The notes under the pieces were generated by a model that worked only from the letters and a program-made list of their open reading frames with translations, was not told where the DNA came from and did not search any database. A stretch of 63,086 nt of DNA, the filler included, from Aduncisulcus paluster (lineage: Eukaryota): the NCBI GenBank assembly GCA_024181965.1. It is 7 parts of 7 records of this genome, joined end to end, with 100 filler letters (N's around TTAATTAATTAA, not from the genome) between each part and the next. Parts side by side here need not be neighbours in the genome. Positions count along the whole stretch, not along the records: positions 29,098 to 35,128 come from BQXS01010945.1; 6 more parts are not named here. One strand, 5' to 3'. The position numbers were made by a program, and so were the translations under genes. This document shows, in pieces, positions 1-63,086 of this stretch (within the stretch, counting starts at the first letter, position 1; each line of letters starts with the position of its first letter).

Positions 1-2
1 AG

Positions 3-683
3 ATCCATGATTCCATGTCACGTCAGAGTTCATTCCAGACGCTCAGATCAGATGATTCGTCCTCATCAGAAACTCCCAAGGATGGCTCTGATCCACGTGG
101 TCGTAGTCCTCGTTGTATTGTGGGCACTCTGTGTTACAATGCACCCGAGAGTCTTCAACATGGATGGTACTCTCAAGCCAGTGACACATGGGGATGCATC
201 CTGACGATATGGTCTTTGTTCAACAACATGGAACAACCATTCATGAGTCATCCACAAGTGACAAGTATCGATCCGTCTGATGAAGATTACAATGGGAAAC
301 TTATTATAAAACTGAAAGATCTTATGTCAGACAAAGATACGCTCCCACGTTTGGATGACTCTGAGCTCTTCCTTGAACTCAAGACGATGTGCGATGGAAA
401 GTTCAAGCCGGTGTATGACAATCTTCTTGCAGCCTTCGAGGGTATCATGGAGCCAGACAAGTCCAAACGAATGACGATCCATGATGCACGTAAACTGACG
501 GATGAGATCAAGCATTTACTTCCCCATGTTGGAGAAGGATGGGAGTGTCCATCCATCGAGGAGTACATTCATCGTCAGCTTGAGGAGTATGAGGGACGAA
601 CGGGCTTAGACTCCATCAAAGAGTCAAAGGAATCAAAAGAATCAAAAGAGTCAAAGGAATCAAAGGATTCAAAGGAGGAGTGA
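3..683 (+). CDS. Protein kinase, C-terminal lobe (5'-partial), lineage-expanded family
   Basis: Frame is open from the contig start. GTLCYNAPE (subdomain VIII), SDTWGC (IX), PDKSKRMT (XI). Ends in ESK repeats. Confidence 0.85.
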   Translation: MHDSMSRQSSFQTLRSDDSSSSETPKDGSDPRGRSPRCIVGTLCYNAPESLQHGWYSQASDTWGCILTIWSLFNNMEQPFMSHPQVTSIDPSDEDYNGKLIIKLKDLMSDKDTLPRLDDSELFLELKTMCDGKFKPVYDNLLAAFEGIMEPDKSKRMTIHDARKLTDEIKHLLPHVGEGWECPSIEEYIHRQLEEYEGRTGLDSIKESKESKESKESKESKDSKEE

Positions 684-992
684 ATGGATTTTATTTGAAA
701 ATGTTGATCTGCTCACAAGATTGTTCATATCTCTATTTTCTTCCGTGACATCAAGTTCATGCTCAAGTTTTGTATTATTATTATTATTATTATGTATTCG
801 TGAAATGCCAAGAACTGTTCCTGACTAAACTGAAAATGACTTTCCTGGTCTATTCAAAAGTGAGTCGATAGTCCAGGCAAACGGCAATAGAACGATGAAA
901 ATGTCTCCAATAAAATGACATGGATCAGGTTGTACAAGTGAAATCATCCAGATTACTCGAAGTCCGAATGACAATCACTCATTTGTCATTCC
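54..992 (+). repeat. Left arm of a ~940-bp inverted repeat (kinase 3' half plus 3' trailer)
   Basis: Near-identical to the reverse complement of 5274-6212. Differs by a few SNPs, ESK-repeat number and (TTA)n length. Confidence 0.95.
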
Positions 993-1456
993 CCCGCTAG
1001 ATTTCTCTGAAAATAGAGTAAAGTCTGATAAAACTCGGATATAAACAAATAATATTCAATTCTTACTGAATATAGTTTCGGAAATGTTGACATTTTTGAC
1101 AATCTAGCACAAAATGAGATGATTCAAAAGGAATAGCATGGCATATTATAAAGGTAAATATCATATCATATTGGATCTAATGATTTGAGGCAATAATAAT
1201 TCTTTGATGATGACAAAACAAAAGAAACGTTGTATGGCCAAGATGAGAAACAATATTACAGATATTAAATTAATATTCTCGGTATATATGGACATTTATA
1301 TTATAATTGGAATTAGCATGTGATATTTCCAATTAAATTATACTTATATAATTTCTCGCCTTTTTGAGTATATTTGAGTCTTATTTTCCTCTTTTTTATA
1401 TTATTTTTCTGAAAAACAATTTGTTTAAACAGGTTTTATAAATATAGATTTGTGAT

Positions 1457-4400
1457 ATGTCCCTTGAATACTCATCCGTGGTAAGGTTTCCACCCTTCCA
1501 TAAATTAAAGGCCTTGTTGACAGCAATAGAGGTTTCGACTCATACATCAATCTTCTTGTATTATGAAGCTATTCCTCAAATTAAGGCTATATTCGATACG
1601 ATATTGAAACTATCTCCTTCAGCTCAGTGTTACCACACCCATGCTGCGATATGCTTTAAAATATGTTATTATGTTCTAAATACTTGTACCAATGACGATT
1701 ATCATACCTTCTTCATTAAAGAATCCGGAAATATAAATGAGGAGCTAATTCAAATTGTTTACTCAATTCTACCCAAAATTATCCAGGTTGAAATCATCCT
1801 GAGAGATCAAAAGCTTGAAGAAAATGCAACCCAAAGGGTAGAAAATGATGAAATGGACATTTCTATTGTGAAGGAATCACTATCTGAGACCTCTTGTCTG
1901 ACTCTTAGAATATTGAATAGAGCAATATCATGGGACCCTTCATTATCCAGAAAGTACTTTCCCAATTTATTATCTTTCATAGCCCATGTTTTTAATATGG
2001 GTCAATTAACTATCTTTGAAGATCCAATTATTGAAGATATTTTGGATCTATGTAGAAACATTATCTTTGTTCAGCATGACCCAACCAGGGACTCTTTTTT
2101 ATCGCTTCTCCTCCCTCATATCTTACCATGGGCTCAGAAATATCCAGACAGGAAGTTCTTCCTCTTGTGGATAGACATCTTGAAGAATATCACTCTTGAT
2201 AAGGATAACTCTCTTCCTCATGAAGAGCGTTCCTCACAACTTTGGTTCATGTTTCACCCTGTCTTGAGTATGATTAGTGATATTAGTCCAAAGAACATGC
2301 CTTTTATTCACGAAGCTATCTCTCCATGTTTGTGTTTCTTTGCAAGCCTTTCTTCCATTCCTGCACAGGCTGAAGAAGTATATGATCATACCAAGGATCT
2401 TCTTGGTGGATGGTTTGAGGTTGTGAAAGAGAAGAAAGACACAGATGAAGATCGTCTTGGAATCAAATATTGGTGCCGTCTTATATCCTATTTTTCCTCG
2501 GTCCCTTCTCTTATTGCTCATATATCCCCAAAATTCGATGCAGACATGGAATGGTGTTTGGAAAATACTTACTATATAAGCTCATCTTATTATGATGATT
2601 GTGTGAGATATATGTGTAATTGCAATCCATCGTTGTCGAAATGGGGAGATTTGATCAATAGTATTATGAGGAAATGTCTCAGCGCAACTTCTACATCTCG
2701 TTTGTATAATGAGCATAATGGAGATATTCTTTCGACATTTCAGAAATATCAATCAAAATGTGAAGTGATTGAACATAAAACAGAGATTGTTCTATGTTGT
2801 CAATGTTTGAGGTTGTTTATGCACCATGTTGTTTCTGAAACTAAAATTTTGCTCCCTGTTTATGATATTTTAAAACTCATTGGCATGTTTATTGAGCATT
2901 TATCCAGATTAGTTGTTGATTTAGAAGGGAGACTCGATGAAGTATATTGTCTTATCTGCTGTGAATACACTCATGCCGTGGTTGAGTATCCAGAATCTTT
3001 TCTTCTTTATTCATCTCAAGCATTTCAATCTATTCTAAAGAGAAGATGCACAAACATTCACATGGACAACAACAGAACTGTTCTTTTGAATCTATTTGAG
3101 ATCTTTCAAAATATCTCTTGTGCTAAATCTCTGATATCAAAACAATTTATTCTCAATATTTTCAAAGATTGCATTGAGGAAATATTATTGTTTATGAAAA
3201 AGAGTGACAAATCTCAATATCTCATCCAACGATGGATACTTGTTCTTGTTAATATTACTTCGAATGAGGAATATTCTCCAATTAAATCTCTATGTGCGGA
3301 AGTGTGGCCACTGTTTCACTCGATTTATGATGTTATATGCGTTCACGATGACCATATAACTGCCGATAAGTTTATTGAAATATCTAGTATTTTACATTTC
3401 TTTTCCCATCTCTGTTGTGATCCTTTACATGCTGTTGAAGTCTATGACACTATTAAAGATCGTTTAAATATATGGTTTGAGTCAATTAAAACAGCTAAGG
3501 ATGATATTATCCAGCCAATTCGACAATTCTCTCGATTTTTATCTGTTCTCAGCTCTGTTCCATCTCTTATCCCTAAAATATCCCCTAGGTATGATGATGC
3601 TATGAAATGGTGCAAAGATAACGGAGATATTGATAATTATTATTATATATATCTTGAGAATTGTTATCCTTCTCTAAAGAAATGGATTTGTTTGATCTCC
3701 AAAATCCAGAGATCTCAACAGACACAAACATCAAAATTGTATCAATCGTCCCGAGTGAAGCTTCTTGATGTGTTCACGTCTGTCTTAGCGCAAAAGAATA
3801 TAATTCATATCCATAAACAGAAGTTAATTGTATGTTGTCAGTGTCTAAGCATGTTTGTGATGCATAAATTTCCCACTGGCCAAATTTATGAAGCTTCCGA
3901 CGTTAAACTATCCTTTTCTCTTCTAACTGGATTGGTCAGAACATTCATTGATCATCTATCAAAAGCCAATGAGAAATTGGAAGGAGCTATTGATGAAGAA
4001 TATTGCAAGATTTGTGAAATTTCAGGACATAAAGAAAGAGAATTTTTCTATTATGGAATCCTCCCAACGCTCCAAAATATTCTTGAACGGGGAAGCCAGA
4101 GAGACAGAAAGTTACGAGGCCGTACACATTATTATCTATTGAAAACATTACGAAATATCTCCAAATCATCCCCCAAACCCATTTTACAGATTATAAAACC
4201 ATACATTATTGATTGGATGGAACTCTATCCTGATTCTAAGAGTTATGGATTCTGGATGGAAATACTTACAAATTGCACGTGGTCACATAAAAATGAATCA
4301 GCGAACAGAACTCTATGTTCTGAAGCTTGGCCCCTCTTTCATCCAATTCTTAATATAGTGAAGAGAGAGTTTGTAGGAAATCAAATTGATGTGGATAGTC

Positions 4401-5177
4401 ACGAATTGTTCCTATTCTTCTTCAATAATCTCTGTTCCAACCAAAATCATATCATTGAAATCTATGAAAATGTGAAACATCTTCTTGGAGGATGGTTTGA
4501 AATGATAAAAACTTCCAAACGTGACTGGAATATTCAATATCTATCTGAATTTATGGCCAGATTCATTTCTACGCTTTCATCAGAACCTTTAATAATTCCA
4601 GAGTTGTCTCCGAAATTTGATGAAGATATGAAATGGTGCTCGTCAAGCGCATTTTGTGACAACCCATTTTGATAGATATCTTTCAAACATTTATTCATAT
4701 CTTTCCTCTTCTCATTTCTTGAGACTCATCCGTTCTATTCCCATGATAGCGACTATTCCGACGATTGAGACTTCTCCACGTCCTGATTTTGATGGACATT
4801 CATTCGGTTTACGTGTTTGTTCTTGGCTGAAGTATTATAGAAATAGTGATCGTCCTTCTTTTGAAGATGTTACATATTTTGATCTTATCTCTGGAAAGAG
4901 AATGAATTATTCAACATGTAAAGTAATTCAATCCGGTGAATATTGTTATGAATTTAGCGATGATGAAAAGGAAAGAAAAGGAGAGTCAAAGGATTCTCGT
5001 CGTGTTGCATATTCTCCTCTCCTACACTATTCTCTTCCTCAAAAGTTGCTTGTCAAAATGAAATTTAAAGAGGAAAGACCATTAAGACAGGCTGCATATG
5101 ATCTTATCGAAGAAACAAGTGCAGGAACTGAAGTTTTATTTGATGATTCATATGGATATCCAGGATATCTGAAATGA
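1457..5177 (+). CDS. Large helical (ARM/HEAT-like) tandem-repeat protein of a lineage-expanded family, split by a 1-nt frameshift near 4665
   Basis: ORFs 1457-4672 and 4656-5177 together align with 18105-22125 (LLPHILPW..KYPD.KFF, CSEAWPLFHP, FDRY.SNI, LLVKM.F.EER.LRQ..YD). The fold assignment is a guess. Confidence 0.75.
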
Positions 5178-5273
5178 AAGAAAAACTTGAATGAAAAGTA
5201 TGAGAACCAAAACTAACAATACCAATAATGTCTCACGTTTACGAAAATAGAAATTTTGTTATCTTGACGTTGT

Positions 5274-5477
5274 GGAATGACAAATGAGTGATTGTCATTC
5301 GGACTTCGAGTAAGCTGGACGATTTCACTTGTACAACCTGATCCATGTCATTTTATTGGAGACATTTTCATCGTTCTATTGCCGTTTGCCTGGACTATCG
5401 ACTCACTTTTGAATAGACCGGGAAAGTCATTTTCAGGATTGTCAGGAACAGTTCTTGGCATTTCACGAATACATAAC

Positions 5478-5512
<35 letters not shown>

Positions 5513-6212
5513 AAAACTTGAGCATGAACTTGATGTCACGGAAGAAAATAGAGATATGAACAATTTTGTGAGCAGATCAACATTTTCAAATAAAAACCAA
5601 TCACTCCTCCTTTGACTCCTTTGATTCCTTTGAATCCTTTGACTCTTTGATGGAGTCTAAGCCCGTTCGTCCCTCATACTCCTCAAGCTGACGATGAATG
5701 TACTCCTCGATAGATGGACACTCCCATCCTTCTCCAACATGGGGAAGTAAATGCTTGATCTCATCTGTCAGTTTACGTGCATCATGGATCGTCATTCGTT
5801 TGGACTTGTCTGGCTCCATGATACCCTCGAAGGCTGCAAGAAGATTGTCATACACTGGCTTGAACTTTCCATCGCACATCGTCTTGAGTTCAAGGAAGAG
5901 CTCAGAGTCATCCAAACGTGGGAGCGTATCTTTGTCTGACATAAGATCTTTCAGTTTTATAATAAGTTTCCCATTGTAATCTTCATCAGACGGATCGATA
6001 CTTGTCACTTGTGGATGACTCATGAATGGTTGTTCCATGTTGTTGAACAAAGACCATATCGTCAGGATGCATCCCCATGTGTCACTGGCTTGAGAGTACC
6101 GTCCATGTTGAAGACTCTCGGGTGCATTGTAACACAGAGTGCCCACAATACAACGAGGACTACGACCACGTGGATCAGAGCCATCCTTGGGAGTTTCTGA
6201 TGAGGACGAATC
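5274..6212 (-). repeat. Right arm of the ~940-bp inverted repeat
   Basis: Reverse complement of 54-992. Confidence 0.95.
5601..6212 (-). CDS. Protein kinase C-terminal lobe (5'-partial), near-identical paralog of 3-683
   Basis: Same protein except HGRY vs HGWY and fewer ESK repeats. Truncated by the contig end. Confidence 0.85.
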   Translation of the reverse strand, partial: DSSSSETPKDGSDPRGRSPRCIVGTLCYNAPESLQHGRYSQASDTWGCILTIWSLFNNMEQPFMSHPQVTSIDPSDEDYNGKLIIKLKDLMSDKDTLPRLDDSELFLELKTMCDGKFKPVYDNLLAAFEGIMEPDKSKRMTIHDARKLTDEIKHLLPHVGEGWECPSIEEYIHRQLEEYEGRTGLDSIKESKDSKESKESKEE

Positions 6213-6312
6213 NNNNNNNNNNNNNNNNNNNNNNNNNNNNNNNNNNNNNNNNNNNNTTAATTAATTAANNNNNNNNNNNNNNNNNNNNNNNNNNNNNNNN
6301 NNNNNNNNNNNN
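6213..6312. other. Artificial contig linker
   Basis: N44-TTAATTAATTAA-N44, stops in all six frames. Confidence 0.99.
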
Positions 6313-6555
6313 GAGACGATTGAAGGTGGGAAATACAATGCCGTGTATCAAGTGTTTCTTGCCGTGTTCGATGGTCTGTTGAACCCTGACCGTCTGAAAC
6401 GAATGACGATCCACCAAGCCCGCTCTCTGACGAATGATATCAAATATTTACTGCCGCGTCTTGGAGAAGGGTGGGAATGTCCATCCATCGAGGAGTACAT
6501 TGCCCGTCAGCTTGAAGAGTATGATGGGTGTACAGGGACAATCCATGGCTTTTAA
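6313..6555 (+). CDS. Kinase C-terminal tail (5'-partial), same family
   Basis: PDRLKRMTIHQAR...LLPRLGEGWECPSIEEYI matches the end of 3-683. Followed by (GCAGTA)n. Confidence 0.8.
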   Translation, partial: ETIEGGKYNAVYQVFLAVFDGLLNPDRLKRMTIHQARSLTNDIKYLLPRLGEGWECPSIEEYIARQLEEYDGCTGTIHGF

Positions 6556-7288
6556 GCAGTAGCAGTAGCAGTAGCAGTAGCAGTAGCAGTAGCCGTGTGA
6601 AATAAGGAGTTGATAAAGATGTGCTCTAGTTGGTGAAGTGTGTAATCTCCCAGCTCTCACAAAAAGATCTCACACTTTCACTGTTCTATTCTATTTTCTG
6701 TTGATCTCGTTAACCGTTAACGGGATTCTCGTTAGACTCCAATCAGTTCCAATATACTTCTTCCTTCACAAATGACTCGTACATTCCTCTAAAATGTGCT
6801 TTATTCCCTTATTTTTTTTTCTTTGTAGTCCTTCTAATAAATTCTAACTCAGTAAAACATGAACAACAATTATAGCTATACAAAAACAAACAATGTTGCT
6901 ATAATTAGATCATTTCTTTCTCACTCTCTGGTACAACATTGAGGTCGTTCTTTAGGACTGTCATTCGTTTGGTTTGTATGTGGAATTATTTGACTGTGAA
7001 TAGTAATAACAGAGTTGTCTCCATACTCATCCAGGGGTATTATGATGTTTGTGATTCAATGATATGACATATGCAGATCATTGGAGATGTTGGAGATATA
7101 TACATGTAGATAAGCAATGAGTCTTAGGCTGTGGGCATCTATGTACTCTACAAGTGAGAGATAGAATGATCGATTTGATAAGATAAAATCCCTTAATTGG
7201 TATGAATGGTAGCATAAAAATCTGACATTTCGTAATTGGAGATATGCGATAAGTGAGTGTAGAGACCCGTGAGAAATAAAGATTTGTA

Positions 7289-8929
7289 TTACCCTGTTTT
7301 GTTTGTTTCATCTTCAACTGATTTGCAGACAGATATTTTGTTTGTTGTGTTACTGACAACACATGAATCCATGATTTTCTCTGCATCTGAAATCCGATCT
7401 TTAGCCGACACATATTGCAAACACGATGAGAAAACATAGAAGAACAACAAGAACACACTCGAAAGCCCGCAAAAGAAGAATAATCCAATTCCAAAGCACA
7501 TAGCCAGCCATGGAGAGAATTCATTGTTACCAGCTTCAGATGTATCAAATGCAGACCCTGTGGCAAGGATAAGGTTGAAATATGCTTCATTCTCACTTTC
7601 ATAGCTCACACAAGTAAGCTCATCGATGACATTTCCATCAGAATCATACACAGAGAGAAGGGGATAAACATGCCACAGGGATAATGATACCTTCAAAGGG
7701 TGTGACCCTGGGAATAAAGAATCTATCCCATCTATTCGAACACTGGAGAGGAGCAATCTATCATCACTATCATCGGTTTCCTCTTCCTCTTCTTCGCTTT
7801 CTTCCTCTTCTTCCATTTCTTCTTCTGTATTATTAATTTCTTCACAATATTCCACCTCGTCATCTTCTGTTCCATCATCAGAAAGAGCAGAGTCTTCAAC
7901 TTCATGAGGAATAATTTTAATATAACCATAACTATTATTGCTGTTAGTGCTATTATCATTCATATTTATAATACTAATACCATTCTTTGAAAGGATATCT
8001 GTTGTTTCAATCCCAGCTTCAACATTATCATCATTATCATCATTGGTATCATCACAGCCTTCATTACCATCACAATTCGATGATTCCTTACTCGTTGAAG
8101 AAATGCCAGATATTTCAGAAGTTAGAACAATATAAAGAACCGAACTATCGATTCCTGCACAACTTGTAGTCCAATCAATATTATATAAAGCAAGAGAGGT
8201 TGTATTACTATCTGTGCTCGCATCGTTTGAGGAAGAAGTCTCAGAGTCTGTTTCCGAAGTGGTATAATGTTCAGACTCACAATCTGTGTCAGAGTCACAA
8301 TCATATTCATCTGTCAAAACTTCTTCTTCCTCTTCTTCTCCCTCTTCCTCCTGCTCTTCATCGGGTGCTTCTGGTTCTTCTATCACTTCTTCTTCTTCTT
8401 CTTCTGCTTCTTCTTCATAGTAATATTCATTCGAGATGGATGTTTTCCAAATGTTCGAATCAGGAAGCTCAATAAAACTTAAATTAACTTCCTCTTGTGA
8501 AATTCTATCATACATAACCAAACCATTGATCCTGGAAATAAATAATTCCTCCTCTCCCTCTTCTTCTTCTTCTTCTTCTTCTTCTTCTTCTTCATTAATG
8601 AAAGTTTCAATATAACTCCGGTATAACGATATATCAGTGATTTGAAAAGGAGGAAGAATTTGGAATGAATCTTTTGAAATCGAAGATTCAATGCTGCTAT
8701 TGTTCACACCAACTCCTAAATGTGTTGAACTCCAGTGAAATTCAAGCTTATAATCAAAAATATTCGAGAGATAATCAATATTTTCAGTGGAAGAACTAAC
8801 AATTTCAGAGTATTGTTGATTGTACAAATCCCACAAGTCTTGGGCATATTCCACATCAACAAAATTCAACGAAAGAATATATGAAAAGGAACATAAGAGT
8901 ACCAAAACAAACAAAAACATATTATCCAT
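7289..8929 (-). CDS. Acidic type-I membrane/surface protein, unknown function
   Basis: 546 aa. Hydrophobic N-terminal signal peptide, long poly-Glu/Asp tracts, C-terminal hydrophobic segment (WLAMCFGIGLFFFCGLSSVFLLFFYVF). Confidence 0.7.
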   Translation of the reverse strand: MDNMFLFVLVLLCSFSYILSLNFVDVEYAQDLWDLYNQQYSEIVSSSTENIDYLSNIFDYKLEFHWSSTHLGVGVNNSSIESSISKDSFQILPPFQITDISLYRSYIETFINEEEEEEEEEEEEGEEELFISRINGLVMYDRISQEEVNLSFIELPDSNIWKTSISNEYYYEEEAEEEEEEVIEEPEAPDEEQEEEGEEEEEEVLTDEYDCDSDTDCESEHYTTSETDSETSSSNDASTDSNTTSLALYNIDWTTSCAGIDSSVLYIVLTSEISGISSTSKESSNCDGNEGCDDTNDDNDDNVEAGIETTDILSKNGISIINMNDNSTNSNNSYGYIKIIPHEVEDSALSDDGTEDDEVEYCEEINNTEEEMEEEEESEEEEEETDDSDDRLLLSSVRIDGIDSLFPGSHPLKVSLSLWHVYPLLSVYDSDGNVIDELTCVSYESENEAYFNLILATGSAFDTSEAGNNEFSPWLAMCFGIGLFFFCGLSSVFLLFFYVFSSCLQYVSAKDRISDAEKIMDSCVVSNTTNKISVCKSVEDETNKTG

Positions 8930-9440
8930 ATAAAATGAAATCGTTACAATGTTGTCACAGATATTCGTTGAAAAAGGTCAGGCTTGAGACGTGGATTGAC
9001 AAAAAACTTGACAAATTCTGAAAATAGCCTTCATTATATTCCAATATCCCATTATCATTTATCGGTAATCAAGGAAATAAATATAAATCCATCAAATAAT
9101 TTCACAATTTTCCATGAATGAAGGAAAGAAAAAAAAAAAAAAAAAAAGACCAAAATGAGCATATTGAAAACTAAATCAATTGAATATGTCACTTAAACAT
9201 TCAAATATATCGAGTATTTTCTTTAAATATGGCCATACTAAATCGACAATGGGGTGCAAAACATCAATTTAACGTTAACTATCTGTTGACAAAAATAATT
9301 AAAAAAAGAAACCTCTAAACTCACGTAATAACTATTTTATAACAACTTTTTAAGTTTAATAAGATTTGATAAAGACAATTTCGGCCTACAATGAATTCGA
9401 CATCCAGAAATGACATTTTCTTTTGTTCCATCACTTTGCC

Positions 9441-12400
9441 ATGGGAAAACACCAGAAGAAAAAACATTCCAAGTTTAATTTGACTCTTCTTCGAGAGGCC
9501 TTTAAGTTCACAATTCCAAATCAATCAAGCTTAGGGGTGTTACAAGAAGACACTGTTAATTTGTCCATTTTATCCATATCTTATGAGTCTGCCAACTATC
9601 TTCTTAATTTTTCAAAACAAGCATCCAATTTATCGGCCGCAATTGCCTGTGCCACTCTTGTTAATTGGATTCAATATCCTGCCTCAGAGTCGTTATTACC
9701 GCAGCATACAACATTCTTAATGGAATGTCGTAGAAAGATAAACATTGCTCGCCGTCCCGATATGGTCATTGAAAATCTATTTAAACCTTTTCCTCGACTT
9801 TCTCCGATAATCTTATCTTTACCCCTCTATGAGAGAGGTCTCTTTAAGGAGGCAATGGTCGAGTACTTCTTTTGGTTAGGCATTCAAGCCACATTGACTA
9901 TACTTCTCAAAGACAATTGTAACAGAGTTTCTCCACTCGAATCGTATTTATCCCCGATTTACAGCAACATATGCCAGTTATTGTTCCCCTTTATACAAAC
10001 AGTGCGACACACGGAAGTTCACGAAACGAAAATGTGCTTCCAAAGTGAACATATCCGCCCCGAGTTCCAAGCTGATACCTCTGGCGACGAATTGCTTGTT
10101 CATTTGTTCTCAGAAGTGACTAAAAATAGATTAAAATGGAAAGAAGCTGACTCGTTCCGTCTGTCTATCAGGGAAATCAGAGAAAGAAAGGACAAGAAGA
10201 CTGTATTGTCCAATCTATTCGGTTTTTTCAACCGTGATATCATCGATTTTGCAGCTCCCTTCCCTGCTCCGACTTCTCCTCAAGACTTTCTCACCCAATC
10301 TATTTATAAACGTCTTATTCGGACCCTCTTATTCCTTGCCGAGATTGACTATGATCCGTCGAAGCACTGTTCGTCGTGGCCACCCGAGGCTCAGTTACCT
10401 GCTCTTGTGTCGTCTCAAACCGGTCAATCGCCGTTTACATTCACCAATGGGATCATTGAGGATGATTTGACGACTGTTGATGGGCACAAACCTGACATTT
10501 GTCCGAAGATTCGGAAGAAGAAAACTCTCTTCTCGTCTTCAACTATCCGATCTGCTTCACATTCATTGCGTTTACCCATGCTCTGTGACATATATGTGAG
10601 CGATAGATGTGTTTCTGAGTGTTTCCAACATGATGTCAACAGATGTTTGAGGTATCTAACCAAGAATGATGCTCTCAATGTTGATTTCGAGGTTGAGTTT
10701 CTCAGCGCTTATGAGTTTGCAGGAAAATCAAAGACCTGGGCCAATCCATCGGGATGTTTCCTCCCGTTTCCATACTGTCAGATCCAAGACAGATCCTATG
10801 GTCACTCTGTCGCTTCATTTCCTTCTCTTTCAACGTCTTACTGCCTTTCTGTTCCTTCTCTCGTCAGGCCCTGTGACATTGTCGCGGGCATGCTTGAGTG
10901 TGTGACAATCTCGGAAGCTAAGTTGGGATCAAGGAAGGCAGCAATCACAAGTGCAATCGATCATTTCTATGCCGTTGAACTCATCTCAAGCCAAGAAATG
11001 TCCTCGATACTCGGATACAGCACAACTATCTCAAGTTCTGATCTATTTTTAGACATTATTCCCAGAATAGATCGTCGAGGTTCCATTGATTTGCAGCCGA
11101 TGAGGGATGCTTCTTTTGCTCTTGACCCTCGAAATGAAATGCTGAGTTCTCCGGAATGGCTTTCGTCTCCTTCCCCTTCTTCCCAAGGTCTTCCTGATGG
11201 TCTTCCTGATGGTTTTCATGGTGATGATTATGATGGCAAAAGTTCATGTGTGGGGATTGATGATAGTCTTGCAGAAAGTGAAGAAACTGCCATCGTATCT
11301 CCTTGTGCATCCTCTTCCTCTTCCTCCTCTTCCTCTTCTTCCTCTCCCCCCTCCTCTTCTTCCTCTTACTCCTCTCTCTCTTCTTCTCTTGAGTATTCAC
11401 ATGATCATGTTCAACCATCACCCGTGTCCGTGTCTACTCTGTCCAAACACAAGCTACGACAACCACAGACAATCAACCCTCTTCCTTTGTCCGCATTGCC
11501 ATCTCCTGCATCACATTCACACGCTGTCTTGGCCCATGTGGTCGTGAATGGCTGTTCAAACGTGTACCCCAAGGACAAACTGACACGATCCAGCGATCCA
11601 TACGCTCTGGTCAGCGTCGTGGGACAAGAAAACGAGAGGAGAACTATCACAAAGACTAAGACACTCAATCCAACTTGGAACGAACAATTCACATTTCCTA
11701 TATTTAGATACCATGTTTCTCACATTCTAAATCAGGAACAACAACAACAGCAACAAGAAGTATTGCAGCGAGAACTGCGAGAACAGCTCGAACAGCGAGA
11801 TGAAGGTCGATCTATGCTGGAGGTTCAAGATGGAACGACCGTGACTACAAAACCTGGTACAATTAATACTGCTACTACTTTTAACGCTGAAGAAACTAAA
11901 AGAGCTGCCATTATTCTTGAGAAACGTCTAAAATTAGCCAAATCGATCCTCAAATCGAAAAGTTCGCTCTCTCGCAAGGAGCTTAGATCGCATTCTCGTG
12001 ATATCCATATGATTGTCAATGCTCAACGTGTGTGTACCCCGCACTATATGAGTGACAATGATATATTGTTATTGTATTATTATTCAAACGTTGTTAAGAT
12101 TGCTGTCTTCGACCATGATGCCGTTGGAAAAGATGACTTTCTTGGCCATGTATTTATTCCTCTTCCCGAACTTCCAAGCAACGCTGTGATCCAACGAATG
12201 TTCATGAAGAAACGTGAGACGCTTGGTGCAGATGCTTTTAGAGCTGGGGAAGGCAATTATGTTACCCTCTCCTCATATTCGGATGGCAATGTCTTACAGT
12301 GGAAACTATCCTTGTCTCCACCAGAACAAGCGAAAGGGAGAGGAAAAGAGAAGCATTCTGATACTGCAACTACGACTACAACTGCAACTGAATGTGACGG

Positions 12401-15400
12401 GACAACTGAATGTGTCGGGACAACTGAATGTGACGGGATAACGAGCAGTGACCTGTTGTTTCCCTCATGTGGTCCCTTCTCTCCAATGGTTCTTGAATGG
12501 AGTGGATCTATCCCATTGCAGAAAAGAGTGGGCACAAAGAGAATCAGTGGCGACATCGATGTGAAGATCTGTGTTGCACTTCCACATGATTATCTGAATG
12601 ACCTTTGGGATGTCAAGCCAATGACAGTTCCATCCCCGCATCTGTCCCCTTGCAGTGGTGGTCACAGTGCTCATTGTGCTTTCTTGGGCGAAAGGGGAGA
12701 TGAAGAAAATCAGTGGCAGCGTGGCTATAGTGTATTTATAGAACAGTTTCTCAATAATATCCTTACTTGGGCACATGGCATGAGTCATTTCATCTCCCCG
12801 GACTTCTTCAAGCTCTGTGTTGGAGCATCCTCACATGCAACAACTATCAGCATGGGTGATGGCAGTGGTGGTCATGGAACTACTGTTCCCACTAACAACA
12901 CGACATCTACCACGACAGGTAGTGCCATGTCCACTGTAGCCACGACTACTGACCGCATTGGATTATCAGGAACTGCTCAACATCACCACGAACACCAACA
13001 TCACGAACACCAACATCACGAGCATGGACATCACAAGCATGGAAACCCCACTGGATCTGCCCTTGTCGTGTCTACCCCATCGACCATCACAGAGTCTGAT
13101 GAAGAGGATGAACAACGTGGGAAGACTCTTGGTGCGTATATCCCTCCATCGTCTTTACTTCCAATCGAGACCATTCCCGTGCGTTTCATTGGGTCCTTGA
13201 ACTGCGACTCACATAAGAAACCAAAGAACTTCAAACCCCTTTCGAGTGCAATCTTGGACATTCGTGTGCAAGAACTCATCAAGGAAGGGCTTAAAGGTGA
13301 CAAGAAACGTAGACGACAGATACTCCGTGCAGAAGGCTCCATGACTGAAACAGAGATTGAAGACACGCTGACACGCGAGCTCGTCGAGCAAGAGAAACAG
13401 ACGATCAGAGCCATCACGTGTGTATCCGATGATGGCACTTTCAACCCTGCCCCGTATTGTCTCACGCCAGCCATTCTACTCCCATTCATTCGTGCATGTG
13501 TGAAGTACGGCTTATACCGTCATATTCCGAGCATCAAACACTCGTTCATCTCTCCTCCAACGTCTCCTGCCTCCATCCCTGCAGATCTGGCTGCACTCCC
13601 GATCGCTGCATATTCCTTGCTCTCTCAGGTATCATTCATTCTCCTGCGGTCCTTGGCCATGTCGTGGAGCCCCTTCGCTGGGTTCACTCGCTCCGTGGCC
13701 GTGTGTGGAGTTATGGCCGAGCATGTTGCCAGGATCACATCTTTCTGCAGTGACAACCTCCACAAGTCAATGCGACACGGCTCTGCGACAGGCTCTGCAT
13801 TCATTTCGACGGCCACGACAGCGAATGCATTCCATCTTGTCTCTCTCACACATAACTCTCCTGACATTCTCTTCTCCTCTTTCTTCGTGCGTCTTGCCTT
13901 GAGTTGTCTGAATAATCGGTTCCAATACCCGCTGAGTGGACATATCGACCCTTCGTCTCTGCTCGCCATCTGTTCGATCCCTCTGTTCTACCGCTATCTG
14001 GGCACGATGGCACCATGGTTGTCTGGACAGGCGATCTTCGAGGGAGCCAAGAATGGGTTGAACATTTTGAAGAAGAAGCGAAGCATCGGTATCCCATTTT
14101 CGAATCAGAAGGCGCACTCTCTGTCGGAAATAGAAGAGATTGAGAAAGAACGAATCACTGTTGCATCCATTGCATCCAAAGACAAACCGTTTGTCCCATT
14201 CCACGACATGCATGCCCTGGGCTATAATCTCGATCGCTACGACCTGGGCTTCTCGTCGCCCGATTCCTGTGTTGAGATGATCTCGAACACTCAGCTGATC
14301 ATCAACGGTCTTGATAAGGTCAGTGAGGCCGATATGAGGGTGTTGAGACAATGGTTTTCACAGGGCCTTGAATCAAGCTTCTTCAAAACCTCAGACTTTG
14401 CCGACATCTATCTTCCTTTACTCAAATCAATGATATTGTCTCTCAAGACCTTGCCTTTACCTTCGATCTCGATCACGAACTATGCCATCCCTGCCTCTGA
14501 GAGTTTGCGAGCCATTTTGACTGGGATTCGTTCGATTGCGGAGAGGATTGTGAAAGGGCAGAAAGAAGAGATTGACCTGGTTACTGGCGATATGATAGAG
14601 CTTGATGATGTTCTTGATGGAGCATCTTTGGGCCAAGGAAAGGAAGAAATCATGGAGCGATCTGAGAAGCTTCGAGAAGACATCTCTGACGAGTTGCATC
14701 GTGACATTGCAATGAAAACGATGTCAAAGCGTGAGAAAGATGAGTGTGTGTTGTTCTCTCTGATTGGCCCCTCTGGATCTCTGCAGTACATCCGTTCGTA
14801 CATTATAAACTCCTTGCGAGACCAAATGATTCAATGGGCATGCAAGAGTGTGACGATTGTCAACATCGAGGAGCTGATCGAGACCAAGAAGGCCAAAGAA
14901 TGGCATACGTATAATGGTGAACTGTTACGCTTTACGAATTTCCTCGCCTTCTTTGCCAACATCAAGACAATCATTGTGAACTGTGTGAAAGATGTGTTGT
15001 TGCCACCAGCTCCAAAGTCTTCGCCCGAGCTCTCCAACCTCTTCGTTAAAGATATCCATGTGCTGATGAACAAGATCCTTGACCTCTGCGTGTGTGCTGC
15101 AGACGCGGCTGTGGCTGCCCTCGTAAGTGTATATGCTGCCGTGTTGGCCTACAGTGGAGACTGGGAGATGTACTGGCCCAAGAGATCCACGGACGAGCCC
15201 CGCATTGTTCCTTACCCTCGTCGGTGGGGATTCCTTGCAAGCTACCTGTCGAACAAAGGTGGGTTCAAACCGTTGTACTGCTCTGAGAAGGTGTGGAGTG
15301 AAGTGTCCAAGAAGAACAGGAACTCGACTGCTCAGGTCAACGAGTGGGTCTCGTTGGGTCTTTTGTTCAGAGTTTGCAACACCATCTCGTTCACTTTGTA

Positions 15401-16580
15401 CGACTTTGTGCCCTCTTTGGCCGAGTGGATGCGGGAGGTGTTTGTGAACATGTACCAGCAAGAGTATGGCTCTGTGAGTGCCGCATATGTGAATGAAATG
15501 CTTCCGTCGTCCGAAGCCATGAATGTGACCATCCGAGAGTCTCCGATGCGACAGTCGATCTATCTTCGTCTCTCCACGACAACAAAAGTGACATGCACGA
15601 TGGCAACATACATTGTGCTTGGGAATGCGGCCGAGATGCTGAACTTCCTCCCCTCACGGACATACTGTGGTCTGAGTCGTTCGACAGAGATCAGCCATCG
15701 AGACATCAAGGCCATGCGAGAGTCTGCTGTGATGCCTCAGGGTGTCAATCATTCAGCGTCCATCTCCTCGTTCGAAGAGTCCTGTGAGGTGTGCTTCGAG
15801 GATGTCCATGACTACTCTCCGTCACCCTTGTTCAGACAACGTCCCGAGATGCTCAGCGATGTCATCATTGGTGGGTTCCAATATGTGCCTCTTCCGCTGC
15901 ACAACAAGGAGGACAGGAAGCGAGGGAAGCTTGAGTGGATCATGAACCACAAGGAAATCGCTGCTCCGATCCCTGTGACAAAGATTCCTGATGCGACCGA
16001 TTATCACGATTTTTATTACCGATCTTTCAAAACCTCGTCGTCCGAAGAAGGCGGAGGTGGACAAGGCGATGGTCTCGTCTCCATCCCTGGCGATTCGACA
16101 ACAAAGGTCGGGTCAGTGTCTGAGTTCTTTGACCATTGGAACCTTAAGATCAGCCGAAAGATCCGAGAGTTCTTGCGATCGTTGGTCGAGATGATCGACA
16201 AGACATGCTTTGGGATGTGTGCTCGAGTGATGAAGAGATCCTTGCTATATGCGATCAAATCTTTCCTGCGATCCCTCATCTGTCCGATTGGCCAAGAGGA
16301 CCTTGGGATCACCGAGAAAGAACTCGTCATGATTCTCGCTGCACTCGGATCGTGCAAGGTGTCCGCCCTGAGTGAGTTGGCGGCAGAAACAGGTGAGCTG
16401 TTTGCCATCATCCGACACCGAGTGAAGGTGACGGCGCCAGGCATCCATAGTCTCGCCAAAAAGAACAAGGACAGTCGAGAGGCTGCGCTGTTCTTGTGCC
16501 AGTACCACGCTAGAATGGGTCGAAAGTCGATGTATCGTGCTTTTGAACAACTGGGAGGACGTAGAGAGATCGGGGAATAA
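9441..16580 (+). CDS. Giant C2-domain protein, possibly Munc13/BAIAP3-like
   Basis: ~2380-aa ORF, first ATG at 9441. C2 motifs KD..SSDPY, KTLNPTWNEQFTF, KIAVFDHDAVGKDDFLGHV, then a long helical-looking C-terminal region. Confidence 0.7.
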   Translation: MGKHQKKKHSKFNLTLLREAFKFTIPNQSSLGVLQEDTVNLSILSISYESANYLLNFSKQASNLSAAIACATLVNWIQYPASESLLPQHTTFLMECRRKINIARRPDMVIENLFKPFPRLSPIILSLPLYERGLFKEAMVEYFFWLGIQATLTILLKDNCNRVSPLESYLSPIYSNICQLLFPFIQTVRHTEVHETKMCFQSEHIRPEFQADTSGDELLVHLFSEVTKNRLKWKEADSFRLSIREIRERKDKKTVLSNLFGFFNRDIIDFAAPFPAPTSPQDFLTQSIYKRLIRTLLFLAEIDYDPSKHCSSWPPEAQLPALVSSQTGQSPFTFTNGIIEDDLTTVDGHKPDICPKIRKKKTLFSSSTIRSASHSLRLPMLCDIYVSDRCVSECFQHDVNRCLRYLTKNDALNVDFEVEFLSAYEFAGKSKTWANPSGCFLPFPYCQIQDRSYGHSVASFPSLSTSYCLSVPSLVRPCDIVAGMLECVTISEAKLGSRKAAITSAIDHFYAVELISSQEMSSILGYSTTISSSDLFLDIIPRIDRRGSIDLQPMRDASFALDPRNEMLSSPEWLSSPSPSSQGLPDGLPDGFHGDDYDGKSSCVGIDDSLAESEETAIVSPCASSSSSSSSSSSSPPSSSSSYSSLSSSLEYSHDHVQPSPVSVSTLSKHKLRQPQTINPLPLSALPSPASHSHAVLAHVVVNGCSNVYPKDKLTRSSDPYALVSVVGQENERRTITKTKTLNPTWNEQFTFPIFRYHVSHILNQEQQQQQQEVLQRELREQLEQRDEGRSMLEVQDGTTVTTKPGTINTATTFNAEETKRAAIILEKRLKLAKSILKSKSSLSRKELRSHSRDIHMIVNAQRVCTPHYMSDNDILLLYYYSNVVKIAVFDHDAVGKDDFLGHVFIPLPELPSNAVIQRMFMKKRETLGADAFRAGEGNYVTLSSYSDGNVLQWKLSLSPPEQAKGRGKEKHSDTATTTTTATECDGTTECVGTTECDGITSSDLLFPSCGPFSPMVLEWSGSIPLQKRVGTKRISGDIDVKICVALPHDYLNDLWDVKPMTVPSPHLSPCSGGHSAHCAFLGERGDEENQWQRGYSVFIEQFLNNILTWAHGMSHFISPDFFKLCVGASSHATTISMGDGSGGHGTTVPTNNTTSTTTGSAMSTVATTTDRIGLSGTAQHHHEHQHHEHQHHEHGHHKHGNPTGSALVVSTPSTITESDEEDEQRGKTLGAYIPPSSLLPIETIPVRFIGSLNCDSHKKPKNFKPLSSAILDIRVQELIKEGLKGDKKRRRQILRAEGSMTETEIEDTLTRELVEQEKQTIRAITCVSDDGTFNPAPYCLTPAILLPFIRACVKYGLYRHIPSIKHSFISPPTSPASIPADLAALPIAAYSLLSQVSFILLRSLAMSWSPFAGFTRSVAVCGVMAEHVARITSFCSDNLHKSMRHGSATGSAFISTATTANAFHLVSLTHNSPDILFSSFFVRLALSCLNNRFQYPLSGHIDPSSLLAICSIPLFYRYLGTMAPWLSGQAIFEGAKNGLNILKKKRSIGIPFSNQKAHSLSEIEEIEKERITVASIASKDKPFVPFHDMHALGYNLDRYDLGFSSPDSCVEMISNTQLIINGLDKVSEADMRVLRQWFSQGLESSFFKTSDFADIYLPLLKSMILSLKTLPLPSISITNYAIPASESLRAILTGIRSIAERIVKGQKEEIDLVTGDMIELDDVLDGASLGQGKEEIMERSEKLREDISDELHRDIAMKTMSKREKDECVLFSLIGPSGSLQYIRSYIINSLRDQMIQWACKSVTIVNIEELIETKKAKEWHTYNGELLRFTNFLAFFANIKTIIVNCVKDVLLPPAPKSSPELSNLFVKDIHVLMNKILDLCVCAADAAVAALVSVYAAVLAYSGDWEMYWPKRSTDEPRIVPYPRRWGFLASYLSNKGGFKPLYCSEKVWSEVSKKNRNSTAQVNEWVSLGLLFRVCNTISFTLYDFVPSLAEWMREVFVNMYQQEYGSVSAAYVNEMLPSSEAMNVTIRESPMRQSIYLRLSTTTKVTCTMATYIVLGNAAEMLNFLPSRTYCGLSRSTEISHRDIKAMRESAVMPQGVNHSASISSFEESCEVCFEDVHDYSPSPLFRQRPEMLSDVIIGGFQYVPLPLHNKEDRKRGKLEWIMNHKEIAAPIPVTKIPDATDYHDFYYRSFKTSSSEEGGGGQGDGLVSIPGDSTTKVGSVSEFFDHWNLKISRKIREFLRSLVEMIDKTCFGMCARVMKRSLLYAIKSFLRSLICPIGQEDLGITEKELVMILAALGSCKVSALSELAAETGELFAIIRHRVKVTAPGIHSLAKKNKDSREAALFLCQYHARMGRKSMYRAFEQLGGRREIGE

Positions 16581-16928
16581 TCATTATTCAATAATAATAA
16601 TAAATTTGATCGTTTGGATAATGCTCAGGTTGTGGGGGGGATATAAATTATATAAACGTATTTAATACGTCGTATTATAAAATAATGCTGGCTTAAATGA
16701 GAAACAAGGATGAATAAGAGCCTCTTATATATAAGAGAAGATCACGAGATAATCAACTAAGTTGATTCAACTTGACAAAATATGTTAAATAGTGAGTGGA
16801 TTCTTGAAGAACAGATGAACATTGAGAGTCCGTTGAGTTGTTTGAATGCAGTTTACAAACTTGGAGAACCCGTTGGACAAGAGAAAACTGAAAGGAGCAA
16901 AGAGAAAGAGATGTTCTATAAAAAGAAC

Positions 16929-17260
16929 TCATGGGGAAGCGCTAGTTGTTGTTGGTGGGCGTGTTTTGCGTTCGAGAATGTTATCTGATAGTTTATCTTC
17001 AGAGTTTATAGGATGTGTTAATATTTCTTCATGGTAGAGCTTTGACATATGATCAATATGATAGATGCCGACATTCCAAAGACAAGGAACACAGAGCAGT
17101 GAATTAGCACAAATCTCAGTATTAAATGTATCAGATGATGAGGATCTGGAATTGGAGCTGGAGTTGGAGTTGGAGTTGGAGTTGGATTTGACTGCGGGGA
17201 AATGTCGTGTTCCATGAAGCATCAGGGGATTAGATTCATAGCAGTATACAGACATATGTA
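16929..17260 (-). CDS. Possible 3' end of a gene truncated by the contig end
   Basis: Open frame with an SN/S-rich tract. No recognisable motif. Confidence 0.3.
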
Positions 17261-17360
17261 NNNNNNNNNNNNNNNNNNNNNNNNNNNNNNNNNNNNNNNN
17301 NNNNTTAATTAATTAANNNNNNNNNNNNNNNNNNNNNNNNNNNNNNNNNNNNNNNNNNNN
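17261..17360. other. Artificial contig linker
   Basis: N44-TTAATTAATTAA-N44. Confidence 0.99.
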
Positions 17361-17763
17361 ATTTAGGCAGACTATTTGTTAGAGCAGCATACCCTTTGGG
17401 GTTTTCGAGAAGTCCTCCGGGACCATCTGTGAACAGGATATACAAGACATCCTGTAGTATGGAATAAGTTGGTGTATGGTATGTTGAACCGTTTCGTGAT
17501 GTTGGGTTGGTCTGGGAGAGTTTTTTCGTGTTATCAAATTTGGAAAGTGTGATTGTTTGTGCATCTTCGCTCAAATTTATCATATTTCCAAACCATTGAT
17601 TATCGATTGCCTCAAAGAGCGTATTTAATCTGTCTAAATGCTCATATTCGCGTAAAGAGAAAGCTTGTATTATATTTTGTCGGTTAATATTATTTGCTCG
17701 GAGTGTATTAAATACATATCGCGCAAGTTCATATTTCCGGGTTAGATTGGAATTTATAGTCAT
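17361..17763 (-). CDS. Orphan ORF (3'-partial), possibly from a mobile element
   Basis: ATG at 17763, open for 134 codons to the contig edge. Preceded by a palindrome cluster. Confidence 0.5.
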
Positions 17764-17850
17764 ATTCCTTCGTAAATTTAACCACAGAGGAGGTTAATTT
17801 AAATATATTTTCGGTTAATTGGAATTGTAAAAACAACAAAACAAATTCAT

Positions 17851-17980
17851 AATAGGGGGCCAATTTCGAAATTGGTGACCAATAAAGTTTATTGGTGGGA
17901 TATTTCATTTATTGCCTTTTTATTTCGAAATAGGGACCCTATTCGGAAAACCCCCTATTGACTCAATAAAATCGGATTTT
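17851..17980. repeat. Cluster of six short palindromes with an outer inverted repeat
   Basis: CCAATTTCGAAATTGG, ACCAATAAA-G-TTTATTGGT, TATTTCGAAATA, AATAGGG-A-CCCTATT, TATTGA-C-TCAATA, AAAATC-G-GATTTT. Outer pair AATAGGGGG/CCCCCTATT. Confidence 0.9.
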
Positions 17981-18104
17981 CGTAACTTTCTCTTTTGCTC
18001 TCGATTGGCGCTCTATTCGTAAGAAATACAAACAAAAGCCAGTTATTCTAAGTCTATATCGAAATTAATAACACCAACGACTAAAACCTACCAGTACAGC
18101 AATA

Positions 18105-21100
18105 ATGTCTTTTTCTAAACCAACAACAAAGCCTTTCAGCAAAGAATGTCTTGAACAATTGAGAGTTTCTATTAAAAGGACCACCTTTGAATTAATTCCA
18201 CTTTATGAAAAATCTCAATCACGTCTTCAGGCCATCTTTGACGAATACACGACACCTTCTGCTATCACATCCAATCGAGATCTCTTCTCTCTTTGTTTCG
18301 AATGTTTATCCCTGTTCGTGAAGCATAAAGTTACGAAAGAAGAAGATGGAGAAGAAGATATTGTGGTCATCCCCCATAAATCTTCCATCAAGAAGATTAT
18401 TGACTCTTTCTTACCTCAAATGATCAAAGTTGAATCTGTTCTGAGGATGAATGGAGAAATGACAAAAAAAGAAGAAGAAGAAAGTGGAACAAAAGAAGCT
18501 GGCGTGAGCTCTATCACAATGCTGTTGTTTAGAATTCTAAATGTCTCTCTTGATAAAGTTGAATCCTTTCGAATCAAAGTATATCCTCAAATTACTTTTC
18601 TTCTCTCCAATATGTTAACTTTGGGTATATGCCTGCAATTTGAGAAATCTCTCGTTGATGATCTCCTCGGTACATGTAGAAATATCGCCTTTGCCACTGA
18701 TGATTCCACCAAGAACTCCCTTTTATCCATTCTTCTCCCTCATATCTTACCTTGGATGAAGAAGTATCCTGACAAGAAGTTCTTTTTCTTGTGGTCCAAT
18801 ATCTTGAAGAATATTACCCTTGATAAAGATAACACCGACCCTCATAAAGATCGTTCCTCACGACTCTGGTTTGTCTTCCATCCTGTCTTGGACGTGATTA
18901 AGGACACTGCTTCCAAAGGTGTTACATTTGATGATGAAGCTGTCATTCGTTGTTTTCGGTTCTTTGGTAACTTGAGTTGTATTCCTTCCGAAGCCATTGA
19001 AGTATATGATTGTGTTAAAGATGGACTTCTTGATAGTTGGTTTGAGATGGTAGAAGAAGAAGGAAGAAAAAGATGATAGAGCCGGTGTTAAATGCTGGTC
19101 CAAACTTGTTTCCATGCTATCAGAAATCCCCTCAATTGTTCCTCAACTTTCACCTAAATTTGATGATGAGATGTATTGGTGCATGAAAAATGGAGGATGG
19201 AGAAATTATTATTCAAGGTATCTTGGTAATTGTTTTGCTTCTCTCAAGAAATGGAAGGAATTAATTGATTTTATTGAGAAATGCGCTGATTCTGAGTCAA
19301 CTGCTGAACTCTTCGATGAACATCGAGATGAGATTCTTTCTGTATTCCTTGAATACCAATCAGAGAGTGAGATTGAAGAACATAAGAGAGAGATTATTCT
19401 TTGTGCTCAGTGTTTAGAATTGTTTGTTAGACATGTTATTTCTGGAAATGAGATCTATCTCCCTAATTCTGATTTGAATGATCTAATTGACATTTTCATT
19501 GATCATTTATCAAGGGTTGAGCAGGTATTGGAAGGAGATGTTGATGAAGAGTATTGTAGGATTTGTGCTGGTTATACTTTCAAAGTTGAATATAAATTGG
19601 ATTCCTTCTTACCCAAAATATCTTCCACTTTCCATCGTATTCTTGAAAGAGGAAGTGACAAAAAGTTGAGAGATGAAGTAACTCAAAATTTATTGATAAC
19701 TCTCAAAAACATCTCTATTTCACCAACTTCTTCGGCTCGGTATTCTATTCTCACCCTAATCAAACCATATATCAGAGATTGGCTAAGAATATACAACGAT
19801 AGTGAGTGTTATGGACATTGGATGATTATTTTATCAAAAAATACCCTCTCAAGTGATGATGAAACACCCGACAAATCCCTCTGTTCTGAAGCTTGGCCTC
19901 TCTTCCACCCTGTTCTTGATGTTGTTAAGAGAGAGTTTGTTGGGGATAAGATTGTTGAGGATAATCATGAATGGGTTTTACGATTCTTCTCCAACTTATG
20001 TTGTGATTCATTACATTCTCTTGAGATCTTTGATAATATTAAAGAGCTTCTTGATGAGTGGTTTGAAACTATAAAGAGGAAAGAATACCAATGGGGTATC
20101 ACATTATGGTCGAATTTCATTTCCGTGTTCTCAACTATTCCATCTCTTTTCCCTCAAATTTGTCCAAAGTTTGATGCCAACATGGAATGGTGTAAAAATA
20201 ATGGAGCACTTTGGGGAGATTACTCAAGGTATCTTTCCAATTCTTCACCTTCTTGCCACAACTTAATTGAATTACTCAATCTCATTAGGCATTGTCCTGA
20301 TTCCACATCCACATCAAAACTATATTATGAATACAAACATCAACTGTTATCTGAATTCCTTTCACGCGAATCAAATTGTGATATTGAGGAACATCAGAGA
20401 GAAATTATTCTTTGTGTTCAGTGTTTAGATGAGTTTGTTAGACATATTATTTCTGGAAATGAGATCTATCTCCCTAATTCTGATTTGAATGATCTCATTG
20501 ACACTTTCATTGATCATTTATCAAGAGTTGAGCAGGTTTTGGAAGGGGATATTGATGAAGATTATTGTAGGATTTGTGTGAGTTATTCTTTCAAAGTTGA
20601 AGATAAACGGGATTCCTTCTTACCCAAAATATCTCCCACTTTCCATCGTATTCTTGAGAGAGGAAGTAAGGAGAAGTTGGGAGGTAATGTTGCTCGGGAT
20701 TTATTAGCAACTCTCGTAAACATCTCTTATTCTCCTTCTTCTTCAACTCGATCCTCTATTCTCACCCTCATCAAACCATATATCGGAGGTTGGTTGAGGA
20801 TATACAATGATAGTAAGTGTTATGGAGAGTGGATGTTTATTCTATCACATATCACCCTCTCAAGTGATTCCTCAGGTGATGAAACACCCGACAAATCCCT
20901 CTGTTCTGAAGCTTGGCCTCTCTTCCATCCTGTTCTTGATGTTGTTAAGAGAGAGTTTGTTGGGGATAAGATTGTTGAGGATGATCATGAAAAGGTTTTA
21001 TTGTTCTTCTCCAACTTATGTTGTGATCCATTGCATGCTCTCGAAATTTATGATAATGTTAAAGATCTTCTGGATGTGTGGTTTACAGTGATAAAGAAGA

Positions 21101-22125
21101 AAAAGCACAAATGGGGAATTAAACCCTGGCCCCAACTCATTTCAATGTTCTCCACTGTTCCATCTCTTGTTCATTGCATATCTCCAAAATATGATGTCAA
21201 AATGATGAAATCTTGGTTTTTTGATCGCTACTTTTCTAATATATCTTCCTATATAGCTTCATCTTGTCTATCTAAACTCCTCCACTCTATTCCTCCAGTC
21301 TCATTAATTCCTTCAATTGAGACATCTTTATGTCCTGAGAAAGATGGATATTCATACGCTTCACATGTGTGTTGTCAAATGAGTGTAGAAACTGATGCTG
21401 ATTTCATCAATTGTGATGTCTTTAATTATCGTTTTTCTACCAGTCGAATGAGTGTAGAAATTGATGATGATTTCAGCAATTGGAGATTTTACAATCTCAA
21501 CAAAACCTCTGTTGTCAATATAATCACGAAAAAGGAGATGACAGACCAACAAATAATTCAACGTGGCAGATTGTGTTTTGGAACAAAAGATGAACATCCC
21601 GATGATGTTGGTAAGCGGCGGTTTTCTTCCCTTGGCATTGAAGAACCATCTCATACTTTATCATCAATGATGGGTACAATGAAGAAGGGAAGTATTAATT
21701 CGCATATACATGATAAAATGTTAGATGGACCTTCATCTCAAAAGAAACAATCAACATTAATGGGGAAAAAGCAAGAAGCAGAAGAAGAAAAGAATTCTAT
21801 AATTTCTTTTGAACACAACTATCGCATCAAACACTCATCTATCATCCAATACACTCCTCCTCAACATTTACTTGTTAAGATGCCATTTGATGAGGAAAGA
21901 TCTTTGAGACAGTCTGTGTATGATTTTGTTGAACACACAGGTGGAGGCGTGGAATCTTTATTTGATCATGAAATGTGTAATGTTTCATTTGAAGGGTATG
22001 ATCAGGAATCATGGAGGGAAGAAATGGAAATATTGGAGGAAGAAGAGGAAGAAAAGGGAGAGGAAGAAGAAGTTGACGGTCATTTTACTGGTGATTTCGA
22101 CCAGTATATGGATTTCTTTTTTTGA
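18105..22125 (+). CDS. Large helical tandem-repeat protein (paralog of 1457-5177), split by a 1-nt frameshift near 19050-19075
   Basis: ORFs 18105-19076 and 19114-22125 are contiguous in the paralog. Internal DNA repeat with a 1020-bp period (e.g. 19861 vs 20881). Confidence 0.75.
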
Positions 22126-22348
22126 AGACGAGGAAGAAGATTCTTCTGAAGAAGATACGAAAGGATTCTGTGGTTACCACAGCTGTGGTACACTAGCGTT
22201 CCGACTCGGAATCCGAGTAAAATTTCTAATTTTAGTAATAGTATTACTATGCCATCATGGCATATGCCATGGAATACCAATGGTAAGTTAAGGTATTCCG
22301 GAGTAAATTTGTATTTACTCCTTTTAAATTGGATTATTTAAATAATCA

Positions 22349-25300
22349 TTATTTCCTATTAATCTTGGATTTTCCGAGTTTCCATTTCATGACATCAGAC
22401 GAATATTTCATAATACTTTGCATATTTTGATTCTGATTTTTGCCCCATTTCGTTCTTAAAATAGTTCCAAGTTCGAAAGGGTCAGCAGCAATACTTGACT
22501 TTTCTTGACTTATTTTCTCAATTTCTTCAAAATCAGAGTAAGATGGTACAGATAAATGACTCAATTTGGACAAACACTTAAAGAATATTATCTTCATATT
22601 CTCTTCTTCTTGTTGTCTCATCTCTTTCTCGATTGTGAAGGTCTTGGATTGCTCAAGAACAGATGGGAGATGACCAAGCCTGTATTGTAACATAGAATCG
22701 CGGTGTTCGTTTTCTTTATCACGGCTGGCCTTTGCTTTCACAAAAGATATCAACTTAATTGTTTCCTCAGATAACTTTTCTGAAGGGTTTTTGGACATAT
22801 CTTCAATCAATGAATCTTGAGAATGAGGAATTTCAATACCAATTGAGTCCGTCAGTCCAGATATCTCCCCTGTCCTCTCACCGATAACAGCACTAATATT
22901 AGGCGGACTCAGTGCAAAAGAAGGAGATTGTAATGCATCACTTGAATCGGCAGTAACAGAAGAACCAGATAAGCCATGTTTCTTCTCCTCGCTCATTCTC
23001 TTAAGGTTTGCAATGATATATTGTTTCTTTTTGCTTTTCTCCCCATGGTTATCTGATAGTGCACTATACAATGCTGTCTGTTGAGTTTTTCTTGGTACTT
23101 CTTTCACAGAGGAAGTATCATCATCTCCTTTCTGAGACATATCATCTTGATTACTTGAAACTGCAGCGGACAGGGCACTTGAAATGGCACCTTTCCTTCC
23201 GAATTTGAAGGAAGAGGAAGAGGAAGAGGAAGAGGAAGAGGAAGAGGAAGAGGAAGCGATAGATGATCTGCTATGGTGACTGGCATCTCCAAAGCTGCCA
23301 AAACCACGGCGAGAGCGAGTTGCTACAAGATGTTCAAGCTGCTCTTTCTGATCTTTCACTTGCCGGTTTTCAACGATTCTCGCCTCAAGACGGTCTCTGA
23401 GAAGGCTCACTTCGAGTTGGGTATCGGCTAGAGATTGTTGGAGTACGGTTTGCGCCGACTCAGCAGCTGAGAGTGCCGAAGACAAATCTCCGAGAGATGA
23501 GAGTAAAGCAGCAGTTGCAGAACTTAAAGGCGGAAAGGATAAATAGATAGAAGCGTTAGATCCTGTCATTGGTACTTCACCAACATAAGGAGATGATGTA
23601 GATGATGATGAACCACAAATACGAAGTAAAGCATCATGTAGCTCCAACACACGTGAAGCAAGAATAGAATACTGGACCATCTGTGGATCTTCCTCCTCCT
23701 CTTCTTCATCTTCCTCTTGTTCATGTTCTTTTTCTTCTCCTTCCTTTTCTTTTTTCCGCAGTCGTCTACTTTTTGTGCTTCTATCTCTATTTAGTTCTTT
23801 AACATGGTCTTGTCTTTCCTTGACCGTGCCAGAGTCATACCCACCAATGGTAAAGGAAGAAGAGAGAGAGGAGGAGGAGGAGGAGGAGAGAGAGGAGGAG
23901 GAAGGATCAAAAGAAAGTCGTGAAATGGCATTCCACACAACCCTTGTCCGGGCATATACTTGATGGTGGAGATTAGAGGAGGAAGTTATGCCAAATGAGA
24001 GAGAAAGACAATGGACAAGACTGGATAGAGCTTTTTCACATTCACATTTAATCTTCATATCTTTATCTCTCTCACAAATAGAAGGATCCTTCGAGATTAC
24101 CTTCTCCTCTTCCTCTTCTTCTTTTCCTTCCTCTTCTTCTTTTCCTTCCTCTTCAGATGTTTCTGAAAGCATATCGTTCTCCTTGAGATATCTCCATAGC
24201 TGGACAGCACAGGCATATATACCACATGAAAGCCCACATTCACACACGGGTGGATCGAAGCATGATAAGAATGCCGGAACAAAGATGTTATTGTTTTCAG
24301 AATACATAACGGATGCATCTGAAGTCGAATGTTCTATTTTTGCTGCATGAAGAGTGTCTGAGTTCTTTGTAGTGCCACTTGATCCACTCGAGTTGAATAT
24401 CTTTGAAGTCTGGAGAGCTTGGATACAATCACGTTCACAAGACAAGGCTGGAATGGAAAGAAAAGAAGAGGAAGAGACAGATGGAGAAGAGGAAGAAGAA
24501 GATAAAAGTTTAGGTGACACAATAATTGTTGACGATTTGGAACCTGAAAATTGTTGTGTTATGGAATAAAATAACGGCAACACTTGAGTCATTGTTTGTT
24601 CTTGAATGCCCTGAATTTCTTTATCTTTTTTCCTCATTCCAACTCCACTGACTTTTAAACACACATCACACACTTGAGAGAGTAAAGAATTCACAGCGGG
24701 AATACCTCCAGGGTAACGTAGAAAGCACACGGCACCTTCTTTTCCTGCTTCCACGAGTCCGTGGATGAGTGTTTTGGCACATATCCACACAAAACATGAG
24801 TTGAATTCGTTAGGATCGAACGAGAACATGTCAAAAGATTTAAGCGAGGAGAGTTTAACAAGAGTTTGAGACGAAGCTTTAATAATATCTGCACAAACAG
24901 CACAAACTGAAGAGAGAAGACCTAAACAATGACCGACATTCATACAAAGGTCGACAAATCCAGATAATGTTTGAATGAACAAGTTCTTAGAAGCTGGTTT
25001 ATCCTTGAATATTGAGGTAATTAGAGGAGTTATTATGGTATTATTCGCAATGGAGGATGCAATTTGTCTCATTTTGGCTTGGGATGAGGATAAAAAGGAG
25101 GCAGATCGCCAAGTCTGCATTTCTTCAACTGAAGCGACATTAGCGATGGCTTGACCGGCTATTCTACGACGGTCAGCTTTAACTCCGTCCAATTGGGTCT
25201 TTGTGACCTTCAAAGCAGATGCCAATTCTTTTGATACGTGTCCAGCTTTAAGAGCAACTTTTTCAAGGGCTGAACATCTCGTTTCAAGAATAGAGCACTT

Positions 25301-25735
25301 TCTATTCGACTCAGAAGCTGAAATAATTGCCGATGAAGCTCTTTCTTCAGCTTTATCAATTGTCATACGTAAATCTTTCAATAACAACTGTTGTTTATCT
25401 TTTTCTTTTCCATAAGAATCAAGACGTTTCATTAAAGTATCATTTTGTTTTTCTAATTCGGCTGTTCGCTCTCTTAATTCTATATTATCAGAAGTTATTT
25501 TCCCATTTATATAATCAGCCTTTTCCGCGGCTTGAGCAAAGCTCTTGAGTTCTAAAAGTTCATTTTTATATTTTTGAATGTCGACTTCAAGTAGTTTAAC
25601 CCTATCTTCAGTCTTGGAAGCCTCTTTTTGCGCTTGTTGAAGCTGTTGGACAGCTGAAACTAATATTTTGTTTTGTGCCACACATTTTTCGAGTTTAGCG
25701 GCCAATTTTTTGACAAGAGACTCCGATTGAGACAT
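22349..25735 (-). CDS. Coiled-coil protein with a KLRAQ/PPP1R21-like N-terminus
   Basis: First ATG at 25735. N-terminal and central heptad-rich regions. KKLAAKLEKCVAQNKILVSAV resembles the KLRAQ motif. Confidence 0.55.
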   Translation of the reverse strand: MSQSESLVKKLAAKLEKCVAQNKILVSAVQQLQQAQKEASKTEDRVKLLEVDIQKYKNELLELKSFAQAAEKADYINGKITSDNIELRERTAELEKQNDTLMKRLDSYGKEKDKQQLLLKDLRMTIDKAEERASSAIISASESNRKCSILETRCSALEKVALKAGHVSKELASALKVTKTQLDGVKADRRRIAGQAIANVASVEEMQTWRSASFLSSSQAKMRQIASSIANNTIITPLITSIFKDKPASKNLFIQTLSGFVDLCMNVGHCLGLLSSVCAVCADIIKASSQTLVKLSSLKSFDMFSFDPNEFNSCFVWICAKTLIHGLVEAGKEGAVCFLRYPGGIPAVNSLLSQVCDVCLKVSGVGMRKKDKEIQGIQEQTMTQVLPLFYSITQQFSGSKSSTIIVSPKLLSSSSSSPSVSSSSFLSIPALSCERDCIQALQTSKIFNSSGSSGTTKNSDTLHAAKIEHSTSDASVMYSENNNIFVPAFLSCFDPPVCECGLSCGIYACAVQLWRYLKENDMLSETSEEEGKEEEEGKEEEEEEKVISKDPSICERDKDMKIKCECEKALSSLVHCLSLSFGITSSSNLHHQVYARTRVVWNAISRLSFDPSSSSLSSSSSSSLSSSFTIGGYDSGTVKERQDHVKELNRDRSTKSRRLRKKEKEGEEKEHEQEEDEEEEEEDPQMVQYSILASRVLELHDALLRICGSSSSTSSPYVGEVPMTGSNASIYLSFPPLSSATAALLSSLGDLSSALSAAESAQTVLQQSLADTQLEVSLLRDRLEARIVENRQVKDQKEQLEHLVATRSRRGFGSFGDASHHSRSSIASSSSSSSSSSSSSSSFKFGRKGAISSALSAAVSSNQDDMSQKGDDDTSSVKEVPRKTQQTALYSALSDNHGEKSKKKQYIIANLKRMSEEKKHGLSGSSVTADSSDALQSPSFALSPPNISAVIGERTGEISGLTDSIGIEIPHSQDSLIEDMSKNPSEKLSEETIKLISFVKAKASRDKENEHRDSMLQYRLGHLPSVLEQSKTFTIEKEMRQQEEENMKIIFFKCLSKLSHLSVPSYSDFEEIEKISQEKSSIAADPFELGTILRTKWGKNQNQNMQSIMKYSSDVMKWKLGKSKINRK

Positions 25736-26194
25736 ATTTGTATCAATGTAGAGCAAGAAAAACCTATAGCGAAATTCCTATCTTCATATGTCAATAATAA
25801 TGACTTTTCATAGGAAGATTATTTCACAATATTGATAATTATTGCCGGATTCAATTATGATACTTATTCTAATTGCTATAATGAAGACAATATTCCTTGG
25901 AATCCTTTATCAATGATTCTGGCAAATTTTGAAAATTCATTCCTCTTTATATTGGATATAATTACTATTTTAAACTAATTTTTCGCATAAAAAATTCAGA
26001 ATACTAAACAGAAAGATGATCATCAACATTCTACTTTGAAGGTAGAAATCTGCCATGTAAAATAGCTAATAAGAAAATATAAAACGCTATAATTCTTTAG
26101 AATTGTGAACAATTATGATAGAATCCGGAATATCTTCGAACATTTCAAAGTGGTAAAAAAAACTTTCACTTTTGCTTACCTAGTTGTTAAGAAC

Positions 26195-26282
26195 GTATGT
26201 ATTCCTAATCCTCTTGCACAATACGTCTTTACTTTTCATGATTTTTATTGATGGTGTTTTAACTGTCTCTCTAAACCTTCAG
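26195..26282 (+). other. Candidate 5'-UTR spliceosomal intron (88 nt)
   Basis: GTATGT donor, TTAAC/CTAAAC branch-like motif, CCTTCAG acceptor 10 nt before the ATG at 26293. Confidence 0.6.
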
Positions 26283-26292
26283 AAATAATTAA

Positions 26293-27792
26293 ATGGCTGG
26301 TTTCCCAACACCCGTTAGTTCCGTTGTCCTCCTCTCCTGGGCCGATAAGATTGCTGCTGCTATGCCCTCTTTCCGTGCTCTTGCCACTGTCAAGGAGTTC
26401 TGTGAGTTCCTCCAAGCTGATGGCTCCATTGGTGTTACCCTTGCTCAATTAATCGTTGTTCTCGAGCCTCTTAAGGAGATGAACAACATGCTCATCGATG
26501 CCCTCGAGCTTCTCCAACCCGCTTTCCTTCCCTCCTCCGGAAATGATATCGTTGTTCTTGTCAAGTTCTTGAAAGAGGCTCTTGGTAATCCTCGGTTTGC
26601 TGTTGATGCTCTGAAGTTGATTGAGTGGGCCCGTTCTTCAAAGGCCTTTGATGAGGAACTCATTAAGCTCTGTTGTTCCGAGGACGATGGATCCATTGAC
26701 ACTGAAAGCCGCGAATACATATCCATCAAACGTACCCTCGATCTTCCCCTCTGTGTCCGTCAAGTAGGTGTTAACATCTTTGGTCCCACTGTTGAAGGAG
26801 ACAACATTGTCTTCATTCTTGACAGAAGTGGAAGTATGGGAGAAAAAGTCACTTTAGATGGCACTACCAAGACTAGAGCTGGATGGGTGTCCGATTCCAT
26901 GTGCCAAATGCTCCCAAGACTCAAAGAAGGTGCTAACTTTGGCATTGTTACTTTCGACACTGCTCTCGAGCACATGTCATCCACCCTTGTCACTGGTTCC
27001 GACGCTATTGATGCTGGTATGGCCTTCTCCACTGGTCCCCATGTTGCTCCTCGTAATGGTACCAACATTTCCATGGGTCTTGCTTCTGTTCCTGCCTATG
27101 GTACTGTTGACACTGTGTACTTGCTCTCTGACGGTGAGCCCTACTCTGGAATCACCAGTCCTTCTGCCATCGCTAGCTGGGTCAAGACTAATCTCCCCAA
27201 CACTGTCATCCACACTACCAACTTCCTTGGAGGTGCTACTGCCAACGCTTACCTCTCTGCCATTGCCAAGGCTTCTCGTGGTACTCACAAGAACATTACT
27301 CCTCAGAGCATTGAGGAGTTGAAGGTTAACGTCTTCAAGCCTGAACTGGTTGCTGAGCGTATTGCTGCCCAGATGCCTGGTCCTGACAGACGTGCTTTGT
27401 ATGAATCTGGTGCCTCCGCTGGAGCTGGATTCATGGGAGCCATGGGTATGGGCGGTGGAATGATGGGAAGTATGATGGAAATGGCCAAGAAAGCCGTGGA
27501 ACAAGAGTACGCCAATGCTGGACTCACTGTGAACAAGGACAAGGTCCAGGACATGAGCGCCCAGGGTGCTGCCATGGGCGGAATGGCCCAAGGAATGATG
27601 GGCGGTGTCATGGGTATGGGTGGCATGGGTGGAATGCCTGGAATGGGTGGAATGCCCGGAATGGGCGGAATGATGGGCATGGGTGGAATGCCTGGAATGG
27701 GTCAGCAACCTCAACAACAACAACAAGGTGGTATGATGGGAGGTATGATGGGCGGAATGATGGGTGGAATGATGGGTGGAATGGGATTCTAA
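26293..27792 (+). CDS. von Willebrand factor A domain protein with a Gly/Met/Pro-rich low-complexity tail
   Basis: MIDAS motif VFILDRSGSM, GTNI, VYLLSDGEP. C-terminal (GGMPGM)n and poly-Q. Confidence 0.9.
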   Translation: MAGFPTPVSSVVLLSWADKIAAAMPSFRALATVKEFCEFLQADGSIGVTLAQLIVVLEPLKEMNNMLIDALELLQPAFLPSSGNDIVVLVKFLKEALGNPRFAVDALKLIEWARSSKAFDEELIKLCCSEDDGSIDTESREYISIKRTLDLPLCVRQVGVNIFGPTVEGDNIVFILDRSGSMGEKVTLDGTTKTRAGWVSDSMCQMLPRLKEGANFGIVTFDTALEHMSSTLVTGSDAIDAGMAFSTGPHVAPRNGTNISMGLASVPAYGTVDTVYLLSDGEPYSGITSPSAIASWVKTNLPNTVIHTTNFLGGATANAYLSAIAKASRGTHKNITPQSIEELKVNVFKPELVAERIAAQMPGPDRRALYESGASAGAGFMGAMGMGGGMMGSMMEMAKKAVEQEYANAGLTVNKDKVQDMSAQGAAMGGMAQGMMGGVMGMGGMGGMPGMGGMPGMGGMMGMGGMPGMGQQPQQQQQGGMMGGMMGGMMGGMMGGMGF

Positions 27793-28150
27793 TCCAGAAG
27801 ATTCAACTCTGTCTTTTTACATTTGGTTTCTAATGTGTCAATATTTTAGTTCATGTTTTTGATCCATTTTATATGATGGATTCATATCAAGGTTAATTTC
27901 TCCTTCTCGGCAATTAATTTGTTTGATTTTATTCTATTTGGCCTGTTAAATAAAGGTGATTATCTTCGATTTGATGACTTTTTGAAGTTGATGATTTCGC
28001 CGTCGTATTCATCCCTTATTAAGGAGGTAAAAGGACAATAAAAAAACAATTATAGATTTTTAATGGTAATTTTTTTAAAATTGAATTGATTTCATCCCTT
28101 TTTCATTCTCCAATAATGAAGACCAATTTATTGGCATTTTGTGCTTGACA

Positions 28151-28997
28151 ATGAAGGCATTCGTAAAGAATTTACATAGTCTTTCCGCGCAAGGCAAAAT
28201 TCCTGTTGATGTGCAAAGTGTATGCCCTGAAGAAGATCCGATTGTTCTTGCTGGATACGCAAAATCCCTTGTAGGAAGAGGTTTTGCAACTCTGACGTAT
28301 CAAAATTATTTTTCATATGAATGTACTGCTGAAGGAAAGCTTATTTGTCAAGGATCTTCCCCAGAATTCAAAGTGATCCTTCAAGTTCAGGAAAGTGGCG
28401 AATCTGGCATTTGTGCCAAGAATGTTGACAAGATTGGACTTGGTCATGCTTTAAAACGTCGTTGGATATCACGTAAAAACGTTGAAAGTGAGACCTTCCT
28501 CTATCCCGTTTCTTCTGAAGTTCCTGAAGACATTGTCAAGAACTATTTATTGATTCTTGAGAAATGTCCAACTTCTTCAGATGTTCCTTCAAAAGAATTG
28601 AAGACTTTAGAGAAACGTAAGCTTGTGACAAAGGTCAAACATCAGATCCCAATCATTGGTCTCGTGAAAGGAATGGATATCCTTCTATCTCTCCGAAAAG
28701 AGATCAAAATGCTCACCTCTGACCTTCTCAAAAGTGGAGAATGGGAAAAGGGATACATGAAACCTCTGAATCTGAAAGCTCATGGTGTAGCTCCTCGTGC
28801 TGGTGCTCTGCATCCCTTAATGAAGGTTAGGAAGGAAGTTCGTGAGATATTTTTGGCCATGGGTTTCCAAGAGATGTGCACGGATCGTTGGGTCGAGTCC
28901 TCTTTCTGGAACTTTGACTCTCTCTTCCAACCTCAGCAACATCCTGCCCGTGACTCCCATGATACTTTTTTCCTCAAGGGAGAGGCTGCTCGTACTC
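28151..28997 (+). CDS. FARSA: Cytosolic phenylalanyl-tRNA synthetase alpha subunit (3'-partial)
   Basis: GALHPLMKVRKEVREIFLAMGFQEM, WVESSFWNFDSLFQPQQHPARDSHDTFF. Truncated at the contig end. Confidence 0.95.
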
Positions 28998-29097
28998 NNN
29001 NNNNNNNNNNNNNNNNNNNNNNNNNNNNNNNNNNNNNNNNNTTAATTAATTAANNNNNNNNNNNNNNNNNNNNNNNNNNNNNNNNNNNNNNNNNNNN
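28998..29097. other. Artificial contig linker
   Basis: N44-TTAATTAATTAA-N44. Confidence 0.99.
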
Positions 29098-29099
29098 CT

Positions 29100-32000
29100 A
29101 CTACAAAGAAAATTTATCAATGTGAAGAAGGAACTCATCAATTTACTATTGGATGTGATGCTGTGGTTGATACCTTCGATATTAGTGTATCATTGAACAG
29201 TGATGAATTCAAATGGTTTTCTTCTGCATATTACATCGATTCTGATGGAAATATTGGCGAAAAACTCCCTGTTCCCATGACTTTGTATGATTATGCCGAA
29301 AACAAAGATGATATTGGCGATGACTCTGTGACTCGTTCTGTCCTCCTCCGCATCTGGGCGGAACCATCGTACTCCAATCTCCCCGATACAGAAACCGGTT
29401 CTGTATTTCGTGGCGGATTTCCTGTTACCCCTTCAAGTGATGGGGAACTTTACAGTCGGGCTCTTCATTTCACTGGAGAAAAGCCACACATTATTCTATC
29501 TTCCATCCGTACATTTGATGCCACGACAGATATCGAATGGAATTCCGATTCCAATACCTGGGACATTGAGCTCCTTGTTCAGGAAGGTCTTGGTCATTTC
29601 ATTATCACTTCCCGAAGATCCATGAATTTCTCCTATAATACCATTAGTGCCTGTTCCTTCCTAATGGGTGATCCATCGTGGACTGCCACGACTAGTTCCA
29701 ATTCCGAGTCGTGGTGTGCTGTTACGGACACTTCATCCTTCGATACTACAGTCCAAACAGACTTCACTTTCCTCTGTTCGCCCTTTATGGATAGACATTG
29801 CATCGGTCTTCCTGTTCCCACGTCTTCCTTACGAGGGATTGTGTCACAGTCTTCCTTTCAGTATTTTGTCACCACATCCATGCGATTTGAAGTCCTTCCT
29901 GCCCCATCGACAATCACTGCCTCCTCACCTGCGGCACAACATCTGTCTTTCATTCCTCGTGGGGCCATTGGAATTGCTACGACTCCATCAGATCCCTTAG
30001 ATCTAAGCACAGTCATGCCTCTGGCTCGTGGTGTCCTCATTCAGAGTGTCGATTCTGATGGTTCTGGAGTATATTTTTCAATTGACAATCAAACGTTGAT
30101 ATTATTACCTCTTACTGACGATACCTCAAAGGACTGGGTTCCCATTACTGGTTTAACTCCTCGCCATGTTCTTGATCGGGATGGGAGATGGACGACCACG
30201 AATTCCATGATTGCTGCCGTCGGTTGCAATGTGTCTGAGAGTGGCGATTGTTCCGTGTCTTGGCTAAACGTTGGAGATAGCGAAGTGTTACACACCCTTG
30301 ACCATAACCTGACCCAAGATAACATCGATGAAGAGGGGGCGCTTGTTCCTCTTGCTAACGATGCCACCCTTGACTTATCGAGTGAATCATTAAGCGTTCT
30401 CGGCTCTGCTCACATCAAACATATCTCCACATGTGTCATCAGTACCACCAACGTGTCTATCATCCTATGTACCTTCCATGGGTCTGACAACGCAACATAC
30501 TTCGGGGAGATTGAATTGACTGCCCAAAATAAGGATGGAACTGCCGCAGCAGCTTCTCTAGAACAATGCACAAAGATATCCAGTTCTGAAGTTGACTATA
30601 CTATCTCCACTTTCCTTGAGGGAGGCCAAGACTTGATCTTACATCCCATGGAAATAGATGGCGGACCATTATATTTATCCACAGTACAAGGTGTTGGAAA
30701 GACCGAACTCAATATTCTATATCGAGACGGAACGCAATTTGATACTTCCATAGAGTATATTGAATCAATCCAGGCCAATCGACACGGACTCGTCGTTATG
30801 AAAAGCAACGAAGGAAAGCTCTTTGCTGGTGACTTTATAAATGGGATATTTTATGAAATTCATTCTCCTATATCAGATTCATCTTCCATACATCTCAGGT
30901 TTGGATCAGGAGGTGAACGTCTCGAGTTCCTTCAATGGAATACAGACTCCGCCTCTGTGTCTGGTGAGAAACAGCAGTATGTGATCCCATTTACATATCT
31001 TACGTTTACTTCAGAACTGATGTTACAGCAATATCCTTCAAATAATCGTTCCACTCTTCCTTTGACCTGTCCAATGAGTCGAATGGATGTCTCGGAGGTT
31101 CCTTTTTCCATCCACCTAGATTATTGTGATGACGAAGAATCATTCAGTATCTCTACTATCTCAAAATCAGCTACTCCGATATGGGTTAGCGTTATATACC
31201 CAAGTACTCTGGATGCCCCATCTGCCTCCCATAGTCTACAACTTGTCTCAGATAACTCCAAAGCCATTGCCATCAGCACTTCTCATTATGAGATATCAAA
31301 TAGTAAGAACGAGAATATGTGTGGAGCTTATCGTTTCGTAACAAATATATTCAGTCCGGGCTGTACTGTGTGGCTCAACATGCAGAGATCCATTTCCTTA
31401 TCTTCTATTCTCTCAACCGCTGCTATTTATAGTGCCACTGATTATGACACAAAAGTAGTAACGACCACAGAGTTGGAGACAGTCCATGAAGGATTCTTTT
31501 CCCTTCCTTCTTTCTCCACCGTTTCTCCTGTAGTCAGTATCCGAGCTGGATGTCCTCCGGGAAGACATATTCGCGTCAGCGGAGTTACGTTTGACTCTTC
31601 GCAATGTCCTGACTTTGCATCTGGTGGTTCCAAACATTCATTGGTTTCAAGCTCTGGCAAAATTGATTCTCTTTTGACGAAATCTTTCCTCGATTCCCAA
31701 CTTGTTGATCCAGACATTACTGAATACGATGTCGCAGAATTTGGATGCCCAATCTCTGTTTATCATGGAGTTGAATCGTACTTGCCGACGATTGAACTCT
31801 GGGACGGATCTGATAAGATACGCGACGTTTCGGCCGAGTTTATTATATGGGAAGTTCAAGGTAGAACAGATTGGGAAACCCTCATCACGTGTCAGGAGGC
31901 TGGCTGTTCTTATCCAGCTCAGAGTATGAAGACAGTTTGGGATGCATTTGATCATCCCACGATCACCGATCCAACAGGAAGGGACATGTGGGATTTCTGG

Positions 32001-32336
32001 GACAGAGAAGTCTATGAAAGCTGCAATACAGAGGATCTTAAGGGTGCAATGGCATCGTTAGATCAGTCATATCCCTTTTTGTCTGCCGATGGGGGCAATG
32101 GAATTGCTTTTAATAACATTGGAAATGATGGAACCTTTTTGTTCAGTGTGAAGGTTATTGATCCAGAATATACAGTGTGTGAACTCGAGACATATCTTGG
32201 CATGGACGTATATGGGGCACCTCTCAGTGGAACTGTGAATGTTATAGTTATATTATCAATTACTGCAATTTGTATTGGAGGATTGTTTGTGAGTTTCCTT
32301 CTCTCGCGAAAGAGAAATTCAAGTTTAGACGGATAG
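29100..32336 (+). CDS. CatSper auxiliary subunit epsilon/delta-like type-I membrane protein (5'-partial)
   Basis: Frame is open from the contig start. C-terminal motifs GCPPG, FGCP, DVSAEFIIWEVQGRTDW, AGC..PAQ, YESC, FSVKVIDPEYTVCEL, VYG, then one TM helix. Confidence 0.75.
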   Translation, partial: TTKKIYQCEEGTHQFTIGCDAVVDTFDISVSLNSDEFKWFSSAYYIDSDGNIGEKLPVPMTLYDYAENKDDIGDDSVTRSVLLRIWAEPSYSNLPDTETGSVFRGGFPVTPSSDGELYSRALHFTGEKPHIILSSIRTFDATTDIEWNSDSNTWDIELLVQEGLGHFIITSRRSMNFSYNTISACSFLMGDPSWTATTSSNSESWCAVTDTSSFDTTVQTDFTFLCSPFMDRHCIGLPVPTSSLRGIVSQSSFQYFVTTSMRFEVLPAPSTITASSPAAQHLSFIPRGAIGIATTPSDPLDLSTVMPLARGVLIQSVDSDGSGVYFSIDNQTLILLPLTDDTSKDWVPITGLTPRHVLDRDGRWTTTNSMIAAVGCNVSESGDCSVSWLNVGDSEVLHTLDHNLTQDNIDEEGALVPLANDATLDLSSESLSVLGSAHIKHISTCVISTTNVSIILCTFHGSDNATYFGEIELTAQNKDGTAAAASLEQCTKISSSEVDYTISTFLEGGQDLILHPMEIDGGPLYLSTVQGVGKTELNILYRDGTQFDTSIEYIESIQANRHGLVVMKSNEGKLFAGDFINGIFYEIHSPISDSSSIHLRFGSGGERLEFLQWNTDSASVSGEKQQYVIPFTYLTFTSELMLQQYPSNNRSTLPLTCPMSRMDVSEVPFSIHLDYCDDEESFSISTISKSATPIWVSVIYPSTLDAPSASHSLQLVSDNSKAIAISTSHYEISNSKNENMCGAYRFVTNIFSPGCTVWLNMQRSISLSSILSTAAIYSATDYDTKVVTTTELETVHEGFFSLPSFSTVSPVVSIRAGCPPGRHIRVSGVTFDSSQCPDFASGGSKHSLVSSSGKIDSLLTKSFLDSQLVDPDITEYDVAEFGCPISVYHGVESYLPTIELWDGSDKIRDVSAEFIIWEVQGRTDWETLITCQEAGCSYPAQSMKTVWDAFDHPTITDPTGRDMWDFWDREVYESCNTEDLKGAMASLDQSYPFLSADGGNGIAFNNIGNDGTFLFSVKVIDPEYTVCELETYLGMDVYGAPLSGTVNVIVILSITAICIGGLFVSFLLSRKRNSSLDG

Positions 32337-32499
32337 AATCTTTCGGATAAATGATTATATATAGGATTCAGTGACAAATATTTATTTATTATCTCAAAAA
32401 AACGAATAATACAAATTTAAAATTTGAAATTTTAATAAAATCTTATTATAGAGATGCGTAATGACGAAATTGATTTGAAATTTACAAAATTATTGACAT

Positions 32500-32916
32500 T
32501 TATTCTTCTTCAGCAAGTTTTGTTTCCGTTTCTGGCACAAGAGCAACAGCTTCAGCGTATGTTGCACTCAAAGTAAGAACAGGATCATCTTTAGCCTCAT
32601 CAATTGCCTTTTTGAGATCAACTAACCCGCGTTCCAATCTTAAAAATGTATTTTCCACCATTCCTTTGCTTTCTGCCAACACAGCTTTTTGTTGTCCTGC
32701 CCTTGCATGTTTCTCGCTCACAAGGGCTTCATATCTTGCTGTTTCAGTTATTACTTCTTCTTTATACATATCAAACTCTTTTGTTGTTCTAAATTTGGTT
32801 GGGGAAAAAAGTAAATCCAATATGACATTAAAATAATAATTCCATCAAGTATTGAAAAACAAAACATACCTTTTAACAACTCCAATCTTAATTTTTAACT
32901 TTCTTTCGTCGATCAT
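32500..32916 (-). CDS. TBCA: Tubulin-binding cofactor A, two exons (32916-32870 and 32788-32500)
   Basis: Spliced product MIDERKLKIKIGVVKRTTKEFDMYKEE...QQKAVLAESKGMV matches the TBCA consensus. 81-nt GTATGT...TTTAG intron. Confidence 0.9.
32789..32869 (-). other. Spliceosomal intron of TBCA (81 nt, phase 2)
   Basis: AG|GTATGT ... TTTAG|A. Removal restores the conserved GVVKR-xxKE motif in frame. Confidence 0.9.
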
Positions 32917-33160
32917 TATTGTTGATGTGCCAAAAACAAAAGCAAAAAATCGATTACTCTGTGAGGCATAATTTAAACTATTAAAATCAATTATCATCAC
33001 ATTCCAATGAATCATGTTGAAATTCATGAAATGATCAATGATACTAAAGTATAATACATCATAACTTGACACAAAACTCACCAATCATTTTTATTTCATT
33101 TTCAGAAAATGATTTTTTGCCGACCTTGTACCTTGAAAATGTCATGTTTCCTCCATCTAT

Positions 33161-35128
33161 TTACATCGATTTTGAAAAGAATATCCATTTTATCAGTTTC
33201 CATCCCGCCCAAACCAAGAATATAGTGAACAACGTGGATATACGAGCCAAAGGTCTCAAATTCACCCTCTTCTTTCTCAAAAACTTTGGATAATCTTCAG
33301 GATATTTCTTTTCTAGCAATTCAAGATTATGATTTATCAGTTTGGACAGCGATATAAGGAGATTTACCAGCCCAGGAATCTCATCATTCCTGATGGGCAA
33401 TTTGAGAATAGATGGTGTTGAAAAAGCCGAGACAAACCTTGACCTATCGACCGGAGACATCGTCAGCAATTGCTTAGATGTCAAAGAGCTTATGAATTCC
33501 GGATCAGAAGAGGCCATGACGACTTGTTTATGGAATGTACTTTTCCCGATTCGACTTAACCCGTGCAATACTTCCTTCTCTTCCTCTTCAATATCTCCCC
33601 TCTGAGGTATCACTTTAATAATTCCCTTGGTGACATCTGATTCTTCTATTTCTTCACCTTTTGTCTTGATAATTCTCGATAGTACTTGTAAGTGTTGGTG
33701 GATAGAATCAACAGAAATGGCGCGTTGAGTAGCTACGAACAACGATGTTGATGAGAAGAAAGTCGATATAAATAAAAGAACAATGCTGAAAAATACCCCA
33801 AAGAAATTCCCAATGGAAGAAGAAACAGAAACAAAATTCTTGGGCAAATACTTCATGATTCTTCCAGTATTTGGTGTTTCCAACTCAATTTTGCTCCCCT
33901 TTCCATGTCTTTTCCTCCATAAATTAACAAGTTTCAAATTCCTATGAACAATCGTTTGTGGGAAAACACTTTGAAGCCTTCGAACAGAATTCATGGCATT
34001 TGAATAGATTTTTTTAACAGACCCTACACAACAAGTAGCAAATTCGACATTCCTTGATGTTCCCCTTGCAACAATGACATCAGGAATGCACATTGAAAGA
34101 GAAGTAATAGCAACATTTTCTACCCCACAACACCCAATGGTCTCATCTTTCTTCAAAATATCGGAATCTCTCCGATTCTCCAAAAAGAATTGATTGAGAC
34201 TATTAATTGCACGAAAGTCTCCATAAATATCTTGAGAAACTCTCATGGCACCATCTATTCTCTCAATAAGTCCAATGATACTTGGGTGAGTGAGTAATAG
34301 GCTTGTTGAATGGAGAGATTGGATCAATTTGTCTTCACGATGACCCTGGGAGACATAACTGCCGCAAGATAATGAAGAAGAACGTCCAGATCCCGAGAGA
34401 ATTCCAGTCACATAAGTGGAAACATAGTCAATGGAGGAACTAATGATCGATAACATGTGCTGTGATGCAAAAAGAGGATATAAAACTAATAATCGAAGAG
34501 CTTCGAGAGGAGTTGGAATCGTGTCATGCTTGAAGGAGACAACAGATGAAAGCAAATCAAACGAATATAAAGTATTTGTGAACGAAGGAAAGTTCGAATG
34601 ATGAGCCAATTTAGGAATAGGATAAGAACAAAATCTTTCAGGGGATGAAATCGTTGAAGATGAACGTAATACAGGCATCGATGGCACCCTATCTATGATT
34701 TTATCTACCTCTTCCTTGGAACAAAACCCTTTCCTCTTTTCCAACCACTCTATGGCCTTGATTGTTGCTCTCCCACCAATCTTACGGGATTCCGCATCTC
34801 TCTCTCTCTTCTCTTTCCCCCTCCATAGCATACACGAAGACCAGAGATTGAGCAATAAATACACAGCGCCAAGACGATCCATGAAATGCTGCACACACAG
34901 ATGGGTCTGAATGAAGGAAATAAGTTTGGGAAGAAGAATGAATATCACAGGGGGGATCACAGAGAATCGTCTCGGCATTGAATGTAGCAATTCCATATAA
35001 GGTAAACTGAGTAAGGGCGATGAACTGTGTATTTTTGGAAGGGAAGATACTCTATACAGAGCAACAGCATGGAGGGTATCAGAAGGAGCATCAAGTGAGA
35101 AAGGCGTGTCAGGAAGGATATCCCGAGG
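33161..35128 (-). CDS. SMPD4 (neutral sphingomyelinase 3)-like tail-anchored protein (5'-partial)
   Basis: Frame is open to the contig edge. C-terminal PIRNDEIPGLVNLLISLSKLIN...RVNLRPLA plus TM resembles the SMPD4 family C-terminus. Confidence 0.6.
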   Translation of the reverse strand, partial: PRDILPDTPFSLDAPSDTLHAVALYRVSSLPKIHSSSPLLSLPYMELLHSMPRRFSVIPPVIFILLPKLISFIQTHLCVQHFMDRLGAVYLLLNLWSSCMLWRGKEKRERDAESRKIGGRATIKAIEWLEKRKGFCSKEEVDKIIDRVPSMPVLRSSSTISSPERFCSYPIPKLAHHSNFPSFTNTLYSFDLLSSVVSFKHDTIPTPLEALRLLVLYPLFASQHMLSIISSSIDYVSTYVTGILSGSGRSSSLSCGSYVSQGHREDKLIQSLHSTSLLLTHPSIIGLIERIDGAMRVSQDIYGDFRAINSLNQFFLENRRDSDILKKDETIGCCGVENVAITSLSMCIPDVIVARGTSRNVEFATCCVGSVKKIYSNAMNSVRRLQSVFPQTIVHRNLKLVNLWRKRHGKGSKIELETPNTGRIMKYLPKNFVSVSSSIGNFFGVFFSIVLLFISTFFSSTSLFVATQRAISVDSIHQHLQVLSRIIKTKGEEIEESDVTKGIIKVIPQRGDIEEEEKEVLHGLSRIGKSTFHKQVVMASSDPEFISSLTSKQLLTMSPVDRSRFVSAFSTPSILKLPIRNDEIPGLVNLLISLSKLINHNLELLEKKYPEDYPKFLRKKRVNLRPLARISTLFTIFLVWAGWKLIKWIFFSKSM

Positions 35129-35228
35129 NNNNNNNNNNNNNNNNNNNNNNNNNNNNNNNNNNNNNNNNNNNNTTAATTAATTAANNNNNNNNNNNNNNNN
35201 NNNNNNNNNNNNNNNNNNNNNNNNNNNN
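35129..35228. other. Artificial contig linker
   Basis: N44-TTAATTAATTAA-N44. Confidence 0.99.
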
Positions 35229-35331
35229 GTTAAAAATTAAAAGTAAAATAAATGAAATTGGATTATCAAGCGAGCCCAGAAGAAGTGAGAATCAAGAAAC
35301 CAGAACTATAGCTCCTATCAATAAGTCCATG

Positions 35332-36144
35332 ACATTCACAGATTACAACTATAACTTATCATCATATAATAAAACTTTACAATGCAATATGAGGAGGCAC
35401 TGTCTGAACCTGGGATGTATCTCCATAAAAACACCAGTGTCCATAAAAACACTCATCTGGAAGGAGGATGTGACTATGGAGAGCGAGAAGCGGAGGAAGA
35501 GCTTTGGTTTTATCAGCTTGGAGCTATTGACGGAGAGATTGCTGCTGAGTGAGGTGAGCTGAAAATCTCTCATTGAACTAGAGAATGACAAGATATTGGA
35601 GTTACATGACTAGATCGTGACATCTTTCGAAATTTCTATGGTATGAAGACGAAGTTCTTCAACGAGATTCAGAAGAGTCTGTTTTAATCATTTCTCTGCT
35701 CTCCTTTTCTTTCAGTTATTCTTTCCTAAATGGTTCGGTTGAGCACCCAAATGATCAAGAAACCAGAATCTATGTAGATTAATGGAGTGTTTCGATTATC
35801 TTCGGAAACAGCTGAATCGGACAATATCTCATCTCATATCCAGTGAATTATGCTACTCTAAGAGATGGAGTGTCCAACATCACACCATTGTTGAGTCAAC
35901 AACATAAAGCAGGATTATTACACCACTTGGAAGAAACACTAAGGATTCACTAACTCTCAACAGAGAATTTAAAACAAAAAAATCTAAAACAAATGATATT
36001 GCAAAATCAAACAAGCTCTGGAGGTGGAAAACAAGAAAATCAGACAAGTATAGTCATTTACCAATTAATCCACAACATCCACAGATTACAACTACAACTT
36101 ATCATCAAACAATAAAACTTTACAATCCAATATAATGCAATATG
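35332..36144 (+). repeat. Pair of ~60-70-bp imperfect direct repeats (35332-35391 and 36075-36144)
   Basis: CACAGATTACAACTAYAACTTATCATCAWAYAATAAAACTTTACAAT is shared, 743 bp apart. Confidence 0.85.
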
Positions 36145-36545
36145 TGAACAAAACTCGGGACTTAGGAAACGATTTTGTGTCAGGAGTGGAATGACAAGAC
36201 TGGTATCCAATATATGTTAGAAAGAAACCATTTATATTTTTTAATCGATATATTCTGCAATGTCATCTTGCATTGTTATTATACAGAGTTTTGAATTCTA
36301 AAACTTCATTTCTTCCTGTTGTAAAAGAAATATTGAAAATATTGTATGTCATAATTTTTCGTTAGTTAGATATTAACTTCTTGTCAATCCATAATCACCA
36401 TGTTTTATTCACTGGTTCTCTCGCTGGCTGTTTGTTTTGTTTTTGTCCTCATTTCCTCCATGAAACTCACTAAATTGTTCGATGATTGTGGTGTCACGAT
36501 TTGTTAAAATACCAAATAACCCTGTATTAATCAATAGGATTTTCT

Positions 36546-38045
36546 ATGGGTAATGTTTGCTCATGTTGTACTGATCAGATACCTACTTGGGAATACAGCA
36601 GCGAAGAACAAAGCAGTGCAGAATTCTTTTGGAATGCAGACCGGGTAGGTGCTTTTCTTAAAGTTCAAGATAGAAAGAAGCCAAAAAAAGAAGCAACGAC
36701 TCTCCCTGATGTTATTTTTTCTCCTCGTGATCCGTTCACTCTCACTTCTTCTTCAAAAATATCAACTCGGTGTGTTATTGGTCATGGTGGCTTTGGAGAA
36801 GTTCTTCTTGTTTATGTCGATGGGATTTCTGTTCCTTGCGTTCTGAAGAAAATGCTTCAATTTGCAGATGCTTCTATTGTTCGCGGATGTCGAAATGAGT
36901 TCAAAATACAACTCAAATTGTTTAACAATCCGAAATGTTTTAACCGTATTCCACGCCCTCTGTACATTCTTGACCTTCTTGATGTTGATATGATCGGTGC
37001 ATATGGATATATTATGGAATTTTGTACTGGAGGAAGCGTTAAGGACTTTGCAAGGAGTTGGTGTGTTGATGGTGAGTATTTGAAATCAAAGGATACTAGA
37101 GATGAGAAAGAAAGAGATGATGAATACTCCAAATTCGAATATTTTTCTGAATCCTCTCAGAGTGAATATGACACAATTCATTTTGATCCCAAGGCATTAA
37201 ACCCTGTGAAAGTCTGTTCATTATGTGTTGAAATGATTGAGTGTCTTGATGATGTGTTCACAGCCAAACCAAAGCTCATTCACCGAGACATACAGCCTGA
37301 CAATTTCCTTGTCCGTGTCGATCCCAAAGATGGAGAATGCACCGTTGTTCTTGGTGATCTTGGAATGGCGAAAATCCATCGTTCTGTCACCAGATTTTTA
37401 ACATACAAGAGTTTTTCCTCCTCATCTTTGCTCTCAGATCTTACTCTCTCTACTTCCTCCCCTTTCTGTGTTTCTTCCTCAATAAGCTCATCTTCTCAAT
37501 CTAGTTATCAATCATATGCTGGGACAATTGTATATTCCTCATTCGAAGGGCTTAAATATGGTGAACAAACACAACTCGGTGATGCCCATTCTCTTGGAAT
37601 GTCAATTCTTGCTCTGTTCTTGTGCAAACATCCTTTTATTGATCATCCAGCATTGTATAAATGCACTCAAGAAAGCCAAGAGTATGTTGGTATTGTGATT
37701 GATCTGCTTAAAGATGATGTTTTGAGCACAATGTTATCTCGTTCACCTGTCTTCAAATCACTAATGACCATTGAAGGTGGGAAGTATGAACCTGTACATA
37801 AATGTTTGAATGAAGTGTTCCAAGGTCTCACCAAACTCGATGTTAAGGAACGAATGAATGTTCATGAAGCTCGTGAGAGGGTTCAATCTATCAAATATCT
37901 GCTTCCAAAGATAGGGGAGGGTTGGAAATATCCAGATGTTGATCACATGATAAAAAAGTTTCGTTCAAAATATGGAATCCCAAAACATCCTCCCGAGCAT
38001 CTCTTAAAGCCTAGTATCTTGTCCAAGATTCGTGAAATATTATAA
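36546..38045 (+). CDS. Ser/Thr-type protein kinase of the expanded family, predicted N-myristoylated/palmitoylated
   Basis: GHGGFGEV, VLKK, HRDIQPDN, GDLG, GTIVYSSFE. Tail LLPKIGEGW as in the other copies. N-terminus MGNVCSCC. Confidence 0.9.
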   Translation: MGNVCSCCTDQIPTWEYSSEEQSSAEFFWNADRVGAFLKVQDRKKPKKEATTLPDVIFSPRDPFTLTSSSKISTRCVIGHGGFGEVLLVYVDGISVPCVLKKMLQFADASIVRGCRNEFKIQLKLFNNPKCFNRIPRPLYILDLLDVDMIGAYGYIMEFCTGGSVKDFARSWCVDGEYLKSKDTRDEKERDDEYSKFEYFSESSQSEYDTIHFDPKALNPVKVCSLCVEMIECLDDVFTAKPKLIHRDIQPDNFLVRVDPKDGECTVVLGDLGMAKIHRSVTRFLTYKSFSSSSLLSDLTLSTSSPFCVSSSISSSSQSSYQSYAGTIVYSSFEGLKYGEQTQLGDAHSLGMSILALFLCKHPFIDHPALYKCTQESQEYVGIVIDLLKDDVLSTMLSRSPVFKSLMTIEGGKYEPVHKCLNEVFQGLTKLDVKERMNVHEARERVQSIKYLLPKIGEGWKYPDVDHMIKKFRSKYGIPKHPPEHLLKPSILSKIREIL

Positions 38046-38369
38046 TGGTCTTCGCTTTGCTGATTGAAAGAGATTCAACTTGCCGCATCAAAATAACATA
38101 TTGAGAAGAAGACAAAATATTAAAGGAAGATTCATACATGCTTCATGCACAAAATTAAGTTCCTAGAGTTGCAATTATACCGAAAGAACTGTGAAAGAAT
38201 ATTTGAAAATTAAAATAATCAGCTTTCTTCGACATGAAAACCAATGAAAACAAAGAAGATTGTTTAAGTTAATAATAATAATATTTTAATTAAACTTTGA
38301 AATCTAATGAGTCATTTGCTAATGACATCCAATCTGTGATCATGAAGTTGAAAAAAGTTAAAATGGAAA

Positions 38370-38727
38370 CTTTCACATCAGTTCTTCACTCTAATATCTT
38401 CAAAGGGTGAGAAAACATCCAAAACTTTCCTAAATTTAAAGGTTATCATTGGTATTTCCTCCCCATTGATCTCTCTGATGTTATTCTGTGAGATTACTGG
38501 AAAAGGAAGAGATAAAGGAGCGAGAAAATAATATTTTTGAATCCCTCATTTTCTTTCGGAAAGAAACCATTGAAGAAATCATAGCTCGTGAATCCAATGA
38601 AAATCTTTGAAGTTCCAGGCTACAGAGTTCATAGAGGAAGGAGATGAAGAATCAACGTGGTGTTATGAAAAGAGATTGATGAATCTAAAGGATTCTATTT
38701 CCATTTCCACGTGATGATCCAAAGTTT
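38370..38727 (+). pseudogene. Decayed remnant of the domain family seen at 43049-44942
   Basis: Broken frames give FTLISSKGEKTSK, FPKFKGYHWYFLPIDLSDVIL, EITGKGR, LIFFRKET, PRDDPK. Compare FTFISSKHGEISMKYDFPE..WFLLPIDLYDVVQCQIEGVGR..LTFFRPET. Confidence 0.75.
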
Positions 38728-38943
38728 GACTTGAGATTAACTCATTTCAGTTAAATTTCTCACGATTAATTTGGAGATCTGTTTCTCTGTTTGAATACAT
38801 ATCCTTTTCAAAACAAAAATCAAAATAAATAAATTTATGTTCATTTTTTCAAAAAATATTTACTATCTTGAAAAATTTTAAAGAAATTGATAAAATAATT
38901 TTATCGAATAAATTTTTATAATTATTAAAAATTCGAAAAACGT

Positions 38944-39017
38944 GCCCACTTAGCTCAGTTGGTTAGAGCGGTACACTAGTAATGTACAGGTCATGAGTTC
39001 AAATCTCATAGCGGGCT
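38944..39017 (+). tRNA. tRNA-Thr (anticodon AGT)
   Basis: Cloverleaf: GCCCACT/AGCGGGC acceptor (one A-C mismatch), GCTC/GAGC D-stem, GTACA-CTAGTAA-TGTAC anticodon arm, ATGAG-TTCAAAT-CTCAT T-arm. Followed by a T-run. Confidence 0.95.
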
Positions 39018-39176
39018 TTTTTGTAATTCAATTGTTTTTCTGCTTCCTGCACGATTATATTTTTTATTTGAACTCGGAAATATATTTAATTTAATTTAAT
39101 TAATATGTAATGATACCAAAAATAACGTTTTACTAAACTGGAACGAAATCAGCAAAATCGTGTAGTTTATGACGAG

Positions 39177-41562
39177 TTACCTTCCATTTATCGGATCAAT
39201 TAAGTTAATAATGTAGTTTGTAACATAGGCATCGTCCTTTCTTCTCCGTAAAAGGGTTCTGATATTTGAAGAAATGGTCGAAATATTAAATAATTTTTTG
39301 GCGACAAATCCAGGATCAAACTCAGTAATTGAGGTAAATTTCATTCTTTTCGATTCGAAATCTGATTTAATTTTGCTTGGAGCATTAAAAAGCGAATGAA
39401 TATCAATAAATCTTGAGAATAAACACAAAAGAAGCATACCACGAGTGTTTCCAACCCCATTCGGTAATAGAGCAAGAGCATTCCAGACAATATCAGGCCA
39501 ATTTAATGGTGATCCCCGCTTAACTTTCCTACTTGTGTGTTTGGCACCTTCTGAAACCGAGGAAAAATGTTGAAATGAAGGATATCGATGTCCATTCAAC
39601 ACAAAGGGGAAATACTGTCCAAGAAGAAGACAAGAAGAAGAAGAAAGAAGAAGAAGAAGAAGAAGAAGAAGAAGAAGAAGAAGAAGAAGAATATTTCTCT
39701 TTGAAAGTTGATTGCAAATCTTTTCGTGCAAGAATGCATTTCTCCATTTCTTGTTCTCTAAAAATAGAAATGAGAAACTTATGGGGATTGAAATACTCAA
39801 CAGGGAGCGATAAACCACCCTTTGATTGCTTCTGTGTCATGAAATAAATGATCATGTCTAACAAACTGTCATTTGGAATGGTAATCAAATATTGAGAGAT
39901 TGAGATGTCATCTGAACATTTATCTGATATGAATCTATATATCTCATATAAATTATTTACCGTCGTACCAGTACTCTCACAATAAATGGATTTAGAGTGG
40001 TTTTTGGAGGATGAGGAGTCTTTTATGAGAGCTTGTGATGGTACAGAAAACCGTTTGACAAATGATTCTTCAAGCTCTTCAATCATAAGTTTAATCTTCT
40101 TTTTCTTCTCGGCCATTGAATCAGTAGATTCTTTTTTGTCACCAGCACTTTGAGAACCGTTTTGATTGATTGCCATACTCAATGGGATTCCTGTCAAATC
40201 AGATTCAGCCAAAGTTCTCAATCGCAATTTAAAATCATTGTTTGCATCAGTTCTTTTATCCATATATATCATAATATCAATAAATTGTTCTATAAATGGT
40301 GAAATATCAACATCTATATATTCAGAGTAAGAAATTCTAGTTCTAGAACAATGAGATAAAGAAGATTCAGTAGATCTCGCCAATGGTTCTTCAATTTGCT
40401 TCGAATCTTTCTGAGATACGGAACGAAGCTCTTTCTTCTTCTTTTCCTTTTTCTCTTCATGTGAGGTATCTTCCCCATCTCCCCGCTTTAGTTCTTTCTT
40501 AATAATTGACACCAATGCAGGGTGGCTTAGTGAATACATACAATTAGACAGAGATAAAAGCGGTTGGATAGTAATTGTAGGTTTAAGTCCGAGTCTTGGA
40601 GAACAGAGGAGATGCAGAGTTGTGAGAATTAGATCATTCACATTCCAATGGATGGAAAAAGACTTTATAATATCGATAAAATTTGGAAGAGAAGGAAGAT
40701 ATGACATGAATATGAGAGAAGGAAATTCTTCTGAAACGGAGTGACGGAATAGGCATAATGACATCATAAAATGAATAATAATCGAAACTAATTCATGAAA
40801 GGCCGTTCGAATCTTGGAATAAATACCATCTTTGGAGGTTTGCGGTGAGGATTGTGTCTTGGGTATAGAAGGAAAATGTGGAAGAAATTTGAATTTATAT
40901 TGGGAGACGACTTTTTCATAACATATGGAAAATGAAGGAGTTCTCAAAGAAATGTTAAGATTATCCATTTGTGATATTAAATGCTGAGATATGGACAAAC
41001 ATTCCAAATCAAATTGAAAAGGTTCAGATAAACCTGGTGAAAGTTGTTTCATTTTTTTGGCAAAGCATCTCTCTTTTGATATGAAATAAATAGATTCTGG
41101 TATCGATAAATGAATTGAATTTGTTGACACTGAACAAAATCTATCAAAACTTCGAAGATATTCATCACAATATGAATCTACAATGACGCTTTCCTTTGAT
41201 ATCCTTGCATCAAACTCTTTCTCATGAGAAGATTTGGAGCTCTGAGAATCAAAATCAGTCCTTTTTGGGAGAAAATAATTTCCCGAACAAGATTTATAGA
41301 GAAGATAATCTTCGTTACTCTTATGCTTATCCCAGTGATATTTGCTCTGTTTTCTAACCATCTTATCCATCGTTTCTCTGCGTTTTAAAGGAATTATCGA
41401 GTCATCTTCGAAAATTCTTTCCTTAATATCATTGAAAATTGGGAGAGATCGTCTTTTTGTGGAATGATTTAATAAACTTATAAATGCTTTATCGGATTCT
41501 TTGTCTGGATCCTTAAGGGGCGATTTCGACTCACATCGCCGTAATTCTTCCAAAGACATCAT
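39177..41562 (-). CDS. Hypothetical protein, probably one gene split by a 1-nt indel in a (GAA)n microsatellite near 39645
   Basis: The poly-Ser of ORF 39529-41562 continues in the frame of ORF 39177-39818 if one extra base in GAAGAAAGAAG is removed. Confidence 0.6.
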
Positions 41563-42020
41563 CTTATGATCTTTGTCAAGTATATTGTGAGAAATGCCCT
41601 AAATGGTTTATCGACGAAACAATTTAAATATTTTTAAAGATATGAGTATGTATTGTATAAAGTAAATGAATCCTATGATTCGATAATATTGGTATTTCGA
41701 GAAAATTGCATTAAACCTCTCAATAGAAGTGACCTTTCAAATTTAATAATATAATCTTTTGTAATTGTAAGCTTTAAATATTTCTCTTTGTTTATATTCT
41801 TTATTGTAACATTTCTCAAGGCTATAGAATAAACTGGCCTCTATAATGCAATTTGAACCTATAGAAAAAGATTCAAGAGTAATAAATATTTATGTGGGGA
41901 TGTGTTCTTCATCATTATTCACTTTAGGAAAATATTATTATTGTGTGCAAGATCAGATTCTTCACAACGATGAGACCGACGATTTTGTTACATTATCAAC
42001 GAGAAACCGACAAATATTAA

Positions 42021-42734
42021 ATGTACGGAGTTGCTATAAATCTACCCCCTGTAATGAATCCTCCTGATGAGCTTGGCGTCAAAGATGATGCCCAAATTGA
42101 AGCTGCAGCCAATGCCATGATGCAAATGGCCTTTTTCAGAAAAGTCTATGGTCTATTGACTTTTTGTCTTGGTATCACTGTTTTAGTTTGTGCCTTGTTC
42201 AGAGGAGCCACTGATTATGTTTATAATAATGCTTGGCTTATAATTACTGCCTTTATTGGTACTTTTGTATTTTTGATTACTTTATTCTGTGTTCACAAGA
42301 ACTATCCTGTGAATCTACTGTTTCTGTTTTTATTTGTTGGCTGTGTTTCAGTTTTATTGGGATGTTTGACTGCCTTTTTCGAGATCAGTGAGATTTTTGC
42401 TGCCGCAGCGATTACTCTCTCTCTAACAGTTGGTATGACTGTTATTGCCTTCTTAGCGTCTTTCGAAGTCATTCTAATGTACATTGTTATCCTTTTTGTC
42501 CTCATATATGCTGCCTATGTACCTATTATGTGGTTTTGGTGGGCTTTCTCTGGCGCAGAGATCGGATACTCTTGTTTAGGGAGCCTTGTCATGTGCTTAT
42601 ATATCATAGTTGACACTTTCGTCATGAAAGAAGAATTATCCGTTGACGAATGCATTATCGCTGTCTCCAAGCTTTTCATTGATATCATTTATTTGTTTAT
42701 CTTTATTCTATCTGTGATTGGAGGGGGAAGTTAG
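42021..42734 (+). CDS. Bax inhibitor-1 / Lifeguard (TMBIM) family membrane protein
   Basis: AFFRKVYGLL, KNYPVNLLFL, YIIVDT, SVDECIIAVSKLFIDIIYLFIFIL. About seven hydrophobic segments. Confidence 0.9.
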   Translation: MYGVAINLPPVMNPPDELGVKDDAQIEAAANAMMQMAFFRKVYGLLTFCLGITVLVCALFRGATDYVYNNAWLIITAFIGTFVFLITLFCVHKNYPVNLLFLFLFVGCVSVLLGCLTAFFEISEIFAAAAITLSLTVGMTVIAFLASFEVILMYIVILFVLIYAAYVPIMWFWWAFSGAEIGYSCLGSLVMCLYIIVDTFVMKEELSVDECIIAVSKLFIDIIYLFIFILSVIGGGS

Positions 42735-43048
42735 ACGAATCGATTATTAAATTCCACTTCTAGTTTTTTCTTTTTTTTATCTTCACTCCATCAATATCCA
42801 TGTCTTTGATTTAACGTTCCTTTGCCACAATAAATCGTCTGAATGTATTTTTCAATAATAAAGATTACTTCATCGATTAATCGGTATTATGATTTGATTT
42901 CAAATCATCAAAAAAAGTTGTTTTCTTGCTTGAGAAATTTTTTGTTTTGAAAGCATTCGTCATTTTAACAATCGACAAAATCAATTTTTTGCAAAAAGAC
43001 TTACTTCATTTAATAATATTATATTATATTCGTAATTAAATTTGTATT

Positions 43049-44942
43049 ATGGGTCTCTGCCAAAGTTTGTGTCTAATGCATCGAAAATCGGCATACATAT
43101 GTCCTTCGGTATGTTATTCATCTTTGTAATGTCTATATATATGACGAAATTTTACTTTATTAGAAAGATTTTATTTCTTATTCGTCATTTACACTCAATC
43201 CTAACATCATTTTTTTTTCTTATTTAATCAGGCAATTTTCATTGCTCCTCAATTTCTCCGTGAAAACATTAACTCCTGTACTCCAGTTCCTCTCGATCAC
43301 CCGGCGGTTCTCAAGCCAGTTTATTCTGATATCAAAATTTGTGACACTGAGCATGAAGACTTTGTTCATAGTTCCGATGCACAAGGTATGATGAAAGGAG
43401 AGTTCCATTTTGGAGAATTTACCCGCATTTCTATCCCATTTTCAATGGCATCCCCAATGAAAGGTGCTTACATCTGTATTGGAGATGCACCACTAGAAAT
43501 GATGGATTCATTCGATAAAACTGCGCCATCTTACCTTATTTTCACTTTTATTTCCTCTAAACACGGAGAAATCTCAATGAAATATGATTTTCCCGAGGAT
43601 TTGAAGAGTTTTAGTTGGTTTTTACTCCCCATTGACCTCTATGATGTAGTTCAGTGTCAAATTGAAGGAGTAGGAAGAAGAAAGGAAGCTTTTCATATTC
43701 AATACCTCACCTTCTTTAGGCCTGAGACCTCTGATGAACATCATGACCGTCTTTTGACCGAAGGTTTATTTTCAGAATCTGTATGTCTCACTTTTTTTAA
43801 AAATCATTATTACCTTAATTATTATTATTATTACATTTCATGAACTATTAATATATTATTTCTCTTTGATTCTCAAAATATTTCAAACTTCTAAATTTAT
43901 ATATTTTTATTTTTATTTATTAAACTATTTATTTATTTATCAGCCGATATATACTCCTAAATGTGTTAAACAGGGAGAAACAGCTGCCAAATGCATTATA
44001 GAGAACGTTGATGAACATTCTTTCGTCTCTTGTAATATTCTCAATGTCGGAGCCTGGAATGGATCGTTGTGCAAAGCTTCTAAGAATTATGACAAGAGTT
44101 TGGAAGCTCAAGCAATGCTTCGAGGAGAATCACTTGAAGATGGTGTGTCCTTTTCCCACATTCAAATCCCTCTTTCCTCTCCATCTTATGTTCACCTTGC
44201 TTGTCTTGTTGTCAATAAGTATGAATCTCATTCTCCTTCTCGGCTTGTCATTGTTTGTACCCATTCAGATGGCCGCAAATCTTTCTGTCGCTATGATTCG
44301 CTTGCAGATATTTGTGAAGAAGTTGATGGATCTGATGAGTATCCTTCGCCTTCTGATAAAGATCATCATCATTCATTATTAGGGAATTATGGATACAGAA
44401 GTTTCTCTCTTCCTATCGGTCTGGACGATGTTTTGACCGTTGAGTTGCAATCCAGGGAATCATGCAGTATTCAAACCTGTTCAAAAATATACCATTTGTG
44501 TTTCGTAGCTGCAGAAATTGAAAAAATAGACTTGCATTGTGAGGAATCTGACTCAAAGGAGAAAGTTCTTTCAGTTGCACATGATATGGCCAAAGAGGGA
44601 GAAGGAGAAGAAGAGGGAGAAGGAGAAGAAGAGGAAGAGGAAGAAGAAGAGGAAGAAGAGAAAGAAGAGGAAAAGATTGAGGAAAAGATTGAGGAAGATA
44701 AACAGGAACAGAAAGAAGAAGAGAAGAAAGTGGAAGGAAAAGAAGAAATAGAAGAAATAGAAGGAGAGGAAGGAGAGGTTGAAAATGAAAAGAAACAATC
44801 AAGTGAGGATCATTCAATATATGTTGGAATGAAGTTAAAGGAAGATGGGAGTGTTGTCGGCAGCCGTATGAATGAAGAAGAAGAAGTCAAGGAAGAAGAA
44901 GACAGTTTTTTTGATACGTATGAACAATGTGACTCAAATTAG
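43049..44942 (+). CDS. Lineage-specific repeated-domain protein, three exons (43049-43108, 43232-43780, 43944-44942), MGLC N-terminus, Glu-rich tail
   Basis: Two phase-0 GTATGT...ATCAG introns join MGLCQSLC...CPS, AIFIAPQF...FSES and PIYTPK... in one frame. Two related domains. Confidence 0.8.
43109..43231 (+). other. Spliceosomal intron (123 nt)
   Basis: GTATGT donor, CTAAC at 43201, T-tract, AATCAG acceptor. Removal preserves the frame. Confidence 0.85.
43781..43943 (+). other. Spliceosomal intron (163 nt)
   Basis: GTATGT donor, very AT-rich, TATCAG acceptor. Joins ORFs 43388 and 43866 in frame. Confidence 0.85.
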
Positions 44943-45081
44943 TAATTTCAAATTACTCATTTTTTTATTTTTATTTTTTTCTTATTGAAGGTTGAGTAGG
45001 TTCTCATTTGGAGTCTAAATTTAGACAGAAAAACTGGATTGATGAAAGAAGACAGAAATAATATACTGCAACTGAGCTCTC

Positions 45082-45181
45082 NNNNNNNNNNNNNNNNNNN
45101 NNNNNNNNNNNNNNNNNNNNNNNNNTTAATTAATTAANNNNNNNNNNNNNNNNNNNNNNNNNNNNNNNNNNNNNNNNNNNN
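45082..45181. other. Artificial contig linker
   Basis: N44-TTAATTAATTAA-N44. Confidence 0.99.
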
Positions 45182-45553
45182 GGATTGAAGGTTAACGTTA
45201 ATTTTACTGGAACAGCACCTCATTCTATGAAGGAATTGAGTGGTGGACAGCGAACAATTGTGGCCCTCAGTCTTGTATTTGCCATTCAACAGTGTATTCC
45301 AGCGCCTGTTTATGTGCTTGATGAGACCGATGCTGCTCTTGATGCTCGGTATCGGGCCAATGTTGCCAAAAGTTTGTATGAACGTGCTGTGAACACCCAA
45401 TTCCTGGTGACATCCTTTAGAGGTGAGCTGTGTGGTGTTGCAGATCGTTGCTGGTGTGTCGAAAGTGGTGAACGAGAAAGTGAGTTGAAGGTTGTTACGG
45501 GTGAACAAGCATTGGAAGTCATCAAGAATCAAGAAGAAGAAGAAGAGAAATGA
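45182..45553 (+). CDS. SMC3: Cohesin subunit SMC3, C-terminal ATPase head (5'-partial)
   Basis: LSGGQRTIVALSLVFAIQQCIPAPVYVLDETDAALD...QFLVTSFRGEL, the SMC3-type signature and Walker B region. Confidence 0.85.
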   Translation, partial: GLKVNVNFTGTAPHSMKELSGGQRTIVALSLVFAIQQCIPAPVYVLDETDAALDARYRANVAKSLYERAVNTQFLVTSFRGELCGVADRCWCVESGERESELKVVTGEQALEVIKNQEEEEEK

Positions 45554-46013
45554 TCTTTTCAGTTTCTCCATTCTTCCTATACATTAAAATATAATCATCT
45601 TGTCACTCAAATTATTCATGAGTCATCAATCGGAAAAGAAAGAAGAGAATGAAAAGAACCTTCTAGGCGTTAACAATGAAGATCAGCGATTTCTCTGAGA
45701 ATGTTAAACTTGTTTTCACAATTCATAATGAAAACTAATCTGAAATATGTATTTGAATAAACTTTGCTCGCGGACATTCACTTTTTTGTCTTGTTCATTA
45801 TGACAAAACGAGACAATGGATATTTATCAAGGAATTGATGACATTCACGGATTATAATTCCAACTTAACGTCATGAAAGGGGACTTTATAATTCGATATG
45901 TTGGCAAATCTCAGAGTTAGGAACAATTTTGTATCATGAGTGAATTCACAAGGATAGCATAAAATAAATTATATAAAGAAAATATTTGTTAGATTATATC
46001 GATATTTTATACA

Positions 46014-46418
46014 ATGGCAACTTCTACTCTTATTAAACAAAGTTTGGACTTTGAAACTTCGGGTTTCCTCTTTGGTTGTTGCCCTAATAGAAATATTTTG
46101 TGTATTATTCCATCATATCTTGCATTTACTCACAATTTATTCCACCAATTAACAGAATTTAATGCTCCACGTCAACAAAAAAAACTCACCACAGCTCCCA
46201 TCATAAAACCACTATTTATTGAAGACAAAAATGAATATTGGTTACCCATTTGTTCTCGTCGTGATATCGAATTTTGTCCAATTCCTCGAGATGCCCCCAA
46301 TATTATTCGTCCAGATTTTTCCTCATTTTCTTGTGATGAAAATATGCATAGGATATTAATAGGAAAAATTCCAGAAGAGAAATTTGTTACTCATCCATTT
46401 TCCCACATTTCCACGTAG
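46014..46418 (+). pseudogene. Truncated member of the 43049-type domain family
   Basis: IIKPLFIED..CPIPRDAPNIIRPDFS..FSHIS resembles FIAPQFLRE..CTPVPLDHPAVLKPVYS..FTRIS. Stops early. Confidence 0.5.
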
Positions 46419-46818
46419 AATTTATTCTACAACTCTTGAACAATTATCTCTTCCATGGAAATAATTCCATAATAACACTATCCATTGTCTGCAAAAGAAA
46501 TGGTCCATTTTATTCCTTCCATGTTTTCAAGAAGAAGACTGTGACAAGTCATCGTGTGGCTCATGAAGCTTTCAAATACAGATGAGGAAACAGCCAGGAA
46601 CCCAATGATTTTTTGGGAAAAGAATCTGTTTTAAAAATGGTGGTTTATTATTATTTCAAATAACGATTGAAATTTAATTAATTATACAATATGTACAGAA
46701 AAAGTCGATTTTCCAATCATTTGCCAAACATGAAAAACACTGTACAAGACCTATTTTCATCCCACCGTCACTGGGACAACATGTTATCAAACCGTGAAAA
46801 GACACTCAAACCTTGTTT

Positions 46819-49617
46819 TCATACACAATTATATTCAATATCAAAGTCTGCATTGAATCGAAGCCCTGACACGTCAAATGTCAATAAATCATCCTCATTT
46901 TTAGCTGAAATTTGTTCTCCATTGAGAGTGGCTTGAAGAGAACATGATGAGCTCACTCCAGACCCAATCATAACAATAGAGTCACAAATATGACCCGGAT
47001 AAACATAGGCACTTTGCTCGAGTACTCCAGTTATTTTACCTGTTGTTGCCTTGATATAATATCTCACGAAATCACTCACTGGCAATGCACTGTCTCCTTT
47101 ATCGAGAATAAACTCACCCATAGCTATGCTCACGTCGTTAATGGCTATCCTAAGCTCGATATGAGAATTTAGATATGTTTCTGTGACGTTATCAAGAGCT
47201 TCCTGATACATGGTGATTTTTCCACCACGCAAGAAGAGGGGAAGATCTCCAGCATCAGCCGTAATGTGGTTGGTTGTAGAAGCTTTCACCAGGTCGAGGA
47301 TGATCTCCTCGTGAGGATAATCATAATAATACCAACGTTCACGAGTGTATGAAGAAATGGTGACTGTATCGGAAATAACCGTGGGGAAAACAACATCAAG
47401 ACCAAGAGATTGTGTTGAGTCGTTGCTGTATGGCATCTCAACAAGAGGAGCTGCCATAATACTATCCCCAATCATCAACTGAGTGTCAATGTCAAGGAGA
47501 TCAGCGACATCAGGCCACAATACAAACAATGGTTTCACCGCTGGACCTCCTTTCAGAGAGCTAAATAGCAAAGATGAATACATTTGAGCAATGTAAGAAT
47601 ACTTGCGTTTAATCGCTGCTCTTTGAATATCACAGACAAGCTCCGAGTGAACCCAACAGTAATTGTCATCTGATTGTTTTTGCCTGTGCTGACGAGACAT
47701 TGTGTATACCATTCCAAGCGGTAACCAGAGAGACAATAAATCCTCATCACAATCTCCTTGGTAACCTCCAATGTCGCTGCCAGACAATGATATTCCCTCA
47801 ATGTTGGAGGTAAGAAGCATGGAGATGGATCTCATCATTTGGTTCAGAGTACTGTGGTTATCGCCAGACCAATTCTGGGTATTCTTACCACTTCCTGGAT
47901 ATACAGTCCGACTCTGAATGTACCAACGTTTAGTGCTATCGATTGTGTTCAGGGCTTTACGAGTCACTTGGCCCTCGTAGAGACCGTATAAATTGTGAAC
48001 ATCGAACATTTCGCCCATTCCTGAAGTTGTTCGGTTGTCAATAGTGCGGGTGGCGAGATTTGTCCCATCTTGAGGAGTGTATGGAGGTTTGTTCAGGTTG
48101 AAAGGATAGTCAATCTGACGCATGGAATCTGTTTGGATATATTCTTCGCCTGAGTCAAGGCTGTAACAACGAGGATCGACTTCGGGTTCATCGTTAAGAT
48201 CATTTTTCACGTCATTCTCGTCAATAATAAACCCATCCCAGTTCCAATCGGAGATATAATTGCTGAATTGAGTCTCCCAGAAATCAAATGAATCCTCATT
48301 CATAAAATCTGGATAAATAGACCTCCCTGGCCACTGTTTACCAATATAAGGATCATCCGTAGCAGGACATTTAATGTAGGCTCCAGATTCAACAAGTTCA
48401 TTGAATTGATCAAAGGTGCTATCGGCAGCTATCACGGGATCAACGATAACAACGGCGTGAGTTCCATTATCTTGCAGGTCTTCGAGGAATTCCTTAAAGT
48501 CGTCGTGAGGAAATGTTTCATCGTTGACGGTAAAGTCTCTGTGTCCATCTCCTCCTCCTCCCAGGACATCAATGTCGAAATGCTGAGCATCAATGGGAAT
48601 GTCACGATCCTGGTAGTTCTGAACAACCTGGATAACTTTCTCCAGAGTGTCGAGTCCCCAACGACTGTTCTGGAATCCAATTGCCCATATCGGTGGAGCA
48701 ACGGGATACCCAACAAGTTGATGGTATTGGGCCATGGCATAGTCTGGAGTTTGTCCAGCCATGAAATAGAACTCAAGGATACCTGCGGTTGACCTGATCT
48801 CTACACCGCTAGAATATGAATCAGAATCGTCGTTAGAACCATTTCCATCCGTGCCATCATCATAAAATACAATGTCAGTTGCAGAAGCATTCAACAAAAA
48901 GAGACCAGTGGATACTGCGGGAGACAGGAAGTTTTCAGCGCTATCATCTTCAATGAAGAACATAATAGGTAAGTTGCTGTATCCATTTGAGCCATCGTCA
49001 GCAACACCACCAGTGGGATCGTGATTCCACATAGAATATGTGCCAAGGTCACGACGGAGAGATGTTGCACGGTCACCAAGACCATACAGTGCAACAGAAC
49101 CATCTGGAGACGGGGCTGTAGGGATCCGTACAGATAAATAGCAATCTTGATACACAAGGTTTGACATTGTGTGGCTCAAAAAGTCTGAAGTTCCGAGAGT
49201 GCTGTTTCCTCGAAGATAAAGGGAGAGATCAAACATTGAATTCGCAGTGGGCTTTGGGACTTTCCACTTGTGTGTGGAAGGGGAGGATGAAGGAATTACT
49301 TGAGAAGTTGAAGGGAAAACACCACCAGTCTTAGGAATAGCAAACCGTCCAGGATCATCTTTATCGGTAATTGAGATCTTTAGAATAGAATTCTGTGGGT
49401 GTGTAGTAATGGAATTACTTCTTAAATCTAAGAATTCAACGCTAACAGTCAAATTGGGGATGTCATCACAATAGGTCTCTTCGGCAGCTTCATACAGAGT
49501 CAAATCAATATCAAACCCATCAGCTGAATCAGTAATTGTGTTTACAAGATATGATGAATAACAAAAAGAAACAAAGGATAAAACACATAGTGTGAGAAGA
49601 AGCTGGACCTTGAGCAT
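46819..49617 (-). CDS. Secreted/lysosomal glycoside hydrolase family 31 (alpha-glucosidase-like)
   Basis: Signal peptide. PPIWAIGFQNSRWG, IPIDAQHFDID, WPGRSIYPDF, DVHNLYG, WSGDN, GSDIGGY. Confidence 0.93.
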   Translation of the reverse strand: MLKVQLLLTLCVLSFVSFCYSSYLVNTITDSADGFDIDLTLYEAAEETYCDDIPNLTVSVEFLDLRSNSITTHPQNSILKISITDKDDPGRFAIPKTGGVFPSTSQVIPSSSPSTHKWKVPKPTANSMFDLSLYLRGNSTLGTSDFLSHTMSNLVYQDCYLSVRIPTAPSPDGSVALYGLGDRATSLRRDLGTYSMWNHDPTGGVADDGSNGYSNLPIMFFIEDDSAENFLSPAVSTGLFLLNASATDIVFYDDGTDGNGSNDDSDSYSSGVEIRSTAGILEFYFMAGQTPDYAMAQYHQLVGYPVAPPIWAIGFQNSRWGLDTLEKVIQVVQNYQDRDIPIDAQHFDIDVLGGGGDGHRDFTVNDETFPHDDFKEFLEDLQDNGTHAVVIVDPVIAADSTFDQFNELVESGAYIKCPATDDPYIGKQWPGRSIYPDFMNEDSFDFWETQFSNYISDWNWDGFIIDENDVKNDLNDEPEVDPRCYSLDSGEEYIQTDSMRQIDYPFNLNKPPYTPQDGTNLATRTIDNRTTSGMGEMFDVHNLYGLYEGQVTRKALNTIDSTKRWYIQSRTVYPGSGKNTQNWSGDNHSTLNQMMRSISMLLTSNIEGISLSGSDIGGYQGDCDEDLLSLWLPLGMVYTMSRQHRQKQSDDNYCWVHSELVCDIQRAAIKRKYSYIAQMYSSLLFSSLKGGPAVKPLFVLWPDVADLLDIDTQLMIGDSIMAAPLVEMPYSNDSTQSLGLDVVFPTVISDTVTISSYTRERWYYYDYPHEEIILDLVKASTTNHITADAGDLPLFLRGGKITMYQEALDNVTETYLNSHIELRIAINDVSIAMGEFILDKGDSALPVSDFVRYYIKATTGKITGVLEQSAYVYPGHICDSIVMIGSGVSSSCSLQATLNGEQISAKNEDDLLTFDVSGLRFNADFDIEYNCV

Positions 49618-49896
49618 ATTCTAGTGGGGGAAAGAAAGTAAATAAAAACATTTCAATATTAATGAATATCAATTAATATATTTTGAAAGTAATAACATAC
49701 AAATCGTTTCAAAAAGGCAGTCGAGTATGTGAATTTTTTTCCTGTCTTTAACTCTTATACTATCATAATATAATATTTTACTTTTAGCTATAATCAATAC
49801 ATAAATCATTCATATAATAATGTAACCAAAATAAAAATACCTAATAAGCCGATAGCGAAAATTCGACCCTTTCGCCACGGCACAGAAGGGTGAACA

Positions 49897-51750
49897 ATGA
49901 AAACTGGTCAAAAAGTTCCTCAAAATGGTGATATTGAGGATATCTCTCCAGAAAAAGTGAGTGATATTAAATCAACCCCTATTCAATCTATTTCTTTTGA
50001 TCCTGTATCAACTACTCATTTTCCTTATTATTGGTCAAAGGAATCTGAATTAAAAGCAGATTTTGATGTTAATATTGATGAATTTCTCTTTGATTCACCT
50101 CAAATTGTCGGAATTATCAAATCCTCATGTGATGATTTTTGTGTGAGAGAAATAGCTCCAAATGGAAATATTTGTTCACTTCCAGATGATATAAATCCTT
50201 TAGAATCTATTGATGGTGGTATATCTTCGCCATACATTCCTTCTCGAGATATGTTGTCTCCAAATGCCATAAAACAACTTGATCTTGCAGATAAACTTTT
50301 AGAAAAGAATGCCGGAATTTCAAAAGAGGAAGAAGAAGAGGATAAAGGAGAAGATTCTTCTGAAAATCCATGGATTGTTGATACTGATAGTCTTGAAGAA
50401 ATCAAGACTATTCTCTCTTCAGAAGACTTGGATCTTGCAATTAAGTTGGCTAAACTTGGCTATAAGCTTGAGAATGCTCTTGAGATTACTGAAGATGATA
50501 CGATGGGTCTGAATCTGAACAGAAAGTCTCTAAAAGTGAAAGGGAGCCTGATTATCAGCTGTGAAAACGATAAATACGTCAGAACACAGTTACATAAAGG
50601 CATTAGAACATGCTTTGGAGGACGAATTCTTTCAGGCACATGTGATTCTTACAACCAGAATTCATTGTCTGATGCTGCTCNNNNNNNNNNNNNNNNNNNN
50701 CTTGGCTATAAGCTTGAGAATGCTCTTGAGATTACTGAAGATGATACGATGGGTCTGAATCTGAACAGAAAGTCTCTAAAAGTGAAAGGGAGCCTGATTA
50801 TCAGCTGTGAAAACGATAAATACGTCAGAACACAGTTACATAAAGGCATTAGAACATGCTTTGGAGGACGAATTCTTTCAGGCACATGTGATTCTTACAA
50901 CCAGAATTCATTGTCTGATGCTGCTCAAAAAAGTCTGGAGAAAGCTGTGACTGGCACTGAAGCGGATGAAGATAGGTCATACATCTCCATTAGCCATAGT
51001 GGTAAGCGTCGTACATCCCTCAAAGATAGGTCGTATTGGCCAAGTGATGTTCCCTGTTGTTGTACTTTTACTCTTTTTAAACGCAATAGGGATACTCAAT
51101 CGACTCTCTCTTCCCTCGCCCGTGCAATTGGGTGTTCGCAGTCATCCATGACCGTCTGTGGCACAAAGGATAAATCCGCTGTGACATGGCAAAGGGTTGC
51201 AGCTCGTCGAGTGCTTCCTATTGATATCGTGAAGGCTGCCCACACAATGAACCAGCAAGCTATTGACGGTGGAAGTGATTTTAGGATTGGCGTTGGATGT
51301 TTTTCCTTTCGACACGATCAAATGCATCTTGGTGAGCTCCAAGGCAACATGTTTTCACTGAATGTTAGGGATATACATTCAAGAACAGCCTCAAGTAGCC
51401 AAGGAAAAGAAATCCTTGATGGTGGTGATATATGTGGCTCTCATATTTCACCTTCAATCCTTCAGACTTCTATATCGAATGTATCTAGAGTTGGCTTTAT
51501 TAACTATTTTGGTCATCAACGATTTGGATCCTTTGATTATTGTCCTACTCACCATATAGGCAAGGCTATCATCACTGGGGACATGCGTGGAATGATGGAG
51601 CTTCTCTGTATGCCCATTATGAAAGAGAGAATATGGGAATTATCCTCCAAGAACTCAAACAACATGGGAATATCGTGTCAAAAGAAGAGAGAGGGAGAGA
51701 AGAGAGAGGGAGAGAAAAAGGATGGAAGAAGTGATATTAAGACTCAGTCT

Positions 51751-51800
<50 letters not shown>

Positions 51801-53031
51801 ATATTCGTATCATCATGAAAGGGTGTGCTTGGCCAAAGCTGTCTTCGTGTGTAAACTTAATCCAATGGCGGCTCTAAGAATTCTTGGAAGACCACGCGGG
51901 GGTGCAGAGATCTCTTTGCAACAGTTGATGCTTGGTGCTCAGAAATGGATGAAGCGTGAGAAGAAAGAGTTCAGTGGGCACAGAGAAGGTGATGAGGAGA
52001 GGCAAAAAGGAGAAGCTGAAGGTGATGGGTCAAGATTATCAAAGCTCTCTGGAGATGAGTTGCATGAAATTGAACTTACTTTGCTTGAAAAAGCTCTTTC
52101 TGTTACCGATTCGTGGGAAAAAGATCAGATTCTTAGACGGTTAGTTGATGATAAAAGGGAGTATATTCATAGGCATAAGCAATGTCAACTGAGTGAATTG
52201 AAGGGAAAAGAGGAAGAAGAGACTGAGAGAGAAGATCTTTCTAAGCCTCAACCTGATGATTATATTCATGTTGTACCTTGGTTGAACCAATTCCTTGAAT
52301 GCAGCACACAGTCTAAGAATGAGTTTGATTCGATTCCTTCTCTTTACCCTTTCTATAATACGAAAGATGTTTCTGCGATTTTCTCCACGTCTCTCTCTTT
52401 CCTTCCACGTAATAGTCGTTCTCTTTATGTTCATGCTTTGCAGAGTTTCCTCTTCAATAAGATGTGCAGTGTGAGGGTGAAGATGGAGAAAGATCTAAAA
52501 ATAGAATGCACAGGTAAGCGTAGATATTCAGACATTTCATATTCTCCGCGGGTGAGGGTAGGTGATCTTGTGACCGATTCTGATATTTGGAAGGTCAGTG
52601 AGTCTCCGAATGGGTGTGTGAAGGATGATGATGTCCATGTAATCACGAGTGAAGAAGAAGCTGAGAAGTATTCAATATATCAGATAGTTCTTCCTCTTCT
52701 CTCTCCAACATCCACTCTTCCGGGGAATAGAGTGGGTGAGGTATGCAGAAACGAGTGTGAAAGACTGGGGATAACAAGTATTTTGGATGGAGAAGGTGTT
52801 GATAAATCCTTCTGTGCTCGGGGTGGATATAGGCATTTATTTGTGTTGCCAAGGGATGTTAAAGGGTCTATTTTGACACACGAGAAGAGCAAGGATGAGA
52901 AACAAGCGATTCAAATATCATTTTCATTGCCGGTGGCCTCATATGCAACAATTTGTATGAGAGAGATTTTACATGCTTGTACAGCTCCAAGGGTGATGAT
53001 AGAACGCATGAAGGCAAGAAAGGAAGAATAA
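49897..53031 (+). CDS. PUS7: TruD-family pseudouridine synthase (PUS7); contains an artefactual 226-bp duplication around a gap
   Basis: GIIK..DFCVREI, GTKDKSAVTWQ (catalytic Asp), GFINYFGHQRFG, LYVHALQSFLFN, GGYR, FSLPVASYATICMREI. Confidence 0.92.
50455..50926 (+). other. Scaffold gap (50681-50700) with unmerged overlapping contig ends
   Basis: 50455-50680 is repeated exactly at 50701-50926, either side of 20 Ns. Confidence 0.9.
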
Positions 53032-53344
53032 TTATTACATCGATCAATTATATAAATCATTCAATTTGTGGATTTCGACCTCGAATAAATCAAGCCTTGA
53101 TAATTTCTGAAATTTTTTGGAATGAGGGGTAAAACGCGGTCATTGGATAAATTAAAAAAAAAATTTATTGCTATTGATCATTTTTATTTGCAAAATTGTT
53201 AATAATGTAATGTATAGCGAAAGAATTTTTCCAAGAAAAACTATCATTGCTGCTTGGTCTCAATCAATGAAAAGCTTTGAGGTTAAAGGTATGAATTATT
53301 TTTGTTTTTTATTAGTATTCTTGAAATTTTAGCCTACTTATTCA

Positions 53345-54217
53345 ATGTCTTGCACAGTACCTCCTGTAAAAATTATTGATGCTTCACACTCCGCATACAT
53401 TGTTCCTGCTAAAAATTTGCCCAAAACTGCAGTGCAAACAAATTATAATGCTGTTCCCTCGTCAAAAGCATATCCATTTCTTCCTGGAACAGAACATACT
53501 GATGTAGGTGATGTTTGTGATTATATTGGTGATAGAATTTCGCAAATGAGAGAGTCATATGCCAAAATAATGGGAATAACACCAGAAATGGCCGAAGTAG
53601 AAACATATCCAAAACCTCAATTCGAATACCTCCATACTGTTCTTCCTCGTGGTACCGATTTTTCCACAGCCCTGTCGACGCTTGACATTCGATCCCACGG
53701 TTTATCAAGCATAAAAAGTGCCCAAGATGATGTTCGGAGTCAAGCATTACGAATAGGAAGGGAATTACAAGATAGTTCATCTCATTCATATTATATTATT
53801 CCAGTTAAGAAAGGTCAAAGCGAAGCAGTTTCTTCATCGATGATACACTCACAATCAGTCTCTAGACCAAGATCTTCTTCAATTTCCAAGGCTCAAATCA
53901 GCAAATCATCGAGATCGAAAAGTTCAAGACGGACAAAAAAGAGGAAAGGAAGTGTAAAAAGTGAGAAGGTTAAAATAATGAGTGATTATAAAACCTTAAA
54001 ACGAGATATTAAGCATCCATTACATTCACAACAAACTCCTTATTACTTGGAAACACCTCGATCCTGTCTTGGTAGTAGCGGGTCATCACAATTATTTGCC
54101 CCAAAAAGAGAAGGAATGAAGCATTTTTTAGCCAGGAAAAGGCGGGAAGAACATGATATGCTTCTTAGAAATAGAAATATGGCGAAGATCCAATCGAAAA
54201 AAAAGAGTTCGAAATAA
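53345..54217 (+). CDS. Hypothetical basic protein
   Basis: 290-aa ORF in AT-rich context. Ser/Lys/Arg-rich C-terminal half. Confidence 0.65.
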   Translation: MSCTVPPVKIIDASHSAYIVPAKNLPKTAVQTNYNAVPSSKAYPFLPGTEHTDVGDVCDYIGDRISQMRESYAKIMGITPEMAEVETYPKPQFEYLHTVLPRGTDFSTALSTLDIRSHGLSSIKSAQDDVRSQALRIGRELQDSSSHSYYIIPVKKGQSEAVSSSMIHSQSVSRPRSSSISKAQISKSSRSKSSRRTKKRKGSVKSEKVKIMSDYKTLKRDIKHPLHSQQTPYYLETPRSCLGSSGSSQLFAPKREGMKHFLARKRREEHDMLLRNRNMAKIQSKKKSSK

Positions 54218-54328
54218 TACAATTATTTTTTGGAAATATTTTAAACTATTCAAATTCATTTATATTATTACAATAAACATCAATTCTCTCATTCTCCGAT
54301 CCGTTAGCAGTTTCTGACAATTGTGAAG

Positions 54329-54392
54329 GTTTGATTTGTTTCACATCGTGTCTAGCGATTAATATTTTCTAACTGTTCTGATTTATTTTTAG
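54329..54392 (+). other. Candidate 5'-UTR intron (64 nt)
   Basis: AAG|GTTTGA donor, CTAAC at 54369, TTTTTAG acceptor, 25 nt upstream of the ATG at 54418. Confidence 0.5.
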
Positions 54393-54417
54393 ATTGTGAA
54401 GGAATTAGTGTTTTTTT

Positions 54418-56130
54418 ATGTCCCAATCTGACGATTCAAAGAAAGGATTAAAAACATGGTTAAAACATCTGTTTAACAAGAAGGAAGACTCACTTCCAAC
54501 GTCATATCAAGCTGAAGCACAGAAAATATATGGAGTTGGACAATTAATTGATGAATCTTGGGCTAGAGGTCCATCAGTTGTCCAAACGAAAGATAAAAAG
54601 AAAGATGGGAAGAAATCGGGTCCAATTGCGGTTACTCCACCACATAGTTCCTCTGGAAGTGCTTCTCCGTCTCTCCAGGCTTCTGTTCGCTCTTCCTCAT
54701 CTTCTAGAATTTCTCGACTCCTTTCCTCCGATTTTATTCAACTTTCCGATCTTGCCCAAAGAGCTTGGTCGGGCTGTACCATTTCATTAAGACCATTTGT
54801 TTATCGACTGCTTCTCAAAGTGTCTTCCCCATACCGATCTCGACGCAGAGCTGCTATCCGTCAAAAGCGATCAAAATATATTAATACTGTTAACAAGCTT
54901 CTTCCGACCTATCCATGTGGTACGGCTGCCTTTCCATCGGATACAAAAGCAATTCCAGGCAATCTTTCCCCTTCTGATGTGAAGAACCTTGGTCAAATTC
55001 TCCGTGACCTTCCAAGGCATCGTCTCGATGTTATGGCTGCAAGTACGCCTCATATTCAGGCCATGATGGGCAGAATGCTGTTTGTTCTTAGTCGTGAACG
55101 TTCTTCCTGTGGTTATGTCCAAGGTATGAACGATATTGCTCTCCTCATACTCAGTGTCTTCCTTGGGGAACAATGTGGAGTTTGTGACGATGATAATGAG
55201 TTCATTTGTTTGCCTGGATGTGAGGAAATGGTAGCTTCATTATCGAGGAAGGCCAGGGAAAATGCCGAGAGTGATGCTTTCCTCTGTTTTTACTCCCTTG
55301 TTGGTGAGTTATCTGGATTGTTTAAACATCGTCAACCAGGGATTCATGCTGCCTTGACCAATATTGAGAATTGTTTGAAACTTATTGATCCAGAATTGTC
55401 CTGTGTGTTAACTGAGTCTGGTGTTATGCCTGTGACATATGCTGTGAGTTGGATTGTGTGTCTATTGTCAAGGCAGTTGTCTGTTCCGCTTGCTATAAGA
55501 CTTCTTGATACATATATCACTGAGTCTGTGCTCGGAGCAGGGAAGAAGAAACCATCAAATCCAACAATATCAGCCGTCACAGGATCTACACTGATCCCTT
55601 CTTCGTCGACTTCTTCTTCTACTTCTACTTCTAAATATAGTGCTGTTGAGAAAGAATCTCTTGATAAAGAGACATCTATTCCTCCTCCTCTTCCTTCATC
55701 TTCCACCGGAACCAAGAAGAAGAAGAGGAGACGAAAGGACAGCGATAGTGCTGAGTGTGAGTCGTATGACCACGAACAGCCAATTAAACCCCACGACCAA
55801 GTCTCCTACGGATGTGGTTCCTCTGTAGCCACTCCTCTATCCGCCTCATCTAGCTCACCAAATCCAACCTGTGTCGTGACACCAAAACCTGTTAGATATG
55901 AATGCAGTAATATCGAATATCTTCATATCTATGTCTGTTGTACTTTATTGAAGAACATGCGGGATTCTCTAATATATGCTGCGAAAGAAGAGCATTCTTT
56001 GCTTCTTTCTGTGCTTCATAACCCGATCGAATGTCCAGATTGGCCAAAAACAATCAAACAGCTTGAAGAAGTGTTGGCTTCGGCATTTATATTGTATGAA
56101 CAATTCGAATCTGCCATGTCAAGAAAATAA
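54418..56130 (+). CDS. TBC-domain Rab GTPase-activating protein (Gyp1/TBC1D22-like)
   Basis: Arg finger ILRDLPR, Gln finger GYVQGMND, AESDAF.CF, QPGI, RLLDTY. Confidence 0.9.
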   Translation: MSQSDDSKKGLKTWLKHLFNKKEDSLPTSYQAEAQKIYGVGQLIDESWARGPSVVQTKDKKKDGKKSGPIAVTPPHSSSGSASPSLQASVRSSSSSRISRLLSSDFIQLSDLAQRAWSGCTISLRPFVYRLLLKVSSPYRSRRRAAIRQKRSKYINTVNKLLPTYPCGTAAFPSDTKAIPGNLSPSDVKNLGQILRDLPRHRLDVMAASTPHIQAMMGRMLFVLSRERSSCGYVQGMNDIALLILSVFLGEQCGVCDDDNEFICLPGCEEMVASLSRKARENAESDAFLCFYSLVGELSGLFKHRQPGIHAALTNIENCLKLIDPELSCVLTESGVMPVTYAVSWIVCLLSRQLSVPLAIRLLDTYITESVLGAGKKKPSNPTISAVTGSTLIPSSSTSSSTSTSKYSAVEKESLDKETSIPPPLPSSSTGTKKKKRRRKDSDSAECESYDHEQPIKPHDQVSYGCGSSVATPLSASSSSPNPTCVVTPKPVRYECSNIEYLHIYVCCTLLKNMRDSLIYAAKEEHSLLLSVLHNPIECPDWPKTIKQLEEVLASAFILYEQFESAMSRK

Positions 56131-56476
56131 TCTGTTATTTTGAGTGTGGTGGTGAGAAATAAGAAAAAAGATGATATAATGAAAGTGTTTTAGAATCTTT
56201 TTTTATCGCCATCTTTTAATTAATTCTTATCATTGATCAATGATCAGGAATAATAATATTAAGCAATCTGACGTTTAAGTATTCTTTCGTGTGTCTATTT
56301 TTATGTTTGTGAGAAACAGATAATCTTAATTTCCTTTGGATATTTATATTCAGATTGATTCTTGAATTCCTATCTTTTCTTCAACAAAGTACTATTTCAA
56401 CATATAATATATTAAAAAACTCCAATTAATATGGTTTATAACATTGCCAATTCCAATGGTTCCAGTGATATTGCCG

Positions 56477-56797
56477 TTATTTCTTGTCCGACAGCCTCGA
56501 AAGGGATTCTTCAAGGCGTTGTCTCATGATTTCTTCGTCTGATCGGTCCTGTCTCTCTTTCTCCCGATATACTTCATCCTTTGAGAACTTTTCGTGCATA
56601 ATGGCAATTTTATCGACAAGTTCTCCAATAAAATTGTGAATTTTCTTTCGATATTTCTGGTTCTGTGTCGAAGGGAGTAAAATACATTGGTATGGGAAAG
56701 ATGGTTCCAAGAAAAAGGATAGTTTCACGAATTGAACAAATCTCTCCAACAATTCCGAGAAATCACGTTCATCCCAATTCGATTCCTTTGTGAGATC
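56477..56797 (-). CDS. 3' end of an unidentified gene (5'-partial)
   Basis: Frame is open from the contig edge (DLTKESNWDERDFSELLERF...) to TAA. Confidence 0.55.
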   Translation of the reverse strand, partial: DLTKESNWDERDFSELLERFVQFVKLSFFLEPSFPYQCILLPSTQNQKYRKKIHNFIGELVDKIAIMHEKFSKDEVYREKERQDRSDEEIMRQRLEESLSRLSDKK

Positions 56798-56798
56798 G

Positions 56799-56898
56799 NN
56801 NNNNNNNNNNNNNNNNNNNNNNNNNNNNNNNNNNNNNNNNNNTTAATTAATTAANNNNNNNNNNNNNNNNNNNNNNNNNNNNNNNNNNNNNNNNNNNN
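56799..56898. other. Artificial contig linker
   Basis: N44-TTAATTAATTAA-N44. Confidence 0.99.
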
Positions 56899-57305
56899 GC
56901 AGGACAGGCCATGTATACATGGCTTTTATCGACAGCTAAAGCTGTTTCGCCAGGTTCTGTCGAACCTGGGAGACCTGGTGACACATTCCCCTTCCGGGTG
57001 ATGTCATGAACCAGATCTCCTCTGATGGCTTTACCTGTGCCCCCAACCTCCGTGGAGGAAGGGATGAGCACAGCACCACCAGATGGGTTAGCTTGCCGAA
57101 GGGTTCTGACCCCGGATACTGAGCTATTTTCAACGAGATGACCCATTGTCAAATCCAGGGGAGTCTTTGACTTCCTTTTATCAGTTAACATGATAAACTT
57201 TTGTTTATCTCCGGAATCCCTTTGGGATTCGCTCGTGCCTAGAGGTTTTCCTCTTTCGGCCATCAAATCAAAAGTAAGACTATTATCACGTACAGTAAAA
57301 TGCAT
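56899..57305 (-). CDS. Orphan ORF (3'-partial), possibly the first ORF of a second mobile element
   Basis: Open to the contig edge. The upstream region carries the same GTCAAACCGAA motifs as the transposon 5' end. Confidence 0.45.
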
Positions 57306-57572
57306 TTTGTGGTAGTACTTGCAATATAAAATAATAAAATCTTTACAACGGATCGTAACGGTTCCACAATTTATTAAATATCTGATCGGGCGGTAATCAA
57401 CCGGTACCGCCTGTGCCCAGCCGCCGCCAACAGTTTTTTGTTATACCTAGTAAACATGAGAAAAATAAATTTTAGAGAACTTATTTTTGACGTTTGCTCA
57501 TTTATTAATATATTTCTATCATTTATTATATAAAATAATTAGAGTATGAGAATTCAAAAGGCTGGAAGGTGG

Positions 57573-57676
57573 GCGATTCTGAAGCTTTACTTTTGCGATT
57601 CTGAAGCTTTACTTTTTCTCCTAGCGGAGTTTGGAAGATAGTTGGTGCGATTCTGAAGCTTTACTTTTGCGATTCT
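57573..57676 (+). repeat. 22-bp repeat GCGATTCTGAAGCTTTACTTTT, three full copies and one partial
   Basis: Copies at 57573, 57595, 57647 and (partial) 57669. Confidence 0.95.
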
Positions 57677-57782
57677 ACGTAGACGCACGGCGTAGTCACA
57701 ACGAATAATAAATTAGGTCTGGACATATGTCAAACCGAACCTTGCTAAAATTTTGGTAAGACAAATGTCAAACCGAATTTTG

Positions 57783-57910
57783 ATTTCTATAGTCTAGCGG
57801 TATTGACCGGAGTCCTCTTAGTAGCGATGGCGTGAGTTCGAGCCCGGCTCGGAACCGAAATTCGTGAGAACGGCTCCACCGTCAATGGCCGATGCCGTTG
57901 ACACAGTTTT
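57783..57910 (+). ncRNA. tRNA-derived Pol III-like unit (degenerate tRNA or SINE head, then hairpin and T-run)
   Basis: A-box TAGTCTAGCGG and B-box GAGTTCGAGCC at tRNA spacing (74 nt). Anticodon and T stems do not pair. Downstream hairpin GTCAATGGC-CGAT-GCCGTTGAC, then TTTT. Confidence 0.5.
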
Positions 57911-58120
57911 CTTTCTTTTGTTTTGTTTTCTTTAGGTCTCTACTGCTACTATAGAGGTCACAGGCACTGTTGTTAGTACGATAGCCTATAGAACTGGAGT
58001 TCTGGCGGTCGTGTGCCTATTTTTTTTGAAACCTTCGACCTAAAGAAAGAAAGATACATGTTTACTCTTAATATACACAAACCTCCAAATTTTCGGTTGG
58101 ACATATTTTTATGACATCAT

Positions 58121-60775
58121 TTATTTTCTTAGTGGACATATTAAAATTGTGGAGGGAATGCTCTTATATTTCAAAGCACCTGCAGTTGCACAACAAACCT
58201 TCCTGTTAATGAATTTTTTCATAACAACATTATCACCCTGTGGTTGATATAGATAGAATAAATTATATCCACATATAGATGCCACATCAATATATTTGAA
58301 GGTGCTGCCATGAATACACTGATCTCCATCAATATCATCATGTTTGCCTTTAAAACAGACAATGCAATCGTCAGGTTCGTTCTCCTCATATAAGTAGAAA
58401 TCTCCCACAACGAAATGAATATCAGGATCGAAAGTGGGCAAATGGATGTTGAGAAAGGGAAGAGAACGACTTGCTAATTCGTGTCTCTTCTTTTGGGTTC
58501 GTATGTAGCGATAGCACCGATAGATACTAGCATTCATTCGTTCACCAGTTTCTGCAGTATAGTTGCATTGAGGTCCACCATCATTAACCCATTGCCACAA
58601 ATGAACTGTTGTATGAGTTTTTTTCTTGTGAATGGGTTGTGTATCACTCATAACGCCAGCTTTTACAGCAAGTGGAGATAGTATCGAGACAAATAGCTCG
58701 AACATATTCACAATACTTTTGCAAACCTCCCTTGAACATGCCCAGGGTATCTCAGCTACTAATTGATCAGCAATTGCAGTCATCATCAAAACGTCGTTGA
58801 ACCGTAACTTTTTAACATCGGTTAAATCGGAGATGCTTGGGATGATATGGGGAATAACGATGCGATGTGTTACCTCCATCTCACCGACATCATCTTCATC
58901 TGTCGAATATAGAAAGTGAAAAGCATGTGTTGATGATGGCCGATACAAATTTAATTCGAACAAACATAGAGGAGCAAAATGTTGCATCATCCTGCTATCG
59001 TTACCGTCCCGTAACTTTTTCTTCAATTGCAATCTTTGACGAAGAGTTGTCATTCGCTCATTGAATATACCTCTTTGTTTATCGTTCAGAATTCTTTCCA
59101 CTGTTTGAATCATATCAGATATTAAACCAATATGTAGATCGTGAAGAATTTCTCCCGCATGCATGGCTTGAGGTGAAAACAAAAGACGATTACTGACATG
59201 ATAGCAGGAATTATACAGGGGCATATCTTTCGAACTTAATTTTATATCTTTTGTGAATGCATGTGAGATATCACCCCGTGTCTCGAATGATGATGGGAGA
59301 TGTGGGAGAAGCAATTTCATTCCTTCTGCCTTGCACCATGGACATGGATAGGTGTGTTTATGTATAGCAAGGTTTAAATCAACTTGCTTTCCATCGCCTA
59401 TAATTCTGAGTAAATACCCTACTATGTATAGTGTATTCTCACCAATTTTCATTCGAATCCCCTTCTGTAGAAGGGATATATCGCGTGTAAGGTTATTCAA
59501 AGCAGAAGTTGTCGCATGGAGTGGCTTTGATTCATCAATAAGGCAGATATGGTGCCAGGCTGGGTTTGCATTTCGTAATGACCAAGGAATATTGGCCATT
59601 GTCATCGCAATAGCAAGTGCAGAATGACCCAAACGTGCTGTCGCAACTCCATCCATAAAGAAAATCAATGGAGCAATAATATATGGTGTAATTTCTCGGT
59701 TATCACAAAAAGCACAGTATTCGCTTATTGAATCGAACGATGGAAAGTCAATAATATTCTCACTTTGAATATTTACTGCTTCCCGTATATACTCTACAGC
59801 TTTTGCATGCATATTGTAGCAGCATGGATCGTAAGGGTCTGTTCCTGTAATGGTCGGTATACTTTGAAAAGGACTAATATGAGTGAGTTTAGGGAAATAT
59901 GAGGTGACCAGTCTGTAGAGCGGAAGCTTGAATAAAGAATACCATGCATAGTGGAATGTTAAGGAGGAGCAAATAGTACCATGTCTATTTGAAAATTTAA
60001 CTACATCTTTAATCTCCTCAGACTCAGCCTTTTCCATAGATATTACCATTTCTTTCACTGTTGCAAGTGATGGGATTTCAAAATGGGTTTTGATTATACC
60101 TATGGCTTCGAAAGAAGCTGGTTCTGTCATCTTGGAACACACTTGACTCAAATCTGATTTTATACAGGCCACTAATTCACCATAAAACGTTTCTGATATT
60201 TCACGTTTCAATAATTTCTTAATTAGCAATGAACCTAGAGAAGAACGATCTTTAAAGAATGGATCATAGGGAGATGACGAATATTCCACCTCTGTTTCAA
60301 AGCTCAGATGTATTGAGCTTGGTGGAGCTACTGGATACTGTTTATCTGATGATTCAGAGTCAAGCTCACGTTGAGGGCTCGATCCTTCTGAATTTTGGAA
60401 GATTTCATCATACTGATTGTCGCAATCAAATCCATATTCTCCGAGAGCATCGTGATCAACATCAATACTGTCCTCTTCAAATGATTCCTTTGTGAGAACG
60501 ATGGAATCTTTTTCCATGTGCATAGTGAACGTTTCGACAATTCCGTTGTCATTTTCATATAATAGTATTTCATCGCTGTTGTCACATTGACAAATAAAGT
60601 CGGTAATTTTCCACAATCGGCAATGTCTTCTCTTTTGTTTATGGCCAAGTAAACACCGACATGATCGACACATCATTCTAATTTTTTTTCCCTCTAAAAC
60701 ATCAATAGATTCATACAGAATTGTTGAGAATTTAATAGCCAATGATTTATCGTGAAATAATACCCTAATTGACAT
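58121..60775 (-). CDS. Plavaka/CACTA-type DDE transposase
   Basis: PLIFFMDG, MTMANIP..LR, DISLLQKG, IIGDGK, PCPWC, EILHDLHIG, KTHTTVH..GGP..YTAETGERMN. N-terminal Cys/His cluster. First ATG at 60775. Confidence 0.85.
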   Translation of the reverse strand: MSIRVLFHDKSLAIKFSTILYESIDVLEGKKIRMMCRSCRCLLGHKQKRRHCRLWKITDFICQCDNSDEILLYENDNGIVETFTMHMEKDSIVLTKESFEEDSIDVDHDALGEYGFDCDNQYDEIFQNSEGSSPQRELDSESSDKQYPVAPPSSIHLSFETEVEYSSSPYDPFFKDRSSLGSLLIKKLLKREISETFYGELVACIKSDLSQVCSKMTEPASFEAIGIIKTHFEIPSLATVKEMVISMEKAESEEIKDVVKFSNRHGTICSSLTFHYAWYSLFKLPLYRLVTSYFPKLTHISPFQSIPTITGTDPYDPCCYNMHAKAVEYIREAVNIQSENIIDFPSFDSISEYCAFCDNREITPYIIAPLIFFMDGVATARLGHSALAIAMTMANIPWSLRNANPAWHHICLIDESKPLHATTSALNNLTRDISLLQKGIRMKIGENTLYIVGYLLRIIGDGKQVDLNLAIHKHTYPCPWCKAEGMKLLLPHLPSSFETRGDISHAFTKDIKLSSKDMPLYNSCYHVSNRLLFSPQAMHAGEILHDLHIGLISDMIQTVERILNDKQRGIFNERMTTLRQRLQLKKKLRDGNDSRMMQHFAPLCLFELNLYRPSSTHAFHFLYSTDEDDVGEMEVTHRIVIPHIIPSISDLTDVKKLRFNDVLMMTAIADQLVAEIPWACSREVCKSIVNMFELFVSILSPLAVKAGVMSDTQPIHKKKTHTTVHLWQWVNDGGPQCNYTAETGERMNASIYRCYRYIRTQKKRHELASRSLPFLNIHLPTFDPDIHFVVGDFYLYEENEPDDCIVCFKGKHDDIDGDQCIHGSTFKYIDVASICGYNLFYLYQPQGDNVVMKKFINRKVCCATAGALKYKSIPSTILICPLRK

Positions 60776-60847
60776 TTGACGTCTTTTGTAATTGAACAAA
60801 AACAAAAAAATAAAAGAAAATAAATCGTTTGACAAAATAAAGCAGAT

Positions 60848-61444
60848 TTATTGGAGATCTAAATGTCGATATTCAACAGGATGTTCTTCTGGAAGGTTTT
60901 CTTTAGTAATAAATTCCTTCCATTCATCTAGAGAAGTATAGAATTCGATTTCATAGCAGTACTTGGCTTTTTCTAACATTATTCTTTTCAAAGTCAGAAT
61001 CTCTCCTTTAATTCGGTCTGGTTTCCTTTTGAGATTGTTGAATTTTTCGGTAACTTTGGCTTTAATGTGTAGATCATAGAATAAAATTATCTCGGACTCT
61101 GAAGCTCTATCAAATATTTTGGAAAATATCGAGCTGTATAATATTTCTTCTTTAATGACTTTCTTTTTTGTGGTCAAAGAAATCGTCCTTGGTTTCAATA
61201 GCCTTGAAGAAGAAAACTCTGTTGCCAAAGTGACCATTAAAAATCTGAATGCTATTCGGTCAACTATTCGTGAAATCTCAGTAAAAATATCATCGGCTAT
61301 ATTCAATACCAAGTATAGGTCGTGAATAGAGAGTTGGGATGCATCTCTTACCAACAAAGGCATCCCTGATGATATTCTCCTTTTCATTAATGAAATGTCC
61401 TCTTTTATCGTTGATATTGCAGCTTCTGTGGTCTGAACCGGCAT
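60848..61444 (-). CDS. Accessory ORF of the transposon, unknown function
   Basis: ~198 aa from the ATG at 61444 (preceded by TTACAG, a possible splice acceptor). Same strand, 72 nt upstream of the transposase ATG. Confidence 0.6.
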   Translation of the reverse strand: MPVQTTEAAISTIKEDISLMKRRISSGMPLLVRDASQLSIHDLYLVLNIADDIFTEISRIVDRIAFRFLMVTLATEFSSSRLLKPRTISLTTKKKVIKEEILYSSIFSKIFDRASESEIILFYDLHIKAKVTEKFNNLKRKPDRIKGEILTLKRIMLEKAKYCYEIEFYTSLDEWKEFITKENLPEEHPVEYRHLDLQ

Positions 61445-62140
61445 CTGTAATGCTAATAGTGACAATAATACATCATTTTCGATAATCGATATTGACCACT
61501 TTTTTCATCATAATAAATGATTTTTTTATTTTTAATTTTCATTTATTTTAATTAATTTTTTTTTAAAATTTGTGATATAACACTCTTAACATCATATCTC
61601 GAAAGGTTTTTGTATCGGGTGTTTTCCAAATTAATATGGACATAAAATAAAAATATTTTTTATAATTGTCATTTTTATTAACATTTATTTCATTTTTATA
61701 TCATTTTTATGCAAGCAACATGTTTGCACTAAGTTCCCATTTTTATCTTCTTTTTTTGTCAACATCATGTCCTTAAAAGCGGTCTCCCTTGGGTCTGATC
61801 AACCCAGGGGAGGCGTGAGTCTTACTTATTTTATTTGATTATGTTCCGGCTCCTCCCCCCGATGTTCCCCCCAATACTCCTGTTCCAATAGTTAAAAAAG
61901 GGGGGGCCACCAACGATTTTTTGTTTTTTTGTTATTTTATAAATTAAGAATTGAATTATATTATTTTTACTACTAAGAATCAGTAAGGTCGATTATTCAG
62001 TACTACTGAAGTAAGTCCTAGTAGGACCTAGGTCAAATCCACCTGTTTAAACTAATCTGACAACGGTCAAACCGAATGGTCTGACATGTTTCAAGAACAC
62101 ATGTCAAACTTTAGTCCAACCGAAATTTCCCCCCGTTGTG

Positions 62141-62719
62141 GCAAAAATAGAAAGAAAGTCGATGGCAAAAAACATTACAATGATATATATAAGCAGCCAT
62201 CCGACTCCAAAAATGGCGCCAGCAACTAAAAATCCATCATTAATTGCAAAAATAGACGTGTCTTCATCATTTGCATCTGTGGCCTCAATATTTGACTCAT
62301 TCACAGAAGAGTTGATTTGATTGTGGGGAATTTGCATATTTTTAGCACTTGAGCCATAATTATCAAAATCGTTTTGAGATTTAGGCAATTTTCTGTCTTC
62401 TACTCCAATATTATCATCAAGTTGATGGCTATTGTAAAAAAAAGAAGCGTCTTCTCTTCGAAAAGCCCCCCCCCATATATTCAATGGAGAATCTGGAATT
62501 ATGATTGGCCAAATTATCCATTTTATGAGTGTTATGATGGAGGTTACCTTTCATAGCATTTCTATCCTGCTGAACCCATGATTCAGCGTGATTTGGCGGA
62601 ATACCCTCAGAATAAGATATATCAGAGGAATGAGCAGTATTAATAAGGATAAAAAGCAGAATAAGACTGAAAAGTAATCCTTGAAGATGCATTTTATGAC
62701 GTCCTGCTCTAGAATTCAT
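62141..62719 (-). pseudogene. Signal-peptide/TM protein gene, frameshifted in a G9 run and cut by the transposon end
   Basis: ORF 62429-62839 (LLFSLILLFILINTAHS) and ORF 62104-62484 (TM FLVAGAIFGVGWLLIYIIVMFF) join if one G is removed at 62466-62474. The frame runs into the CACAA terminus. Confidence 0.5.
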
Positions 62720-63086
62720 GAAAAGGTATCGTGATATTTTGAAAAATGTGAAATTTCCAATATAATGGGAATAAATCAAAATAGTCCGGAAAAAATAATA
62801 TTTTTCGGCGGATAAAGACAAAAAATGATGATAGGTCAATATATTTCGTTGTGATTCTCAACTCTATTTTTAACCAGGTTGTTTTGTTTGTTGTTTGGAG
62901 TAATTCCGGTTGCTATCTCAACCCATGGAGCCATTGGTCAAGGATTATCAGACCTGTTGAAAGAATTTCGCAGAAGAGACGTGACTGCAACAAGTGAAGT
63001 GGATTCATTTTCCGGAGACACTTCCAGTGAAGATAGCACGGTTTCTGAAAAATCCCTCTTCCAAACCTCATTCTGGAGACTTGCTC

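Follow-up and report, generated by a model that had tools for sequence, protein, structure and literature searches.

A gene of Aduncisulcus paluster encodes a protein of the CATSPER delta/epsilon class, as established by its profile match, its sequence similarity to solved structures and its fold along the entire length, and in A. paluster it is likely the orthologue of the CatSper Ca2+ channel's epsilon-type "canopy" subunit. Family membership, domain architecture, the intact frame and the organism are shown by the data. The stretch analysed here (63,086 nucleotides, hereafter the window) is a chain of seven short contigs joined by N44-TTAATTAATTAA-N44, and its features around the gene, with the parts of the encoded protein, are the following:

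29098–35128, unstranded: contig with the CatSper-like gene, 6031 bp, delimited by N runs and sequence
29100–32336, plus strand: coding sequence of the CATSPER epsilon/delta-family protein, 5'-partial, 1078 codons and a stop codon at 32334–32336
29100–29714, plus strand: beta-rich domain(s) of the N-terminus, residues 1-205, cut short on the 5' side (model strands 11-46, 79-89 and 129-171)
29727–31037, plus strand: central beta-propeller, approximately residues 210-646 (VIA-align to propeller chains)
31062–31499, plus strand: beta-sandwich (Ig-like) linker domain, approximately residues 655-800, boundaries inferred (strands 659-732 and 757-796)
31518–32219, plus strand: C-terminal (stem) domain of the CATSPERD/E type, residues 807-1040, carrying the conserved motifs in series (Pfam, phmmer, pLDDT)
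32235–32303, plus strand: single transmembrane helix, residues 1046-1068 (hydropathy scan; model helix 1044-1077)
32304–32333, plus strand: basic cytoplasmic tail of 10 residues beginning SRKR (sequence after the membrane helix)
32500–32820, minus strand: tubulin-binding cofactor A (TBCA) gene, taxonomic anchor (Pfam TBCA, E 6.4e-10)

Since N44-TTAATTAATTAA-N44 linkers lie on both sides of contig 29098-35128, genes beyond these limits are without physical linkage to the CatSper-like gene. The frame runs uninterrupted from 29100, the first base past the N gap, to the stop codon, and no intron is evident in it. The gene is truncated by the contig boundary at its 5' end, so that the true start and the signal peptide lie off this contig, and the N-terminus is partly on another contig (P0004). 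In the public run X1, a single contig of 3467 nt contains the whole frame and ends 67 nt past the stop codon; it spans 29098-32403 and is free of differences, gaps and joints. X1 is the only run listed, with its library type unrecorded, and no library is recorded as RNA for this stretch. Depth in X1 was 118.5 over the CatSper-like gene; the neighbouring ORF had 604-726 along most of its length, with a single bin reaching 1163, and one TBCA bin had a depth of 0. The X1 contigs break between genes. Such uneven depth and breaks between genes are the pattern expected of a transcriptome; as contigs are unable to show transcription, this pattern was left out of the expression evidence.

A search against CATSPERD/E profiles, proposed by an earlier sequence-only reading of this DNA, matched Pfam family PF22850 (CATSPERD-E_C) with E 3e-30 and 105.7 bits against a cut-off of 27.4, covering residues 871-1071 and profile positions 23-210 of 215; the same domain is found in all 45 of the 45 longer family members aligned. 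Phmmer against PDB sequences retrieved mouse CATSPER-epsilon (E 5e-20, residues 807-1054) and delta (E 6e-14), and only four distinct PDB sequences matched at E<=1, all of them mouse CATSPER-epsilon or delta. An exhaustive phmmer search gave 205 proteins at E<=1e-3. At the level of sequence, the resemblance to CATSPER delta/epsilon is thus far beyond chance. None of the Pfam families for the epsilon NTD1, NTD2, propeller and Ig-like domains scores on the window protein, even at E<=1, and CATSPERB_C reached E 0.032 (14 bits, cut-off 27). CATSPERE_NTD2 is present in 33 of the 45 aligned relatives, including the closest ones.

Of ten motif patterns tried, nine are found, in order, within residues 817-1039 (nt 31548-32216). 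All motifs of the series described earlier are present, with one spacing to be amended: the pattern 'YD..FGCP' misses because three residues, not two, separate YD from FGCP in this protein. The mouse motifs given by the earlier reading resemble the aligned mouse epsilon sequence closely, though not letter for letter. Near-invariant columns of the family are kept at G817, C818, R822, C836, G882, P896, R922, C936, C975, Y991, F1015, D1021, C1027, L1029 and G1039.

The topology is of type I: a large ectodomain leads to one membrane helix near the C-terminus, and a short tail follows. Windows of 19 residues exceeding 1.6 in the hydropathy scan start at residues 1039-1052 only, and the initial description of a >1070-aa protein with a single C-terminal helix agrees with 1078 codons, one hydrophobic stretch and one long helix in the model. 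Comparison of the AlphaFold model (1078 residues; overall pLDDT 64.4, pTM 0.60) with the mouse CatSper cryo-EM structure, likewise suggested beforehand, gave a whole-length match to epsilon: Foldseek ranked 7eeb_H (mouse epsilon) first with E 9.7e-39 over 1120 columns, followed by delta (4.7e-29), beta (7.3e-22 and 1.4e-20) and gamma (2.6e-16). The top five chains were all CatSper canopy subunits, while the next, unrelated match had 1.3e-07. VIA-align against 7eeb_H paired 759 residues at Z 24.0, joining model residues 10-1042 to chain residues 104-933. The beta chain, with Z 22.2, is nearly level with this value, so that the structural call of epsilon over other canopy classes rests mainly on sequence.

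The whole-length fold is nearest to the epsilon chain of the solved complex in a model of moderate confidence, which is unevenly distributed. Across the C-terminal stem domain, pLDDT is mostly 80-96; much of residues 174-422 is of low confidence, with pLDDT <50 at 174-211, 227-244, 255-299 and 319-367, in the first half of the propeller region. Model residues 208-659 aligned to many propeller chains with VIA-align Z values of 17-19, and the Ig-like region (~655-800) falls within the whole-length alignment to 7eeb_H. Judged by collinearity, residues 1-205 would be the counterpart of epsilon's NTD1/NTD2 region.

The mouse pore is topped by a heterotetrameric canopy of beta, gamma, delta and epsilon, and CATSPER1 falls on loss of delta or epsilon, according to the available part of PMC13484710. 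The A. paluster protein is built of five parts (N-terminal beta domains, beta-propeller, Ig-like domain, cysteine-rich stem and membrane helix). By analogy, its ectodomain would combine with single-pass beta and gamma subunits and with another chain of delta/epsilon type to form an extracellular canopy seated over a tetramer of six-helix CatSper pore subunits, with the membrane helix packing against a pore subunit. Such a canopy would be required for assembly and stability of the channel in the flagellar membrane, and Ca2+ let in by the channel would alter the flagellar beat. The partnership with a pore, the flagellar location and a role in motility or gamete behaviour are inferred only. Among 20 translated ORFs of the window's seven contigs, no ion-channel Pfam family was found, which is uninformative on the genome as a whole (63 kb of 29.4 Mb). 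The published assembly, for its part, has a BUSCO completeness of only 40.4% (PMC9933649).

An alternative option would be a true delta/epsilon homologue that now works without a CatSper pore, the pore genes having been lost in the lineage, e.g., in surface adhesion, as a receptor or as partner of another channel. Extensive lineage-specific loss of CatSper genes is described in the available text of PMC5362262, and the accessible part of Salas-Leiva et al. (PMC8516963) states that the CatSper system, with its subunits, is absent from all metamonads sampled other than Carpediemonas. The N-terminal 800 residues are moreover very divergent and without Pfam match, and the protein sits on a long branch (2.35) in the family tree; divergence of the ectodomain fits a relaxed or changed constraint. 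However, the subunits depend strictly on each other in mouse, as far as the available portions of PMC5362262 and PMC13484710 report, conservation is highest in the stem and the membrane-proximal part, the portion closest to the pore in 7EEB, and Carpediemonas, the nearest named relative, is reported with a pore subunit as well (same part of PMC8516963). Taken together, we consider a pore-less role rather unlikely. The long branch and divergent ectodomain, along with the gene start absent from contig 29098-35128, could also be expected of a decaying, non-functional relic, but 1078 stop-free codons, the retained near-invariant cysteines and glycines and the presence of the whole frame in one X1 contig (library type unrecorded) render this extremely unlikely.

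We likewise regard it as very unlikely that the contig stems from contamination by some other eukaryote of the culture and holds no metamonad gene. A. paluster was grown with food bacteria, contaminants were removed by similarity filters only, and the published assembly is strongly fragmented, at 25,863 contigs with an N50 of 4.6 kb (PMC9933649). Furthermore, the protein is not firmly placed in a poorly resolved family tree, in which 14 of 22 inner branches are open and 3 of 22 starred. Against this, the TBCA gene, which shares the contig in convergent orientation to the CatSper-like gene, has a paralogue of 76% identity elsewhere in this assembly, on a contig of 27,759 bp; GC (0.436), GC3 (0.382) and codon frequencies of the CatSper-like gene are inside the range of the window's 14 other long ORFs (codon-frequency correlation with these 0.37-0.82; all-pairs mean 0.63); and the best phmmer match is a fornicate. 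The shortest paths in the tree lead to Carpediemonas and to P0005, a close relative of it, both in a five-row group with the window protein, P0018 and Thecamonas (SH-aLRT 90), and the tree is compatible with, although not proof of, vertical descent alongside Fornicata. TBCA itself, which the sequence-only reading had named as taxonomic anchor, matches at 100% identity a protein that NCBI names from Aduncisulcus paluster and that lies on a 6031-bp contig. Since identical proteins bear this name, the guess of an anaerobic metamonad flagellate was right (lineage Metamonada; Fornicata; anaerobic or microaerophilic).

The paper of Cai et al. from 2014 (Mol Biol Evol) is reportedly a key one on CatSper distribution. 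The gene described here is itself an ordinary orthologue, and its novelty as a member of the delta/epsilon class had been overstated at the outset, as the Carpediemonas subunit is already published and named 'subunit delta/epsilon'. Beta and gamma canopy subunits are also reported for Carpediemonas in the accessible part of PMC8516963. What is new is a second fornicate genus with a CatSper canopy subunit. Further database matches in Paratrimastix, Rhodelphis, Cyanophora, Chlorokybus and Mantamonas extend to Preaxostyla (Paratrimastix), Archaeplastida and CRuMs; 'Eukaryota sp. TZLM1-RC' (P0029), which is unclassified in the taxonomy and unnamed in PMC11316075, was left out of the metamonad count. 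The fornicate pair and these matches suggest, at the sequence level, a wide retention among free-living flagellates, and they soften the published absence from all other sampled metamonads.

The dating of CatSper disagrees in print. Chung 2017 (PMC5362262, available part) places epsilon before the unikont/bikont split, and the taxa seen speak for the earlier of the two dates, for the epsilon-type subunit at any rate. With Carpediemonas, Aduncisulcus, Paratrimastix, Rhodelphis, Cyanophora, Chlorokybus, Mantamonas and Thecamonas as holders, it is conceivable, albeit still somewhat doubtful, that the canopy and probably the whole channel were ancestral to Metamonada, near the last common ancestor of eukaryotes, and that free-living flagellates retain them where parasites repeatedly lose them. 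If true, this would imply repeated loss in parasites such as Giardia, Spironucleus and Trichomonas, and the channel would steer vegetative flagella for feeding or taxis, not sperm; alternatively, it could point to gametes that have escaped notice in organisms with no sex on record. Heterologous expression of CatSper has failed (PMC5362262, in the part available), and a culturable free-living flagellate with a canopy subunit could allow the study of CatSper outside sperm.

Among the known systems, mouse delta, beta and gamma (chains G, E and F of 7EEB, respectively) are canopy subunits that cross the membrane once, each with propeller, stem and helix, and all score in the fold search, more weakly than epsilon. 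Delta also carries the PF22850 C-terminal domain (E 6e-14 to the window protein) and is said to have arisen later than epsilon (PMC5362262, available part). Mouse CATSPER-epsilon (PDB 7EEB chain H; 9UBW chain H) shares with the window protein the C-terminal motif series and the order of parts, from N-terminal beta domains via propeller, Ig-like domain and stem to the membrane helix, whereas identity in the structural alignment is only 15-16% and the Aduncisulcus host is a unicellular anaerobic flagellate with no known sperm and no observed sex. The best match outside the organism is Carpediemonas membranifera KAG9389845.1 (E 4.5e-45, with the final ~310 residues 36% identical), named 'Cation channel sperm-associated protein subunit delta/epsilon' at NCBI. 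Pairwise similarity is barely detectable beyond the C-terminal third, and CATSPERE_NTD2 scores on the Carpediemonas protein (E 1.7e-06), but not on the window protein. Yet the N-terminal parts of the two are collinear, with window residues 106-157 aligning to Carpediemonas 162-213, adjoining its CATSPERE_NTD2 match, and the Carpediemonas protein is of a similar length class and comes from a species that is also a member of Fornicata and also a free-living flagellate.

The protein encoded at 29100-32336 (+) matches the Pfam family CATSPERD-E_C (PF22850) with an E-value of 3e-30 and 105.7 bits, compared to a curated cut-off of 27.4; no other Pfam family reaches its cut-off on this protein, the sole further one, CATSPERB_C, falling far below. 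Among the sequences of all solved structures, four distinct matches were obtained at E<=1, all of them mouse CATSPER-epsilon (5e-20) or delta (6e-14) of PDB 7EEB and 9UBW, and no other sequence appeared at this threshold. Exhaustive phmmer against 1.84 billion representatives returned 205 proteins at E<=1e-3, of which 138 also pass E<=1e-10; almost all of these hits match residues ~780-1075. From the 150 listed matches, 45 were picked for near-full length and aligned; all 45 carry PF22850, 33 CATSPERE_NTD2, 12 NTD1, and ten each the epsilon and the delta propeller family. Membership in the CATSPER delta/epsilon family, proposed in the sequence-only reading from the motif series, is established; judged by sequence, the delta/epsilon class is decided, with epsilon being the better match.

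The single C-terminal transmembrane helix described in the same reading was recovered in a hydropathy scan as the sole hydrophobic stretch (residues ~1046-1068), with a basic tail of 10 residues behind it, and the predicted structure likewise features one long terminal helix. Nine of ten searched motif patterns occur in the order described, within residues 817-1039; the tenth is present too, but its spacing, and only its spacing, differs from the description. The sequence observation is confirmed.

An AlphaFold2 model built on the 45-relative alignment is of moderate confidence (mean pLDDT 64.4, pTM 0.60), with pLDDT mostly above 90 in the C-terminal 200 residues and below 50 across much of 174-422. 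Five CatSper canopy chains top its Foldseek ranking against the PDB.

Foldseek matches of the model
7eeb_H, epsilon, E 9.7e-39, 1120 columns
7eeb_G, delta, E 4.7e-29
9ubw_E, beta, E 7.3e-22
7eeb_E, beta, E 1.4e-20
7eeb_F, gamma, E 2.6e-16
first unrelated chain, a sialidase, E 1.3e-07

With VIA-align, epsilon reached Z 24.0 over 759 aligned residues (model 10-1042, chain 104-933) versus 22.2 for beta, and many propeller chains scored Z 17-19 on model residues ~210-646. These fold matches point to an architecture in which N-terminal beta domains are followed by a propeller, a beta-sandwich, a cysteine-rich stem and one helix.

The window consists of seven stretches separated by linkers in which TTAATTAATTAA is flanked by 44 N on either side, and since these are separate contigs, gene neighbourhood across linkers carries no meaning. 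A Phe-tRNA synthetase fragment at 28085-28996 consequently has no linkage to the CatSper-like gene. An additional N20 gap lies at 50681-50700.

Linkers (N44-TTAATTAATTAA-N44)
6213-6312
17261-17360
28998-29097
35129-35228
45082-45181
56799-56898

Features of the contig with the CatSper-like gene
29098-35128, contig, 6031 bp
29100-32336 (+), CatSper-like frame of 1078 codons, starting with the first full codon past the linker and closed by the stop codon 32334-32336
32500-32820 (-), TBCA gene, Pfam TBCA
33161-35128 (-), ORF of >655 residues without Pfam match, running off the contig end

As the CatSper-like frame is open right from the contig boundary, the gene is cut there at its 5' end. The protein search also returned P0004 (GKT32495.1, partial, 342 residues). 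It ends in 80 residues that are identical to those opening the frame (window 29100-29339), so the start of the gene lies on a different contig of this assembly. A weak alignment (E 0.018) sets residues 199-301 of P0004 collinear to positions 26-124 in the homologue from Carpediemonas, directly behind that protein's hydrophobic N-terminus; by this collinearity, ~70 mature residues plus the signal peptide are absent from the window. Within its first 190 residues, P0004 contains a PIH1 CS-like domain (residues ~94-187; Pfam E 3e-06), and its NCBI name is "Dynein axonemal assembly factor 6 like". This gene model is probably a prediction fusion of two adjacent genes, a DNAAF6-like one and the CatSper-epsilon-like N-terminus; both are flagellum-related. 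In run X1, a public sequencing run, one 3467-nt contig spans the entire frame with 0 differences, reaching 160 nt further upstream than the window's contig and ending 67 nt past the stop codon, which does not show expression, as the library type is not on record. A contig of this run also extends 1368 nt past the contig end at the ORF 33161-35128 (-).

The guess that the host is a metamonad was right, A. paluster being a Carpediemonas-like organism (Fornicata, Metamonada). That the contig represents a contaminant rather than A. paluster DNA is unlikely: the contig also carries TBCA (Pfam E 6.4e-10), whose product matches with 100% identity an NCBI protein that bears the name A. paluster and comes from a 6031-bp contig, and a 76% identical paralogue of TBCA lies on a 27,759-bp contig of this organism. 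Short contigs and GC content of the window fit the published draft of 29.4 Mb in 25,863 contigs (N50 4.6 kb, GC 39.1%, BUSCO 40.4%; PMC9933649), and in GC, GC3 and codon frequencies the CatSper-like gene stays within the range spanned by the window's other long ORFs. A poorly resolved 25-row tree grouped the protein with Carpediemonas, P0005, P0018 and Thecamonas (SH-aLRT 90), the nearest rows by path being the two Carpediemonas-type ones (Carpediemonas and its close relative P0005). The NCBI model of TBCA has 111 residues versus 106 in the plain ORF, probably because translation starts elsewhere or a small intron is present.

Elsewhere in the window, the ORF 9414-16577 (+) of 2388 residues has a C2 domain as sole Pfam match (E 3.6e-17) and a GC of 0.47 and GC3 of 0.50, clearly above most other ORFs; a VWA-like ORF (26293-27789, 499 residues) is likewise high in GC (0.51). 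Eight long ORFs (294-1142 residues) gave no Pfam family at E<=0.001, showing strong divergence of the A. paluster proteome.

ORFs without Pfam family
1448-4669
7292-8977
18072-19073
22352-25777
39532-41598
43758-44939
53333-54214
58124-60847

The best match is Carpediemonas membranifera KAG9389845.1, named [quoted passage not shown] at NCBI. The Carpediemonas genome paper describes CatSper subunits as unexpected and absent from all other sampled metamonads, and its main text makes no mention of A. paluster (PMC8516963); their report in Carpediemonas raises the odds of their presence in A. paluster. Our literature search found no publication naming both CatSper and Aduncisulcus, and among the publications listed for CatSper with metamonads, only this paper and its preprint mentioned CatSper. 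Chung et al. (2017) state that epsilon is as ancient as CatSper1-4, beta and gamma and predates the unikont/bikont split (PMC5362262). The A. paluster gene therefore adds to a known class, and the ancient origin put forward in the sequence-only reading is largely published already. Named phmmer relatives come from Paratrimastix pyriformis (Preaxostyla), Thecamonas, Mantamonas, Rhodelphis, Cyanophora, Chlorokybus, Chromosphaera, Sorochytrium and many animals, a spread which favours a putative origin for the epsilon-type subunit close to the eukaryotic root and argues against the later date given in one review (PMC7935092).

The window's protein would probably act in assembling and stabilising a putative flagellar Ca2+ channel of the CatSper type. 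Its best-conserved region comprises the stem and the membrane-proximal part, which suggests a role as in the mouse canopy. In mouse, beta, gamma, delta and epsilon, with one anchoring helix each, form a heterotetrameric extracellular canopy directly over the CATSPER1-4 pore tetramer; when delta or epsilon is lost, CATSPER1 declines and sperm lack the complex (PMC13484710; PMC5362262). The CatSper canopy subunits share the architecture of the protein described here.
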